From positions 1-44,285 of the forward strand of contig JBDRFE010000019.1 in NCBI GenBank assembly GCA_043819075.1: a DNA stretch of 44,285 bases. Direction: 5' to 3'. The notes beneath the pieces are model-generated. The model was not told the origin of the DNA, did no database searches, and was given only the letters and a program-made list of their open reading frames with translations. This document shows positions 1 through 44,285 of the stretch, one piece after another (the first letter of the stretch is position 1; the number at the start of each line of letters is the position of its first letter). This DNA is from an archaeon (GTDB taxonomy: Archaea; Iainarchaeota; Iainarchaeia; Iainarchaeales; 1-14-0-10-31-34). The position numbers and the translations under genes are program-made.

Positions 1-993
1 GATGGTTGGTTTAGTAAATACTCCATCCAAGTGGATTTCAGAGTAAGTTGTCCCGCCTGTCATTGAAGTATTGTTTCCTATTGCTAAATGTGCTGTGCCC
101 AAAACTTTTTCGTCTTCTAATACTACGCCGATAATTTTTGCTGTATTGTTTGTTCCTACAGCAAATTCTGCAATATTTTTGGCGTTCTTTCCCAAAGGCT
201 TAATCAGTTTCCGCAATTTTTCTGCTTCTTCGCCTCCGGAAATATTTGTTACAAAGCCTTTCCTTACAGTTATTTCAATTGGAGTTGAAACTTTTCCTAT
301 TGTTCCCATTGAAGCATCAACCACAAATTTTCCCTCTGTTTTTCCTTCTTCCGGCACAATATAAACTTCTCCTTGCGGAATATTCCCCCATTGGCCTGGC
401 TTTAAATAAAAGCCTGCTTTGCTTCCGCCTGCTTTCATTCCATGCAACGGAATCTTAATGTCTGTTCCTAATTCTGTTTTAACTTCAGCCAAATCAGTTT
501 TTGAAAGCAAATTTTTTACTTTTAAGCTTAAAGCTTTTATCTGAAGATAATCTGCTTTTAAGTCTCTTTCAATCATTTCATAATTTAATCTTGGCATTGA
601 AGCAATTCTTGCGTTATTTTTTGATGCCTTCATTCTTGCTTTTGTGTGGCTTAAAGAACTTTTAACCGGCATTAAAATTACATTAAATTCAAGCATTTTT
701 TCTGAGATTTTTTTTTCCGGTTCCATGCCGTTGAACGGCAATGATTTTATTTCAATTAATTTTGTTTTTTTTGAAAGATTTTTTCCTGCTGCAGCAAAAG
801 CTTTTGCAATAAAATAAGTTGTTTCATCGCAGATTACAAGCAGTTTTTCTTTTTTTTTGATTCCAAGGTTTTCAGTTAAAATTTTTTCCCCGTATTTTTT
901 TGTTTTTTCGAAATCAAAGTTTTTGTTGCCGTACGTCTGATAAAAAAGCTCTTTTTTTGAAGGCTTTTTAATTGCTTTTTTTTTTGAATTCAT
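1..993 (-). CDS. M29-family (thermophilic metallo-) aminopeptidase; 3' end runs off the window
   Basis: Not in the ORF track; translated by hand from ATG at 993: MNSKKKAIKK...SLSHTKAR...GNIPQGEVY...NIAEFAVGTN...LEDEKVLGTAHLAIGNN...IHLDGVFTKPTI. These are typical M29 metal-ligand motifs; the frame is open to base 1. Confidence 0.85.
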   Translation of the reverse strand, partial: MNSKKKAIKKPSKKELFYQTYGNKNFDFEKTKKYGEKILTENLGIKKKEKLLVICDETTYFIAKAFAAAGKNLSKKTKLIEIKSLPFNGMEPEKKISEKMLEFNVILMPVKSSLSHTKARMKASKNNARIASMPRLNYEMIERDLKADYLQIKALSLKVKNLLSKTDLAEVKTELGTDIKIPLHGMKAGGSKAGFYLKPGQWGNIPQGEVYIVPEEGKTEGKFVVDASMGTIGKVSTPIEITVRKGFVTNISGGEEAEKLRKLIKPLGKNAKNIAEFAVGTNNTAKIIGVVLEDEKVLGTAHLAIGNNTSMTGGTTYSEIHLDGVFTKPTI

Positions 994-1144
994 TTTTTTT
1001 CCACTTTAAATCCGGCTATTATTTTTTGAAGCCAGAAGAGTAAAAAAAGCTTGCGCTTGTTTTCCTGTTTTTTTGTTCTTGTTCGTGTTTTTGCTTTAAA
1101 AAAACTGTTTTTTTAGGGGAATTTATTTAAACAGTTTAACCTTC

Positions 1145-1176
1145 TTAATATGTTTAAGGTTTAATATGTTTAAGGT
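1145..1176 (+). repeat. Perfect 16-bp tandem direct repeat TTAATATGTTTAAGGT x2, just upstream of the MscS-peptidase gene
   Basis: 1145-1160 and 1161-1176 are identical; the second copy runs into an SD-like AGGTG. Confidence 0.9.
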
Positions 1177-1184
1177 GTTTTTGG

Positions 1185-2732
1185 ATGGCTGAAACAATGG
1201 GAAATTTTTTGCTGAACGAGGTTTTGTTCAGCAATGTAACTCAGGCTGTTGCAGTCATTGTTGCAGGATTAATTATTGCAAAGCTTTTGGGAAAAATCTT
1301 TGGCTTGCTGTTAAAAAAACAGAAAGTAAGCTATTATACTGTTGATTCTGCTGTTAGGTCAGTTGAATTGTTTGTTTTTGTTGTTTCTTTGATTATTGCT
1401 TTAAGCGTGTTAAAGGTTTCTGTTGCAGAAGTCCTTATTTCAAAGGTCATGGCTTTTATTCCTTCTGTGGTGATTTTTTTTCTTGTATTTGTTTTAGGGT
1501 ACATTTTAGTTACGTTAATTGCTGATGCATTAAGTTTTTTGTTCATTAAATTCGGTTCTGATTCTTATTTAGAGGAATTTGGCATTTCAAAACAGGTTAT
1601 TTCTGCTTTTTTCCTTATAGTAAAATTTTTTCTTTTATTGATTGTTTTAATGCTTTCTTTTTCTACTATCGGAATAGACATTGGCTTGTTTCAGGGTTTT
1701 TTTAACACTTTGATTACAGCAATAATTGTTTTAGCGCTTGCTTTATTCTTTTTTGGCTTTAAAGAAATTTTTGAAAACTTTTTTTCAGGGCTTTTTATTC
1801 AAAAAAATTTAATCAAGCCAGGCCAGCAAATCAAAATAGGCAATGAATTAGGGGAAGTAATCGGAGTTGACATTCACGGAGTAATGGTCAGGCTTGCTTC
1901 CGGATACAATCTGGTTGTGCCTAACAAGGAGTTCATTAAAAAGGAGTTTTACTTAAAGAGAGCCAGAAGCGATATTTCAAAACTTGAAAGCATTAGGGCA
2001 AAGTTTGTCCCTCAAATGAATTATTTTTGCGGCCCTGCTTCTGCTTCAATGATGCTGTCTTTTTTTGGCTATAATTTTTCGCAGCAGGAAATAGGAAAGC
2101 TTGCAGGAACAGTTTCTCCTGGCGGGACAAAGCCATTGGATTTAATTAAGGCAGTGGAAAAGCTTTCAAACAATTTAATTAAAGGCCAGTTAATTCGCTA
2201 TAACCAGATTTATAATTTAAGGGATGAAGTTAAAAGCTGGATTTCAGATAGTGCAATGATTTTAATGTGGTATAAAAAGCCTGTGTTGTTTCCTTCAAAG
2301 AAGTCAAGGTCAGGGCATTTTGTTTTGTGTGCTGGAGTTGAAGGAGATGAACTGATTTTAATGGATCCTTCGCCTCAGACTGCAGGGGTTTATTTGGTTG
2401 ATTACAGGTTAATGGATGAAGCAATGAGTGAAACAGACAAGAAAAGAGGTTATCTGGTGTTTGCAAAAAAGGGAACGCCTGCTTTTTGGAGAATAAATGA
2501 AGGGTTAATTTATGCTAATGTTGCTTCTTATAAAAATCTTTCAAAGTCTTTTGAAAGGTATGTGCATAAATTAATCAGGAGAAAATCTGTTGTTAATGAG
2601 CTTTTGTCGGAATTTGTTTTCAATGAAATTTCTTCTGACCCTGAAAAAAAAATAAAGAAAATCTGGATTCCAGAAAAAAGCTTAGATAAAAAGAAAAATG
2701 AATCAGATGGCTCTGATGCAGTGAACGACTAA
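1185..2732 (+). CDS. MscS-family mechanosensitive channel fused to a C-terminal C39-like (papain-fold) cysteine peptidase
   Basis: N-terminal multi-TM region, then MscS beta-domain (FENFFSG...IKPGQQIKIG..GEV...VVPN), then PQMNYFCGPAS (Q277/C282), GHFVL (H378) and LILMDP (D394). Confidence 0.85.
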   Translation: MAETMGNFLLNEVLFSNVTQAVAVIVAGLIIAKLLGKIFGLLLKKQKVSYYTVDSAVRSVELFVFVVSLIIALSVLKVSVAEVLISKVMAFIPSVVIFFLVFVLGYILVTLIADALSFLFIKFGSDSYLEEFGISKQVISAFFLIVKFFLLLIVLMLSFSTIGIDIGLFQGFFNTLITAIIVLALALFFFGFKEIFENFFSGLFIQKNLIKPGQQIKIGNELGEVIGVDIHGVMVRLASGYNLVVPNKEFIKKEFYLKRARSDISKLESIRAKFVPQMNYFCGPASASMMLSFFGYNFSQQEIGKLAGTVSPGGTKPLDLIKAVEKLSNNLIKGQLIRYNQIYNLRDEVKSWISDSAMILMWYKKPVLFPSKKSRSGHFVLCAGVEGDELILMDPSPQTAGVYLVDYRLMDEAMSETDKKRGYLVFAKKGTPAFWRINEGLIYANVASYKNLSKSFERYVHKLIRRKSVVNELLSEFVFNEISSDPEKKIKKIWIPEKSLDKKKNESDGSDAVND

Positions 2733-2744
2733 AAAAAGGTTTTT

Positions 2745-3587
2745 TTGATGAAAGCATTGTTTATTTTTGAAAAAGAAAATGAAGACATTTCAAAGCTAAA
2801 AGAAGCTTTTAACAAAAAAAATATTTCTGTTTCATTGGTTGAAATAGCCAAAATAGGCCTTTTAACTGAAGGCAAAGAAACTACTTTAACAACTAATGGA
2901 TTTAATTTAGAGGATTTTGACTGCTGTTTTATTGAAGCAGGAATCCAGTTCACGCGTTTCATTGAACCATTGATTGACGAGTTTTCCCAGAAAGGAGTTT
3001 ACTGCCAGGTCAAGCCAGATGCTTATTCTATTCTTTCAAACAAGGCTTTTCAGCTGACTACGCTGAACTCTAATGGAATTAAGATTCCTGACACAACTGT
3101 TTTTGGCTCAAGTTTTTTTATTAATTCTTCTTTAAAAGAGTTTTCTTTTCCTTTAGTGCTTCAGGTTTTTGACGGATACAAAAAAATACAGAATGTTTTG
3201 GTTGAATCAGAGAAAGCCCTTTTATCTATTGTGAAAAGCATTAAATCAGATTTTGATGTGTTATTGCTGCAGGAATTTTTTGAAAAAGACTTGAATGAAA
3301 GCGTTGTAATCGGGGACAATGTTTTTACTGTAAGAAGAGCATGGAACAAAGAAAAATTTGAGTACTCTAAAAAAGGCTCAAGCAGGGGCTTAAATGAACA
3401 AGAAAAAGCTAATGTAATTAATGCCTGTAAGGCAATCGGAATTGATATGGCTACAGTGAAATCCATTGAAGGCTGTGTTGTCAGCTTAAAGCCTGTAATT
3501 GATTTCAGTTTTTTTCAGGAAATAATGGGAAAAAACCTTTTTGAGGAAACCGCAGAATTTTATTTTAACAAGCTGAGGAAGGAATAA
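2745..3587 (+). CDS. RimK-like ATP-grasp protein, degenerate (probably catalytically inactive)
   Basis: Retains NK..LNSNGIKIPDT, FPLVL and LLQEF, but lacks the K-x3-G-x-G loop and the E-x-N motif. Confidence 0.75.
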   Translation: MMKALFIFEKENEDISKLKEAFNKKNISVSLVEIAKIGLLTEGKETTLTTNGFNLEDFDCCFIEAGIQFTRFIEPLIDEFSQKGVYCQVKPDAYSILSNKAFQLTTLNSNGIKIPDTTVFGSSFFINSSLKEFSFPLVLQVFDGYKKIQNVLVESEKALLSIVKSIKSDFDVLLLQEFFEKDLNESVVIGDNVFTVRRAWNKEKFEYSKKGSSRGLNEQEKANVINACKAIGIDMATVKSIEGCVVSLKPVIDFSFFQEIMGKNLFEETAEFYFNKLRKE

Positions 3588-3589
3588 AA

Positions 3590-4477
3590 ATGAAGTTTTT
3601 GTATATTGGCGGAAGCAATGAAAGGCAGGAAGTAAAGCAGTTGATTTTAGAGGAAGCGCATAAATTATTTGACACTGTATTGTATGCTCCGCTGAAAAAA
3701 ATAAAGATTGAATGCAGGAACGGAAAAACAAAACTGGTTTTCAAGGGAACTGACTTAACTTCTTTTGATGCCTGTTATGCAAGGCTTTTCTCCAAAGACT
3801 TAATGTTTGGCGAAATTGTTTTAGACATATTAAATCATTCAGATGTTTTTATTCCTTTGACTCCAGAGGCATTTCAGGCAACCAACCACAAATATTTTAC
3901 TGTTAAAGTTCTTTCAAGGGAAGGAATTCCTGTTCCTGTTTCTTCTTTGGCTGTTGCCCCTCAGACTGCAATTGACATGAGCCATAAAATGGGTTATCCG
4001 ATAATAATTAAGCTGCTGTCTGGTTTTGGAGGCAGAGGTGTAATGCGCGCTAACTCTGAAGAAGAATTCAGGCCTGTTTTGGACACTTTAAAGCTTTTCA
4101 GGGAATTCATTTCAACACAAGAATTTGTTAAGTCAGAAAATTATGATATACGGTGCCTTGTTTTTGGCGAAGAAGTTTACGGCATTAAAAGAACCTGCAG
4201 GGAAGGTGAATGGCGGACAAATGTTTCTGCCGGAGGAAAAGCAGAGTTAATTGAATTAAGTTCTGCAATGAAAGAAGATGCATTAAAGGTTTCAGCGATT
4301 TTAGGCTTGGGAGTCTGTGCTGTGGATTTCATGGAAGAACAGGGAAAATACAAGTTAATTGAAGTGAATTTTGCCCCTGGATTAATGATCGATTTTTTTG
4401 GCCCAAAGTTTCCGAATATTCTTGTCAAATACTTGTATAAAAAAACAAGGGAATTAAAGACAAGAAACAGGTTTTAA
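3590..4477 (+). CDS. RimK/LysX-family ATP-grasp amino-acid (alpha-L-glutamate) ligase
   Basis: YPIIIKLLSGFGGRGV, QEFV, DIRCLV, WRTNVSAGG, AVDF, IEVNFAPG. Confidence 0.9.
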   Translation: MKFLYIGGSNERQEVKQLILEEAHKLFDTVLYAPLKKIKIECRNGKTKLVFKGTDLTSFDACYARLFSKDLMFGEIVLDILNHSDVFIPLTPEAFQATNHKYFTVKVLSREGIPVPVSSLAVAPQTAIDMSHKMGYPIIIKLLSGFGGRGVMRANSEEEFRPVLDTLKLFREFISTQEFVKSENYDIRCLVFGEEVYGIKRTCREGEWRTNVSAGGKAELIELSSAMKEDALKVSAILGLGVCAVDFMEEQGKYKLIEVNFAPGLMIDFFGPKFPNILVKYLYKKTRELKTRNRF

Positions 4478-4482
4478 TACAT

Positions 4483-5307
4483 ATGAAGCTTGCAATAATT
4501 TCTTCTGAAAAACAGTTTGAAACTGAAAGAATAAAAGAAGAAGCAGTTAAAAGAAAGCATGTTGTTTCTGTTTTTCATCCAGAGGCATTACAGGCAGGCA
4601 TTGGCTTAGTGAAAAAAAAATTTGATTTGGTTTTATTCCGTACATTACAGGATTTTTCTTTGCAGGGAAGAGCACTTGCATTAAGCTTTTTTTCTTCTGG
4701 CACAAAAATTGTTGACGAAAAGCTTGCTTCAATGAATGGAAGAAATAAGTTCACAAACTATTATTGTTTTTTTAAAGCAGGCTTAAATATTCCAAAGACT
4801 TTTTTTTTGAATAGGAAAACTTTTTTTTCCCTTCCTTTTTCTGATTCTGATTGGATTGTATTAAAAGAGCTTGAAGGAAAAAGAGGAAAAGGAATTTACA
4901 GAATAAAGTTTTCTGAGATTCATTCTTTTCTGCCTTCAGTGAAAGAAAACTTTTTTTTGGTTCAGGAATTCATTCCATTTGAAAAAGAGTTAAGAGTTCT
5001 TGTAATAGGCGGAAAAGCAGTTGGCGCATTTGAAAAGCAGTCAAGTCATTGGCTGAAAAACATTGCACAAGATTCTGTTGCAGTTGAATTCAAATTAAAT
5101 AAAATGATTTCTGATATTGCCGTTAAAGCGGCTGAAAGCGCGCAGTTAGAGATTTCTGGCGTTGACCTTGCCTTGCATGAAAAAAAATGGTTTGTTTTAG
5201 AAACAAACCGTTCCCCGCAGTTCAAGGCTTTTGAGGAATGCACTGGAATAAATGCTGCCCAAAAAATAGTTGAATTCCTTGAAGAAAAAGCTAAAACAAG
5301 AAAGTGA
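4483..5307 (+). CDS. RimK-family ATP-grasp ligase
   Basis: GLNIPKT, VLKELEGKRGKGI, VQEFI, ELRVLVIGG, WLKNIAQ, GVDL, LETNRSPQF. Confidence 0.85.
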   Translation: MKLAIISSEKQFETERIKEEAVKRKHVVSVFHPEALQAGIGLVKKKFDLVLFRTLQDFSLQGRALALSFFSSGTKIVDEKLASMNGRNKFTNYYCFFKAGLNIPKTFFLNRKTFFSLPFSDSDWIVLKELEGKRGKGIYRIKFSEIHSFLPSVKENFFLVQEFIPFEKELRVLVIGGKAVGAFEKQSSHWLKNIAQDSVAVEFKLNKMISDIAVKAAESAQLEISGVDLALHEKKWFVLETNRSPQFKAFEECTGINAAQKIVEFLEEKAKTRK

Positions 5308-5316
5308 TTTTTTTTT

Positions 5317-5571
5317 ATGGAAAAAAAACTTGAGTTATTTGACAAAAAAGTAAAAAAAGAATCAAATAAAAAACAGGTTTCTTTCAGGTTCTGTCCTGCT
5401 TGCGGTTCAGTTAACTTAAAACCCCAGATTTATGGAATGGGAAAAGATGCTGTTGCATTGTCTCCTATGATGCGCTGCACTGACTGCGGGTTTTATGGAT
5501 TTGTTTTTGATGGAACGCCTGAATTCCTGAAAGAATTCAGGGAAAAACTTAAGAAAAATTCATCTGCCTGA
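5317..5571 (+). CDS. Small zinc-ribbon protein
   Basis: CPACGS...CTDCG; starts 9 bp after the third ligase. Confidence 0.7.
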   Translation: MEKKLELFDKKVKKESNKKQVSFRFCPACGSVNLKPQIYGMGKDAVALSPMMRCTDCGFYGFVFDGTPEFLKEFREKLKKNSSA

Positions 5572-5989
5572 TTATCTTGTTTTTCAGTTTGGATGACTTG
5601 AATTTTCCTGCATTTAACGCTTTAACTCTTTTTATTTCAGCTTTAATGCCTCTTTTTTTCAGTTCTTCTCTGAGTTTTTCTGTTGAAGGCTGTTGGTCGT
5701 ATCCTAAAACAATTACTTCCGGCTTTAATTTTTTGAGTACTTCAAATATTGCTCCATTCTTGTTTCCTAAAACTGTTTTGTCAACTGGCTTTAATGCCTG
5801 AATAAGTTTTTTTCTTTCGTTTTCCTTTAAAATCGGTTCCCTTAACTTGATTTTTTTTACTCTTGTGTCTCTTGCAATAACTACAGTTAGCTCTTCACCA
5901 AATTTTTTTGCCTGCTCTAAGTAATGCAAGTGCCCTGGATGCAGGCCGTCAAATGTGCCGAATGCAAGAACTCTGTGTTTTTTTGCCAT
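5549..5989 (-). CDS. ribL: Archaeal FAD synthetase (cytidylyltransferase family)
   Basis: FGTFDGLHPGH, VVIARD, IVLGYDQ, SSK. Confidence 0.8.
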   Translation of the reverse strand: MAKKHRVLAFGTFDGLHPGHLHYLEQAKKFGEELTVVIARDTRVKKIKLREPILKENERKKLIQALKPVDKTVLGNKNGAIFEVLKKLKPEVIVLGYDQQPSTEKLREELKKRGIKAEIKRVKALNAGKFKSSKLKNKIIRQMNFS

Positions 5990-6037
5990 ACAAATAAATA
6001 GTATTTCATTAAACTATTAAATAAAACAGGTTTTTTT

Positions 6038-7000
6038 ATGGGCTTAAAGGAAAAAATGCAGTTGATTGAAGAAAATTCAGTTGAACTGGTTACAAAAGAA
6101 GAAATTGAAAAAATTCTTTCAGAAAAAAAGTCTCCGATAACTTACTGCGGTTACGAGCCATCAGGAGAAGTTCATTTAGGCCATTTTGTTACTGCAATAA
6201 AATTATCGCAGTTAGAGAAAGCAGGCTTTAAAGTTAAAATTCTTTTAGCTGACTGGCATGCGTTTCTGAACAAGAAAGGAACTGAAGAACAGATAAAAGA
6301 AAACATTAAGTTTTGGAAGAAAGCTTTTTCTTTTATCGGATTAAAAGAACCAGAGTTTGTTTTGGGTTCTTCTTTTCAGAAAAAACAGGATTACATTGAA
6401 GATTTATTGAAGCTTTCACTGCACACTACAATTAACAGGGGTTTGCGTTCAATGCAGGAAGTTGCAAGAGACATTGAGAACGCAACAGTTTCTCAGGCAA
6501 TTTATCCTTTAATGCAGATTAATGATTTAAAGCACTTGAAAATTGATGTCGCGCAGTCAGGCATTGAACAAAGAAAAATCCATATGCTTGCCCGAGAGCT
6601 TATTGAAAAAATTAGTTACAAAAAGCCTTCTTTTGTGCATACTCCGTTAATTGATTCAATGTTAAAACCCGGAACAAAAATGAGTTCAAGTGATGCTTCT
6701 ACTTTAATTTCTGTAAGGGATTCAGAAGAAGAAATTAAAAAGAAAATAAATAAAGCGTATTGCGTTGAAGGCGATGCAAATAATGCTTTGCTGCAGATAA
6801 TGAAGTTAATTGTTTTTCCTAAAAAAAATTCAGTTGAAATTTCCCGTCCAGAAAAATTTGGAGGAAGCATTAAGTTTAATTCTTTTTTTGAGCTGGAAAA
6901 AGCTTTTTCTGAGAAAAAGCTTCATCCAATGGATTTAAAGAATTCGTTGTCAGCTGAATTAAATGATGTTTTAGAGCCTGTTAGAAAGGCTTTCAAATAA
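6038..7000 (+). CDS. tyrS: Tyrosine--tRNA ligase (archaeal type)
   Basis: YCGYEPSGEVHLGH, ADWHAFLN, IYPLMQ, EQRKIHMLARE, KMSSS, LHPMDLK. Confidence 0.95.
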   Translation: MGLKEKMQLIEENSVELVTKEEIEKILSEKKSPITYCGYEPSGEVHLGHFVTAIKLSQLEKAGFKVKILLADWHAFLNKKGTEEQIKENIKFWKKAFSFIGLKEPEFVLGSSFQKKQDYIEDLLKLSLHTTINRGLRSMQEVARDIENATVSQAIYPLMQINDLKHLKIDVAQSGIEQRKIHMLARELIEKISYKKPSFVHTPLIDSMLKPGTKMSSSDASTLISVRDSEEEIKKKINKAYCVEGDANNALLQIMKLIVFPKKNSVEISRPEKFGGSIKFNSFFELEKAFSEKKLHPMDLKNSLSAELNDVLEPVRKAFK

Positions 7001-7043
7001 GGTTAGTTTTATAAATAAAAAAAGCCATTAAATATGAGATACT

Positions 7044-7673
7044 ATGAATCCAATTCATTTGATTTATAAGCCTGGGGCAGTAGTAAAACATTACTTGGAG
7101 AATCCAAGCATTTCAAAGGCACTGCTTTTTGTTTTATTGCCTGCAATTCTTTCTCTTATTGGATTAATTGTTTATGGCTTTGAAGTAAGCTTTTTTTCTG
7201 AAGCATTTAATTTCCTATATGCAGTTCTTGCATGGATTGTTGCTTCAATTTTATTGTCTTTGATTATTTCCTTGTTTTCAAGGAAAAACACTAGAAACGA
7301 TTTTTATGGAATTGCTTCAGCTGTTTCTTTGACAAGATTTTTGGGTGCAGCAGCAGTTTTCTTGTTTTTGTTGGTTCCTTTAATCCTGCCTGGAGAAATT
7401 TTTTCTTCTGTAAAAGATTTTCAGACAGGGAAAATCACTTTAGGCCAGTCAGCTGAAATTGTTTCAGCTTCAATTGAATCAGAGAATTTTGTTCACGCAA
7501 TTCCTGCTGTAAGCGCAATCCTTTTGCTTACAATAATTTTTGCTTTGCTTTCTATTCTGGTTTATTACAAGGTTATTTCGCATAAAATTAATTCTAATGT
7601 TTTGGTTCATTTTGTTGCATTGCTTTGCTTTCTTTTCCTTGACTTGGTTTTAGTGCAGGCAATTGGCTTCTGA
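7044..7673 (+). CDS. Yip1-like multi-pass membrane protein
   Basis: N-terminal LIYKP motif and about 5 hydrophobic helices. Confidence 0.55.
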   Translation: MNPIHLIYKPGAVVKHYLENPSISKALLFVLLPAILSLIGLIVYGFEVSFFSEAFNFLYAVLAWIVASILLSLIISLFSRKNTRNDFYGIASAVSLTRFLGAAAVFLFLLVPLILPGEIFSSVKDFQTGKITLGQSAEIVSASIESENFVHAIPAVSAILLLTIIFALLSILVYYKVISHKINSNVLVHFVALLCFLFLDLVLVQAIGF

Positions 7674-7726
7674 AAACTTTTTTAAATTCTTTTAACGTAG
7701 TTTTTATGCTGTATTGAGGTGGTTGA

Positions 7727-8167
7727 ATGGATGAATTAGATTTATGGGATCCTTTAAAAAAAGTGAGAAAACACGAGGCAGGCATTTCAAGGTTTTTTGA
7801 TTCAAGCCCTTTTCCTTCATTTGATTCTTTTATTCGAAGCCCTTTGCTTGACGTAAAAGATACAGGGAATTCTTTGAAGGTTACAGCAGAGCTTCCTGGA
7901 ATAAAAAAACAGGACTTGGATATTGATGTAACAGCAAACCAGCTGACTTTAAAGGCTAAAACTGATGCAAGAAAAGAAGAAAAAAACCCAAAAAAAGGCT
8001 ATTATTTCAGGGAAAGAAAATTTAATTCTTTTTTCCGTTCAATTGCTTTGCCTGAAGAAGTTGTTCCAAACAAATCCAGGGCAGAGTTCAGCAACGGAGT
8101 GTTAGAGTTAATCCTGCCAAAAAAGCATGTCAGGAAACTCAAAGGCTTTAAGGTTAAAGTAAAATAA
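7727..8167 (+). CDS. Small heat shock protein (Hsp20)
   Basis: DVKDT..VTAELPG, YYFRER..SFFRSIALP, AEFSNGVLELILPK; SD GAGGTGG upstream. Confidence 0.95.
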   Translation: MDELDLWDPLKKVRKHEAGISRFFDSSPFPSFDSFIRSPLLDVKDTGNSLKVTAELPGIKKQDLDIDVTANQLTLKAKTDARKEEKNPKKGYYFRERKFNSFFRSIALPEEVVPNKSRAEFSNGVLELILPKKHVRKLKGFKVKVK

Positions 8168-8227
8168 AACAAGAAAACCAAAACAACATCTTTAATATAA
8201 CTTTTTTTATTTATTCTTTAGAGTAAA

Positions 8228-9619
8228 ATGCTTAAACTGTATAATTCTTTAACAAAAAAAAAGCAGGCTTTCAAGCCATTAAAAGCCAAAGAAGTAAAAA
8301 TGTATACTTGTGGCCCGACAGTATATGATTTTGCCCACATCGGAAACTTCAGAGCCTATGTATTTGAAGACTTATTAAGGCGTTATCTGAAATTTAAAGG
8401 ATTCAAAGTTGTTCAGGTAATGAATTTAACTGACGTGGACGACAAAACAATTAAAGGCGCCGGAGACGCAGGAATTTCTTTGAATGATTTCACTCAAAAA
8501 TTCAAACAAGCTTTTTTTGAAGACATTAAAACCCTGAACATAGAAAAAGCAGAGTTTTATCCTGAAGCAACTAAAACCATTCCAGAAATGGTTGAATTAA
8601 TCCAAAAACTATTAAAAAAAGGCTTTGCTTACAAAGGCGAGGACAACAGCATTTATTTTTCAATAAAAAAATTCAAGAACTATGGAAAGCTTTCAGGCTT
8701 TAAAATAAAAGAATTAAAATCTGGGGCAAGAGTTTCGCAAGACGAATACGAAAAAGAGAATGCAAGAGATTTTGCTTTATGGAAGGCTTTTGACGAAAAA
8801 GACAAAAATGTTTTCTGGGAAACAAGTTTAGGAAAAGGAAGGCCAGGCTGGCACATTGAATGCAGTGCAATGTCAATGAAGTATTTGGGTGAAAGCTTTG
8901 ACATTCATACTGGAGGAATTGACAACAAATTCCCGCACCATGAAAACGAAATCGCGCAATCAGAGGGTGCAACAGGAAAAAAATTCGTTAATTACTGGTT
9001 GCATTGCTCTCATCTGATAGTTGACGGAAAAAAAATGTCAAAGTCTTTAGGCAATTTTTATGCTTTAAGGGACTTAATTCAAAAAGGCTTTTCTTCTCAG
9101 GCAATCCGTTTTGTTTTGCTTTCAGCGCATTACAGGAGTGAATTAAATTTTTCTGAAAACTCTTTAAAAGAAGCCCAGAATTCAGTTGACAGGTTCAATG
9201 AATTTATTTCAAAGTTAAATAAAATTAAATCAGCTGAAGGAACTGAAGTAAAAACATTTATTGAAAAAGCCAATTCTTTTTTTGAAAAAGCCTTGGATGA
9301 TGATTTAAACATCAGTTTGGCTTTGACTTCCCTAAACGATTTTTTGAAAGAAATCAACAGGCTGGTTGACGAAAAAAAGCTTTCAGAAAAAAATTCAGCT
9401 GAAATCATTTCTTTTTTGAAAAAAATTGACTCTGTTTTAGGGGTAATGAATTTTGCTGAACAAGAACTTGAATCAGAGCTCAAAAAACTTATTGAAGAAA
9501 GAGAGAAAGCAAGAAAAGAAATGAATTGGAGTAAAGCAGACGAGTTAAGGGATTTGCTGAGAAAAAAGGGAATTGAGTTAAGTGATTCAAAAGACGGCGT
9601 TAGATGGAAAAAAATTTAA
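8228..9619 (+). CDS. cysS: Cysteine--tRNA ligase
   Basis: YTCGPTVYDFAHIGN, GRPGWHIECSAM, FPHHENEIAQ, KMSKS. Confidence 0.97.
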   Translation: MLKLYNSLTKKKQAFKPLKAKEVKMYTCGPTVYDFAHIGNFRAYVFEDLLRRYLKFKGFKVVQVMNLTDVDDKTIKGAGDAGISLNDFTQKFKQAFFEDIKTLNIEKAEFYPEATKTIPEMVELIQKLLKKGFAYKGEDNSIYFSIKKFKNYGKLSGFKIKELKSGARVSQDEYEKENARDFALWKAFDEKDKNVFWETSLGKGRPGWHIECSAMSMKYLGESFDIHTGGIDNKFPHHENEIAQSEGATGKKFVNYWLHCSHLIVDGKKMSKSLGNFYALRDLIQKGFSSQAIRFVLLSAHYRSELNFSENSLKEAQNSVDRFNEFISKLNKIKSAEGTEVKTFIEKANSFFEKALDDDLNISLALTSLNDFLKEINRLVDEKKLSEKNSAEIISFLKKIDSVLGVMNFAEQELESELKKLIEEREKARKEMNWSKADELRDLLRKKGIELSDSKDGVRWKKI

Positions 9620-9661
9620 CCCGTCATTTTTATATACTTCTAATGCCTTTTTATTGCTGGA

Positions 9662-11443
9662 ATGATTGAAGAAATTTTTTCTTTTGCCGGAATTGAGTTC
9701 ATGCAGGGCTCTGGCTTAGTGTTTGAGTTAGGCTTAATAGTGGTTTTTGCCACTTTAACTGCTTTAATTGGCAGGTTTTTGAAGCAACCGTTAATTTTGT
9801 CTTATATTGTTGCTGGCTTGATTATTGGGCCAATTGGATTGAATTTAATCGGCTTAACTGAAGGCGGAGAAAACATTCTGCTTATTTCAGAGCTTGGAAT
9901 CGCTTTTTTGTTGTTCACTGTAGGAGTTGAATCAGATTTAAATAAATTAAAGAACATGGGAAAAATTGTTTTTTTTGGGGGAATAATACAGGTTTTATTG
10001 ACTTTAATCATAAGCTTTTTTCTTTTCAGTGTTTTAGGATTAGATTTCATTGTATCAGTTTATCTTGGATTAATTCTTGCTTTCAGTTCAACTAGTGTTG
10101 TAATAAAGCATTTATCTGATTCACAGAAACTGAATACTTTGCATGGAAGATTAATGATTGGTTTTTTGATTGTACAGGATTTTTTGATTGTCCTTGCATT
10201 GCCTTTGGTTTCAGTTAACTCTTTTTCTTTTACTGTTGTTATTCCGATTATAGCCAAAGGAGTGCTTTTATTGTTGTTTGCTTTTTTGTTAGGCAAACAC
10301 GTTTTTTCTAGGATTATATCTTATTCTTCGAGAAGCCAGGAATTATTGTTTTTAAGCGGGTTAAGCACTTGTTTTGTTTTTATTTTTATTTCTTCTTTGC
10401 TTGATTTTTCTCCTGCTATCGGAGCTTTTCTTGCAGGCTTAAGCCTTTCTTCTTTGTCCACTAACCTTGAATTAGTGGGAAAAATCAGGGGCATAAGGGA
10501 TTTTTTTGTTACAGTGTTTTTTGTTTCTCTTGGAATGCAGTTAACTTTAGTGTTTTCTAATTCAATTGAATTTGTTTTGCTTGTTGCTGGTTTAATGCTT
10601 TTTGTTGTTTTGATTTTAAAGCCATTAATTTTTTCTTTGATAAGCATTTTTTCCGGCTATGGCACAAGAAACGGCTTGTTGGTTGGGTTTTCTTTGGCGC
10701 AGATTTCAGAGTTTTCTTTTATTTTAGCTGCACAAGGTTTTAATTCAAGTGTTTTGTCTTCTGACTTGTTTTCAATTACTGTTATTGTTACTGCAATTAC
10801 AATGGCTTTAACTCCGTATTTCATGAATTCAAGTGAAAGCATTTATGTACTGCTTTCAAGATTTTTTCATCCTTTTTCGAATAAATTTCGTTTTGTCAGC
10901 AAATTAAATGACTTGGAAAGGCTTCCGGAAGAAAAGGAACTGGAAAAGCATATTGTTGTTGTTGGTGCTGGAGTAATGGGTTCAAGCATTGCTCAAGCCA
11001 TTGGAAGGCATAATGATGTTGTTGTAATAGACCATGACCCTGATGTTATTTTTAACCAGATAAAGCTTGGAATTAATTCTGTTTGCGGGAACATTGAAAA
11101 CAATGAAATCTGGGATAAAGTTAATTTGTCTAAAGCTTCCTTGCTGGTTATTGCTATTCCAGACATTGTGTATGCACTTTATTTGGTGAAAAAAGCAAAA
11201 GGATTTAATCCTGAAATATCTATTTTTGCCAGAGCTAAAACCAAAAGAGATGCATTAGAATTGTATGAAAACCAGGTTGATTTTGTAATTATTCCAGACA
11301 TTATTGGCGGAAATGTTTTTATTAAAAACATCAGTGTTTTTCTTGAAACAGGAAAAGTCTTAAACATTTCTAATTTCAGGGAAGAATTTGTTAATTACTT
11401 AAAAGAAGAAACAAAAGATGAAAAAAATTATTTTAAACTGTAA
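9662..11443 (+). CDS. CPA2/Kef-type cation:proton antiporter with C-terminal TrkA-N (RCK) domain
   Basis: Many TM helices; FSSTSVVIK, LIVQD, SLAQISEFSFI; VVGAGVMG Rossmann motif. Confidence 0.92.
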   Translation: MIEEIFSFAGIEFMQGSGLVFELGLIVVFATLTALIGRFLKQPLILSYIVAGLIIGPIGLNLIGLTEGGENILLISELGIAFLLFTVGVESDLNKLKNMGKIVFFGGIIQVLLTLIISFFLFSVLGLDFIVSVYLGLILAFSSTSVVIKHLSDSQKLNTLHGRLMIGFLIVQDFLIVLALPLVSVNSFSFTVVIPIIAKGVLLLLFAFLLGKHVFSRIISYSSRSQELLFLSGLSTCFVFIFISSLLDFSPAIGAFLAGLSLSSLSTNLELVGKIRGIRDFFVTVFFVSLGMQLTLVFSNSIEFVLLVAGLMLFVVLILKPLIFSLISIFSGYGTRNGLLVGFSLAQISEFSFILAAQGFNSSVLSSDLFSITVIVTAITMALTPYFMNSSESIYVLLSRFFHPFSNKFRFVSKLNDLERLPEEKELEKHIVVVGAGVMGSSIAQAIGRHNDVVVIDHDPDVIFNQIKLGINSVCGNIENNEIWDKVNLSKASLLVIAIPDIVYALYLVKKAKGFNPEISIFARAKTKRDALELYENQVDFVIIPDIIGGNVFIKNISVFLETGKVLNISNFREEFVNYLKEETKDEKNYFKL

Positions 11444-11448
11444 ATTTT

Positions 11449-11748
11449 TCAGAACCTGAAAAGTTTTTCTTCAAATCCTGTTATTTTTCCTTTTTTTACC
11501 TGAACGCCTTCTTTTTTTAATAACTGTATTTTCTTTTTTGTTCCTGAAGCAAACCCGCCTAAGCTTCCATTGCTTTTAACGACTCTGTGGCATGGAACTC
11601 TTGGAGAAAAAGGGTTTTTGTTGCATGCGTTTCCAACTGCACGAAAAGCTTTTGGCTTTCCAACTGCTTTAGAGATTTCTTCGTAAGTTGAAATTTTTCC
11701 TTTGGGAATTTTTTTTATTGTATTCCAGACTCTTTCATTAAAGTTCAT
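11449..11748 (-). CDS. ogt: Methylated-DNA--protein-cysteine methyltransferase (MGMT, C-terminal domain only)
   Basis: IPKGKISTY, RAVGNA, PCHRVV. Confidence 0.9.
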   Translation of the reverse strand: MNFNERVWNTIKKIPKGKISTYEEISKAVGKPKAFRAVGNACNKNPFSPRVPCHRVVKSNGSLGGFASGTKKKIQLLKKEGVQVKKGKITGFEEKLFRF

Positions 11749-11826
11749 TCAAATCTTTTTTTTTCTTTTGTTTTTTCACTGAAATTCATTCAGGCAATTT
11801 TTTTTCATTCAGCTTTTTTTTTGTTT

Positions 11827-12405
11827 TTATTCAAATCCATAAAGTTTGTTTTCTTTAATGTATTCAAAAACTTTTTCCGGCAAAAAAACCGAGACATCTT
11901 TTTGTTCTTTTAATCCTTTTCTGATCATTGTTGAAGAAAGGTTGCTGCTTAAGCTTGGCTGGACAAGAATCGGATGGTGTTTTTTAACTACATCAGGGAT
12001 TTTAGCTGAATCAAAAACCGAGACAATAATGAATTTAACTTCTTTGAGGAGTTCCACGTGATTTTTCCATTTATGGAATTCGTTTAACCCTTTTTCTGCT
12101 ATAATAAAATAAAACGTGTCTTCCGGAAACATTTTTTTTAGTTCTTTCACTGAATCAATTGAATAAGTTATTTTTTTCTTGTTTAATTCAAGTTCATTTA
12201 ATTCAAAGCCTTTTTTTCCTTTAATGGCTAATTCAATCATTTTTTTCCTGTGAATTGCATCAGACAGCTTTTTTTTTAACGGGTTCTGGTAGCACGGCAT
12301 AAACCAGATTTTGTCGCACAGTCCTTTTTCCAGGACTTTTTCTGCTGCAATCAAGTGCCCTGAATGCACTGGGTCAAAAGAACCGCCAAATAATCCGATT
12401 TTCAT
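11827..12405 (-). CDS. nadD: Nicotinate-nucleotide adenylyltransferase (bacterial NadD type)
   Basis: IGLFGGSFDPVHSGH, TYSIDSV, FHKWK, SSTMIR, YIKENKLY. Confidence 0.9.
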   Translation of the reverse strand: MKIGLFGGSFDPVHSGHLIAAEKVLEKGLCDKIWFMPCYQNPLKKKLSDAIHRKKMIELAIKGKKGFELNELELNKKKITYSIDSVKELKKMFPEDTFYFIIAEKGLNEFHKWKNHVELLKEVKFIIVSVFDSAKIPDVVKKHHPILVQPSLSSNLSSTMIRKGLKEQKDVSVFLPEKVFEYIKENKLYGFE

Positions 12406-12423
12406 TTTTATTTCACTGTTAAA

Positions 12424-13245
12424 TTAAGTCAGAAGCAAACTTAAATTTATTGCCTTAACTGAATGAGTTAAAAAGCCCATTGAAATAAAGTCTGCTTTCA
12501 AAGAAGAATATTTTTTGAGGTTAAAAAAATTAATGTTTCCTGACAGTTCAACTTTAATGCCTTTTTTCTTTATTTCTTTTAATGCTTTTCCCGCGTTTTT
12601 AACAGAAAAATTGTCCAGCATGATTACATCTGGTTCAGCCAAGATTGCTTCTTTTACTTCTTTAAAGTTTTTTACTTCAACTTCAACTATTTTTTTTTGC
12701 CTGTTTTTTTTGTTTTCTTTTTTTGCTTTTTCAGTTAATTCTGTAATTGAATTGAATTTCAGATGGTTTTCTTTTATCAAAAAAGCTGTGTTAAGGTTTT
12801 TCCTGTGAGGAAGTATTCCTGCTTCTATTGCGGCTTTTTTATCGAATTCATTGAAGCCAGGCAAAGTCTTTCTTGAAAGCATTATCTTTGTTTTTCCAGC
12901 AATTTTTTGGGCTTTAACTGAAAGAGTTGCTATTCCACTCATTCTGCTTAAGACATTTAATGCGGTTCTTTCAGCTGAAAGAATTTTTTTGTTGCTTCCA
13001 AAAAGCTTTAATAAAATTTTTCCTTTTTTGACTGCTTTTCCGTTTTCTGAAAAAAGTTTAACTTTTACCCCAAAATATTCAAACAAATATTTTGCTTCTT
13101 CTAAACCTGAAATAACCGCGTTTTCTTTTAATCTGATTTCTGCACTGCATTTTTTTTCTGAAATTAATTCTGTGGTTATGTCTTTTCCTGCAATATCTTC
13201 TTTAACAAAAGAAACAAGTTTTTTTTTCATTTCATTGCTCAGCAT
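12424..13245 (-). CDS. nadC: Quinolinate phosphoribosyltransferase (nicotinate-nucleotide pyrophosphorylase)
   Basis: ERTALN..RMSGIAT, SRKTLPG, HR, LIKENH, EVEV, IMLDN, SGNI. Confidence 0.9.
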   Translation of the reverse strand: MLSNEMKKKLVSFVKEDIAGKDITTELISEKKCSAEIRLKENAVISGLEEAKYLFEYFGVKVKLFSENGKAVKKGKILLKLFGSNKKILSAERTALNVLSRMSGIATLSVKAQKIAGKTKIMLSRKTLPGFNEFDKKAAIEAGILPHRKNLNTAFLIKENHLKFNSITELTEKAKKENKKNRQKKIVEVEVKNFKEVKEAILAEPDVIMLDNFSVKNAGKALKEIKKKGIKVELSGNINFFNLKKYSSLKADFISMGFLTHSVKAINLSLLLT

Positions 13246-13253
13246 TGCATCCC

Positions 13254-14003
13254 CTAAACTTCAATTTTTTCTGTTTTCTCTGTTTTATGCCTGTTTTCTT
13301 TTATTCTTTTAATCAGTTTTTCGGCTTTTTCGCCGAATTTTTCAGTCAATTGTTTTTCTGTTTTTTCTTTCTCCATTTCCCTTAAAATTTCATCTATTTC
13401 CTTATAACTTAAACCTAAATCTTTTTCGTCTGTCTGGTCTTCCTCTAATTCAGCTGAAGGCTTTCTTTGAATTATTTTTTCAGGTATTCCAATTGTTTTT
13501 GATATTTCAATTACTTCTGTTTTGAATAAATTTCCTATTGGAAGGAAATCGCTTGCCCCGTCGCCGAATTTAGTGAAATAGCCTAACATTAACTCTGTTT
13601 TGTTTGAAGTTCCGACAACAATTGCATTATGCTTGTTAGCGTAATTGTATAATACTGTCATTCTAATCCTTGGCTTTAAATTTGTTTTTGACGTCCTGTT
13701 TTGCTCCCATGGAAGCAGTTTAAAGAATGGCTTGAAGAAATCGTTTATATCAACTTCAATTGCTTTTATGCCTAATTTTTCTGCTAATTCTTTTGCGTAT
13801 TCAGCGCTTTCAGGGCTGTTGGTTTTTTCTGGCATGATTAATCCAAAAACATTTTCTTTTCCAATTGCTTCTGAAACAATTTTTGCTGTAAGCGAGGAAT
13901 CAATGCCGCCGCTTAATCCGAGAACTGCTTTTTGGAATCTTTGTTTTTCAAAAAACTTTTTTGTTTTTTCAACCAGTTTTTTGTACTTTTCTTCTGGCTT
14001 CAT
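13254..14003 (-). CDS. nadE: NH3-dependent NAD+ synthetase
   Basis: LGLSGGIDS, NLKPRIRM, GTSNKTE, GYFTKFGDG, PSAEL. Confidence 0.95.
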   Translation of the reverse strand: MKPEEKYKKLVEKTKKFFEKQRFQKAVLGLSGGIDSSLTAKIVSEAIGKENVFGLIMPEKTNSPESAEYAKELAEKLGIKAIEVDINDFFKPFFKLLPWEQNRTSKTNLKPRIRMTVLYNYANKHNAIVVGTSNKTELMLGYFTKFGDGASDFLPIGNLFKTEVIEISKTIGIPEKIIQRKPSAELEEDQTDEKDLGLSYKEIDEILREMEKEKTEKQLTEKFGEKAEKLIKRIKENRHKTEKTEKIEV

Positions 14004-14056
14004 TTAAACACTTGAATCACGTAAAGTTTAAATACAAATTCAAAGCCAATTGTTTA

Positions 14057-14650
14057 ATGAAAGAAAAAACTGTAATTGTTTCTGGTTTCAGCGGTTCAGG
14101 AAAAAGCAATTTAGTTGAATGCATTGCAAAAAAATTTAACTTAAAATGCATTCACACTTCAGCCTTGTTAAGGGAAATAATTGAAAACCATTCAACCGAG
14201 CTTTCAAAAGAAAATAATGTGGGAAATAAAGGCTGGTGGGAAAGCAGTAAAGGAAAAAAAATGATTGAAGAAAGGCTTATCCAAACAGAATATGATAAGC
14301 TGTTAGATAAAAAGCTTTTAGAGTTAATTGAAGAAGGAAGCATTGCAATGGATTCTTGGACAATGGGTTATTTAAGCAATAAAGGCTTTAAAATCTGGCT
14401 TTCTGCTTCAGCTGAAACCCGTGCGAAAAGAATTTCTAAAAGAAACAATCAGCCTTTGGATAAAGTCCTTGAAGCAATTAAGTCAAAAGAAGAAAAAACA
14501 ACTGAAATCTACAAAAAACTTTATGGTTTTACTTTAGGCGAAAACCTTGAAAAATTTAATCTGGTAATTGACACTGAAGGCATTTCAGAAAAACAAGTGC
14601 AAAAAATTGCTTTAAAGGAATTAAAAGAAAAGTATTTTCAAAAAGATTAA
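14057..14650 (+). CDS. cmk: Cytidylate kinase (archaeal type)
   Basis: P-loop SGFSGSGKS, KIWLSAS..RAKRI, YKKLYG, VIDT. Start re-called to ATG 14057. Confidence 0.85.
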   Translation: MKEKTVIVSGFSGSGKSNLVECIAKKFNLKCIHTSALLREIIENHSTELSKENNVGNKGWWESSKGKKMIEERLIQTEYDKLLDKKLLELIEEGSIAMDSWTMGYLSNKGFKIWLSASAETRAKRISKRNNQPLDKVLEAIKSKEEKTTEIYKKLYGFTLGENLEKFNLVIDTEGISEKQVQKIALKELKEKYFQKD

Positions 14651-14651
14651 G

Positions 14652-14855
14652 CTATTTTTTTGTCGCCAGCCTGATGTCAGAGTCAATGATTGTTTTTCTG
14701 TTAGCGTGTTTAGCGTATTCGCCTGCCTGCCTTGAAATTTTTTCTCCTTCTAATTCCAAAAACAAGCCTAATTCTTTTGCTGCAGTTTCACTAACCCTTA
14801 AACCAGAACTTTTTCTGATAATTCTATCCAATGCAGCCAAAGGCAGTTCAGCCAT
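14652..14855 (-). CDS. Archaeal histone (HMf family)
   Basis: MAELPLAALDRIIR, RVSETA, AKHANRKTI..DIRLA; SD GGAGG upstream. Confidence 0.95.
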   Translation of the reverse strand: MAELPLAALDRIIRKSSGLRVSETAAKELGLFLELEGEKISRQAGEYAKHANRKTIIDSDIRLATKK

Positions 14856-15039
14856 AAAAAAAGCCTCCTTTTCTTCTCTAAAGAATATAATTCCTTTATT
14901 TAAAAATCTATTGCTTTTGGAAGGCTTTAATCGAATTTAAAGCAAACTAATGCCCTTAAAAAAGGAATAAATGTGCCTGAAAACTTCACTGGCAGTTTGG
15001 TTCAATTTGTTTTTTAATTGAATTCTACTAGATTTTTTT

Positions 15040-17325
15040 ATGGCTTTTGTAAAGCATCCGTTAATCAAAGAAAACTCTATTGAATCAAGAATTTACCAGG
15101 AAGTGTTGACTGCAAGGGTTTTAGAGAAAGGCAATTCTTTGGTTGTAGCGCCGACTGCTTTAGGCAAAACAGTTGTTGCTTCAATGGTTTCAGCTTTTCT
15201 GCTGGAAAAAAAACCAGAAAAAAAAATTTTAGTTGTTTCGCCTACAAAGCCTTTGGCAGTCCAGCATTTTAATTCATTCAAAAAATTCCTGAACTTAAAA
15301 GAAAACCAGATTTCTTTAATGACTGGCTCAATTCCTTCAAAAAAAAGAATTCTTTTATGGAATGATTCCAAAATAATTTCCGCTACCCCGCAATCAATTG
15401 AAAACGATTTATTGCAGGGAAAAATTTCTTTTAAAGAAATTTCTTTAATTGTATTTGATGAAGCCCACAGGGCAGTAGGAGATTACAGTTATGTTTTTTT
15501 GGCGCAAAATTTTGTAAAACAAAACCCTGAAGGAATAATTTTAGGGTTAACTGCTTCTCCAGGAGGAAAAAAAGAAAGAATTGATGATGTCTGCAAAAAT
15601 TTGTTCATCAAAAACATTGAAATCAAGTCAGAAAAAGACGCTGATGTAAAGCCTTATGTAAATGAAATTGAATCAGAGTGGATTAAAGTAAATCTTCCAG
15701 CTGAATTTCTTGAAATAAAAGCATTGTTAAGAGAATTCATGAAAGAACAATTGGTGTTCTTAAAAAAATTTGGTTTTGCGCAAAGCATTTCAGTGCAATA
15801 CATTCGAAGAACTGATTTAATTGAAATGCAGTCAAAGATTAGAAGGCAGATTGCTTCTAATCCAAGCAAAAACCCTGCCTTGTTTACCGCGATTTCAAGG
15901 TTAGCTGCTTTATTGAAGGTTTCTCATGCAGAATTATTGCTTGAAACCCAAGGCATTAATTCCTTGAATGAGTATTTTTCCAGGCTGCAAAGCGATGCAG
16001 GAAAAAGCTCCACTAAAGCAGTGAAATTTCTTGTCTCAGATGAATCAATTGCAAAAGCAATGCGTTTGGCAAAAGAATTGCAGGAAAAAAAAATTGAGCA
16101 CCCAAAATTATTGGAATTAATTAATGTATTAAAAAAACAGTTCTCTGAAAACCCTGAAAGCAAGGTCTTAGTGTTTAATCATTACCGTGAATCAGTTTCT
16201 TTTTTAGAAAAACAGTTAAATGCTTTTCCTGAAATAAAAGCAAAAAAGTTTATTGGTCAGGCATCAAAGCAAAACGTAAAAGGAATGAACCAAAAAGAAC
16301 AAATAAAAACTATTGAAGAATTAAAAGAAGGAAAATACAATACTCTTGTCTGCACCGCGGTCGCTGAAGAAGGTCTTGACATACCGGCTGTTGATTTAGT
16401 TGTTTTTTTTGAGCCTGTTCCCTCTGAAATAAGGACAATTCAAAGGCGCGGAAGAACTGGAAGGCTTTCGAAAGGAAAAACAATTATTTTAATGGCTAAA
16501 GGAACAAGAGACGAGGCTTTTTACTGGAGTAGTGTTGCAAAAGAAAGGAAGATGAAGTCAACTTTAAGTGACATGAAAAGACTGCAACAGAATTCTCTTG
16601 AAGAAAAAATGGTTTCAAGGAAAATGGATTCCCAGATGACGTTAAATTCTTTTTCTCCTGCAGGCGATTTGATTTTAATTTTTGTTGATTCAAGAGAACA
16701 CGCCTCTAATGCAGTAAGAGAGTTAAGCAAATTAGAGAATGTTTCAGTTAAAGTAAAACAGCTTGAAATAGGAGACTATGTTTTAAGCGATGACGTGATA
16801 GTTGAAAGAAAAACCGTTGAAGATTTTCTGGCTTCAATGTTAGATGGAAGATTGTTTTCACAGCTGGTTGATTTAAGCGCTAACTGCAAAAAGCCTTTAA
16901 TGATTGTTGAAGGAAAAAAACAGGATTTATTTACTTTAAGGCATATTCATGAGAATGCAATCAAAGGCGCTTTAAGTTCAATTCTTTTAGACTATCAGGT
17001 GCCGATTTTGTTCACTGACTCTGTTGAAGAAACAGTTTCTTTTTTGTATTTGATTGCAAAAAGAGAGCAGTTAGGCAAAGCAAAAGAAATCCGCTTGAGA
17101 GTTGGTGGAAGAAAAGGCCTGTCAGTTCCTGAATTACAGCAGTTTGTAGTAGAGTCTCTGCCTTTAATCGGCCCCACTTTAGCTAAAAATCTTTTAAGAA
17201 AGTTTAAGTCAATTAAAAAATTGTTTAATGCAAGCGAAAAACAGTTAATGAAGACAGAGAAAGTCGGTGAAAAAAAAGCAAAAGAAATAAGGAAATTAAT
17301 TGAAGCAGAATATAAAGAAGAATAG
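15040..17325 (+). CDS. hef: Hef helicase/nuclease (DEAH helicase + ERCC4 nuclease + HhH)
   Basis: PTALGKT, DEAH, TASPG, EEGLDIP, QRRGRTGR, GDY..VERKTVED, PLIGPTLA. Confidence 0.95.
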   Translation: MAFVKHPLIKENSIESRIYQEVLTARVLEKGNSLVVAPTALGKTVVASMVSAFLLEKKPEKKILVVSPTKPLAVQHFNSFKKFLNLKENQISLMTGSIPSKKRILLWNDSKIISATPQSIENDLLQGKISFKEISLIVFDEAHRAVGDYSYVFLAQNFVKQNPEGIILGLTASPGGKKERIDDVCKNLFIKNIEIKSEKDADVKPYVNEIESEWIKVNLPAEFLEIKALLREFMKEQLVFLKKFGFAQSISVQYIRRTDLIEMQSKIRRQIASNPSKNPALFTAISRLAALLKVSHAELLLETQGINSLNEYFSRLQSDAGKSSTKAVKFLVSDESIAKAMRLAKELQEKKIEHPKLLELINVLKKQFSENPESKVLVFNHYRESVSFLEKQLNAFPEIKAKKFIGQASKQNVKGMNQKEQIKTIEELKEGKYNTLVCTAVAEEGLDIPAVDLVVFFEPVPSEIRTIQRRGRTGRLSKGKTIILMAKGTRDEAFYWSSVAKERKMKSTLSDMKRLQQNSLEEKMVSRKMDSQMTLNSFSPAGDLILIFVDSREHASNAVRELSKLENVSVKVKQLEIGDYVLSDDVIVERKTVEDFLASMLDGRLFSQLVDLSANCKKPLMIVEGKKQDLFTLRHIHENAIKGALSSILLDYQVPILFTDSVEETVSFLYLIAKREQLGKAKEIRLRVGGRKGLSVPELQQFVVESLPLIGPTLAKNLLRKFKSIKKLFNASEKQLMKTEKVGEKKAKEIRKLIEAEYKEE

Positions 17326-17390
17326 CCACTCAAAACTATTTATTAAGCTTTTCAGTATAATAATATTGTATTTACTTAAGGGTGATAATT

Positions 17391-17756
17391 ATGCCGGGAT
17401 TAAATGTTAAGACAAGCCTGTTTCCTTACAGGATGAAATTAAGGACAAGAGAGCCACTTGAATTAACTTTCAGTGTAACCAACAATGGAATAAAGCCAAA
17501 ACTTATTTCTTTTATTCTGGAACTGCCAGCTCAGTTAGGCTTGGATAAAGCCGGAGTGAACAGGGTTATAAGGAAAAGGCTCGCAGAAAAATTAGTTCAA
17601 GGGCAGACAAGAAAATTTTCTTACGAAATTTTTCCGTCAAAAGTAGTTGAAACAGGAGAATACACTGCATTGCTGGAAGTTTCAGAGCACTTTAATGACT
17701 ACAATTATGTCTTAGAAAACAAGACAGAAGAAATAGCAATTAAAGTAGAGGATTAA
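17391..17756 (+). CDS. Hypothetical protein with predicted Ig-like beta-sandwich
   Basis: LTFSVTNNG...GEY..LEV pattern; SD GGTGA before ATG 17391. Confidence 0.6.
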   Translation: MPGLNVKTSLFPYRMKLRTREPLELTFSVTNNGIKPKLISFILELPAQLGLDKAGVNRVIRKRLAEKLVQGQTRKFSYEIFPSKVVETGEYTALLEVSEHFNDYNYVLENKTEEIAIKVED

Positions 17757-18004
17757 ACAACTTTTTCAAAAAGTTGTATCAAACTGCCTTTTTTAAGAAA
17801 AGGCAAGTTGCAACTTAATTCCAAAAAGGAATTAAATGCACACTAAAAACAACTTTTAAGAAAAGTTGTATCAAAAATGCTGACACATAAAAGTTTTAGT
17901 AGTGCCCAAAAAGAAAAAGGTGCACCACATAAAGTGGTGCTAGCACGGCTTTATGCCGTGCATCGTCACCGCCGAGCGAAATCGGCGACTGACAGTGGCA
18001 GTTT
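17757..18004. repeat. Intergenic array of tandem palindromes/hairpins between convergent genes
   Basis: ACAACTTTTT-C-AAAAAGTTGT-ATCAAA (17757) and a second copy at 17849; TGCCTTTT/AAAAGGCA; TTAATTCC/GGAATTAA; GCACCAC-ATAAA-GTGGTGC; GCACGGC-TTTAT-GCCGTGC; CGCCGA-GCGAAA-TCGGCG; outer AAACTGCC...GGCAGTTT. Confidence 0.85.
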
Positions 18005-19064
18005 AAATTGAGCCTAATCCAAAACCTGTTTTTGTTCTTTCGTTTTTCCTGTCAAAGTTTATTCCTTTGATGTCTTTTGAAGAAATGCCGGTGAAAATTG
18101 ATATTACTTCAATTTTGTTTGAAAAAGTTGGGTCAATTCTTGCTCCCCAGATAACTGAAGCTTTGGGATCAATGCTTTCAGTTAACTGTTCTCCTACTGC
18201 ATTTGCTTCTCCTAAAGTTAATTCTGGTCCGCCTGTAATATGAATCAAGCAGCCTGTTGCGCCAGAAATATCTACGTCCAGTAAAGAATTTTTGAGTGTT
18301 TCTTCTACGACTTCGTTGACTCTGTTATTGGATTTTGCTTCTCCTACTGCAATAACGCTTAATCCCCTGTTTTCCATTACGCTTCTGACGTCAGCGAAGT
18401 CTAAGTTAATTAAAGAAGGCTGGGTTATTGTTTCTGTTATTCCTCTGACAGTTCTTGCTGTGACTTCGTCTGCTACTTTGAATGCATCTTGTATTGGCAG
18501 ATTCGGCACTAATTCAACTAACCTGTTGTTGTCAATTATTATTACGCTGTCGCTGACTGCAGTTAATTTGTCTAGTCCTTCTTCTGCTTTAATTAATCTT
18601 GCTTTTTCTAATGCAAAAGGATAGGTTACAATTGAAATCACTATTGCGCCCTGTGCTTTTGCTATTTCAGCTATTATTGGTGCAGAGCCTGTTCCTGTTC
18701 CTCCGCCCATTCCGGCTGAAATAAACAATAAATCTATTTCGTTTAATACTTCTTCTAATGCTTTTCTTGAAACTTCTGCGGCTTTTGCCCCTATTTCAGG
18801 GTATCCTCCTGCTCCAAGGCCTCTTGTAACGCTTTTTCCTATCAGGATTTTAGTTAATTCGTCGTTTATTATGGACAAGTGCTGTTTGTCTGTGTTTACT
18901 GCCACTAGTTGTGCGCCGGAAACATGCATGTTTGCAACCCTGTTAACTGTGTTGCATCCAGCTCCTCCGGTTCCAATAACCATTATTCTTGGCGCAAGGA
19001 ATTCAGTGTCCTTTTCGCTGTTTTTTGGAGTTGAATTTAATGCGTTTTCAATAAAAGATTTCAT
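18003..19064 (-). CDS. ftsZ: Cell division protein FtsZ
   Basis: GTGGAGCN, GLGAGG, AGMGGGTGTG, INLDFADVRS, IWGARID. Confidence 0.97.
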   Translation of the reverse strand: MKSFIENALNSTPKNSEKDTEFLAPRIMVIGTGGAGCNTVNRVANMHVSGAQLVAVNTDKQHLSIINDELTKILIGKSVTRGLGAGGYPEIGAKAAEVSRKALEEVLNEIDLLFISAGMGGGTGTGSAPIIAEIAKAQGAIVISIVTYPFALEKARLIKAEEGLDKLTAVSDSVIIIDNNRLVELVPNLPIQDAFKVADEVTARTVRGITETITQPSLINLDFADVRSVMENRGLSVIAVGEAKSNNRVNEVVEETLKNSLLDVDISGATGCLIHITGGPELTLGEANAVGEQLTESIDPKASVIWGARIDPTFSNKIEVISIFTGISSKDIKGINFDRKNERTKTGFGLGSI

Positions 19065-19171
19065 TTACATCCCCCTTTTCCTGCAAAAATAACTATATTA
19101 TAAAAAAAAGGGATTATAAACCATTCATTTTTTGGCTGGAAAAGTTTTTTTGAAGGTTTTTTTATTTTAAG

Positions 19172-20581
19172 TCATTTTTTTGGCTTGTCTTTTAAGTCAA
19201 ACCTGATTATTTTAGATGAATTGCTTGCAAAAACATAGTCCATGAAACTGCATTCTGCTTCAAGCAATCCGTTCCTGTAAGTCGTTGAATTCATTCCTGC
19301 ATTGAATACAAAAAAATATTCTGCATTAAATTTTTCTGCTTGGGAAAAAATTTTGTTGCAGTCAGAGCTTGAAGTAATTTCTTTCATTGCATTGTTTCTT
19401 TCATCTAATTCAGGAGCAAATTCAAAGTAGCCGTCGATTACAACTTTTCTTTTTGCGAGTTCAGCTAATGCATGCCCTCTGTCCCAAGAAGAAAAAATGC
19501 TTGAGTTTTTATCAGAGAATTCTTCCAGCCAAGTCATTGCAGTTTTTTCAGTTAAAGTAAAAGCTGTTCCAGCATACTGTGTCTGCGGAACAAAAAGCAT
19601 TAATCCCATGAACAAAATTAAAACAAAAAACACTTTAGTGTAAGGCCTTATTTTTTCAAACACAATAGAAAAGCCTTTTCCTGCAAGGATTGCTGCAGGA
19701 AAAGAAACAAAAATGCCTAATCTTGTCCCGAATACCCCGTAAAATAATTCGAATGCAAACCATAAAACAAGAAACAAATTTTTTTTCTCTGACTTGAATA
19801 CTGCGATTAAAATAAACGCCCAGGAAAACAGCATTAAATACATTTGCGTGAACAGGGTTGATTTAGCCATTTCACTTGACTCAAATGAAACTCTTGAAAC
19901 ATATTCAGTGAAATGGTATGGCAGGGAATTCAGCCATAAAAGAAAGACTAAAACCATTCCTTCAATTATTACAAAAATTTTTTTTGCTTCAACTTCAATT
20001 TTTTTTACTTTAGCTAAAATAATCCATAAAAGCAAAAACAGGATGAGGTTAAAGGATGAAAGAGGGTGCAGTAAAATCTGTACGATTCCAAGCAAGCCTG
20101 CTGTCCTGTATTTTTTGCAGTAAATTAAGTAAATTATTGCAGGAATAAAAAGCAATGCTAATCCATCAGGTCTTACATTTCCTGCTGTCCTGATAATGTG
20201 GTAAAACATTGTTGCAAGAAAAAACGCTGCATATAATCCGGTTTTTGTGTCAAAAATTTTTCTTGCAAAAACAAAAACCAGAAAAATTCCCATTAAACCG
20301 TATGCAATTGAAAACAAGTGAATCAGCAAGTCTGTTTGTATTCCTGAAAGCAAATGCAGTTCAGCGAAAGTTACGTGAAATAATGGTGCATAAGAATAAT
20401 ATCTTCCCTGCATTGAAAGTTCATCATAAACCGGAACCCTTTGCTCTGCTATAACCTGTTCTGTCATCCTTAAATGAAAAAAATTATCCGGTTCGCCGAA
20501 TGCGTCAAACAACAGCCCAGGGCTTCTTAAAAGAAATCCGAGGAAAACAATTAACAATAATACGATGAAGACTTTTTTCAT
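19172..20581 (-). CDS. AglB/STT3-like GT-C glycosyltransferase (short paralog)
   Basis: EPDNFFHLR near the N terminus, RPDG, many TM helices, and SSWDRGH (WWDYG-like) in the soluble C-domain. Confidence 0.65.
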   Translation of the reverse strand: MKKVFIVLLLIVFLGFLLRSPGLLFDAFGEPDNFFHLRMTEQVIAEQRVPVYDELSMQGRYYSYAPLFHVTFAELHLLSGIQTDLLIHLFSIAYGLMGIFLVFVFARKIFDTKTGLYAAFFLATMFYHIIRTAGNVRPDGLALLFIPAIIYLIYCKKYRTAGLLGIVQILLHPLSSFNLILFLLLWIILAKVKKIEVEAKKIFVIIEGMVLVFLLWLNSLPYHFTEYVSRVSFESSEMAKSTLFTQMYLMLFSWAFILIAVFKSEKKNLFLVLWFAFELFYGVFGTRLGIFVSFPAAILAGKGFSIVFEKIRPYTKVFFVLILFMGLMLFVPQTQYAGTAFTLTEKTAMTWLEEFSDKNSSIFSSWDRGHALAELAKRKVVIDGYFEFAPELDERNNAMKEITSSSDCNKIFSQAEKFNAEYFFVFNAGMNSTTYRNGLLEAECSFMDYVFASNSSKIIRFDLKDKPKK

Positions 20582-21066
20582 TCAACCACTAAAGCGCTTC
20601 TTTCAATAAAAAAATTGTTTACAGAAGAATAAAAATCTTCGCCAAAAGCATTTAACGGAATTTTTTCTTTTATTGCAAGCTTTTTCAGCCTTTTCAGTGA
20701 ACTGATTTTTTCTTTTTTTAAGCCGATTAATTCACTTATTTTTTTTGCGGTTTCATCCGCTTTTTTTTTGTTTTTTGCGACAGCAATAAGGCATGCTTTT
20801 TTTGTGTTATCTAATTCAATCCTGTTTTTTGCCTGGGTTAGCTGTTTTTCTCCTGTTAATTTCATTAAAAAATCACTTACTTTAAAGCCTTTTCCTGCGA
20901 AAATGCAGTGCTTTAAGTGATTTTCTGTTGGAGTGCAGTTTAAGCTGAACAGCACGAAAAGGCTTTTTTCTTTTAACGTAATAGTTTTTATACTTTTAGC
21001 AATAGAATTTAATCTGATTTTGCCTGCTTTTATCGCAAAAAATAAGTTGTTTTTTTTGTATATCAT
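20578..21066 (-). CDS. cgi121: KEOPS complex subunit Cgi121-like protein
   Basis: Size fits; FLMKLTGEKQLTQA and C-terminal IERSAL resemble Cgi121 motifs. Confidence 0.6.
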   Translation of the reverse strand: MIYKKNNLFFAIKAGKIRLNSIAKSIKTITLKEKSLFVLFSLNCTPTENHLKHCIFAGKGFKVSDFLMKLTGEKQLTQAKNRIELDNTKKACLIAVAKNKKKADETAKKISELIGLKKEKISSLKRLKKLAIKEKIPLNAFGEDFYSSVNNFFIERSALVVE

Positions 21067-21120
21067 GGCAATAAATTTAGTGGTTTAATCTTTAAAAGGT
21101 GAACTAAGAAAGGTGTTTGA

Positions 21121-21741
21121 ATGGTTCAATGGCATATGAAATCTGACAGAAAAGTTTCAGGCGGAAGAAGAAGGACTCACAGGAGAAGCACTAAAAAGCT
21201 TGCCTGGAGAGGTGGATTGTTTTCTGAAACAAAGTTAGCTGAAAAACAAGAAGTTGTTTCAGTTAAAGGAAGAGGCAATTCAATGAAAAACCAGTTAAGG
21301 AATGCAGTTAATGCCAATGTATTGGATCCTGCAACCAAAAAAACTTCTGTTGCAAAAATTCTTACAATACTTGAAAACAATGCCAACAGGCAGTATGCAA
21401 GAAGAAATATTATTACTAAAGGGGCAGTGCTTGAAGTTGAATTAAACGGAAAAAAACATGCTAAAGTTACTTCCAGGCCAGGGCAGAGCGGAGTCATTAA
21501 TGCTGTTTTAATTGATTCTTTTGAAGGAAAAAAAACTAAAGCCAAAAAAATAAGAACAGAAAAACACAAAAAAGAGCCAAAACAAGCTTTTGAAAAAAGC
21601 TTGGGCAAAAACAGTTCAGCTTCGCTGAACACAAAAGAAGAGCCTTCTGAAAAACTGGAAAAAAAAGAACATTCAAAAGAAGAAAAAAAACCTGATGCAA
21701 AAGAAAAAAAAGAATCCAAAAAAACCGAATCCAAAGAATAA
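21121..21741 (+). CDS. rps8e: 30S ribosomal protein S8e with long Lys/Glu-rich C-terminal extension
   Basis: SDRKVSGG, RRNIITKGA, AKVTSRPGQSGVINAVL, then about 75 extra charged residues. Confidence 0.95.
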   Translation: MVQWHMKSDRKVSGGRRRTHRRSTKKLAWRGGLFSETKLAEKQEVVSVKGRGNSMKNQLRNAVNANVLDPATKKTSVAKILTILENNANRQYARRNIITKGAVLEVELNGKKHAKVTSRPGQSGVINAVLIDSFEGKKTKAKKIRTEKHKKEPKQAFEKSLGKNSSASLNTKEEPSEKLEKKEHSKEEKKPDAKEKKESKKTESKE

Positions 21742-21825
21742 CTGAAAAAACAGCTAAAACAGGGAACTAAATTCTTTTTTTCTTTTTTACAGCCCTTTAA
21801 AATAGTTTTTTTACTGAATTTTACC

Positions 21826-22938
21826 GTGAAGTGGAGAAAGAAACTAAAAAAAGAGAATATTGTTACAATAGATGAATTAAAAAAATATGTTTCTCTTTCA
21901 AAAAAACAGGAAAAACTCCTAAAAAAGGCTGCTGACATTCATCCAATGAGCATAACAAAATATTATTTTTCTTTGATTGACTGGAAAGACAAAAACGATC
22001 CAATAAAAAATTTAGTTGTTCCGTCTGAAGATGAACTTGATTTGCATGGAATATATGATACAAGCGGAGAACACGATAACACTAAATCAGTCGGATTACA
22101 GCACAAGTATGCTGAAACTGCACTGCTTTTGTCAACTAACAGGTGTGCGGCTTACTGCAGATTCTGTTTCAGGAAAAGATTAGTTGGATTATCAAACGAG
22201 GAAATCCTCAAAAGATTTGATGAAGCCGTAAAATACATTAAAGAGCACACTGAAATCAATAATGTTTTAATCAGCGGCGGCGACCCGTTAACTTTGCCGA
22301 CTGAAGTAATTGAAAAACTCTTAAAAATGCTTTCAAGAATAGACCATCTTGATTTCATCAGATTTGGCTCCAGGGTTCCGGTTGTTTTTCCTGAAAGGAT
22401 TTCAAAAGACAGGGAACTGCTTGCTTTATTCAAAAAATATTCAACAAAAAAAAGAAGGATTTACATTGTAACTCATTTTAATCATCCAAGAGAAATAACT
22501 TTTCAGTCAATTAATGGAATAGACTCTCTAATTAAATCAAATGTTATTGTAAACAACCAGACTGTATTGCTTAAAGGCGTTAACGATGATTCTGAAGTGT
22601 TAGCTGAATTAATGAATAAGCTGGTTTCCATTGGCGTTAATCCTTATTATGTTTTTCAGTGCCGTCCTGTGAAAAGAGTCGTGCATCATTTTCAGGTGCC
22701 ATTTTATTATAGCTGCAGGCTTGTTGATAACGCAAGAAAAAAGCTTAACGGCCATGCAAAAAGATTCAAGTTTGTAATGTCTCATAAAAGAGGCAAAATA
22801 GAGATTTTAGGAATTAAAGGCAAATACATTTTATTCAAACAACATCAGGCAAAAGACCCTGAATTAATCGGGCAAATCTTCAAAAGAAAACTGGACAGAA
22901 CTTCTGGCTGGCTTAATGACTCGCTTAAAATGTATTGA
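21826..22938 (+). CDS. KamA-family radical SAM/PLP 2,3-aminomutase
   Basis: GLQHKY, CAAYCRFCFRKR, VLISGGDPL, THFNHPRE, NQTVLLKGVND, PYYVFQ; GTG start. Confidence 0.9.
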   Translation: MKWRKKLKKENIVTIDELKKYVSLSKKQEKLLKKAADIHPMSITKYYFSLIDWKDKNDPIKNLVVPSEDELDLHGIYDTSGEHDNTKSVGLQHKYAETALLLSTNRCAAYCRFCFRKRLVGLSNEEILKRFDEAVKYIKEHTEINNVLISGGDPLTLPTEVIEKLLKMLSRIDHLDFIRFGSRVPVVFPERISKDRELLALFKKYSTKKRRIYIVTHFNHPREITFQSINGIDSLIKSNVIVNNQTVLLKGVNDDSEVLAELMNKLVSIGVNPYYVFQCRPVKRVVHHFQVPFYYSCRLVDNARKKLNGHAKRFKFVMSHKRGKIEILGIKGKYILFKQHQAKDPELIGQIFKRKLDRTSGWLNDSLKMY

Positions 22939-22956
22939 CTTGTTTGCTTAAAAAAT

Positions 22957-24201
22957 TCAGATAACTTTTTCCATGAATTTTGGCAGAACAAAAGCCGCTT
23001 TATGGATTTCTTTTGAGTAATACTTTAGGTTTCCTTTAAGTTTTTTTGTTTTTGCATCCAATGGATTGAATTTTTTGCTTGCAAACCCGAATCCAATTGA
23101 ACCAGAAGGATAACTTGGGGTTAAAACATAATAGTAGCCGAATTTTGGGAACACTTCTTTTATTCTTTTTGACACCATGCTGACTATTTTTGGGTCATAA
23201 AAAAAGCTCTGCAATTGGTTAACCATTATCCCGTCTTTTTTCAGTGAATTAAACACTAGTTTATAGAATTTTGTGCTGAACAATATTTTTCCTGGCCCTA
23301 CTGGGTCGGTTGAATCAACTATTATTACATCATAATAGTTTTTTCTTCCCTGCAAGAACTTGAATCCGTCTTCGTGGAACACACTTAATCTTTTGTCTTT
23401 TAATCCTTTGGCTGTGAATGGCAGGAATTTTTTTGATGCAATTAAAACTTCTTCATCTAAATCGCATAAATGAACTTCTTTTACATCAGAGTGTTTTTCT
23501 ATTTCTCTTGCAACTCCGCCGTCTGCTCCGCCGATAACCAAGACATTTTCTGGTTTTGGGTGTACATGAAGGGCGGGATGTGAAATCATTTCTTGATAGG
23601 TGAATTCGTCTGCTTCAGTTAATTGTATTGCCCCGTCTAATACAAGCATTTTGCCGAAGGCTTTTGTTTTGTATACTTCTATTTGCTGGTAAGGGCTTTT
23701 TTTTGAGTAAAGCGGTTTTGCTTTTAATGCAAGCGATATTCCTTTATTGAATTCAAGTGTTTCAAAAAACCAGTCCCTGAGGTTTGGGATTTCCAAATTT
23801 TTTTGTTCTTTTGCCCAGGGCATTCTTCTTACAGTATAGTATGCTTCAGTTCTGTCTGCTTCAAAAAACTTTTTTGTGAATTCTTCTACTTCTTTTGGGT
23901 CATAGTATTTGCAGCTGAATATATCGATGTAAGCTGAATTCGTTTGTTCTGCGAAATGCCCGCTAATCATTGAGGTTTCAATTAACTGTGACATTGAATA
24001 GCCTTTGACTCTTTCTTCGTCGCCGAACCTTACTGTAACTGTTTCGCCGAATCTTTTCATGTCAATTCTTTTGCATAATTTTTTTACGTATTCTTTGATG
24101 TCTTCTTCTGAGCGGATTTTTTTTGGATTGCAGCCAAACAAGTCCACGCTTGTAAGCATTCCCCAAGCTCTTCCTGCTTTGAATTCATCTACGAACTGCA
24201 T
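22957..24201 (-). CDS. speE: Fused S-adenosylmethionine decarboxylase (SpeD) and spermidine synthase (SpeE)
   Basis: N-part IETSMISGHF (pyruvoyl cleavage site) and YIDIFSCK; C-part SPYQQI, LDGAIQLTE.DEF.YQEMISH, VLVIGGADGG, DVIIVDSTDP. Confidence 0.9.
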   Translation of the reverse strand: MQFVDEFKAGRAWGMLTSVDLFGCNPKKIRSEEDIKEYVKKLCKRIDMKRFGETVTVRFGDEERVKGYSMSQLIETSMISGHFAEQTNSAYIDIFSCKYYDPKEVEEFTKKFFEADRTEAYYTVRRMPWAKEQKNLEIPNLRDWFFETLEFNKGISLALKAKPLYSKKSPYQQIEVYKTKAFGKMLVLDGAIQLTEADEFTYQEMISHPALHVHPKPENVLVIGGADGGVAREIEKHSDVKEVHLCDLDEEVLIASKKFLPFTAKGLKDKRLSVFHEDGFKFLQGRKNYYDVIIVDSTDPVGPGKILFSTKFYKLVFNSLKKDGIMVNQLQSFFYDPKIVSMVSKRIKEVFPKFGYYYVLTPSYPSGSIGFGFASKKFNPLDAKTKKLKGNLKYYSKEIHKAAFVLPKFMEKVI

Positions 24202-24433
24202 TTTAATTACCTCTTTACAAGAAATTTTTTCAAAAAAGTGTTTTAAGAATTTTTATAATTTAAGGACATATTATTGGTTTCTGAACATATTATTAATTTA
24301 TTGCAGAAAATTCTTTTTTTTTACTCTAATTTTTTTGGTTCCCTGAATCTTCTTCTCCATTGGATTGTTTTTGGTTTTGTTTTCATGCAATAACCTTGTT
24401 TCAACCAATTTTTTAAGTTTTGCCTGCAAAAAC

Positions 24434-25357
24434 CTATTTTTTCTTTGCTTTTTGTTTTTCCATTTCTTTTAATATCTGAGAGCCTAATCCTGCCGCTCCA
24501 AGTGTTTCCATGCTTTTTGCAAAGTCTGTTGGAATTAAAATCATTAAAGAGTTTTGTTCTGCTCCGATTTCCTGCCAGGTCTGTAACTGCCTTAACTGCA
24601 TTCCTGCAGGGCTTTTCATCATAATGTTTGCTGCTCTTTCAAACTTTGATGCAGCTTCTTCTTCTGCGCTTGCTTTGATTAATCTTGCTTTTTTTTCTCT
24701 TGAAGCTTCTGCTTCTTTTGCCATTGCTCTTTTCAGCATTTCTGGCAGTACAACGTCTTTGATTTCAACGTTGGTTACATTTATTCCCCATGGGTCTGTT
24801 GCCTTGTCTAATATTGTCTGAATGTCTTTTCCTATTTCTTCTTTTTTTGTTAGCAATCTGTCTAAATCGGATTTTCCGACTATGTCTCTTAAGGTTGTCT
24901 GAGCCATTTTAACTGATGCATTAGCATAATCTTCTACGTTCATTATTGCTTTTTCCGGGTTAACTATTTTATAGTATACTACTGCGTCAACTTCAACTGG
25001 TACAGAGTCAGCGCTCATTATTTCTTGTGGCGGTACATCCCATACTCTTGTCCTTAAATCAACTTTAAATGTTTGCTCGAATATGGGGACAATAAAAAAC
25101 ATTCCTGCCCCGACTTTTCTTGAAAACTTTCCTAATCTTAAAATTATTACTCTTTCCCATTCAGCGGCAATTTTTATTGCACTCATTAAAATTAATCCTA
25201 AAAGAATTCCAAGCACTCCCAGCACGGAATTCACGAATGTCAGAACAAAAAAAGACAAAAAAATTACTATTAATCCAATTATTACTCCGACTGGAGTTGC
25301 GCCTCTGCTTGAAGTGTAACTAAAATTGTTTCCCTGAAAATCATTGTATCCCTTCAT
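24434..25357 (-). CDS. SPFH/stomatin (band 7, slipin) membrane protein
   Basis: ERVIILRLG, VDLRT, VDAVVYY, AQTTLRDIVG, PWGINVTNVEIKD, AMAKEAEA. Start re-called to ATG 25357. Confidence 0.92.
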   Translation of the reverse strand: MKGYNDFQGNNFSYTSSRGATPVGVIIGLIVIFLSFFVLTFVNSVLGVLGILLGLILMSAIKIAAEWERVIILRLGKFSRKVGAGMFFIVPIFEQTFKVDLRTRVWDVPPQEIMSADSVPVEVDAVVYYKIVNPEKAIMNVEDYANASVKMAQTTLRDIVGKSDLDRLLTKKEEIGKDIQTILDKATDPWGINVTNVEIKDVVLPEMLKRAMAKEAEASREKKARLIKASAEEEAASKFERAANIMMKSPAGMQLRQLQTWQEIGAEQNSLMILIPTDFAKSMETLGAAGLGSQILKEMEKQKAKKK

Positions 25358-25527
25358 TTTAATGCCCCCTTCCCATAAAACTGTTCTGCCTACATTATTT
25401 AAGTATTTTTGTTGTCGCGATTTCTCGCTCATAATAGTTTTTTACTTTGAAAACAATGCAAAAAAAGCAATAATCGTGACAGCGTGAACTTTCTTTTTTT
25501 TTGTTCAAGAATCAGTTAAAAATAAAT

Positions 25528-25749
25528 CGCCCTGGCCGGGAATCGAACCCGAGTCACAGCCTTTCCGCCCCTTTTTTTTCTTTTCATAAAGAAAAAAAGG
25601 TGTAGGTTGCCCCAAAAAAAGAAAATGGAAATCAAAAACGTTTTTTTAAAACCTTTTTTCTTTTTGGACAACTTATACTTTTTCTTTTTTGGAAAAAAGA
25701 AAAAGGACAGTTTGACAGGGCCGTATCCTAACCGCTAGACTACCAGGGC
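25528..25749 (-). tRNA. tRNA-Asp(GTC) with 150-nt intron at position 37/38 (intron 25563-25712)
   Basis: Exon 1 (25749-25713) GCCCTGGTAGTCTAGCGGTTAGGATACGGCCCTGTCA; exon 2 (25562-25528) AGGCTGTGACTCGGGTTCGATTCCCGGCCAGGGCG. Full cloverleaf; central BHB helix CUGU/GCGG; CCA not encoded. Confidence 0.93.
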
Positions 25750-25836
25750 AGTTTTAATTAAACGACCTTTAAAGAAAGTTCCAGAAAAAGCTTTAAAAAA
25801 GAATAAGAATTAAGGAAAATAAAAAAGGAAGGAGCA

Positions 25837-26556
25837 TTACGCTCCGTAAAGTTCTTGGATTCCTGTAATGTCTCCTGAATTCAGAGTTCTCTTGTAGGTT
25901 TCTCCTTCAGAGCTGTAGCCAAACATGGTTTCCCAGTAACAAGAAGAATTATATAGGTCAGCTAATCCGGCTGAATGGCCTAATTCATGTGTGGCAATAT
26001 TCTGCAAGTCCATTAAAGCAGAATCAATTTCAGCGTTGCCCCAAGAATATTGGTCATTTAATTGCATGTCCCATTCAACTATTTCTCTTGTTGAAGGTTT
26101 TCCTCCAAAATAACCCCAAACATTTGTTACTCCAATAACATTAGGGCTAAAGTCAAAACCAAAAGAAACAGTATTCATGTTGTCTGTTGCTGCATCATTG
26201 AATTCAGCGTTATAATCCAAAAAACTGTTCCCAAAAATGTTTCCTCCAAAAGCCTCCCATTCTGTTATTCCTGCATCAACTGCATTCTTGACAAAATCAG
26301 CGTTTAAAGCATCATCATTCACTGGATTAATGTAATAGTCTTCAACTGTTTTCCATTTTGCTCCTTTAGAGATAAAAGAATAGCAACTATTATTTTGAGG
26401 TTTGCCTGGATTTTCTGGTTTTACTTCAAATATTTTTTTTCCATCCTTGTAATGGATTATTTTCACTTTTTCTAAAGACCCTCTATCTGGATTAAAAGCA
26501 AAACTAAAACCTAAAATCAGCGTGAAACAAATTAAAGTAATAAATATTTTTCTCAT
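25837..26556 (-). CDS. Secreted matrixin (M10/metzincin) metalloprotease
   Basis: Signal peptide; HELGHSAGLAD zinc motif; Met-turn ETMFGY; DITGIQELYG. Confidence 0.9.
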   Translation of the reverse strand: MRKIFITLICFTLILGFSFAFNPDRGSLEKVKIIHYKDGKKIFEVKPENPGKPQNNSCYSFISKGAKWKTVEDYYINPVNDDALNADFVKNAVDAGITEWEAFGGNIFGNSFLDYNAEFNDAATDNMNTVSFGFDFSPNVIGVTNVWGYFGGKPSTREIVEWDMQLNDQYSWGNAEIDSALMDLQNIATHELGHSAGLADLYNSSCYWETMFGYSSEGETYKRTLNSGDITGIQELYGA

Positions 26557-26652
26557 TTTCTCCCTCCTTTAAAGAATTCTAATATTATGTTGTTTCAACG
26601 TAGTTAATTTAATTTTCTATAGAGATTTAAAAAAGAATAAGCAGAAAGGCTT

Positions 26653-26889
26653 TTACTCTGAAAGCCCTAAAGCTTCGTCAATTGCCTGCCTGTTAAAGCC
26701 GACAATAATTTTTCCGTTAATGTCAATAACCGGAACGCCTTGCTGGCCAGATTTTTCAACCATTTCATGGCCTTTTTCATGGTCTTTTGAAACATCAATG
26801 TCCTGGAAATCAATTCCTTTTTCTCTGAAATAGTCTTTAGCCATATGACAGTAAGGGCAGGTTTGGGTTGAATAAACTATTACACTCAT
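26653..26889 (-). CDS. Glutaredoxin/NrdH-like redoxin
   Basis: VYSTQTCPYC, GQQGVPVI, IVGF; SD GGAGG before ATG 26889. Confidence 0.92.
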   Translation of the reverse strand: MSVIVYSTQTCPYCHMAKDYFREKGIDFQDIDVSKDHEKGHEMVEKSGQQGVPVIDINGKIIVGFNRQAIDEALGLSE

Positions 26890-26902
26890 TTTTTTTCCTC
26901 CT

Positions 26903-27160
26903 TTATTTTTCAAGCTGTCTTGCAGTGTTTAAAAGCAATGCAACCTTTTTTTTGTTCAAAACAATGCATTCAGTTTTTTTTCCTTTTTTGTGAATGCCGA
27001 TAAGGTTTGCTTCCCTTAACTCTTTTAAATGCCTTGAAACAGTTGACGGGTCAAGACCGATTTTCTTTGAAATAACTTCATTGCAGTTTTTTCCGCCTTT
27101 AAGAAGTATTTCAAGGAGTTTAACTTTAGAGTCGCATGAAAGGGCTTTAAACACTTGCAT
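26903..27160 (-). CDS. ArsR/SmtB-family transcriptional regulator
   Basis: VFKALS..KVKLLEIL, STVSRHLKELREANLI. Confidence 0.88.
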   Translation of the reverse strand: MQVFKALSCDSKVKLLEILLKGGKNCNEVISKKIGLDPSTVSRHLKELREANLIGIHKKGKKTECIVLNKKKVALLLNTARQLEK

Positions 27161-27196
27161 AATTGTACAAGTGTACAAAAATGTTTTTAAAGGTTT

Positions 27197-27943
27197 TTAT
27201 TCAAACAACGTCATTGAATACATTATTGCAATTCCTGCAATAAATGCAATAAAAAGCCCTAAAGATTTTTTTAATTCATATTCTTTATGGAGTTCAGGGA
27301 TTAAATCCGAACCTGCAATGTAAATAAAGTTTCCTGCGGCAAAAGGCAGCAGAAAAACAAGAATGTTTCCTGTTACAGAAGAAATTAATACAACTGCTGC
27401 TGCTCCAAGCACTGCAGTTAAAGCTGAAAGAAAGTTCATTAACAAAGCTTTTTTTCTGGTGAACCCGCTGTGGATTAATACCCCGAAGTCGCCTATTTCT
27501 TGGGGGATTTCATGGAAGATTACCGCAACAGTTGTTGCTATTCCTGTTGTAGTTCCTGCAATAAAGCTTCCTGCGATAATCATTCCGTCAATAAAGTTGT
27601 GTATTCCGTCTCCGATTAAGTTCATGTAGCCAAAGCTTTTGAGTTCGCATTTCCCTGAAGGAAACCCGTGGCAGTGATGCCAGTGAATGATTTTTTCTAT
27701 TATAAAAAAAACAATTATTCCTGATAAAAGGTAAAGGGAAACTTCTATTCCAAAACCGTTTTCTTTTACTGCTTCAGGAAGCAAGTGAATAAATGCTCCG
27801 CCGAATAATGAGCCTGCAGAAAAGCTTACTAAGTATAAAATTATTTTGCTTAAGAATTCCCTGTTCAATCCAATGCTGAATAATCCTATAAAAGAAATCA
27901 GGCTGACAATTATTACGCTTCCAAAAATATAAATTAAATCCAT
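27197..27943 (-). CDS. ZIP-family zinc/metal transporter
   Basis: HLLPEA, HWHHCH loop, GDGIHNFIDG, HEIPQEIGD, YIAGSDLIPEL. Confidence 0.93.
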   Translation of the reverse strand: MDLIYIFGSVIIVSLISFIGLFSIGLNREFLSKIILYLVSFSAGSLFGGAFIHLLPEAVKENGFGIEVSLYLLSGIIVFFIIEKIIHWHHCHGFPSGKCELKSFGYMNLIGDGIHNFIDGMIIAGSFIAGTTTGIATTVAVIFHEIPQEIGDFGVLIHSGFTRKKALLMNFLSALTAVLGAAAVVLISSVTGNILVFLLPFAAGNFIYIAGSDLIPELHKEYELKKSLGLFIAFIAGIAIMYSMTLFE

Positions 27944-27970
27944 GAATACTATTCTTGAAGGAAATTTAAT

Positions 27971-28759
27971 TTAATTGTTTGTATAAGAATAAAATACGAT
28001 TAAAATTCCTTTTTCATTCCTCAAGAATAACTGGTCTCTGGCGTTGTTCCAGACATTTCCTTTATTCCAGTATAATTCATTGCCTGAATCGGTTCCGGTT
28101 TTAGAGTAAACTCTTATAAAAGATTTTTCTTTCAGCCAGACTGCAGGAAAAAAATAAATGTTTGTGGCTTCGTCTTTTAAGTAAAATCCGTTCAAGTCAA
28201 TGGAATAACTGCAGTCATTGGAGAATTCAGCAAATTCTCCTGAAAAAGAGTTCTGGTTGAATTCAAGTTCAGATAATTTAATGCAGTTGTCTTTCGCGTA
28301 GTTTTCTGTTCCTTTTTTCCATAAACAGCCTGTGTTTTCTTTCATTGCAGTTTCCTGCAGTTTTTGCAGTTCAGGGAATTCCTGAATTGAATAATAGTGT
28401 GCTAAACCGTTTTCAACTAATTCTTTGTTGACTGATTTTCCTTCAAGGCAGATATTGCTTAAAGTTCTTCCGTATTGGTCTTTTTGGTTTCCCTGCACTA
28501 AAACAGTTTTTCCTAAAAGATTTGTTTCAAGGAATTCTTTTGCTTCTTCAAAACAGGCTTCTTTTTTTTCAGGTGTGTTGATTCCAATCAGCCTGATTTT
28601 TTCTTTTAAGGATGTTTCAATTGTGTCTCCGTCAATTATTCTTGAAACAAGAACCGTTTTTCCGTTTGAACAGCCAAAAGAGTCTTCTTTTTGAATGCAG
28701 GCTGATAAAAAAATTAAAAGAAAAAAGAAAAAGAAAATTAAATGCTTTTTTTTGTTCAC
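27971..28759 (-). CDS. Thermonuclease (SNase) lipoprotein with C-terminal lamin-tail-like domain
   Basis: Lipobox LSAC; IIDGDTI, IRLIGINTPE, DQYGRTL; C-part EFAEFSN...VWNNARD. Likely GTG start at 28759 overlapping the upstream stop. Confidence 0.85.
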   Translation of the reverse strand: MNKKKHLIFFFFFLLIFLSACIQKEDSFGCSNGKTVLVSRIIDGDTIETSLKEKIRLIGINTPEKKEACFEEAKEFLETNLLGKTVLVQGNQKDQYGRTLSNICLEGKSVNKELVENGLAHYYSIQEFPELQKLQETAMKENTGCLWKKGTENYAKDNCIKLSELEFNQNSFSGEFAEFSNDCSYSIDLNGFYLKDEATNIYFFPAVWLKEKSFIRVYSKTGTDSGNELYWNKGNVWNNARDQLFLRNEKGILIVFYSYTNN

Positions 28760-28953
28760 TTTTTTTTCATTGAACAACAGCATATCCCTGTTATGCTCAT
28801 TATTCCTACCACTACTGCAATTATTGGCCAGATTATTGCCAGATAAGGCATTGTCCATACATTAAAGTATGCAAGAAACCCTATTAATCCAATAACTATT
28901 AATGCTATTCCCTGGCAGTAACATTTTCCTGTGCAATTGCATGTTTCATTCAT
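28756..28953 (-). CDS. Small Cys-rich two-TM membrane protein (65 aa)
   Basis: SD GAGGTGG before ATG 28953; MNETCNCTGKCYC-TM-TM-CCCSMKKK. Confidence 0.65.
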   Translation of the reverse strand: MNETCNCTGKCYCQGIALIVIGLIGFLAYFNVWTMPYLAIIWPIIAVVVGIMSITGICCCSMKKK

Positions 28954-29078
28954 CGAACCACCTCTTCCAGAATAAAAGGAATTATTGTTATTAAATCTTT
29001 GTTTTTTTATTTTTGTATGAATTCTTTCCCCTGATCGCATTAAAGTTTTCTCTGTCAGCATGTTTTCATGCCGTAAAA

Positions 29079-30287
29079 TCATTGTTTCAGTTTTTTTAAT
29101 TCCAGTTCCTTGAACAGTTTAATGTAGTCCATTAAATGCCTTGTAATCAGGAAATTTTTTCTTACATGCTCTTTTCCTTGTTTGCCTAATTGTTTTCTCA
29201 GCTTTTCGTTTTTCAGCAATTTAACAGCCCTTTTTGCTGTGTCATCGGAATTATTGGTTAAGTAACCTGTTTTTCCGTCTAATACCTGCAGGGGAATTCC
29301 GCCTACTTTGCTTGCAATTACTGGCGTTTCTTTCCATAATGCTTCGCTTACAGTTAATGCAAATCCTTCTTTTATTGACCTCTGGAAAACTATTTCAGAG
29401 CTTCTCTGTAATGCGTTAACCAGAAAAGAATTGTTTTCTGTCAGCAATAAAACTGAGTCGTTTCCGTTGGCAAGTTTTTTTATTTTGTCGTAAATTTCTT
29501 TTCCTTCAGGGTCGTCGTCTGCAGTGTTTCCCAGCAATACAAGCCTGCAGTCAACTTCTTTTTTTATTTTTTCAAATGACTTTATCATTTCAGGAAAATC
29601 CTTCCATTTGTCAAACCTTGAAATCATTGAAATAATTGGCTTATCAAAGTCAACGCCTCTTTTTGAAAGAAATTTCCTGCATTTGCTTTCTTTTACTTCC
29701 TTGTTTTTTTCGTTTAATGGGTCAATTGAAGGATAAATTATGTAATGCGGTATTTTCAGTTTCTGCGCAAATTTTTCGTGTGAAAAAATTGCAGCGTCAT
29801 ATTTTTCTATGAACTGTTTTAGGTAATTCCATACTTCCCTGTTTGGATGCGATGAATCAAGATGAAATCTCCAAATCCAAGTGTGTTTTTTGTCGTAATA
29901 GTTTATTAACGGAACTGGCTGCGGGTCATGCACTATAACATAATCGTGGTCTTCTATGTGTTGGATGAATGCATTCCTTTCATTGTATTTTAAGTGAATT
30001 CTTTTTTTCATCGGGCTTAAATTAATTTTTTCCCCGTGCATTGCGTTATGGAATTTTTTTGTTATTTCAAAGAAATCCCAGGGGCCTGCAATAACCCTCC
30101 AGCCTGTTTTCAATCCAACGTCATTCATTAAGTAAACTAAGCTGTTAAGTATTTCTGCTACCCCCCCGCCATAATGAGTTGAATTAATGTGAACAAAATG
30201 CCTTGAACACAACGGAGTTGCTTCTTCAAAAATCCTGTTAACTTCTTTTTCGCCGATTATTTCAGAATATTTTTTTAAAAATTTCAT
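29079..30287 (-). CDS. treT: TreT-like trehalose synthase (GT4 glycosyltransferase)
   Basis: HINSTHYGGGVAEIL, TKKFHNA, HDPQP, WIWRFH, PSIDPL, SRFDKWKD, DDPEG, EGFALTVSEALWK. Confidence 0.88.
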   Translation of the reverse strand: MKFLKKYSEIIGEKEVNRIFEEATPLCSRHFVHINSTHYGGGVAEILNSLVYLMNDVGLKTGWRVIAGPWDFFEITKKFHNAMHGEKINLSPMKKRIHLKYNERNAFIQHIEDHDYVIVHDPQPVPLINYYDKKHTWIWRFHLDSSHPNREVWNYLKQFIEKYDAAIFSHEKFAQKLKIPHYIIYPSIDPLNEKNKEVKESKCRKFLSKRGVDFDKPIISMISRFDKWKDFPEMIKSFEKIKKEVDCRLVLLGNTADDDPEGKEIYDKIKKLANGNDSVLLLTENNSFLVNALQRSSEIVFQRSIKEGFALTVSEALWKETPVIASKVGGIPLQVLDGKTGYLTNNSDDTAKRAVKLLKNEKLRKQLGKQGKEHVRKNFLITRHLMDYIKLFKELELKKLKQ

Positions 30288-30373
30288 TTCATTTTTTTTA
30301 AGGATGGATATGTTTAAATTAATTGTCTATTTCAATTAACGAATGAAGCTTTTGATGAGGACGGCAAAATTAA

Positions 30374-31795
30374 ATGTTTTTTCCAGATAAAGGCAGGTTA
30401 ATTCTTGTTTCAAACAGAGAACCTTATTCTAATTACTTTCATAAAGAAAAAATTGTTTTGCAGTCAACCGGCGGAAGCCTTGTATCTGTTTTAGACCCTT
30501 TAATGCGTGAGGCAGGCAATACCTGGGTTGCATGGGGAAGCGGCAAAGCAGATTTTGAGGCAACTGATTCAAGCCAGAGAATAATGATTGGAAGCAAAAA
30601 AAATTCTTACTGGCTGAGAAGAATAAAGCTTTCAAAAAAAGAAGTAAACGAGTATTATATTGGTTTTTCTAACAGGACTTTATGGCCTTTAGTTCATTTA
30701 ATGACTGAAAAAGTGCAGTTCAATGAAAATTACTGGAAAACCTACAAAGAAGTAAATGAAAGGTTTGCAAACATTTCAGTTGAACAGTTCAGGAAAAACG
30801 ATTTTGTCTGGGTTCAGGACTATCAATTGTGTTTAGTTCCAAATTTAATCAGGAAAAAAAGAAAGAATGCAAGAATTGCATTTTTTTTCCATCTGCCCTG
30901 GCCTCCTTGGGATGTTTTCAGGATTCTTCCCCAGAAAAGGGAACTGCTGAAAGGAATCCTTGGAGCTGACTTAATTGGCTTTCATACAAAAAAGTATGCA
31001 AAAAATTTTTTGGATTGTGTGGCAACAGAGTTTAAGCTTAAGCCAAAAAAAGGTTCAGTTAAGTTTGAAGGCAGAAAAATTTCTGTTAAAGCTTTTCCTC
31101 TGGGAGTTGATTTTCAGGCATTGCAGAAAGCATCTGAATTAAAGAAATCAGTTGAAGTCCAGAAAGATATCAGGAAAAGCGTTAACTCTGAGTTCATGCT
31201 GTTAGGGGTTGACAGGCTTGATTATTCAAAAGGCATTCCAAACAAGTTAAGGGCTTTCAGATTGTTCCTTGAAAAATACCCGTCTTTCAGGAAAAAAGTT
31301 GTTTTAGTTCAGCTGATTACTCCTTCAAGGTCAAAGGCAAAAGAATACAAGGCATTAGAAGAAGAAATTGATTTCCTTGCAGGAGAAATAAACGGTGAAT
31401 ACCAGAAACTTTCTTGGATTCCAATCAGAAGCCTTGACAGGTTTGTTTCAAAAGAAAGATTAATTGGTTATTACCGTGCTGCAGACATTGCATTGGTTAC
31501 TCCTTTGATTGACGGAATGAACCTGGTTGCAAAAGAATTTATTGCAGCAAAAAAAGACAACAATGCTTCGCTTATTTTAAGTTCTTTTGCCGGGGCAGCA
31601 GAAGAATTAAAGAAAGCAATTTTAGTGAATCCATTCAATGAAAGTGAAGTGGCTGAAGCAATCCATAAAGCCATTGCAATGAAACCAGAACAAAAAAGAA
31701 AGAATTTTATGGCATTAAAAAAGTCAGTTGAAAAAAATAATATTTTTGTCTGGTTAAATGATTTTATTTCAGAGTGGAAGGAAATTTATTCTTAG
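30374..31795 (+). CDS. otsA: Trehalose-6-phosphate synthase (GT20)
   Basis: VSNREP, FSNRTLWP, VWVQDYQL, ADLIGFH, GVDRLDYSKGI, DGMNLVAKEF, VNPF. Confidence 0.95.
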   Translation: MFFPDKGRLILVSNREPYSNYFHKEKIVLQSTGGSLVSVLDPLMREAGNTWVAWGSGKADFEATDSSQRIMIGSKKNSYWLRRIKLSKKEVNEYYIGFSNRTLWPLVHLMTEKVQFNENYWKTYKEVNERFANISVEQFRKNDFVWVQDYQLCLVPNLIRKKRKNARIAFFFHLPWPPWDVFRILPQKRELLKGILGADLIGFHTKKYAKNFLDCVATEFKLKPKKGSVKFEGRKISVKAFPLGVDFQALQKASELKKSVEVQKDIRKSVNSEFMLLGVDRLDYSKGIPNKLRAFRLFLEKYPSFRKKVVLVQLITPSRSKAKEYKALEEEIDFLAGEINGEYQKLSWIPIRSLDRFVSKERLIGYYRAADIALVTPLIDGMNLVAKEFIAAKKDNNASLILSSFAGAAEELKKAILVNPFNESEVAEAIHKAIAMKPEQKRKNFMALKKSVEKNNIFVWLNDFISEWKEIYS

Positions 31796-31806
31796 AAGCT
31801 GATTAA

Positions 31807-32541
31807 ATGAAAGTATTCCTTTTCCTTGATTATGATGGTACGTTAGTTTCTTTTAAGCCAAGGCCAGAGCAGGCAAAGCCTGGAAAAAAACTTTTAAGGC
31901 TAATCAGAAAACTCTGCGTGAAAAAAAATTTTGTTGTTTCAGTTGTAAGCGGAAGGACAATGAAAGAACTTAAAGGCTTTCTTCCAATAAAAAATCTTGT
32001 TTTTGCTTCAAGCCACGGCACACAAATAAGTTTTCATTCAAAAAAAGAATTTGTTTTTTCAGGTGCACTAAAAGCTGTTCCTGTAATAAAAAAAATTGCT
32101 TTTCTTTCAGAAAAAAAGTTTTCTTCAGTTAAAGGGCTTTTATTGCAGGACAAGAAAACTGCTTTTGTACTGCATTACAGGAACGTTGAAAAAAAACTGC
32201 ATGTAAAACTAAAAACTGCTTTCAGGAAAATAGTTAAAGAAACTGACACAAAAAAACAGCTTGAATTAATTTCAGGCGCAATGGTTTTAGAGGCAAGGCC
32301 AAAGCACTGGAACAAGGGAAGCGCAGTAAAGTTAATTCTGAAAGAATTCAAGAGAAAGAAAAATGATTCAGTGTTTTATTTCGGAGACGATTTAACTGAC
32401 GAAGACGCTTTTAAGGCATTAAAAAAAGATTTTACTTTCCTTGTTTCACAGGAAAAAAAGAAATCAAATGCAGTCTTCAGGATAAAGCAGGATAAAGTAA
32501 TTCCTTTGCTCAGGCTTTTCTTAGGTTTTCCTAACCTTTAA
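31807..32541 (+). CDS. otsB: Trehalose-6-phosphate phosphatase (HAD)
   Basis: FLDYDGTL, VSGR, HYRN, EARP..WNKG, GDDLTDEDAF. Confidence 0.93.
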   Translation: MKVFLFLDYDGTLVSFKPRPEQAKPGKKLLRLIRKLCVKKNFVVSVVSGRTMKELKGFLPIKNLVFASSHGTQISFHSKKEFVFSGALKAVPVIKKIAFLSEKKFSSVKGLLLQDKKTAFVLHYRNVEKKLHVKLKTAFRKIVKETDTKKQLELISGAMVLEARPKHWNKGSAVKLILKEFKRKKNDSVFYFGDDLTDEDAFKALKKDFTFLVSQEKKKSNAVFRIKQDKVIPLLRLFLGFPNL

Positions 32542-32602
32542 TTGTTTTTCTTTTAAGGCATTTCTTTAAATTTTTATTCTCTTTCAGTTATTTAGGTTTT
32601 TA

Positions 32603-33820
32603 ATGCAGAGAAGGAAAAGCATTGCAGTTAAAGTAGGAAACATTGTTATTGGCGGCAACAATCCTGTTGTAATCCAGTCAATGACTAATACGCCTACAGA
32701 AGACGTTCAGGCAAGTGTTAAACAAGTCAAGGAATTAGCTGAAGCTGGAAGTGAATTAGTCAGGCTTACAGTCAAAGATGATGCTGGTGCAAAAGCAATT
32801 CCTTTAATCAAAAAACAGTTGCTTGATGAAGGATTTGAAGTTCCTTTAATCGGTGACTTTCATTACAACGGCCACATTCTTTTAACAAAATTTCCTGCGT
32901 GTGCGCAGGCATTAGACAAGTATAGAATTAATCCAGGTAACGTGGGTTTTGGCTCAAATCATGACGCTAATTTTGAGGCAATGGTTAAGGTTGCAATAGA
33001 CAACAACAAGCCTGTCAGAATAGGAGTCAACTGGGGTTCTTTAGACCAGCAGGTTTTATCAAAATTAATGGATGATAATTCAAGAAAAGGAAACATTAAA
33101 TCAAATGAAGAAATAGTGATTGATGCATTGGTTTCAAGTGCAATTGAAAGCGTTAAAAAAGCAAATGAACTTGGTTTATCAAACAAAAAAATTGTTGTTT
33201 CAACAAAGTCTTCCAGAGTGCCTGACATGGTTAAAACTTATTCAATGCTTGCAGAACAATGCGAGAATGCACTGCATTTAGGTGTCACTGAAGCAGGGCA
33301 GGGTTTGAAAGGAGCTGTTCATACTTCTGCTGGCTTAAGCATTTTATTGAATAAAGGGATTGGTGATACTATTCGAACTTCTTTGACTCCTGTTCCAGGC
33401 GTTAGCAGGACAGAAGAAGTAAAAATTTCCAGGCTGGTTTTGCAGAGCTTAAAGTTAAGGCATTTTGTTCCAGAAATTACTTCTTGCCCTGGTTGTGGAA
33501 GAACTACTAGTACGGTTTTTCAGGAAATTTCAATGGATGTTGAAAAGTTTTTGCAGAAAAAAACCCCTGAATGGAAGAAAAAAGGTTTCAAGGGCTTTGA
33601 AGAAATGGAGGTTGCTGTAATGGGCTGCATTGTTAACGGTCCAGGGGAAAGCAAGGCAGCAAACATTGGCTTAAGCCTGCCCGGAGCAGGAGAACAGCCT
33701 ACTGCACCGGTTTTTATTGACGGAAAACAGGTTAAAGTTTTGAAAGGAAACGCAAAACAGTTAACCTCTGATTTCATTAAATTAATTGAAGAATACGTTG
33801 AAAGCCATTACTCTAAATAA
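32603..33820 (+). CDS. ispG: (E)-4-hydroxy-3-methylbut-2-enyl-diphosphate synthase (MEP pathway)
   Basis: QSMTNT, GDFHYNG, RINPGN, RIGVNWGSL, HLGVTEAG, GIGDTIR, SCPGCGRT, AVMGCIVNGPGE. Confidence 0.96.
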   Translation: MQRRKSIAVKVGNIVIGGNNPVVIQSMTNTPTEDVQASVKQVKELAEAGSELVRLTVKDDAGAKAIPLIKKQLLDEGFEVPLIGDFHYNGHILLTKFPACAQALDKYRINPGNVGFGSNHDANFEAMVKVAIDNNKPVRIGVNWGSLDQQVLSKLMDDNSRKGNIKSNEEIVIDALVSSAIESVKKANELGLSNKKIVVSTKSSRVPDMVKTYSMLAEQCENALHLGVTEAGQGLKGAVHTSAGLSILLNKGIGDTIRTSLTPVPGVSRTEEVKISRLVLQSLKLRHFVPEITSCPGCGRTTSTVFQEISMDVEKFLQKKTPEWKKKGFKGFEEMEVAVMGCIVNGPGESKAANIGLSLPGAGEQPTAPVFIDGKQVKVLKGNAKQLTSDFIKLIEEYVESHYSK

Positions 33821-33886
33821 TTCGGCTATTGACGTAAAAATAGTTTTTTATACTTGTTCTACTACTTTTGTTTTAAGGTGGATTTA

Positions 33887-34105
33887 ATGGAGTACAAGGT
33901 TGTTTTGGCGCAGGATGCAGAAACCAAATGGTTTGTTGCAGAGGTTCCAGGTTTGCCTGGCTGTGTTTCCCAAGGAAAAACCAAAGCACAGGCATTAAAG
34001 AATGTCAAGGATGCAATTAAAGGTTATCTTGAAAGCCTGAAAAAGCATCCAGAAGAACTAATTTTTGAAAAAACAGTTGAAATTGCAGATGTTTCAGTGG
34101 CTTAA
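33887..34105 (+). CDS. hicB: HicB-family antitoxin
   Basis: FVAEVPGLPGCVSQGKTKAQALKNVKDAI; SD AGGTGG before ATG 33887. Confidence 0.9.
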   Translation: MEYKVVLAQDAETKWFVAEVPGLPGCVSQGKTKAQALKNVKDAIKGYLESLKKHPEELIFEKTVEIADVSVA

Positions 34106-34327
34106 ATGAAGCTTCCGGTTCTGTCAGGAATTAAAGTAATCAAGGCATTAAGGAAAGCTGGTTTTGAAGTTGACCATCAGACAGGAAGCCATTTTATTTT
34201 AAGGGAAAACAAAGTGCCTTTCAGAAGAGTGACTGTTCCAAACCACAAAGTTATTGTGCCCGGAACTATTGTTTCTATTTTAAGGCAGGCAGGCATTTCA
34301 AGAGAAGAATTTGCTGAATTGCTTTGA
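34106..34327 (+). CDS. hicA: HicA-family toxin (mRNA interferase)
   Basis: LRKAGF...QTGSH, VTVPNH, GT..SILRQAG. Confidence 0.9.
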   Translation: MKLPVLSGIKVIKALRKAGFEVDHQTGSHFILRENKVPFRRVTVPNHKVIVPGTIVSILRQAGISREEFAELL

Positions 34328-34330
34328 CTT

Positions 34331-35185
34331 TTATGCAGTGAATGCCTGTATTACTGTCTTGAATTCTTTTTTCAGCTTTAATGCAAGTTCTTCTGATTGT
34401 TTTTCTGTTTTTGGGAAACAGAATACAGTGCTTCCTGAGCCAGACATTAAAGCGTTAAAAGAATCTGGTTTCATTTTTTCTTTTAATTCCTTTATTTTTG
34501 GAAAAGCATTGAATACAGAGAACTCAAAATCATTGTGGATTAATTCAGCAAGTTCTTCAGTTATTTTTTTTTCTTCTATTGCTTTCTTCATTTTTCTTGA
34601 AGCCAAAACTTTTCCTGTTTTTTCATAGTTTATTTCAGAGTAAGCTTTTTTTGTTGAAACATGTATTCCGGGATTACAGATTAAAATTCTTGTTTTTGGA
34701 AAAGATTTTATTCCTTCAATTTTTTCTCCTCTTCCAGAAGCAAAACAAGTTCCTCCGTGCAAAAAGAATGCTACATCCATTCCAAGGCTTTCTGCAATTA
34801 ACTGCATTTCTTTTTCTTTCATTTCAAGTTCCCATAATTTGTTTAATCCTTTTATTGTTGCTGCTGCATTAGAACTTCCTCCGCCCATTCCGCCTGCAAC
34901 AGGAATTTTTTTTTCAATAAACGCTTCAATTCCTTTTTTTATCATTTTTTTTTCTTTTACAAGCTGAATGGCTTTCCATACAAGGTTTTTTTCATCCAAG
35001 GGGATTTCTTTTGAGTTTGAAGTGATTTTAATTAAATCTTTTTCTGTTTCTTTTAAAACAATTTTGTCTTTCAGGCTTATTTCCTGCATTACCATTTCTA
35101 ATTCATGATAGCCGTCGTCTCTTTTGCTGATAATGTCTAAAGTTAAATTAATTTTTGCAGGTGATGTAACTGAAATTTGTTTCAT
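34331..35185 (-). CDS. ispE: 4-diphosphocytidyl-2-C-methyl-D-erythritol kinase (MEP pathway, GHMP)
   Basis: PAKINLTL, DGYHEL, KKIPVAGGMGGGSSNAA, LGMDVAFF, GRGE, VST, NDFE, MSGSGS. Confidence 0.93.
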   Translation of the reverse strand: MKQISVTSPAKINLTLDIISKRDDGYHELEMVMQEISLKDKIVLKETEKDLIKITSNSKEIPLDEKNLVWKAIQLVKEKKMIKKGIEAFIEKKIPVAGGMGGGSSNAAATIKGLNKLWELEMKEKEMQLIAESLGMDVAFFLHGGTCFASGRGEKIEGIKSFPKTRILICNPGIHVSTKKAYSEINYEKTGKVLASRKMKKAIEEKKITEELAELIHNDFEFSVFNAFPKIKELKEKMKPDSFNALMSGSGSTVFCFPKTEKQSEELALKLKKEFKTVIQAFTA

Positions 35186-35814
35186 TCAATCACTCTTGCG
35201 TCAACTGCAATGACTTCTTTTGTGTTTGCAATTAATGGATTGATGTCCAGTTCCTTTATTTTTTCTTTCATCATCAGAGAATTTACTTTCATTAAAGTGT
35301 TTTCTATTTCTTTTAAGTTAACGCTTTTTTCCCCTCTCAAGCCTTTCAGGATTGGGTAGCCTTTTATTTCTGAAATCATTTCTTTTGCATCTTCCCTTGA
35401 AATAGGGCAGATTCTTATTGAAACATCTTTCATTAATTCAACAAAAATTCCTCCTAACCCAAACAGTATTGTTGGCCCGAACTGGCTGTCAATTTTTCCT
35501 CCGATAATAATTTGTTTTCCTTCAATAAATTTTTGCACGAATACTCCGTCAATTACTGCTTTTGGAGCATTTTTTTTCACGTTCCTTAAAATCAATGCAT
35601 ATTTTTCTTCTGCCTGTTTTGCAGTATGAATATTCAATTGCACTCCACCTGCATCGGTTTTATGTGAAATGTCTTTTGAAACCACTTTAAGCGTTAAAGG
35701 AAAACCGATTTTTTTTGCCGCCTGAATTAATTCTTTCCTGTTTTTAACTGTTTTTCCTTCAACAAATTTTATTTTATATTTTTCAATTAATTTTTTTGAT
35801 TCAATGAAATCCAT
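35182..35814 (-). CDS. acdB: ADP-forming acetate--CoA ligase beta subunit (ATP-grasp)
   Basis: GFPLTLKVVS..HKTDAGGV, FGPTILFGLGGIFVE, ELDINPL, VDAR. Confidence 0.88.
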   Translation of the reverse strand: MDFIESKKLIEKYKIKFVEGKTVKNRKELIQAAKKIGFPLTLKVVSKDISHKTDAGGVQLNIHTAKQAEEKYALILRNVKKNAPKAVIDGVFVQKFIEGKQIIIGGKIDSQFGPTILFGLGGIFVELMKDVSIRICPISREDAKEMISEIKGYPILKGLRGEKSVNLKEIENTLMKVNSLMMKEKIKELDINPLIANTKEVIAVDARVIE

Positions 35815-35927
35815 TTACATCAATTGATTAATGTGTTTTAGTTAATTTAAATTTTGTGTAAAAAAGCACTTCTATTTTAAATTGAATCCTGCTTTTTTTA
35901 TTTAAATACTGTGTTAGAGGTAATTTG

Positions 35928-37196
35928 ATGGCTGGATTAACTGCTTTGGGTGCTGCAAGAGAAGTTGGAAGAAGCTCTTTTTTACTTGATGTAGGCGAAA
36001 AAATTTTGTTGGACAGAGGAGTAAAACTGGGAAAAAACTTAATTGAGTATCCTTTGCCTGTGAAAACAAATTTGGATGCTGTAGTGATTTCTCATGCTCA
36101 CTTGGACCATTCCGGCGCTTTACCTGAATTATTCAGGGAATCAAATTCTTTTGTTTACATGACTTTGCCTACTTTAGAGTTAAGCAAAGTTTTATGGCAG
36201 GATTCAATTAAGATTGCGAAATCTGAAGGAGTTGAGCCGGCTTTTACAAAAAATGATGTTGATAACGCGGAAAAATACACTTTTACTCTGCCTTACAGGA
36301 AAAAAATTAATTTATCTAATAATGAATCAACTTCAGTTGAATTGTTTGATGCAGGGCATATCTTGGGTTCTTCTATTGTGAGAATTAATTCATCCCAAAA
36401 AGATGTTGTTTATTCAGGTGACTTTAAGTTAGAGGAAACAAGAATGTTTAATGGAGCAGACAAAAGAATAGGCAAAGCAGATGTTCTTGTAATTGAGTCA
36501 ACTTACGGTGACAGGGGTCATGCTGAAAGAAAGGAATTAGAGAAAGAGTTTGTTGAAGAAATTCAGAGGACTGTTGACAGCGGAGGCTTTGCAATGGTGC
36601 CTGCTTTTGCTGTTGGAAGAAGCCAGGAAATAATTGACATATTGTATGAAAACAAGATTAATGCGCCAATTTTTTTTGACGGAATGGGCCAAAAAGTTGC
36701 AAGAATTACTTTAGAGTTCCCGGAGAATTTGAAGAATCCTAAAACATTGGGAAAAGCATTGCATTCAGTGAACTGGGTTAAAAAAAACAAGAGAAATCCT
36801 GTATTAAAAGAGCCTTCAGTTATTGTTACTTCAGCTGGAATGCTTGAAGGCGGGCCAATAATGTGGTATTTAAGAAAATTGTTCAGGGACCCTAAATCAA
36901 AGATTTTTTTGACCGGCTACCAGGTTGAAGGAACAAACGGAAGAAAACTTCTTGAAAGCAAAACAGTTAACCTTGATGAAGGGCCTGTAAAGGTTTTGAA
37001 TAAAGTCCAGCAGTTTGATTTTTCTGCTCATGCCTCTCAGGATGAATTAATTGAGTTAGCAAAAATAGTTGAGCCAGAATTAGTTGTCTGTGTTCACGGA
37101 GATTACGATGTAATCAAGGTTTTTCAGAAAACGCTTAAAAACGAGGGCTTTGATTCTGTTGCGCCAAAACTGGGCCAGGAAATAAAGTTTGATTGA
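35928..37196 (+). CDS. Beta-CASP metallo-beta-lactamase ribonuclease (aCPSF family, no KH domains)
   Basis: GAAREVGRS, SHAHLDHSG, AGHILGS, SGD, ESTYG, PAFAVGRSQE, GYQVEGT, FSAHA, VHG. Confidence 0.92.
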   Translation: MAGLTALGAAREVGRSSFLLDVGEKILLDRGVKLGKNLIEYPLPVKTNLDAVVISHAHLDHSGALPELFRESNSFVYMTLPTLELSKVLWQDSIKIAKSEGVEPAFTKNDVDNAEKYTFTLPYRKKINLSNNESTSVELFDAGHILGSSIVRINSSQKDVVYSGDFKLEETRMFNGADKRIGKADVLVIESTYGDRGHAERKELEKEFVEEIQRTVDSGGFAMVPAFAVGRSQEIIDILYENKINAPIFFDGMGQKVARITLEFPENLKNPKTLGKALHSVNWVKKNKRNPVLKEPSVIVTSAGMLEGGPIMWYLRKLFRDPKSKIFLTGYQVEGTNGRKLLESKTVNLDEGPVKVLNKVQQFDFSAHASQDELIELAKIVEPELVVCVHGDYDVIKVFQKTLKNEGFDSVAPKLGQEIKFD

Positions 37197-37983
37197 AATG
37201 ACGTCGTTTGCTGAAATACTGAAAAACTCTTTTATTGTATTAAAAAAAGAACCAAAGCTTTTTGTTCCAAAAATTTTTCTTGCCTTATTGTGGGGCGGAT
37301 TATTGCTATATTCAGTTGATTTGCTTAAAAGAATTCAGGAAATTAATTCAGTTGTTGTTCTGGAAGAAAAAGCTTTTTTGCTTAACGAAATCCTTCCGGC
37401 GTCAGTTGCTTTGTTGTTTTTTTCTTTCCTGTTTTTTGTTTTTGATTCAGTGATTAATTCAGCTTACCCTTTAATGGTTCAAAAATATTTAAGCAAACAG
37501 CCTTTCTCTGTTTTTGCTTCAGTTAAATCGGTTTTATTTGATTTCAACAAAATTGTTCTGCCTGTGTTGATTGCTTTTTTTGCAGGAATACTGGTTCTTT
37601 TTCCTTTCACTTTAATGTTTTCTTTTTTCTTTACAGAGCAAAACACTTTTTTGCTTGGAGTAACTGCTTTAATAATTCTTGCAGTCACTTTTATTGTTTC
37701 AGTAATGTTTTATTTCATTTACCCTGTTGCTTCAATTGAAAGAAAAGGCTTGGCTTCAGTGATTAATACAATTAAAAAATCCAGGAAAAACTTTTTTGAA
37801 GCATCTTTTGGCACTTTTATTGCAATGATTTTAAGCGTGGTTTCTGCTTTGCTTGTTTCTTTTTCTGATGCAACTGAGCTAACAGTTTTAGCTTTAATAG
37901 TTTTTGTTGTATTAAGGATTATTACTGCAGTGCTTGCCACTTATTCAATGGTGTTGAATCCGCTGCTGTACTTTAAAAAGTGA
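37189..37983 (+). CDS. Hypothetical multi-pass membrane protein
   Basis: About 6 hydrophobic segments; overlaps the upstream stop. Confidence 0.7.
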   Translation: MIEMTSFAEILKNSFIVLKKEPKLFVPKIFLALLWGGLLLYSVDLLKRIQEINSVVVLEEKAFLLNEILPASVALLFFSFLFFVFDSVINSAYPLMVQKYLSKQPFSVFASVKSVLFDFNKIVLPVLIAFFAGILVLFPFTLMFSFFFTEQNTFLLGVTALIILAVTFIVSVMFYFIYPVASIERKGLASVINTIKKSRKNFFEASFGTFIAMILSVVSALLVSFSDATELTVLALIVFVVLRIITAVLATYSMVLNPLLYFKK

Positions 37984-37988
37984 TTTAA

Positions 37989-38687
37989 GTGTTTAAGTTC
38001 TGCCCTAAATGCGGTTCAAGAAACGGTCCTTTCATTAAAGGCTTCTGCAAAGAATGTTTTTTGCAGGACAACAAATTGCTTGAGTTTCCAGAGAAAATCC
38101 AGTTCCTGCAATGCAAGAGATGCAGTAAAATTCTTGTGCAAAGGAATTGGGTTGAATTCACTTCAATTGAATTAACTGATTTCATCAAAACAAAAGTTAA
38201 GGCAAAAGATTTTGTTATTCAAGTCATTGAAGCAGAGTTAGAGGAAGCAGAAAAAAACAAATTCAATGCATTAATTGAAGTTAAAGGCTTGCTTGAAGGA
38301 ATTCCTTTGATTTTGAATGGTTTAATCAAGCTTGAATTTCTTTCAGGAATCTGTGATTCCTGTATGAAGGTTTCATCTGATTATTTTGAGGCAACAATTC
38401 AGGCAAGATTTAACGGCAAAAACATTAAGCTGCAGGAAAAAATCCTGGAAGAATTCACTGAACTTTTTTCTGAAATGCAGAGAAAAGACCCGCTTGCAAG
38501 GCTTGTGAAAACCGGAAAAGACAGGAAAGGCTTTGACTTGATTGTTTCATCCAATCGTGCGGCAAAAATTTCTTCTGAAAAGCTTGCAAGAAAATATTCT
38601 TCTAAGGTAACTCGTTCTTTTACTTTAATCGGCGTGGACAAAAGCGGGAAACCAAAAAGGCGTTACACTTACTGCGTGAGATTTTAA
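37989..38687 (+). CDS. NMD3-family protein
   Basis: FCPKCG..FCKEC, CKRC, ICDSC, YFEATIQAR. Confidence 0.85.
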   Translation: MFKFCPKCGSRNGPFIKGFCKECFLQDNKLLEFPEKIQFLQCKRCSKILVQRNWVEFTSIELTDFIKTKVKAKDFVIQVIEAELEEAEKNKFNALIEVKGLLEGIPLILNGLIKLEFLSGICDSCMKVSSDYFEATIQARFNGKNIKLQEKILEEFTELFSEMQRKDPLARLVKTGKDRKGFDLIVSSNRAAKISSEKLARKYSSKVTRSFTLIGVDKSGKPKRRYTYCVRF

Positions 38688-38689
38688 TT

Positions 38690-39391
38690 TCAGACTTCAA
38701 ATTCTTTTAATGAATCAATTATTTCGTTCACTGGTTTTGTTGAAGTAACTAAAGGAATTTTTTCGCTTTCAGCGATTTTTATTGCCAGCGGGTCAACTTT
38801 GCTTATTCCATGCAATACAATAATTGATGGTTTCATTTCAGTTGAAAACCTTCCTATTTTGACTGCAATCATCGGGCTCCTGCCATTTTCAACTGACTGA
38901 AAGATTAAAGCCCTTTCAGGTGTTTTTCCATACAACTGCATGTATTCGTGAACAGGAATATCCAGTATGACTTTTAATGAATCAATTAAAGTATAGCCAT
39001 AAATTACTGTTTCTTTTAATCTGCTTGAATTTGCAACAACATTTCCTTTAATTTTTTTCAGGAAATCTGTTCCGTTAATGCTTGAATAAAATTCGTGGAC
39101 TCCAAAAACTTCTTTTGGCGGAGTAAAATCTTTTTCTAATTGTTTTTTTACTTTTCCCCCTCTTTTTTCGTCAATTAAAACTAATGCGCTGACAAGCCTT
39201 TTGACTATGCCTATTCCAGGGCTTTCTCTTCTTCCTCCCTCGTAATCAGAAATAGTTGAAGAGCTAACTTTCAGGTGGTCGGCTAATTCTGTCTGAGAAA
39301 CACCAAAAATTTCTCTCCATTTTTTCATGGATCCTCCAGGATCCTTGCTTAAACAGATTTCTCCTGCCATAATAGATGAAAGCTTGTCCAT
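38690..39391 (-). CDS. Conserved archaeal XRE-HTH transcriptional regulator
   Basis: MAGEICLS..PG.SMKKWREIF, QTELA, ISDYEGGRRESPG, ERALIF..V..GRSPMIAVK. Confidence 0.88.
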   Translation of the reverse strand: MDKLSSIMAGEICLSKDPGGSMKKWREIFGVSQTELADHLKVSSSTISDYEGGRRESPGIGIVKRLVSALVLIDEKRGGKVKKQLEKDFTPPKEVFGVHEFYSSINGTDFLKKIKGNVVANSSRLKETVIYGYTLIDSLKVILDIPVHEYMQLYGKTPERALIFQSVENGRSPMIAVKIGRFSTEMKPSIIVLHGISKVDPLAIKIAESEKIPLVTSTKPVNEIIDSLKEFEV

Positions 39392-39532
39392 GCATTAAAT
39401 GAGGAAAAAAACAGTTAAAAAAGCCTTTCGTCAATCGCCAGTTAAAAACACTTGTTTTTTCGTTTTTCAACGAAGCCGGTTTTTATCGTATTTTATGTTT
39501 TTAATTTAAAGGAAATTTAGTGCTAAATAAAA

Positions 39533-39628
39533 TTAATCTATTTTATTCGCAAGCTCCTTTAATTCCTTTGTACAGCCGATAATAAGTAAAGCTAAACCAA
39601 TTAATGCAGTCAAAAAAATCTTTTTCAT
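39533..39628 (-). CDS. 31-aa ORF consisting of a lipoprotein signal peptide (micro-lipoprotein or truncated gene)
   Basis: Hand translation MKKIFLTALIGLALLIIGCTKELKELANKID*: basic N-region, hydrophobic stretch, lipobox IIGC. Confidence 0.5.
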   Translation of the reverse strand: MKKIFLTALIGLALLIIGCTKELKELANKID

Positions 39629-39679
39629 GTTTTTATTATAGTTTTAAGTGATATTTAAATTTTTCCTAAAAAAATTTAT

Positions 39680-39746
39680 AGCCCATTACATAGTAATGGG
39701 CTGCCATTTTTCGTCACTAACAGGCGAAACCGTTACGGGCCCACCG
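39680..39746. repeat. Hairpin cluster plus an 11-bp copy of the tRNA-Arg 3' end
   Basis: AGCCCATTAC-ATA-GTAATGGGCT; TCGTCAC-TAACAG-GCGAAA-CCGTTA; CGGGCCCACCG at 39736-39746 is identical to 40821-40831. Confidence 0.75.
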
Positions 39747-39881
39747 AAAGTAAAACGTTTTCGTTTAATTTAATTAGTTTTTTTGTTTTTTGCAGTGTGC
39801 TATAAATTATTATATTTAAAACCGTTTTTAAATATAAACTGGAAAATTTAAATTTCACCTGAAAAATAAGGTTTTTCTGTT

Positions 39882-40751
39882 TTATTTAGGTTTTGGTGAA
39901 TCAGGAGCATTATCTGACAACATTCCGCCAAGAATGGAACAGCCTGTTCCTATAACTGTGCTAATGACTATTGCAACAAGTTGACCCATTACCAGAAGAA
40001 CTTCAAAATTTAAATCTCCATGAAGAGCATTAAATGCAATTTTTTCTTGAGTATAAATAAAAAGAGAAGCGATTGCTCTTAAAACTTCAGCAATAAATGA
40101 AGTGCTCAATGCCAAAAGAAATCCACTTACAAGAATCTTCTTAAAACTTTGAGAATATTTTTTTCTTTGATTATAACCAAACCATCCAAGAAGAATAAAA
40201 GAAAGGATATTCATTGAAACAGTGTTTAAAATTATTAAAAGCACAAAAAGAATTTTTTTTGTATCCCAAAACTTAGTTAAGCCAGTTTTTTCCGAAGAAA
40301 CTGTTTTTGACTTTTTATTTTCTGTTTTACCAGTTTCCTTTTTATCTTTTATTTCATAACGACCTGAACCTAAAACATTTCCAAAAAACACTATTATGAC
40401 AGTTACAAAAGCAAAAATAATAGCCATCAAAAAAGTTTCTGTAAGTGCTTTAACTATTGAAGCAACTGAAATGAAAGCAGGGGACATAAGTATTTGAAAC
40501 AAAATAACTGCCATATAAGGAAAGAAAACTAAAAATAGTGCACTATAAACTAAAGTATATTTTAGTGTTTCATTTAATCCAATTCTTTTTTCTTTGTTTA
40601 AATCATCAGCAACCCACCCAACGAGAAAACTCAAAACAAGCAGAAAAAGAAACAAAAACTGAGGAATAACATAAGATAATACAAAAAGAGCAATCCAACC
40701 TATTACTATTTTTATTGCTCCGTCTTTAGTTTTGAAGTAATTAAAGTCCAT
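39882..40751 (-). CDS. Hypothetical membrane protein
   Basis: Two hydrophobic halves joined by a charged linker; no recognisable motif. Confidence 0.65.
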   Translation of the reverse strand: MDFNYFKTKDGAIKIVIGWIALFVLSYVIPQFLFLFLLVLSFLVGWVADDLNKEKRIGLNETLKYTLVYSALFLVFFPYMAVILFQILMSPAFISVASIVKALTETFLMAIIFAFVTVIIVFFGNVLGSGRYEIKDKKETGKTENKKSKTVSSEKTGLTKFWDTKKILFVLLIILNTVSMNILSFILLGWFGYNQRKKYSQSFKKILVSGFLLALSTSFIAEVLRAIASLFIYTQEKIAFNALHGDLNFEVLLVMGQLVAIVISTVIGTGCSILGGMLSDNAPDSPKPK

Positions 40752-40820
40752 AACTAAAATAACCTTTCTTTATTTATATAACTTTCTGAGTTGAGAACAA
40801 CGGATTCTTTGAAATTGAAT

Positions 40821-41077
40821 CGGGCCCACCGGGAGTCGAACCCGGGTCCACAGCTCACCCCCGGCCCCTTTTTTCTTTTCAGAAAAGAAAAAAGGTGTAC
40901 GTTAACCCAAAAAAGAAAATGAAAATAATAACTGTTTTATTTCAAAACCTTTTTTCTTTTTGGGCAACTTGAACTTTTTCTTTTTTTGGAAAAAAGAAAA
41001 AGGGCAGTTTTTTTGATTAAACTTTTTTGCGAAAAAAGTTTAGGAGGCTGTCATCCTATCCACTAGACTATAGGCCC
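40821..41077 (-). tRNA. tRNA-Arg(CCT) with 185-nt intron at position 37/38 (intron 40856-41040)
   Basis: Exon 1 (41077-41041) GGGCCTATAGTCTAGTGGATAGGATGACAGCCTCCTA; exon 2 (40855-40821) AGCTGTGGACCCGGGTTCGACTCCCGGTGGGCCCG; central BHB helix CUCC/GGGG. Confidence 0.93.
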
Positions 41078-41138
41078 ATTAATTAATTGAATGAAATAAT
41101 TGTTTTAAATAAACTGTTTTTGTGTTGGTGGTTTTAAA

Positions 41139-43505
41139 TTAGAGTTCCCTTAAGTAGCCCCATGCATGAAGCCTGTCAGAGTCTTCAGACCATCTGTCTC
41201 CGATGTCTGTCCTGTAATACATGTGCGGGATATTAATGTTTTTTACTCTAGAGTAAAGCTGGTGTTGTGCTTGCTTCATTGTAGAGCCTGTTCCGCAGAC
41301 AATTAATGCTACTCCTGCTGTTCCTGTTATCACCCATTCTTCGTTGACAAGTTTAATGTCTTCTATGTGGACTCCTTCAGTTGGTTTCTTGAAATACACA
41401 ACCGAATCTTTTGATTTTACGTTAAATGTTTCGTTGTCTGTGAAAGGAAATGGCGGGACAACTAATCTTATTCCAATCTGGAAGCCGGTTTTTGTTTTTA
41501 GTTTTGGTGTTTCTCCTTTTGATAATTCGTATAAAAATTCTCCCATTGGAGTAATCATTCCTTCTTGTTGAATGCTTATGGTTGGATAACCAAATCTTGA
41601 AGTCCATTCAAGCGGGTAAATTCCGTAATTGTTTACTATGCAGTTAATGTCAATGTATCCAACGTAATTTTCTTCTGCGAGTTTTGATTCCATTTTTTTT
41701 AGTGTGCTGTTGAATATTTTGTTTGGCCCGCTCCAGAACATAAATGTATTTCCGCACCAGAAAGGCTTTCCGTTTTTTCTTACAAACATTACGTGGTTTT
41801 TTACTGTGGCGCAGTAAACTTTTCCGTTGTAATCAATTATTTTTGTGTCCCGTTTGTCTATCCATGAATTAGTTTTTTTTACTCTTTCATGCACTTCGTA
41901 TTGAGGTTTATTTGATTCTGCGTAATGGTCTTTAATCCATTTTTTGCCGTATCTTTCTCTTTTTTTTATTATTCCTGTTTTTCCTGTTTTTAAAAGCAGT
42001 TCCTGTAAATCGTCAGCCATTTTTTTTGATGAAGTGTAAAAAATCCTGTATCCGCCTTTCATTTTTGTTGCGTCGCCTAAAGCAAACCATTCAAGGAATA
42101 ATTCAATCTGTTTTTTGCCAAGGCTTTTTATAAAATCTGGAACAAATTTTTCCGGTGCCTTGCCGAATGCTTCAAGGAATGAACCAAGTTGTTTGCTGTA
42201 AGCATAAAATTCGTTTTCTCTTTTAGAAAACTTGAACTGAAGTTTTTCTAAAAGTTTTTCTATTTTTTCTGTTTTTCCAGGAGTTTTTTGGCAGACAGAT
42301 ATTTTGTTGTTTGAAGCGCACCCGTCTGAAAGCCATATTCCCATAAACGAAACCCATAAATCCATTGGAATAATTATTTCCTGTGTTTTATGCAGCATTA
42401 CCTGCCTTCCTTCGTAATGGCCTAATTCTATTGCGGGCAGGATAAAATTTTCTTGTGTTATTCCAGTCCAGTTTCCAGTTCTTTTTATTACTGCCTGGCT
42501 TGGCAGGTCTTTTGCTTTAATGAATTCAAATTTGTTTTTTTTGTTTCTTGCGTTCTCCTGTGTTGAAACATACATGTTGTGGTCTAATGTGACTGCAATG
42601 TCTAGAGTCTGGTTTTTGACTGAAACAAGTTTTTTGTGATGGCTGAAAGAAACAATTAATTCTGGTGTGTGAAATTCTATTTCATCGTTTGATGGATTTA
42701 AAGTGCATAGTTTGTCTTGGTTTTTTAGTTCTTTGAATAATTTCCATCCGTTGTCTGTTAAAACTTCTGTTTTTTCGTCATAGCATCCCATTTCTCCTGT
42801 GCTTGGCCCTAAGTTTCCCGGAAAAAGTTTTTTGTTTTCAAAGTTAACGTTAATTGGATAGATAAATTCTTTTCCGTTAAAGAATGCTCCGACTGCAACT
42901 TCTACTCCTGAAATCTTTTTTTGCAGCTGGAATAAAGGCATTTTTTTTGACCAAGCTTTTTTGTAGTCGTTTAGTACTTGTATTACATCTTTTCCGTCTT
43001 CTTCTTCTCCTACAAAAAGCATTCCTTTAATGTTTTGTGCTTCACCGCTTGGCTTTATGACGTATTTGCCTGGATTTTCCTGCACAAAACTTATTGCGTC
43101 ATCAAATGAAGTGAAGTCTTTGTATGAAATTATTGGCACGCCGGCTTTTTTTAGTTCTTCTTGTCCGAATGCCCTGTCGTCTTCCAGCATGTCAGTGTAT
43201 GGTGTTCCGCCCACAACATTTTTGCCTTGTTCTCTTAATTTTTTTGCTTTTTTTCCCTGCCCTAAAACGTCATCAAAGATTATTGTGTCAGCCCAGTCAA
43301 CTTCTTTCTGCCAGTCATCAACTTTTTCCACGAATCCGTCGCCGACTTCTTTGTCTTCAGGGTTTTCAGTGTAATATTTTGCCTGATGGCCTTCTTTTAT
43401 TAACTGCCATGCAAGGTCTGCAGTTAATGTGTCAAGTGAAATGAAAAGAAATTTTTTTGAATCAATTTTTTTTTCATTGCCGTTGTGGTTGTTTTTTGTT
43501 TCCAT
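41139..43505 (-). CDS. Phosphoribosylamine--glycine ligase-like (PurD-like) ATP-grasp protein containing an intein
   Basis: LEDDRAFGQ, YVIKPSG, GVEVAV, NFENKK, GPSTGEMG^T, GYIDIN, PLEWTSRFGYP, YYRTDIG; 442 aa after intein removal. Confidence 0.8.
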   Translation of the reverse strand: METKNNHNGNEKKIDSKKFLFISLDTLTADLAWQLIKEGHQAKYYTENPEDKEVGDGFVEKVDDWQKEVDWADTIIFDDVLGQGKKAKKLREQGKNVVGGTPYTDMLEDDRAFGQEELKKAGVPIISYKDFTSFDDAISFVQENPGKYVIKPSGEAQNIKGMLFVGEEEDGKDVIQVLNDYKKAWSKKMPLFQLQKKISGVEVAVGAFFNGKEFIYPINVNFENKKLFPGNLGPSTGEMGCYDEKTEVLTDNGWKLFKELKNQDKLCTLNPSNDEIEFHTPELIVSFSHHKKLVSVKNQTLDIAVTLDHNMYVSTQENARNKKNKFEFIKAKDLPSQAVIKRTGNWTGITQENFILPAIELGHYEGRQVMLHKTQEIIIPMDLWVSFMGIWLSDGCASNNKISVCQKTPGKTEKIEKLLEKLQFKFSKRENEFYAYSKQLGSFLEAFGKAPEKFVPDFIKSLGKKQIELFLEWFALGDATKMKGGYRIFYTSSKKMADDLQELLLKTGKTGIIKKRERYGKKWIKDHYAESNKPQYEVHERVKKTNSWIDKRDTKIIDYNGKVYCATVKNHVMFVRKNGKPFWCGNTFMFWSGPNKIFNSTLKKMESKLAEENYVGYIDINCIVNNYGIYPLEWTSRFGYPTISIQQEGMITPMGEFLYELSKGETPKLKTKTGFQIGIRLVVPPFPFTDNETFNVKSKDSVVYFKKPTEGVHIEDIKLVNEEWVITGTAGVALIVCGTGSTMKQAQHQLYSRVKNINIPHMYYRTDIGDRWSEDSDRLHAWGYLREL
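41748..42785 (-). mobile_element. Intein (346 aa) with LAGLIDADG-type homing endonuclease
   Basis: Block A CYDEKTEVLTDNGW; block B VTLDHNM; endonuclease blocks FMGIWLSDG and FLEWFALGDA, TSSKKMADDLQELL; block F/G VYCATV..HVMFVR..WCGN/T. Confidence 0.92.
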
Positions 43506-43561
43506 AATGAATCCATTAAATTATATTTAATAGCATTTGTTTTTATTTTCTTTCTTTTTTT

Positions 43562-44119
43562 TCATGCAAGCAGCATTAATGTAATGCCTGTTGCAATTGG
43601 AATCGTGTAATTGTCTTCTATTGGAAGGTATTCCATTGCCATTCCAGCTGTTGCTGCAATAAATGCAGTTGAAAAAGGAAATAAAATTGAAAGGTAAATG
43701 AATGAAGCAAGTATTCCTGCAAGGCTTCCTTCTAATGTTTTATCCATTATTTTTATTTTTCCCACTAATTTTCCTGTTATAGTTGAAAAACTGTCTCCGA
43801 AAACCAACGGAATTATTGCGCCGATAACAAAAAGCAGGTTATTGTAGAATAATATTGTTGCTGCAAGAGTTCCAATAAAAAAAGTTATTGCGCCTTTTCC
43901 CGGCAATTCTTTTTCCCGGTTTCTTCCTGCATAGCCAAGAAAATTTTTTATTATTGGAGGATTGAATCCTTTTTTTATTTGCAGTGAAAGAATACATCCT
44001 GCTAAAAGGATTAAAATGTTCAGCAGAAAAAAATTTGCTGTTCCAATTAACCCTAAAATAATTATTGTAATGCATCCGAAAAAATAATGCATGAACTGTC
44101 TTCTTAATTCTTTTTTCAT
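43562..44119 (-). CDS. Dolichol/phytol (polyprenol) kinase-family membrane protein
   Basis: RRQFMH, GDSFSTITGK, KTLEGS, EDNYTIP. Confidence 0.85.
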   Translation of the reverse strand: MKKELRRQFMHYFFGCITIIILGLIGTANFFLLNILILLAGCILSLQIKKGFNPPIIKNFLGYAGRNREKELPGKGAITFFIGTLAATILFYNNLLFVIGAIIPLVFGDSFSTITGKLVGKIKIMDKTLEGSLAGILASFIYLSILFPFSTAFIAATAGMAMEYLPIEDNYTIPIATGITLMLLA

Positions 44120-44285
44120 GTTAATCTTTTTCTTGAAAGAATGAATACAACTGAAATTAATGCAGCGATTATTCCGATAAAATTTGTTTCAGGCAGATTC
44201 TGGAGCTTGTTGTCTGCTTCTAATACCCAAAAATACCTTTCTTCTATGTCGTTTATCGGAACTTTGTCCTGCATTACTCCTCTGC
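44116..44285 (-). CDS. C-terminal end of a surface protein with a sorting-signal-like tail (5' partial)
   Basis: Hand translation ...KLQNLPETNFIGIIAALISVVFILSRKRLT*; stop overlaps the next ATG (ATGA). Confidence 0.65.
   Translation of the reverse strand, partial: RGVMQDKVPINDIEERYFWVLEADNKLQNLPETNFIGIIAALISVVFILSRKRLT

Follow-up and report, generated by a model that had tools for sequence, protein, structure and literature searches.

A membrane-fused papain-fold peptidase and a RimK-type ligase pair in Iainarchaeota: a candidate module for adding and trimming glutamate chains

The locus and its conserved core

The window, the stretch of 44,285 nucleotides analysed here, covers positions 1-44,285 of contig JBDRFE010000019.1 in assembly GCA_043819075.1, a genome (G000) that is 90.6% complete. 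Near its start lie five plus-strand open reading frames separated by 12, 2, 5, and 9 bp: 1185-2732, encoding a 515-residue fusion of an MscS-like membrane protein to a papain-fold cysteine peptidase (Pfam, profile, and structure-model evidence); 2745-3587, a RimK-fold pseudo-ligase of 280 residues counted from a TTG start, with an alternative ATG at 2748 (residue losses, predicted fold); 3590-4477, an intact RimK-family α-L-glutamate-ligase-type ATP-grasp enzyme of 295 residues (TIGR00768, residues); 4483-5307, an accessory third RimK-family ligase of 274 residues from a separate clade (profiles, residues, tree); and 5317-5571, an 84-residue, genus-restricted Zn-ribbon protein with only sub-threshold Zn-ribbon matches. 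Pfam analysis finds PF00924, PF05552, and PF13529/PF03412 in the fusion, and RimK PF08443 in all three ligases. The five co-oriented genes, their gaps, and their domain calls in the original prediction thus are borne out.

An accessory M29-family aminopeptidase gene (PF02073, E 4e-17) diverges from the fusion gene on the minus strand (993 to 1). The 191 bp between them (994-1184) are AT-rich, and include a TATA-like word at 1122-1131 and, around 1145-1176, a tandem duplication of 16 bp; AT-rich TATA-like words are the only candidate promoter signals. Scanning the locus for σ70 promoters (the wrong promoter type here) and terminators gave chance-level results. The M29 gene extends past the window start: its carboxyl-terminal residues are encoded on another contig of the same genome, C71, which has an identical 141-base overlap with the window start. 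There, M29 is followed by a GCS2-family carboxylate-amine ligase gene (PF04107) and then by the IMPDH gene, an order also present in relatives within the genus.

Co-location in related genomes, proposed beforehand as a check, was found in Iainarchaeota and in Nanohaloarchaeota-like loci, for a smaller unit than the six genes first envisaged. The conserved core comprises the fusion, the degenerate RimK, and the active RimK, in that order. The three genes adjoin one another in 23 of the 25 Iainarchaeota genomes that have the fusion; in the remaining two, contig ends interrupt them. The core is kept as well in the Nanohaloarchaeota-like loci and in a four-locus sister group. Other members come and go. 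The third ligase accompanies 15 of the 25 fusion loci, either downstream or divergently upstream; M29 accompanies seven; and the Zn-ribbon gene accompanies five, every one in the window's genus, and probably is a passenger. (A similar open reading frame is present on contig C2 of the window genome.) M20 enzymes adjoin seven of the 25, and elsewhere M20, N-formylglutamate-amidohydrolase-like, or MATCAP enzymes are neighbours. All of these exchangeable neighbours belong to acyl-amino-acid chemistry, as hydrolases or as ligases. A P-loop protein of about 345 residues adjoins 15 of the Nanohaloarchaeota-like and sister loci.

The fusion belongs to a DPANN membrane protein family of several dozen clusters at 50% identity. 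Among 80 metagenome fusion loci, searched as loci only, 23 (20 distinct at 95%) have no ligase beside an intact fusion; another 14 do not extend far enough to judge adjacency. An ESM Atlas search returned only generic C39-like clusters. Matches from marine gammaproteobacteria (L005-L023) were rejected: they align only over the MscS β-domain, and no ligase lies nearby in the six loci inspected.

The fusion protein and the ligases

The membrane part of the fusion comprises about five predicted helices and a β-domain (residues 195-255). It scores above the Pfam thresholds for MscS (PF00924, 29 versus 20.2; PF05552, 23.1 versus 22), and matches Escherichia coli MscS with E 2e-11. The helices and the β-domain, with its conserved Asn, are shared with the MscS family, including CmpX-like and miniature forms. 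However, the carboxyl-terminal α/β cage domain (PF21082) is absent from the fusion and its place is occupied by the peptidase; unfused relatives (265-293 residues) stop about 60 residues after the conserved Asn. The pore helix also differs in carrying bulky residues: over the 16 positions before the invariant Asn, 34 fusions average 3.9 Gly/Ala/Ser and 4.3 aromatic residues, whereas the canonical MscS of the window genome has eight and one.

The peptidase domain spans residues ~262-430, and is followed by a conserved carboxyl-terminal tail. Its predicted active-site residues are Q277, C282 (nucleotides 2028-2030), H378 (2316-2318), and D394 (2364-2366), a set intact in all 102 fusions with a whole domain among the retrieved loci. 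Nevertheless, of the 48 representatives of the family at 50% identity, 14 have lost the triad, and cleavage therefore is not the sole conserved role of the family. The closest solved structures are the phytochelatin-synthase-like Alr0975 and the pseudomurein endoisopeptidase PeiR, and profile comparison also places the domain nearer to these than to ComA. Shared features are the papain fold, the Gln/Cys/His/Asp set (equivalents of Q64, C70, H183, and D201 in NsPCS numbering), a basic residue at the R173 position, and an RG motif. The fusion peptidase differs in having Lys for Arg at R173, in lacking an aligned K206 equivalent, and in being joined to a membrane protein. Membership in the phytochelatin synthase family (C83) was rejected on the R173 and K206 positions. 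The PF05023 profile matched 17 of 28 fusion members at E ≤ 0.01, the window's fusion not among them.

The active ligase scores 147.4 against the TIGR00768 cut-off of 143.4, and its best PDB match is Pseudomonas aeruginosa RimK (E 1e-30). Residues K101, K141, R188, R201, R209, N211, D246, E258, and N260 are invariant in 59 of 59 orthologues. R65, R188, and N260, also kept in all 59, align with R64, R189, and N262 of P. aeruginosa RimK, described as binding poly-α-glutamate (PMC10092738); S68 is variable. By sequence, this is a RimK-family α-L-glutamate-ligase-type enzyme, predicted to ligate glutamate.

The preceding gene encodes the pseudo-ligase. It lacks equivalents of R188, D246, E258, and N260 of the active copy, and its TIGR00768 score is only 51.4. 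Yet its predicted model (pLDDT 91.6) keeps the fold, with TM scores of 0.85-0.88 to RimK. The metal ligands and the substrate arginine are lost in type-I, Nanohaloarchaeota-like, and sister-group copies; in loci of the RimB type, described below, one third of the copies retain one Asp. In the third ligase the metal ligands are kept and the R201 and R209 equivalents are changed, so its specificity may differ. Residue comparison thus upholds the view that the first RimK copy is degenerate; the other two keep their metal ligands.

Alternation with a RimB-like gene, and what the locus may do

The genome set comprises 201 genomes: 78 with the ligase pair, 122 without, and one (G003) counted apart. 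Among the 78, 25 have the fusion, 51 have a RimB-like retropepsin, none has both, and two have neither. Both genes are absent from the 122 genomes without the pair. A PF05618 family search recovered the same 52 genomes as the RimB-like set, whose proteins fall below the NCBIfam RimB cut-off in all tested. No RimB retropepsin was found in G000 or in the other 24 fusion genomes. Each of the two genes lies between FAD-synthetase/TyrRS and IMPDH, with the dead ligase directly 3' of it. (The window alone, on which the original prediction was based, could not reveal this alternation.) A naive probability for zero overlap, 2e-18, was set aside because the genomes are related. The RimB-type genomes form a single clade in the ligase tree, which suggests one swap between the fusion and the RimB-like gene; their mutual exclusivity possibly reflects one event. 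It is likely that the channel-peptidase stands in for the RimB-like protease of related genomes. The loss of one function could, however, have coincided with the gain of a different one.

This suggests a model, to which we give slightly better than even credence, in which the locus is a RimK/RimB-like module for adding and trimming glutamate, the trimmer being a membrane-anchored papain-fold enzyme. The intact ligase would spend ATP to link glutamates into α-linked chains, with the degenerate paralogue as its probable partner subunit. The peptidase, which is predicted to lie on the cytoplasmic face of the MscS-like protein, would cut the chains, the task of RimB in Pseudomonas. Their degradation to free amino acid would fall to accessory exopeptidases or amidohydrolases (here, M29), and the third ligase and GCS2 may supply primers or other linkages. 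The chains would be either a free polymer or a protein tail, and the MscS-like part would either conduct or only serve as an anchor. Glutamate as the substrate, physical partnership, and cleavage of the ligase product are what we infer. The add-and-trim model is preferred because Pseudomonas RimB cleaves poly-glutamate; RimB is described as cutting poly-glutamate internally, as an endopeptidase, and as stimulating RimK (PMC11957791). Also in favour of the model are the contiguous core, the poly-glutamate-binding residues kept by the active ligase, the alternation of the two peptidase genes at one position, the intact Q/C/H/D set, and the chemistry of the exchangeable neighbours.

Several observations count against the add-and-trim model: the 23 metagenome loci with an intact fusion and no adjoining ligase; the family representatives that have lost the triad; a 97% complete genome (G007) that has the pair, an adjoining asparagine-synthetase-like gene, and neither peptidase found; and the nearest solved relatives of the peptidase, which act on glutathione or isopeptides rather than on poly-α-glutamate. 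Nor was any protein target of the ligases found. The bS6 (RpsF) profile PF01250 matched ten bacterial controls and nothing in G000, and the occurrence of a LysW-like candidate does not follow that of the pair. A more elaborate version, which we consider quite unlikely, makes the fusion an oligomeric pore of the MscS type, with cysteine peptidases arranged in a ring as its cytoplasmic cage. The ligase/pseudo-ligase complex would make glutamate chains, the ring would cut them at the pore mouth, membrane tension would control cleavage or passage, and triad-dead copies would be binding or regulatory. The structure prediction for the fusion is of a monomer.

In another reading the fusion has its own job, as a membrane-bound γ-glutamyl or isopeptide amidase or transpeptidase of the phytochelatin-synthase type, co-regulated with the ligases and acting on small peptides (glutathione, host-derived) instead of on their product. 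We regard this as possible but unlikely: in Iainarchaeota the fusion is always found with the pair (25/25) and never with RimB (0/52). Moreover, the alignment shows no counterpart of K206, and AtPCS1 loses its activity when R152 is changed from R to K. An osmotic buffer, as first proposed, seems a rather poor prospect. Here the ligases would store glutamate as polymer, the peptidase would free it at the channel mouth, and an MscS-like pore would vent it on downshock. The MscS β-domain and membrane helices of the fusion fit this, as do miniature MscS proteins of 171-174 residues deposited with seven chains per entry, and the P. aeruginosa rlo operon, reported as required for hypo-osmotic tolerance (PMC11957051). 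The idea nonetheless is weakened, since the fusion is missing from 53 of the 78 genomes with the pair, G000 encodes a complete canonical MscS separately and also has trehalose genes, and the pore helix is without the small-residue pattern (3.9 versus 8).

Housekeeping ligases, engaged in cofactor glutamylation (like MptN, CofF, or MyfB) or in LysX/ArgX-type carrier chemistry and adjoined by the peptidase through chance, would account for sub-threshold matches to the MptN, CofF, and LysX models, for the LysW-like acidic-tailed Zn-ribbon encoded within a few genes of many loci, and for the M20 neighbours. However, the LysX/ArgX, MptN, and CofF equivalog scores fall far below their cut-offs. CofE, MCH, and semialdehyde dehydrogenase are unmatched in G000 while controls matched, so the cofactor role that had been named as a potential refutation finds no support there. 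On co-occurrence, we reject the LysW-like protein as a dedicated substrate or carrier: its gene occurs in 54 of the 78 genomes with the pair and in 41 of the 123 others, and it is found in none of family f6, whose 13 members all have the pair. This explanation is very improbable. Still harder to credit is a RiPP/graspetide pathway that would use the MscS-C39 fusion instead of an ABC exporter containing a peptidase. The ligases are nearest RimK by sequence and fold, scoring 26.8 and 31.6 against the TIGR04187 cut-off of 350; the fusion has no ABC/ATPase domain; its peptidase is nearer by profile to Alr0975/PeiR than to ComA; window positions 1-6100 contain no small precursor open reading frame except the Zn-ribbon; and gene-cluster lists of relatives contain no conserved one. 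The peptide modification and export model thus is not supported. From the original prediction's synthesis, processing, and export, the make-and-cleave appearance survives, and bacteriocin-type export is not supported.

Significance and comparison with known systems

The displacement of RimB, an aspartic protease, by a papain-fold enzyme would provide a substrate hypothesis for a DPANN membrane protein family. It also would mean that genome-reduced archaea retain, in the absence of the ribosomal target known from bacteria, an ATP-spending glutamate-chain system complete with a conserved pseudo-ligase. Should the MscS-like part conduct or sense tension, this would be a channel whose cage is replaced by an enzyme; no paper describing such a channel was found, and annotation supplements of DPANN papers could list the genes. 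If the pore-ring version holds, a mechanically coupled protease-channel would be common to several DPANN lineages. Named Nanohaloarchaeota carry the ligase pair, which may open access to co-cultures.

Several known systems share some of these parts. C39/PCAT transporters have a C39-like Cys-His-Asp domain in common with the fusion, and differ in that no ABC ATPase and permease are in the fusion chain and no double-glycine precursor was seen in window positions 1-6100. The bacterial RLAN-RimK and GNAT-DUF3335 pair, present in four of five gammaproteobacterial genomes searched (one protein pair was Pfam-scanned), likewise sets a RimK-type ligase beside a C39-like papain-fold domain. There, however, the domain is carried on a GNAT rather than a channel, there is no dead ligase, and the profile similarity of DUF3335 to the fusion peptidase is weak (probability 22%). 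DUF3335-GNAT fusions are described in PMC10318531, which cites Iyer et al. 2009.

The P. aeruginosa rlo operon, as presented in PMC11957051, encodes a retropepsin that cleaves poly-Glu (RloA), a 7TM protein bearing a transglutaminase domain that is inactive (RloB), and an ATP-grasp enzyme (RloC). Its likeness to the locus thus includes the ATP-grasp enzyme, a membrane protein with a cysteine-protease-like domain, and a link to poly-glutamate cleavage and to osmotic stress. By that account, the locus differs in its MscS-like membrane part, its intact and predicted cytoplasmic protease, and its RimK-type ligase with a pseudo-partner.

The Pseudomonas RimK/RimB system (RimABK) likewise combines a protease with a RimK-family ligase bearing poly-glutamate-binding residues, according to PMC11957791 and PMC10092738, and a RimB-like gene is present in the sister form of the locus. 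Within about 1.5 kb on either side of rimB, at five loci from bacteria, the neighbours are RimK and desuccinylase-like genes, and MscS is absent. The archaeal locus differs from RimABK in its conserved dead paralogue, in the absence of a bS6 target, and in that no RimA was seen. The window genome also lacks RimB, and has a membrane-anchored papain-fold peptidase instead.

Gene order and conserved core

The locus consists of six open reading frames at the positions originally predicted: a divergent M29 peptidase gene (1-993, minus strand) and, on the plus strand with gaps of 12, 2, 5, and 9 bp, a fusion of an MscS-like membrane part with a papain-fold cysteine peptidase (1185-2732), three RimK-family ligases (2745-3587, 3590-4477, and 4483-5307), and a Zn-ribbon protein (5317-5571). 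The fusion and the M29 gene are 191 bp apart. Pfam and NCBIfam bear out the domain calls: M29, RimK for all three ligases, and MscS membrane-helix, MscS β-domain, and C39-like matches in the fusion. A 16-bp perfect tandem duplication (~1145-1176) lies immediately 5' of the fusion start codon. The window start shares 141 identical bases with another contig of this genome, C71, so the locus extends beyond the window; C71 completes the M29 gene and continues with a GCS2 ligase and IMPDH, in an order that matches genus relatives. The fusion recurs at 78-80% identity in named Diapherotrites/Iainarchaeum records, and the sequencing runs best matching the locus are groundwater metagenomes.

Of 201 genomes searched within the class, 25 carry the fusion (24 near full length, one a contig-end fragment), and the loci of all 25 were examined. 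The predicted co-location holds for a core trio: fusion, degenerate ligase, and active ligase are contiguous in 23 of the 25. Elsewhere the contig stops within the degenerate ligase gene (G050 and G200); that gene contains an N gap in G180, and the active ligase gene an in-frame stop in G072. The third ligase (at least 15 of 25 loci), M29 (at least seven), and the Zn-ribbon (at least five) are variable; M20 and an N-formylglutamate-amidohydrolase-like gene each occur in at least seven, and GCS2 in at least six of the stretches examined, besides the copy on C71. These counts are lower bounds, many of the 25 loci being incomplete.

The second ligase exceeds the TIGR00768 cut-off and most resembles Pseudomonas RimK. 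None of the residues for nucleotide, metal, and substrate varies across its 59 orthologues. R65, R188, and N260, which belong to this set, are the counterparts of R64, R189, and N262, which contact poly-α-glutamate in the P. aeruginosa RimK structure (PMC10092738, in excerpt). The first ligase forms a separate clade and has lost the catalytic set; its predicted model keeps the RimK fold (pLDDT 91.6, TM 0.85-0.88). Because its adjacency is fixed, we infer that it is probably a partner subunit. The third retains the metal ligands, with two arginines altered.

Elsewhere in the window, a PurD-like ATP-grasp gene (41139-43505, minus strand; 788 aa) carries an internal LAGLIDADG-like match, likely an intein. 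Bacterial MEP-pathway-type genes lie at 32603-35185 of this archaeal window: GcpE (IspG) and a GHMP kinase, which we take to be IspE-like. A Radical SAM gene converges on an AdoMet decarboxylase-spermidine synthase fusion (21826-24201), and clustered trehalose genes (29079-32541) encode a TreT-type synthase as well as trehalose-6-phosphate synthase and phosphatase.

Alternation with RimB-like genes

Profiles of both core ligases place the pair in 78 of the 201 genomes, threefold the number with the fusion. The fusion-less pair loci examined (20 of 54, counting G003, plus one more) encode a retropepsin of 126-185 aa that bears a D-T/S-G motif and belongs to PF05618 (the RimB/RloA family), directly upstream of the dead ligase and divergent from it; accompanying genes encode GNAT (13 loci), MATCAP peptidase (8), and M29 peptidase (5). 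Protein and family searches agree on 52 genomes with a RimB-like gene: 51 with the pair, and G003, whose RimB, RimK, dead-RimK operon is a separate one. Among the 201 genomes, drafts that are 67-99% complete, none has both RimB and the fusion, and 122 genomes without the pair have neither. Two pair-bearing genomes also have neither: the sequence of G121 ends 52 bp upstream, and in the near-complete G007 an asparagine-synthetase-like amidotransferase follows the pair (L180:5806-7635), possibly a third variant. In G003 (L185:7637-9740 and L187) the order is RimB, active RimK, dead RimK, the ligase falling outside the main clade; this genome has additional RimK-type genes on another contig.

Where flanks are visible, the fusion and RimB forms occupy the stretch from FAD-synthetase/TyrRS to IMPDH but run in opposite directions. 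A FastTree phylogeny of the active ligase groups RimB-type copies in a single clade (support 100) and puts the fusion-linked Nanohaloarchaeota-like ligases outside it. The simplest reading of these sequences would be one replacement, of fusion by RimB; the alternation would therefore be one strong coincidence, not 76 independent ones. The adjoining TyrRS is mostly of two sequence types that track the two forms (about 320-330 aa beside the fusion, L054-L077; about 356 aa beside RimB, L166-L184), a pattern that a deep split between lineages or a block transfer could explain.

Candidate functions

In Pseudomonas, RimB strips off glutamate tails and enhances the synthesis of poly-α-glutamate by RimK (excerpts of PMC11957791); RloA cuts runs of 8-10 glutamates (excerpts of PMC11957051). 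A gene that alternates with RimB beside RimK most likely does RimB's job. Since the fusion so alternates, we read the locus, with slightly better than even confidence, as a glutamate add-and-trim module: the RimK-type ligase would add glutamate, and the membrane-anchored cysteine peptidase would trim it in RimB's place. The genome shows no match to bS6, CofE, MCH, or semialdehyde dehydrogenase. A nearby LysW-like protein was rejected as acceptor, its presence not tracking the ligase pair. This Zn-ribbon, 59-102 aa long and strongly acidic in its C-terminal tail, occurs in 95 of the 201 genomes, for example at C34:844-1023 in this genome and at L063, L073, L167, L174, and other loci; a LysY/ArgC-type semialdehyde dehydrogenase has no match in this genome.

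The main rival, that the fusion is an independent γ-glutamyl or isopeptide amidase, is unlikely. Among 80 metagenome fusion loci retained out of 93, a ligase lies within 43, is lacking in 23 despite more than 1 kb of downstream DNA, and cannot be judged in 14 that are too short. Most of the ligase-less fusions, which favor the amidase, are 57-67% identical to a Woesearchaeota-named protein, a taxonomy by similarity alone. Also in its favor are full-length fusions in which the catalytic Cys/His is lost, scattered at several points of the tree (P0085, P0090, P0091, P0096, P0098, P0102, P0105-P0109, and P0111-P0113). Sixteen ligase-linked loci resemble named Nanohaloarchaeota, and one ligase is 88% identical to its Ca. 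Nanosalina sp. VS9-1 counterpart; a ~345-aa P-loop protein is convergent on the pair in 15 Nanohaloarchaeota-like and four-locus sister-group loci (L106:10238-11278, L114:11049-12116, and 13 more). One model of the original prediction was an osmotic buffer, with the channel venting stored amino acids on downshock. The rlo operon, which controls hypo-osmotic tolerance, offers a precedent: beside RloA it encodes an ATP-grasp enzyme together with a membrane protein that carries an inactive transglutaminase (PMC11957051, in part). However, the fusion is absent from two thirds of pair-bearing genomes, and this genome carries another MscS plus trehalose genes, so that a vent seems more doubtful still.

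Relation to known systems

The locus is real and conserved, and its channel-peptidase component is unusual. It belongs neither with the PCATs nor with the graspetide clusters or phytochelatin synthases. The proposed peptide-modification and export pathway is not supported. We found no published description of it in a search of main texts mostly outside the subscription literature; among the matches listed, none paired a DPANN name with RimK or ATP-grasp. The add-and-trim module would resemble the RimK/RimB ribosome system in its way of working, but the locus is not a member, bS6 and RimB having no match in this genome. A bacterial analogue is RLAN-RimK beside GNAT-DUF3335, observed in four of five genomes; linked ligases of this sort were discussed by Iyer et al. 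2009, according to excerpts of PMC4431377 and PMC10318531.

Follow-up and report, generated by a model that had tools for sequence, protein, structure and literature searches.

A conserved fusion of an MscS-like membrane module and a papain-fold cysteine peptidase domain, clustered with RimK-family ligase genes in DPANN archaea

Why should a membrane module of the MscS channel family carry a cysteine peptidase domain in the same polypeptide? This question is raised by one gene in a 44,285-nucleotide stretch of DNA (hereafter the window) from an archaeon of the Iainarchaeota (contig JBDRFE010000019.1 of assembly GCA_043819075.1). A preliminary description, made from the sequence alone, regarded the product as an MscS channel whose cytoplasmic cage had been replaced by an intact C39-like peptidase, and proposed a ring of peptidase or transpeptidase sites that might be regulated by membrane tension. 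The features that bear on these proposals are collected in Table 1.

Table 1. Position and basis of the features discussed (positions are those of the window)
Feature	Position	Strand	Basis
Divergent M29 aminopeptidase gene, truncated by the contig start and continuing on contig C71	1..993	-	Pfam; 141-base overlap
MscS-like/cysteine peptidase fusion gene, 515 aa	1185..2732	+	ORF; Pfam; homolog alignment
Cage-less (CmpX/NF033912-like) MscS module: five hydrophobic segments and beta-domain	1185..1958	+	Pfam, hydropathy, stand-alone relatives
C39/phytochelatin-synthase-like papain-fold domain, about aa 260-429, with Q277, C282, H378 and D394	1962..2471	+	Alignment, profile, model
Conserved helical extension, about aa 430-497 (R436, Y449, W494, P496), then variable low-confidence end	2472..2675	+	Alignment, model
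RimK-A: RimK-like ATP-grasp pseudo-ligase without catalytic motifs	2745..3587	+	Pfam; clade of 43
RimK-B: RimK-family alpha-L-glutamate-ligase-type protein, motifs intact	3590..4477	+	TIGR00768, 147.4 bits, above the cut-off of 143.4
RimK-C: third ATP-grasp ligase, motifs intact	4483..5307	+	TIGR00768, 142.5 bits, just below the cut-off; clade C1

The reading frame of the fusion gene is unbroken, and its Pfam architecture is the one that had been claimed: MS_channel_1st_1 (PF05552) at residues 84-126 and the MS_channel_2nd beta-domain (PF00924, E 1e-6) at residues 195-255, both above cut-off, followed by Peptidase_C39_2 (PF13529) at residues 275-395 (E 1e-9; 39.3 bits against a cut-off of 24). 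The alpha/beta cage domain family gave no Pfam match at E<=0.1, and neither ABC transmembrane nor nucleotide-binding domains were matched in the protein, the length of which is filled by the other domains. Relatives of the fusion are encoded on 129 stretches of GTDB genomes, and contigs from four public runs were free of indels across the gene, with the junction itself barely bridged; neither a frameshift nor an assembly fusion was seen, and an artefactual origin was therefore rejected. The closest named relatives, which include Iainarchaeum/Diapherotrites records, are 78-80% identical. Among the 80 stretches kept out of the 129, the taxon labels are mostly Iainarchaeota/Diapherotrites, Micrarchaeota, Aenigmatarchaeota, Nanohaloarchaeota and Woesearchaeota, the remainder being "uncultured archaeon" or "Methanosarcinales". 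When 54 near-full-length homologs from several DPANN phyla, the window protein among them, were aligned, the linker between beta-domain and peptidase had the same length in all. The distribution is patchy, with the fusion in 26 of 215 genomes of its own phylum (one a fragment) and in 2 of 251 genomes sampled from another class. The fusion is a genuine, conserved and apparently undescribed architecture; among titles and abstract beginnings, a scope outside which the 2009 amidoligase survey of Iyer et al. lies, we found no published description of a peptidase domain joined to a protein of the MscS family, nor of a RimK system in DPANN archaea.

The channel half contains hydrophobic segments at residues 21-39, 62-80, 95-113, 138-156 and 172-190 by hydropathy scan and a beta-domain at about residues 195-258, and Foldseek matched it to MscS, MscK, YnaI and TcMscS. 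Because five transmembrane segments end at residue 190 and are followed by a beta-domain, which in MscS is cytoplasmic according to the consulted part of PMC12334622, the peptidase domain is predicted to lie in the cytoplasm, in agreement with the placement of the C-terminus originally proposed. In a profile search covering 1.84 billion representatives, most of the best matches after the fusions were proteins of about 260-300 aa that stand alone and match the channel half only. All six that were scanned carry PF05552 and PF00924 and not the alpha/beta family; they resemble NF033912 below its cut-off, which is a likeness and not formal membership. Past the beta-domain there are 1-19 residues in 68 stand-alone relatives, 106-108 in three canonical MscS proteins and, across 91 fusions, 251 at the median. 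A quick IQ-TREE tree of 63 of these 162 sequences placed the 23 fusion halves in one clade (SH-aLRT 99) among the cage-less proteins, with canonical MscS on a long branch. Since the channel half groups with CmpX/NF033912-like proteins that are already cage-less, the peptidase was probably appended to such a module, and the view that it took the place of the cage is not upheld. In the portion of PMC13591265 that defines the cage, it comprises a beta half and an alpha/beta half; by that definition the alpha/beta half alone is missing from the fusion and the beta half is retained.

Genes for mini-MscS proteins, with open frames of only 177-243 aa, were also noticed in at least 20 of the 251 genomes (G037, G041, G054, G057, G069 and 15 more); they contrast with the consulted part of PMC12334622, in which the absence of the alpha/beta domain is treated as unique to TcMscS. 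At three loci (L030, L032 and L037) the fusion is preceded, about 2 kb upstream, by a second, stand-alone cage-less MscS gene (about 3050-4020, minus strand).

Whether the module conducts is a separate matter. The pore helix TM3a of the fusions is bulky and without the canonical richness in Gly and Ala: in an 18-residue window, Gly, Ala and Ser together averaged 4.2 residues for the fusions (n=89), 5.6 for cage-less proteins that stand alone (n=60) and 8.7 for canonical proteins (n=3, a small control). The genome also has a separate canonical, caged MscS on contig C60. Both points place conduction by the fusion in doubt, and channel activity is best called putative. As cage-less TcMscS is a heptamer and still tension-gated in the excerpted account (PMC12334622), a heptameric ring is plausible for the fusion by analogy. 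The same finding lends something to the proposal that membrane stretch moves the channel and thereby turns on a ring of peptidase sites, as do the direct attachment behind the beta-domain with its constant linker length and, in the excerpt available from PMC12239564, the requirement for rloABC (a RimB-like protease, an ATP-grasp protein and a membrane protein) under hypo-osmotic stress. The same part of PMC12334622, however, describes the beta-domain as a rigid, static element in gating, the pore helix is poor in Gly and Ala, and channel and protease are separate genes in the split form presented below. Regulation by tension, as first suggested, is thus not borne out, and a tension-gated protease or sensor now seems quite improbable.

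The complete Q277/C282/H378/D394 set announced for the peptidase half was confirmed: the four residues do not vary among the 54 aligned homologs and align with the Q, C, H and D of Nostoc Alr0975. K365, E386, R421-G-Y, R436 and Y449 are invariant in the same alignment. In a wider set of 91 full-length homologs, with identities down to about 30%, all four catalytic residues are kept in 78, while one or more have been lost in 13, across several lineages, which indicates that cleavage is dispensable in some. A profile built from 80 domain sequences and searched against solved structures placed the Nostoc phytochelatin synthase Alr0975 first (E 3.6e-7) over positions 12-168, that is, the whole domain, with Q/C/H/D and a C-terminal AM..D..RG motif aligned. 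The suspected kinship to phytochelatin synthase therefore holds, and by sequence the nearest protein of solved structure is one that hydrolyses gamma-glutamyl peptides. Further profile matches were PeiR (E 0.006) and, at positions 21-69 only (the first third of the domain), ComA and PCAT1 (E 0.1-0.3). The domain was also modeled (pLDDT 86). Compared with solved structures, the model gave Z 18.5 for PeiR (rmsd 2.3, 149 aligned), Z 16.1 for Alr0975 (rmsd 2.9, 162 aligned), Z 16.2 for a phage lyase domain and Z 15.7 for the ComA peptidase (rmsd 2.2, 136 aligned). With PeiR best by predicted fold and the other three tied, the fold leaves the substrate unfixed.

Phytochelatin synthesis needs a second-substrate site formed by Arg173, Lys206 and Tyr207, according to the part of PMC3855540 consulted; at these positions the profile alignment, as we read it, gives K365, T399 and A400 in the fusion. 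The acceptor-site Lys and Tyr are thus not kept and the essential Arg is a Lys, an exchange (R152K) that in AtPCS1 keeps 0.01% activity, while Alr0975 itself is mainly a hydrolase (same excerpt of PMC3855540). Loss of the site would favor a hydrolase over the transpeptidase that had been entertained. A transpeptidase would join gamma-glutamyl units, made by GCS2 and ATP-grasp ligases, into longer peptides in the manner of phytochelatin synthase; the whole-domain match to Alr0975 with its C-terminal motif agrees with it, and so do the GCS2 genes present in 12 of the 81 loci surveyed and linked in the genome studied here. But GCS2 was not seen in the other 69 loci (6-kb flanks, some contigs short), and with the acceptor site lost this is the least probable of the readings considered.

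The C39 resemblance raises another possibility, namely that the ligases build a short peptide, which the C39-like domain clips and the MscS pore exports, as in peptidase-containing ABC transporters. The Pfam C39 match and the fold match to the ComA/PCAT1 peptidase domains (Z 14-15.7) speak for it, and an MscS homolog is cited as an exit route for glutamate in Corynebacterium, to judge from reference titles. The profile match to ComA/PCAT, however, covers the first third of the domain only, as against the whole domain for Alr0975; the fusion is without an ABC domain, and among ORFs of at least 70 aa no small precursor or ABC gene recurred in the 81 loci. The RimB-type loci of the same phylum, moreover, are without a nearby channel, and processing with export appears rather unlikely.

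Stand-alone peptidase domains were searched for in the range 125-445 aa. The 21 matches resemble fragments of the fusion. Two other proteins, P0107 (232 aa) and P0111 (236 aa), may be stand-alone or split forms. As to the tail of about 90 residues with an acidic end that had been noted, the tail itself stands: it is about 88 aa long and its helical part is conserved. The acidic end does not, since the stretch beyond the helical part varies among homologs from 0 to 48 residues and from -7 to +7 in net charge, and it was rejected as a functional motif. No fold match for residues 430-497 was present in the match lists, which barely probe the tail.

The main clue to the function of the fusion is the cluster of RimK-like genes that follows it. 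The gaps from the fusion to RimK-A, RimK-B and RimK-C are 12, 2 and 5 bases. As a consensus, the RimK-A clade (n=43) is missing GxGGxG, DxR, RxN, D and ExN; the motifs are invariant in 48 of 48 RimK-B proteins and kept in 13 of 13 members of the RimK-C clade C1. The window thus shows a fusion with intact catalytic residues accompanied by one dead RimK (RimK-A) and one live RimK (RimK-B). On the other side of the fusion, the end of contig C71 overlaps the window start by 141 bases, and beyond the M29 gene C71 carries a gene of the GCS2 ligase family (match 7457-6144); the order M29 then GCS2 is repeated in L003-L005. Prediction of a complex of RimK-A, RimK-B and the peptidase domain gave 0.00, 0.57 and 0.00 in three runs, values that speak neither for nor against such a complex.

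To follow the cluster across genomes, 81 loci (the 80 kept stretches and the window) were surveyed with flanks of up to 6 kb, some contigs being short. A RimK-like gene lies within 6 kb in 53 of them (RimK-B in 48, RimK-A in 43), and RimK-A and RimK-B form separate clades, each spanning phyla. A third gene of the same cluster occurs in 31 loci; four of the 31 belong to a divergent clade, one tested member of which is an AstE/AspA-type hydrolase. Genes of the DUF1611-like, GCS2, FGase, M20 or M29 kind accompany 42 of the 53 loci with RimK, in contrast to 0 of the 28 without; besides GCS2 they are a DUF1611-like P-loop gene (21 loci, to be taken as a lead), M29 (7), M20 (6) and FGase (5). In the 28 genomes with a lone fusion, RimK is encoded elsewhere in 25 (E<=1e-45), against a background of 50 of 251 in the class-wide sample, and all 28 lone fusions retain Q/C/H/D. 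RimB adjoins RimK in 14 of the 19 RimK loci examined in these genomes. As the lone fusions keep their catalytic residues in spite of this, fusion and RimB are not simply interchangeable there.

The relation of the fusion to RimB was then followed within its own phylum. Among the 215 genomes, RimK-B gave a strong match in 83 (87 at E<=1e-30), the fusion was found in 26 and a RimB-type retropepsin in 56 (PF05618 confirmed on three of three tested); fusion and RimB occur together in no genome and in no family. RimK-B is present in 25 of the 26 fusion genomes and in 55 of the 56 RimB genomes, and only 3 of the 83 RimK-B genomes have neither fusion nor RimB. PF05618 was not matched in the genome studied here (90.6% complete) or in any of the 26 fusion genomes. 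At loci without the fusion, RimB stands beside the ligase genes in 14 of 15 fetched, on the opposite strand and upstream of RimK-A. No MscS gene was seen near RimB-RimK in these 15 loci, which indicates that the ligases need no channel as a neighbor. A Fisher p of 3e-18 for fusion against RimB was set aside because related genomes are not independent, and since the RimB-linked RimK-B genes form one clade (SH-aLRT 100, quick IQ-TREE tree) the mutual exclusion possibly reflects one replacement event. In another class a split form was found: cage-less MscS, RimB, RimK and a degenerate RimK lie on one strand in four of five loci, which had been picked for their RimK genes and form one clade. A third protease enters at two of the 81 fusion loci, where a MATCAP-type carboxypeptidase is encoded; these are exactly the two sister loci, one clade, in which the peptidase is catalytically defective. 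The counts of such swaps and of lone fusions take in one genome, G004, that is flagged unpublished.

At six RimB-RimK loci without the fusion (L109-L112, L117 and L118), the RimK pair is flanked by a GNAT acetyltransferase gene and by either one or two genes for carboxypeptidases of the MATCAP family (PF08014), often with an M29 aminopeptidase as well.

RimB removes glutamates from polyglutamylated targets (consulted parts of PMC11957791 and PMC10092738) and stimulates synthesis of poly-alpha-glutamate by RimK (same part of PMC11957791). Because related genomes without the fusion carry the unrelated RimB-type protease beside the same ligases, because RimB both trims and stimulates, and because the membrane operon rloABC counters hypo-osmotic stress, the fusion is read here, with a probability of about 0.5, as a membrane-anchored hydrolase or trimmer of glutamyl peptides in a RimK add-and-trim system, an analogue of RimB. 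By analogy with other RimK-family members, RimK-B, with RimK-A as its non-catalytic partner, would ligate glutamate at the expense of ATP, and its products may be free glutamyl peptides or protein tails. A scan of the genome for substrates ending in glutamate gave 11 of 2239 crude ORFs with a terminal EE or acidic run, none of them compelling, and no conserved target of this kind emerged. As the gene swapping suggests, the peptidase domain would hydrolyse these products and may also bind or regulate the ligase. The membrane module would form a heptamer with an axial pore, modeled on TcMscS, from which the peptidase sites hang. In the weakest step, released glutamate or short peptides would exit via the pore and couple the glutamate store to osmotic balance.

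A bolder version makes the system an osmotic "glutamate bank" of DPANN archaea: the dead/live RimK pair would polymerise glutamate, and seven cysteine-peptidase sites beneath the axial pore of a heptameric, cage-less MscS would cut the polymer, the channel releasing the products upon membrane stretch. This we regard as unlikely; if true, a mechanosensitive channel would for the first time double as an enzyme acting on its own permeant. Alternatively, the peptidase fold may chiefly bind the ligase pair or its product at the membrane, with catalysis and conduction secondary. Such a scaffold would account for the 13 full-length homologs that retain the domain without the catalytic set, in which R436, Y449 and W494 stay conserved, and it has a parallel in RloB, an inactive transglutaminase-like membrane protein of the analogous Pseudomonas operon (PMC12239564, in the part consulted). 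Against it, most homologs keep all four residues even at low identity, and lone copies keep them with no ligase gene adjacent, so a role as mere anchor seems improbable.

The proposed membrane-anchored trimmer is most readily compared with RimK/RimB(/RimA) of Pseudomonas and RimK of E. coli, where a RimK-family ligase is likewise paired with a protease gene and where RimB-type genes occupy the place that the fusion has in related genomes. The protease there is a soluble retropepsin, whereas here it is a papain-fold cysteine enzyme joined to a membrane module, and an extra conserved dead RimK paralogue, often with a third ligase, is present. By this analogy the fusion system likely works like RimK/RimB, of which it is not a member, RimB being missing. 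To our knowledge, archaea are without the bacterial S6 target of RimK. A RimK-MscS neighborhood presumably exists in annotated bacterial genomes as well; of two records returned by a plasmid search, the one inspected was without a channel gene.

RloABC of P. aeruginosa also combines an ATP-grasp protein, a protease that cuts poly-Glu and a membrane protein bearing a domain of the transglutaminase type, all encoded by one operon with a link to hypo-osmotic stress; there, according to the excerpt of PMC12239564, a secreted protease goes with a protein of seven transmembrane segments whose periplasmic domain is inactive. The peptidase-fold domain of the fusion, in contrast, is mostly intact, predicted to be cytoplasmic and joined to an MscS module. 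With TcMscS (PDB 9bgq) and CmpX/NF033912-like proteins the fusion shares the transmembrane core and beta-domain and the lack of an alpha/beta domain, but it has a predicted catalytic extension of about 250 aa and a bulkier pore helix poorer in Gly. With canonical MscS it shares the core and beta-domain, but neither the alpha/beta cage domain nor the Gly/Ala-rich pore helix. The papain fold, aligned Q/C/H/D and C-terminal RG motif are common to Alr0975, also PeiR and the C39 domains of ComA/PCAT1, whereas membrane anchoring, an extra conserved helical tail, absence of an ABC transporter and loss of the second-substrate-site residues set the fusion apart; judged by its residues and domains, it belongs neither with the PCATs nor with the phytochelatin synthases.

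Reduced DPANN genomes devote three to five genes to the fusion/RimK module, and the triad of cage-less MscS, protease and RimK pair occurs with two unrelated proteases. Such recurrence, and retention in reduced genomes, suggests that glutamyl-peptide metabolism is tied to the membrane in a way that has gone unrecognised. With this cluster one could examine directly how RimK acts in cells that lack its textbook target, and whether an MscS scaffold can have an enzyme coupled to it; every part is small and can be expressed in E. coli.

Some further observations concern the setting of these genes. In Nanohaloarchaeota the cassette follows genes that we take to encode ribosomal protein S6e and the gamma subunit of aIF2. 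Cassettes in this translation gene cluster were noted at L022, L026-L038, L043, L049, L054, L056, L061 and L070-L074, and the cluster may be a mere insertion site. RimK of the Woesearchaeota type (L081, L084-L104) is about 360 aa long, of which about 70 aa form a conserved extension at the C-terminus; in the one protein tested, this extension had no Pfam match. In the window, a small zinc-ribbon gene with weak Pfam matches (5317-5571, plus strand) follows RimK-C; it was seen in four close relatives (a cluster of five) and at none of the other loci. Just upstream of the fusion start, two head-to-tail copies of the 16-base unit ttaatatgtttaaggt lie at 1145-1176, with an AT-rich TATA-like stretch near 1120-1131 ahead of them; the repeat is possibly a regulator site in a divergent promoter region. 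A 788-aa ORF at 41139-43505 (plus strand) is presumably an ATP-grasp/purine-ligase-type protein with an intein-like insert. Finally, genes at 29079-32541, which we take to be for trehalose synthesis (glycosyltransferase, trehalose-6-phosphate synthase and phosphatase), would make up a second osmolyte-related locus on the contig.

What the first reader, a model, noticed from the sequence alone, without database searches (positions are those of the whole stretch)
25563..25712. Homologous long, three-hairpin introns in two different tRNA genes (Asp-GTC and Arg-CCT)
Seen: the 150-nt Asp intron and about 150 nt of the 185-nt Arg intron (40856-41040) align end to end, e.g. CTG(T/C)CCTTTTTCTTTTTTCCAAAAAA(A)GAAAAAGT..AAGTTG(T/C)CCAAAAAGAAAAAAGGTTTT...TACACCTTTTTT..GAAAAGAAAAAA..GGGGC. 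Both fold into three U/A-tract hairpins closed by a short GC helix, and several substitutions keep pairing through G-U on the transcribed strand. Known: most archaeal tRNA introns are much shorter; long ones such as the Trp intron carry C/D guides, which I do not see here; intron transposition between tRNAs was described in Thermoproteales. Inference: a non-coding mobile element that hides in tRNA introns, is spliced by the host endonuclease, and would yield a stable circular RNA.
Basis: partly seen in the sequence, partly recalled or inferred. Interest (0 to 1): 0.85.

Follow-up and report, generated by a model that had tools for sequence, protein, structure and literature searches.

The report
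Triplex-type repeat builds two tRNA introns
Two tRNA genes of a tiny groundwater archaeon carry long, related introns made from a small repeat that also sits between genes and keeps the sequence symmetry of a three-stranded helix, which may show how archaeal tRNA introns arise.

Summary
Window 25527-25749 (-) is tRNA-Asp(GTC) with a 150-nt intron (25563-25712). Window 40821-41077 (-) is tRNA-Arg(CCT) with a 185-nt intron (40856-41040). Both introns lie at position 37/38 and are 85% identical over 149 columns.

The shared sequence is not an intron-specific element. Each intron is an inverted pair of a ~58-nt unit:
- a GC end (CYGCCC),
- a pyrimidine tract, a loop and a purine tract,
- a spacer (GTGCAAGTTGCCC),
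- a second purine tract.

The unit occurs 16 times at 13 loci in this 1.24-Mb genome. Seven copies lie in four tRNA introns and nine lie between genes; five of those start 0-2 nt after a stop codon. It is found in 89 of 151 genomes sampled from the order (Iainarchaeum-like DPANN archaea).

The second purine tract follows the pyrimidine tract in parallel order, not antiparallel order (better in 61, tied in 22, worse in 1 of 84 units). That is the rule for an intrastrand triple helix, not for a hairpin. Units differ at orthologous sites within the genus.

Best reading: a proliferating triplex-type repeat that is tolerated where it does no harm and that builds tRNA introns. The scan noted this family before in other genomes. 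I found no paper on it. No RNA reads could be laid.

The parts
25527..25749 (-). tRNA-Asp(GTC) gene. Exon 1 is 25713-25749 and exon 2 is 25527-25562. It is the only tRNA-Asp called in the genome.
   Evidence: ARAGORN with introns. In-silico removal of 150 nt gives tRNA-Asp(gtc). Orthologues with introns at the same site are found in relatives.
25563..25712 (-). Asp intron, 150 nt, at 37/38. It consists of a left unit, a 25-nt variable middle (25627-25651) and a right unit in inverted orientation.
   Evidence: The central BHB helix (nt 32-35 with the 4 nt before the last two intron nt) is 4 of 4 paired.
25652..25710 (-). Asp left unit, forward in the tRNA sense. It has a CTGTCC end and a T5CT6 tract. 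It is 92% identical to the Arg left unit and to the right, reversed unit of the Asp intron in two congeners.
   Evidence: nhmmer E = 3e-13; model R1 60.2 bits; identity matrix.
25567..25626 (+). Asp right unit, which reads forward on the + strand and so is reversed in the tRNA. Its tract is T8CT4. Its GC end supplies the partner of anticodon-loop nt 32-35.
   Evidence: nhmmer E = 9e-14; R1 57.7 bits.
40821..41077 (-). tRNA-Arg(CCT) gene. Exon 1 is 41041-41077 and exon 2 is 40821-40855. It is the only Arg(CCT) gene called in the genome.
   Evidence: Five congeners have the same exons with different introns.
40856..41040 (-). Arg intron, 185 nt, at 37/38. It consists of a small T6/A6 hairpin module, a left unit, a variable middle and a right unit in inverted orientation.
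   Evidence: The central helix is 4 of 4 paired.
41008..41040 (-). Extra 5' module of the Arg intron: a hairpin followed by an A-run. Further copies lie at G000:C56:4209-4242 (97% over 34 nt) and directly after a tRNA-Ala gene at C8:5589-5618.
   Evidence: blastn; sequences. The same module starts the Arg intron in 3 of 5 congeners.
40948..41007 (-). Arg left unit, forward in the tRNA sense, with a CTGCCC end and a T5CT6 tract.
   Evidence: nhmmer E = 3e-16; R1 61.8 bits.
40862..40921 (+). Arg right unit, reversed in the tRNA, with a T6CT4 tract. Its GC end is altered to a G-run that pairs with anticodon-loop CUCC.
   Evidence: nhmmer E = 1.4e-13; R1 52.2 bits.
17784..17920 (+). Degenerate composite family member. 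It has a short-stem unit whose spacer is split by a nested insert of about 95 nt made of other hairpins. It lies in a 246-nt spacer (17757-18002) between two convergent ORFs. A small hairpin module starts 1 nt after the stop at 17756, and GC-rich hairpins follow.
   Evidence: Weak R1 hits at 17788-17831 and 17903-17919; sequence; ORFs. The same composite form occurs at G000:C71:2473 and in a congener at the S12 site.

Best explanation
SHOWN
- Both genes are working tRNA genes split at 37/38 by introns assembled from a dispersed repeat.
- The repeat unit, about 58 nt, reads: GC end CYGCCC, pyrimidine tract Y1, a 2-5 nt loop, purine tract R1 complementary to Y1, spacer GTG(C/T)A(A/G)GTTGCCC, and purine tract R2.
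- R2 is the mirror of R1. Put another way, it has the same 5'-to-3' pattern as Y1.
- Two units in inverted orientation around a variable middle make the 'three-hairpin' intron.
- The unit is multi-copy in this genome and widespread in the order.
- It differs in presence, subtype and orientation at orthologous sites of congeners.
- Its GC end always faces the functional sequence: an exon, a stop codon or a start region.

INFERRED
1. The unit is a proliferating, non-autonomous DNA repeat. Its single strands fold into an intrastrand triple helix, the purine motif (class II) on the Y1-R1-R2 strand and the pyrimidine motif (class IV) on the other strand. That fold is what selection keeps, most likely because copying or insertion needs it. 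Copies are also overwritten by other family members.
2. Copies persist where they do no harm: directly after stop codons, in leaders, and in the anticodon loop.
3. In the anticodon loop the unit's GC end pairs with nt 32-35 to make the 4-bp helix of the bulge-helix-bulge motif. The inverted pair folds back on itself and brings the two splice sites together. EndA then cuts, and RtcB joins the exons and circularises the intron.
4. In this way the repeat creates, enlarges and remodels tRNA introns.

The enzyme or process that copies the unit is unknown.
For: Dispersed family
- nhmmer finds 17 hits below E = 1e-8. These are 16 distinct units at 13 loci, because two hits are one locus at overlapping contig ends.
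- Seven units lie in four tRNA introns (Asp, Arg-CCT, Cys-GCA, Gly-GCC) and nine lie outside tRNA genes.
- A sequence-only model finds the unit in 89 of 151 genomes and 43 of 66 genera sampled in the order. It finds none in the 11 genomes of five further families of the phylum.

Three-tract rule (87 distinct units from G000 and fetched loci, 84 parsed)
- R2 fits Y1 better in parallel than in antiparallel order in 61 units, equally in 22 and worse in 1.
- Of 28 asymmetric run-length classes, 24 fit better in parallel order, 3 tie and 1 fits better in antiparallel order.
- Mirror-image classes such as (4,6)/(6,4) and (3,5)/(5,3) both exist, and R2 tracks Y1 in each.
- C positions in Y1 equal G positions in R2 in 66 of 84 units. 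Shuffled pairings give a mean of 12.4 and a maximum of 24 in 2000 shuffles. By class the match is 10 of 18, against a shuffle mean of 1.0 and maximum of 5.
- No copying process makes a parallel complement. This is the geometry of triplex classes II and IV as defined in PMC4666352 (introduction read).

Turnover
- Arg(CCT) exons are near-identical in 6 congeners, but the introns are 96-185 nt long with different modules. Only G000 has the pair of units.
- Asp introns across relatives are varied. Four genomes have a pair. Single units occur in G002 and G007. G001 and G008 carry unrelated modules. Four genomes of other families have no intron.
- The right unit differs in all three tracts between G003/G005 and G004/G006 at the same site.
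- The NusA-like/uS12 junction is filled in G000, filled differently in G004, and empty in G001, G002, G003 and G005.
- The S10/archease junction holds different subtypes in G000 and G002. The copy in G003 is truncated. G005 is empty, and so is the closest named relative.
- The C14 site is empty in G002 and G005. The C24 unit was not found at that site in G002, G003 or G004.
- tRNA-Asn is intronless in G000 and G001 but carries an 80-nt intron in G007 that is one unit plus 23 nt.

Polarity
- 14 units start 0-4 nt after the stop of an ORF of at least 87 codons in forward orientation. None does so in reverse orientation (after dropping one row that is a tRNA-Asn intron).
- All 35 units inside tRNA calls have the GC end toward the nearer exon.

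Splicing capacity
- EndA and RtcB genes are present.
- The central helix is 4 of 4 paired in both window genes, and by reading the sequences also in the Cys and Gly hosts.
Against: - No mobility enzyme is linked to the repeat. Searches found no Y1 transposase, no RVT_1 and no TnpB-type domain. Two DDE_Tnp_1 ORFs exist, but the inverted repeats around them look nothing like the unit ends. The genome is 90.6% complete.
- There is no clear target-site duplication. Only the uS12 site shows a repeated AGGTGAA..ATGG stretch on both sides of the insert.
- The strict orientation next to stop codons, and the reversed copies that end in GGGCGG directly before a Shine-Dalgarno-like AGGTGA, would also fit a host function.
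- The distal helix (h') of a strict hBHBh' motif is 0 bp in both window genes and 0-3 bp in orthologues. The EndA genes of five relatives are single ORFs of 173-199 aa. That looks like the homotetramer type, which I recall as the strict one.
- T5-T8 runs inside the introns resemble archaeal terminators (recalled).
- Triplex formation is not shown, and purine-motif triplexes are reported not to form in RNA (PMC4666352).
- Copies are related by descent, so the counts overstate independence.
Confidence: 0.55

Rival explanations
1. Host-useful punctuation module. On this reading the unit is kept by selection at each site, because its RNA or DNA fold does something at gene boundaries. Candidate roles are transcript-end formation at the T-runs right after the stop codon, protection of RNA ends by a U.A-U triple helix in the reversed copies, and presentation of the Shine-Dalgarno sequence. 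Its presence in introns would be secondary.
For: - Orientation is strict: 14 forward against 0 reversed units lie 0-4 nt after stop codons.
- Reversed copies end in GGGCGG directly before AGGTGA and the start codon of uS12-like and L34e-like genes.
- All three tracts are kept compatible in 83 of 84 parsed units.
- The family is found in 43 of 66 genera of the order.
Against: - Orthologous sites are empty in close relatives with no visible replacement.
- Only 1 full and 1 truncated copy occur among 80 S10 stop sites.
- Copy number runs from 0 to at least 36 per genome.
- The same unit sits inside introns, where a terminator would be harmful.
- Forward copies carry one U-tract and two A-tracts, which cannot make the RNA triplex type known to form (PMC4666352).
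Confidence: 0.2
2. RNA-level intron mobility. The intron is excised by EndA and circularised. It then reverse-splices into another RNA that offers a BHB-like site, and is copied back into DNA.
For: - Similar sequences occur in introns of four different tRNA species in one genome.
- All are at 37/38, next to the helix that EndA needs.
- Intron 'transposition' between tRNAs has been inferred in Thermoproteales (Fujishima 2010, as summarised in PMC4033280; passages read).
Against: - 9 of 16 copies lie outside tRNA genes.
- The repeated entity is the half-size unit, not the intron.
- Units occur in both orientations relative to the host tRNA, which an RNA route does not give.
- No RVT_1 domain is found in the genome (90.6% complete).
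Confidence: 0.07
3. Artefact or relic. Either the shared sequence is a mis-assembly of a repeat, or the two genes are dead copies.
For: - The genome is a 75-contig draft with 2.9% estimated contamination.
- Repeats end two contigs (C63 and C23).
- Read laying failed.
Against: - Independent genomes carry unit-built introns at the same site of tRNA-Asp: G002 to G007.
- Synteny is kept. In G003 both tRNAs lie on one contig about 15 kb apart, as in the window.
- Exons are near-identical across congeners while the introns diverge.
- No other Asp or Arg(CCT) gene is called in the genome.
Confidence: 0.02

Closest known systems
Canonical archaeal bulge-helix-bulge tRNA introns at 37/38, cut by EndA and joined by RtcB
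   Same: The introns sit at position 37/38. A 4-bp central helix forms with anticodon-loop nt 32-35 and is followed by a 3-nt bulge that includes nt 38. EndA and RtcB genes are present.
   Different: The introns are 150 and 185 nt long, against the usual few tens of nt (recalled). They are built from a genome-wide repeat. The distal helix is missing in strict register. Splicing has not been observed.
tRNA intron transposition in Thermoproteales (Fujishima et al. 2010, known to me only through PMC4033280, passages read)
   Same: Similar intron sequences occur in different tRNA species of one genome, which implies spread between tRNA genes.
   Different: Here the shared sequence also lies between protein genes, in both orientations. 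The repeated entity is a half-intron unit with a triplex-type symmetry. I did not read the original paper.
Bacterial intrastrand triplex repeats (BoxC / TM_ECO / PIT elements; Holder et al. 2015, PMC4666352: abstract, introduction and passages read)
   Same: Three same-strand tracts are ordered pyrimidine, purine, reverse-Hoogsteen purine (class II), with the matching pyrimidine-motif class on the other strand. The family is dispersed, intergenic and multi-copy. In E. coli it is linked to variable loci.
   Different: This family is A/T-rich rather than G/C-rich. The second loop is 12-14 nt, outside the 1-6 nt loops used in that paper's search. The host is archaeal. Copies sit inside tRNA introns; that paper has 0 occurrences of 'tRNA' or 'intron'.
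REP / REPIN elements mobilised by RAYT (Y1) transposases
   Same: The unit is short and structured. It occurs singly or as inverted doublets that form long hairpins. It is intergenic, and near-identical copies occur within a genome.
   Different: No Y1_Tnp domain is found in this genome. The unit is not a simple palindrome. The third tract follows a Hoogsteen rule, not a Watson-Crick rule. The comparison with REPINs rests on recall and on the introduction of PMC4666352.

Membership tests
Archaeal BHB tRNA intron | Interrupts a tRNA gene, here at 37/38, and its removal restores a cloverleaf tRNA | tested here: met
   Only the 150-nt and the 185-nt removals give tRNA-Asp(gtc) and tRNA-Arg(cct).
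Archaeal BHB tRNA intron | A 4-bp central helix flanked by two 3-nt bulges that carry the splice sites | tested here: met
   The helix is 4 of 4 paired in both window genes. Among Asp orthologues it is 4 of 4 in 7 of 9. Among Arg orthologues it is 4 of 4 in 1 of 6, 3 of 4 in 3 and 2 of 4 in 2.
Archaeal BHB tRNA intron | Distal helix h' beyond the 5' bulge (strict hBHBh') | tested here: not met
   In strict register it is 0 bp in both window genes and 0-3 bp in Asp orthologues. A local hairpin starts at intron nt 2 in Arg, which may stand in for it (inference).
Archaeal BHB tRNA intron | Splicing endonuclease and RtcB ligase encoded | tested here: met
   EndA is at C15:6095-6355, cut by the contig end. 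RtcB is at C45 and carries an intein.
Archaeal BHB tRNA intron | Spliced tRNA and excised or circular intron seen in RNA | not testable with these tools
Intron-borne C/D box guide RNA (tRNA-Trp type) | Conserved C and D boxes with a guide region | tested here: not met
   No Rfam match at gathering score. By eye there is no box conserved between the two introns.
Intrastrand triplex motif (classes II and IV of Hoyne/Holder) | Three same-strand tracts, with the third matching the duplex purine strand in antiparallel (purine motif) or parallel (pyrimidine motif) order | tested here: met
   Of 84 units the parallel fit is better in 61, tied in 22 and worse in 1. Anchored positions are identical in 66 of 84, against a shuffle mean of 12.4.
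Intrastrand triplex motif (classes II and IV of Hoyne/Holder) | Short connecting loops (1-6 nt in the ITxF search) | tested here: not met
   Loop 1 is 2-5 nt, but the R1-R2 spacer is 12-14 nt. The parameter is quoted from PMC4666352.
Intrastrand triplex motif (classes II and IV of Hoyne/Holder) | Triple helix demonstrated physically | not testable with these tools
   This needs CD, UV melting or NMR on oligonucleotides.
REP/REPIN | Cognate RAYT (Y1) transposase in the genome | tested here: not met
   PF01797 gives 0 matches in G000, which is 90.6% complete.
MITE | Terminal inverted repeats, a target-site duplication and a matching autonomous element | tested here: inconclusive
   The doublet has inverted ends. 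A flanking repeat is seen at only 1 site. The two DDE_Tnp_1 ORFs have unrelated surroundings.
Thermoproteales-type intron transposition | Homologous sequence confined to introns of different tRNAs | tested here: not met
   The sequence is shared by 4 tRNA species, but 9 of 16 units are outside tRNA genes.

The most novel reading that the evidence does not exclude
New archaeal tRNA introns are born in this lineage when a triplex-forming dispersed DNA repeat lands in the anticodon loop. The repeat's GC end is recruited as the central helix of the splicing motif. Single units, inverted pairs, nested composites and intronless alleles seen among close relatives would then be successive snapshots of intron gain, growth and loss. 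The triple-helix fold would be the feature that lets the repeat copy itself.
Probability: 0.35. Interest if true: 0.9.

Novelty: new variant of a known kind. Interest (0 to 1): 0.75.

Why it matters
- How archaeal tRNA introns arrive is an open question. [quoted passage not shown] Here a defined repeat is seen both outside and inside tRNA genes, with filled and empty alleles among congeners, so the question becomes testable.
- The three-tract covariation is a rare natural signal for a triple helix. It offers dozens of ready-made compensatory variants for biophysics.
- There is a practical point. Default tRNA and Rfam scans found no tRNA in this window, so tRNA complements of such genomes are under-called.

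Tried and rejected
- Default ARAGORN and Rfam at gathering score gave 0 hits in the window. Both are detection limits, not absence.
Expression, splicing, circular introns and assembly support by reads are therefore untested.
- A covariance model from the MAFFT alignment of 30 units got no base pairs, because the tracts were misregistered. It was used as a sequence-only model.
- Mobility enzymes: Y1_Tnp, RVT_1 and the TnpB-type domain were not found. Two DDE_Tnp_1 ORFs show no end similarity to the unit.
- Whole-element inversion between G000 and G003 as the explanation of the swapped units is rejected. The G000 left unit matches the G003 right unit at 92%, but the other halves match at only 75%.
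- Alternative Watson-Crick pairing of Y1 with R2 is rejected by the asymmetric tract classes.
- Enrichment of host tRNAs with G34 was only read off by eye from the contexts, was never tallied, and looked unconvincing. It is dropped.
- Trans-pairing of 3'-UTR and 5'-UTR copies to circularise or join mRNAs was considered. No operon was seen flanked in the required way, and it was not pursued.
- Literature searches found no paper that links triplex-type repeats to archaeal tRNA introns. These were full-text term searches of the held library only.

Full report
WHAT IS THERE

The window is contig C19 of a 1.235-Mb, 75-contig draft genome with 34.6% G+C. ARAGORN with introns allowed finds two tRNA genes on the minus strand:
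- tRNA-Asp(GTC) at 25527-25749,
- tRNA-Arg(CCT) at 40821-41077.

The default ARAGORN tool and Rfam at gathering score found none. Removing exactly 150 nt (25563-25712) after nt 37 of the Asp gene gives a normal tRNA call. So does removing exactly 185 nt (40856-41040) from the Arg gene. Neighbouring lengths do not.

The Asp intron aligns with the Arg intron at 85.2% identity over 149 columns (E = 4e-40). The Arg intron has about 33 extra nt at its 5' end. As isolated RNAs both fold into three hairpins closed by a short GC helix, more stably than shuffles (z -3.68 and -3.01).

THE GENES ARE LIVE

- ARAGORN tRNA genes in the genome, 17 of them with introns. There is one tRNA-Asp and one tRNA-Arg(CCT).
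- In five congeners the Arg exons are almost unchanged, while the introns are 96-185 nt long and largely unrelated.
- EndA is encoded, cut by a contig end. RtcB is encoded and interrupted by an intein.
- The 4-bp central helix of the bulge-helix-bulge motif is fully paired in both genes and is followed by a 3-nt bulge that contains nt 38. It forms between nt 32-35 and the four nt before the last two intron nt.
- Among Asp orthologues this helix is 4 of 4 paired in 7 of 9, with U-G to U-A changes.
- The distal helix is absent in strict register.
- In five relatives EndA is a single ORF of 173-199 aa. That suggests the homotetramer type. This is an inference, and its strictness is recalled.

THE SHARED SEQUENCE IS A PAIR OF SMALLER UNITS

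Each intron is nearly its own reverse complement. Aligning the halves with other hits in the genome gives a unit of about 58 nt:
- a GC end, CYGCCC;
- a pyrimidine tract Y1 of 9-15 nt with one or two C;
- a 2-5 nt loop;
- a complementary purine tract R1;
- a spacer, GTG(C/T)A(A/G)GTTGCCC;
- a second purine tract R2.

The left half of each intron is a forward unit and the right half is a reversed one. R2 of the left unit and the complement of R2 of the right unit make the middle hairpin.

nhmmer finds 17 strong hits, which are 16 distinct units at 13 loci. Seven lie in four tRNA introns (Asp, Arg-CCT, Cys-GCA, Gly-GCC). In the Gly intron the single unit is reversed. Nine lie outside tRNA genes:
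- Five start 0-2 nt after a stop codon.
- Two are reversed directly before a Shine-Dalgarno-like AGGTGA and the start of uS12-like and L34e-like genes.
- One lies in a divergent spacer.
- One, a composite at C71:2473, lies outside any ARAGORN tRNA call on a contig that also carries tRNA genes.

In the window itself only the four intron units are full copies. A degenerate composite member lies at 17784-17920, in a spacer between convergent ORFs that is filled with hairpin modules.

THE THREE-TRACT RULE

I collected 87 distinct units from this genome and from loci fetched from relatives. Y1 and R1 are Watson-Crick partners, with 911 matches and 6 mismatches. R2 is not a direct repeat of R1. It has the same 5'-to-3' pattern as Y1, with T replaced by A and C by G, so it is the mirror of R1.

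- Of 84 parsed units, the parallel fit is better than the antiparallel fit in 61, equal in 22 (symmetric tracts) and worse in 1.
- Of 28 asymmetric run-length classes, 24 follow the parallel rule, 3 tie and 1 does not. Mirror-image classes both occur, and R2 tracks Y1 in each.
- With positions anchored at the 5' ends, C positions in Y1 equal G positions in R2 in 66 of 84 units. Shuffled pairings give a mean of 12.4 and a maximum of 24 in 2000 shuffles.
- With one entry per class the match is 10 of 18, against a shuffle mean of 1.0 and a maximum of 5.

Copies share ancestry, so these are not independent trials. However, no replication-type process produces a parallel complement, and no hairpin needs one. 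The pattern is what an intrastrand triple helix needs: class II (pyrimidine, purine, reverse-Hoogsteen purine) on one strand and class IV on the other, as defined in PMC4666352. That paper also states that pyrimidine-type intrastrand triplexes occur in RNA while purine-motif ones cannot. At the RNA level, therefore, only reversed units could form one.

I reached the triplex idea from the sequences before reading the scan's earlier notes. Those notes report the same idea for this family in other genomes, and they gave me the paper.

DISTRIBUTION

- A sequence-only model finds the unit in 89 of 151 genomes and 43 of 66 genera sampled from the order, with 1 to at least 36 matches per genome.
- It finds none in the 11 genomes of five further families of the phylum.
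- Record titles of the nearest relatives read Candidatus Iainarchaeum or Diapherotrites.

TURNOVER

- tRNA-Asp. G003, G004, G005 and G006 have a pair of units. G002 and G007 have one unit. G001 and G008 have other modules. Four genomes of other families have contiguous exons.
- The left Asp unit of G000 is 92% identical to the right, reversed unit of G003 and G005 and to the left Arg unit of G000. The right Asp unit has a different tract subtype in G003/G005 than in G004/G006. Overwriting by another family member explains this more simply than triple compensation in place (inference).
- tRNA-Asn. It is intronless in G000 and G001. It has introns of roughly 40-130 nt in G002 to G005. In G007 it has an 80-nt intron made of one unit plus 23 nt. 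It is contiguous in 11 genomes of other families.
- Between genes. The NusA-like/uS12 junction is 4-20 nt long in four congeners. G000 carries an insert of about 121 nt with a reversed unit. G004 carries a different composite there.
- The S10 stop is followed by different subtypes in G000 and G002, by a truncated copy in G003, and by nothing in G005. Among 80 S10 loci there is 1 full and 1 truncated copy.
- Two more sites are empty or different in congeners.

POLARITY

- 14 units start 0-4 nt after an ORF stop in forward orientation and none in reverse. One further row was dropped because it is the tRNA-Asn intron.
- All 35 units inside tRNA calls turn their GC end to the nearer exon. 22 forward units begin at gene position 34-42, except the Arg unit of G000, which follows the small 5' module. 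13 reversed units end 2-7 nt before the 3' exon.
- The GC end of the reversed unit is the partner of nt 32-35. In the Arg intron of G000 it has changed to a G-run that fits CUCC.

READING

The best-supported picture is a proliferating, non-autonomous repeat whose triple-helix-capable fold is under selection. It survives where it is harmless, and in the anticodon loop it provides the helix that lets the splicing enzymes remove it. The pair of inverted units is then a self-folding filler that keeps the two splice sites together.

What copies it is unknown:
- No Y1 transposase, reverse transcriptase or TnpB-type domain was found.
- The two DDE transposase ORFs show no matching ends.

The strict orientation at gene ends keeps a host-function reading alive. 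An RNA-borne route is unlikely, given the intergenic copies and the two orientations.

LITERATURE

- The held library gave no paper joining triplex-type repeats and archaeal tRNA introns.
- Holder et al. 2015 never mentions tRNA or introns, and it searched loops of 1-6 nt only.
- Intron transposition in Thermoproteales is known to me only through a review.
- A 2026 preprint on Asgard archaea finds repeated gains with no route of arrival (abstract read).
- Supplements were not consulted.

Noticed in passing
G000:C4:13257-15221 (locus L213:18-1982): The uS12 gene is a 654-codon frame. Ribosom_S12_S23 is split by an Intein_splicing domain at residues 78-576. BLASTN matches of four congeners stop at the insertion point, while G004 continues. 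A search for 'intein' plus 'ribosomal protein S12' listed 5 papers, none with the terms in title or abstract (listing only).
   Followed up: partly
G000:C45:2493-5435 (locus L214:94-3036): RtcB, the ligase expected to join the tRNA exons, carries an intein at residues 101-597 of 980. An archease-like gene lies just upstream, and one repeat unit sits between an S10-like gene and the archease.
   Followed up: partly
window 1-44285: The default tRNA finder and Rfam at gathering score report no tRNA at all in the window, although two live tRNA genes are present. Long introns hide them, so tRNA counts for such genomes are probably too low.
   Followed up: yes
window 17757-18002: A 246-nt spacer between convergent ORFs is wholly made of hairpin modules. 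In order these are a small T/A hairpin 1 nt after the stop, a composite unit with a nested insert, and GC-rich hairpins of the family that earlier notes describe for this genome.
   Followed up: partly
window 25563-25712 and 40856-41040: The introns hold T5-T8 runs. From memory, archaeal RNA polymerase terminates at such runs. How full-length pre-tRNA is made is unexplained.
   Followed up: no
G000:C63:16252-16460 and G000:C23:1-210: The end of contig C63 and the start of contig C23 carry the same sequence, including one repeat unit. The two contigs probably join there, and the assembly broke at the repeat.
   Followed up: no
G000:C24:7018-7090 and relatives: tRNA-Asn(GTT) is intronless in G000 and G001, where it is 100% identical. 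It has introns of about 40 to 130 nt in the four other congeners, and an 80-nt intron dominated by one repeat unit in G007. This is a clean filled/empty pair for studying intron gain or loss.
   Followed up: partly
G000:C2:101696-103058 and G000:C36:1657-2672: The tRNA-Gly(TCC) and tRNA-Val(TAC) calls occur twice, on C2 and on C36, with a long-intron tRNA between them in both places. This could be a duplication, strain variation or bin redundancy.
   Followed up: no
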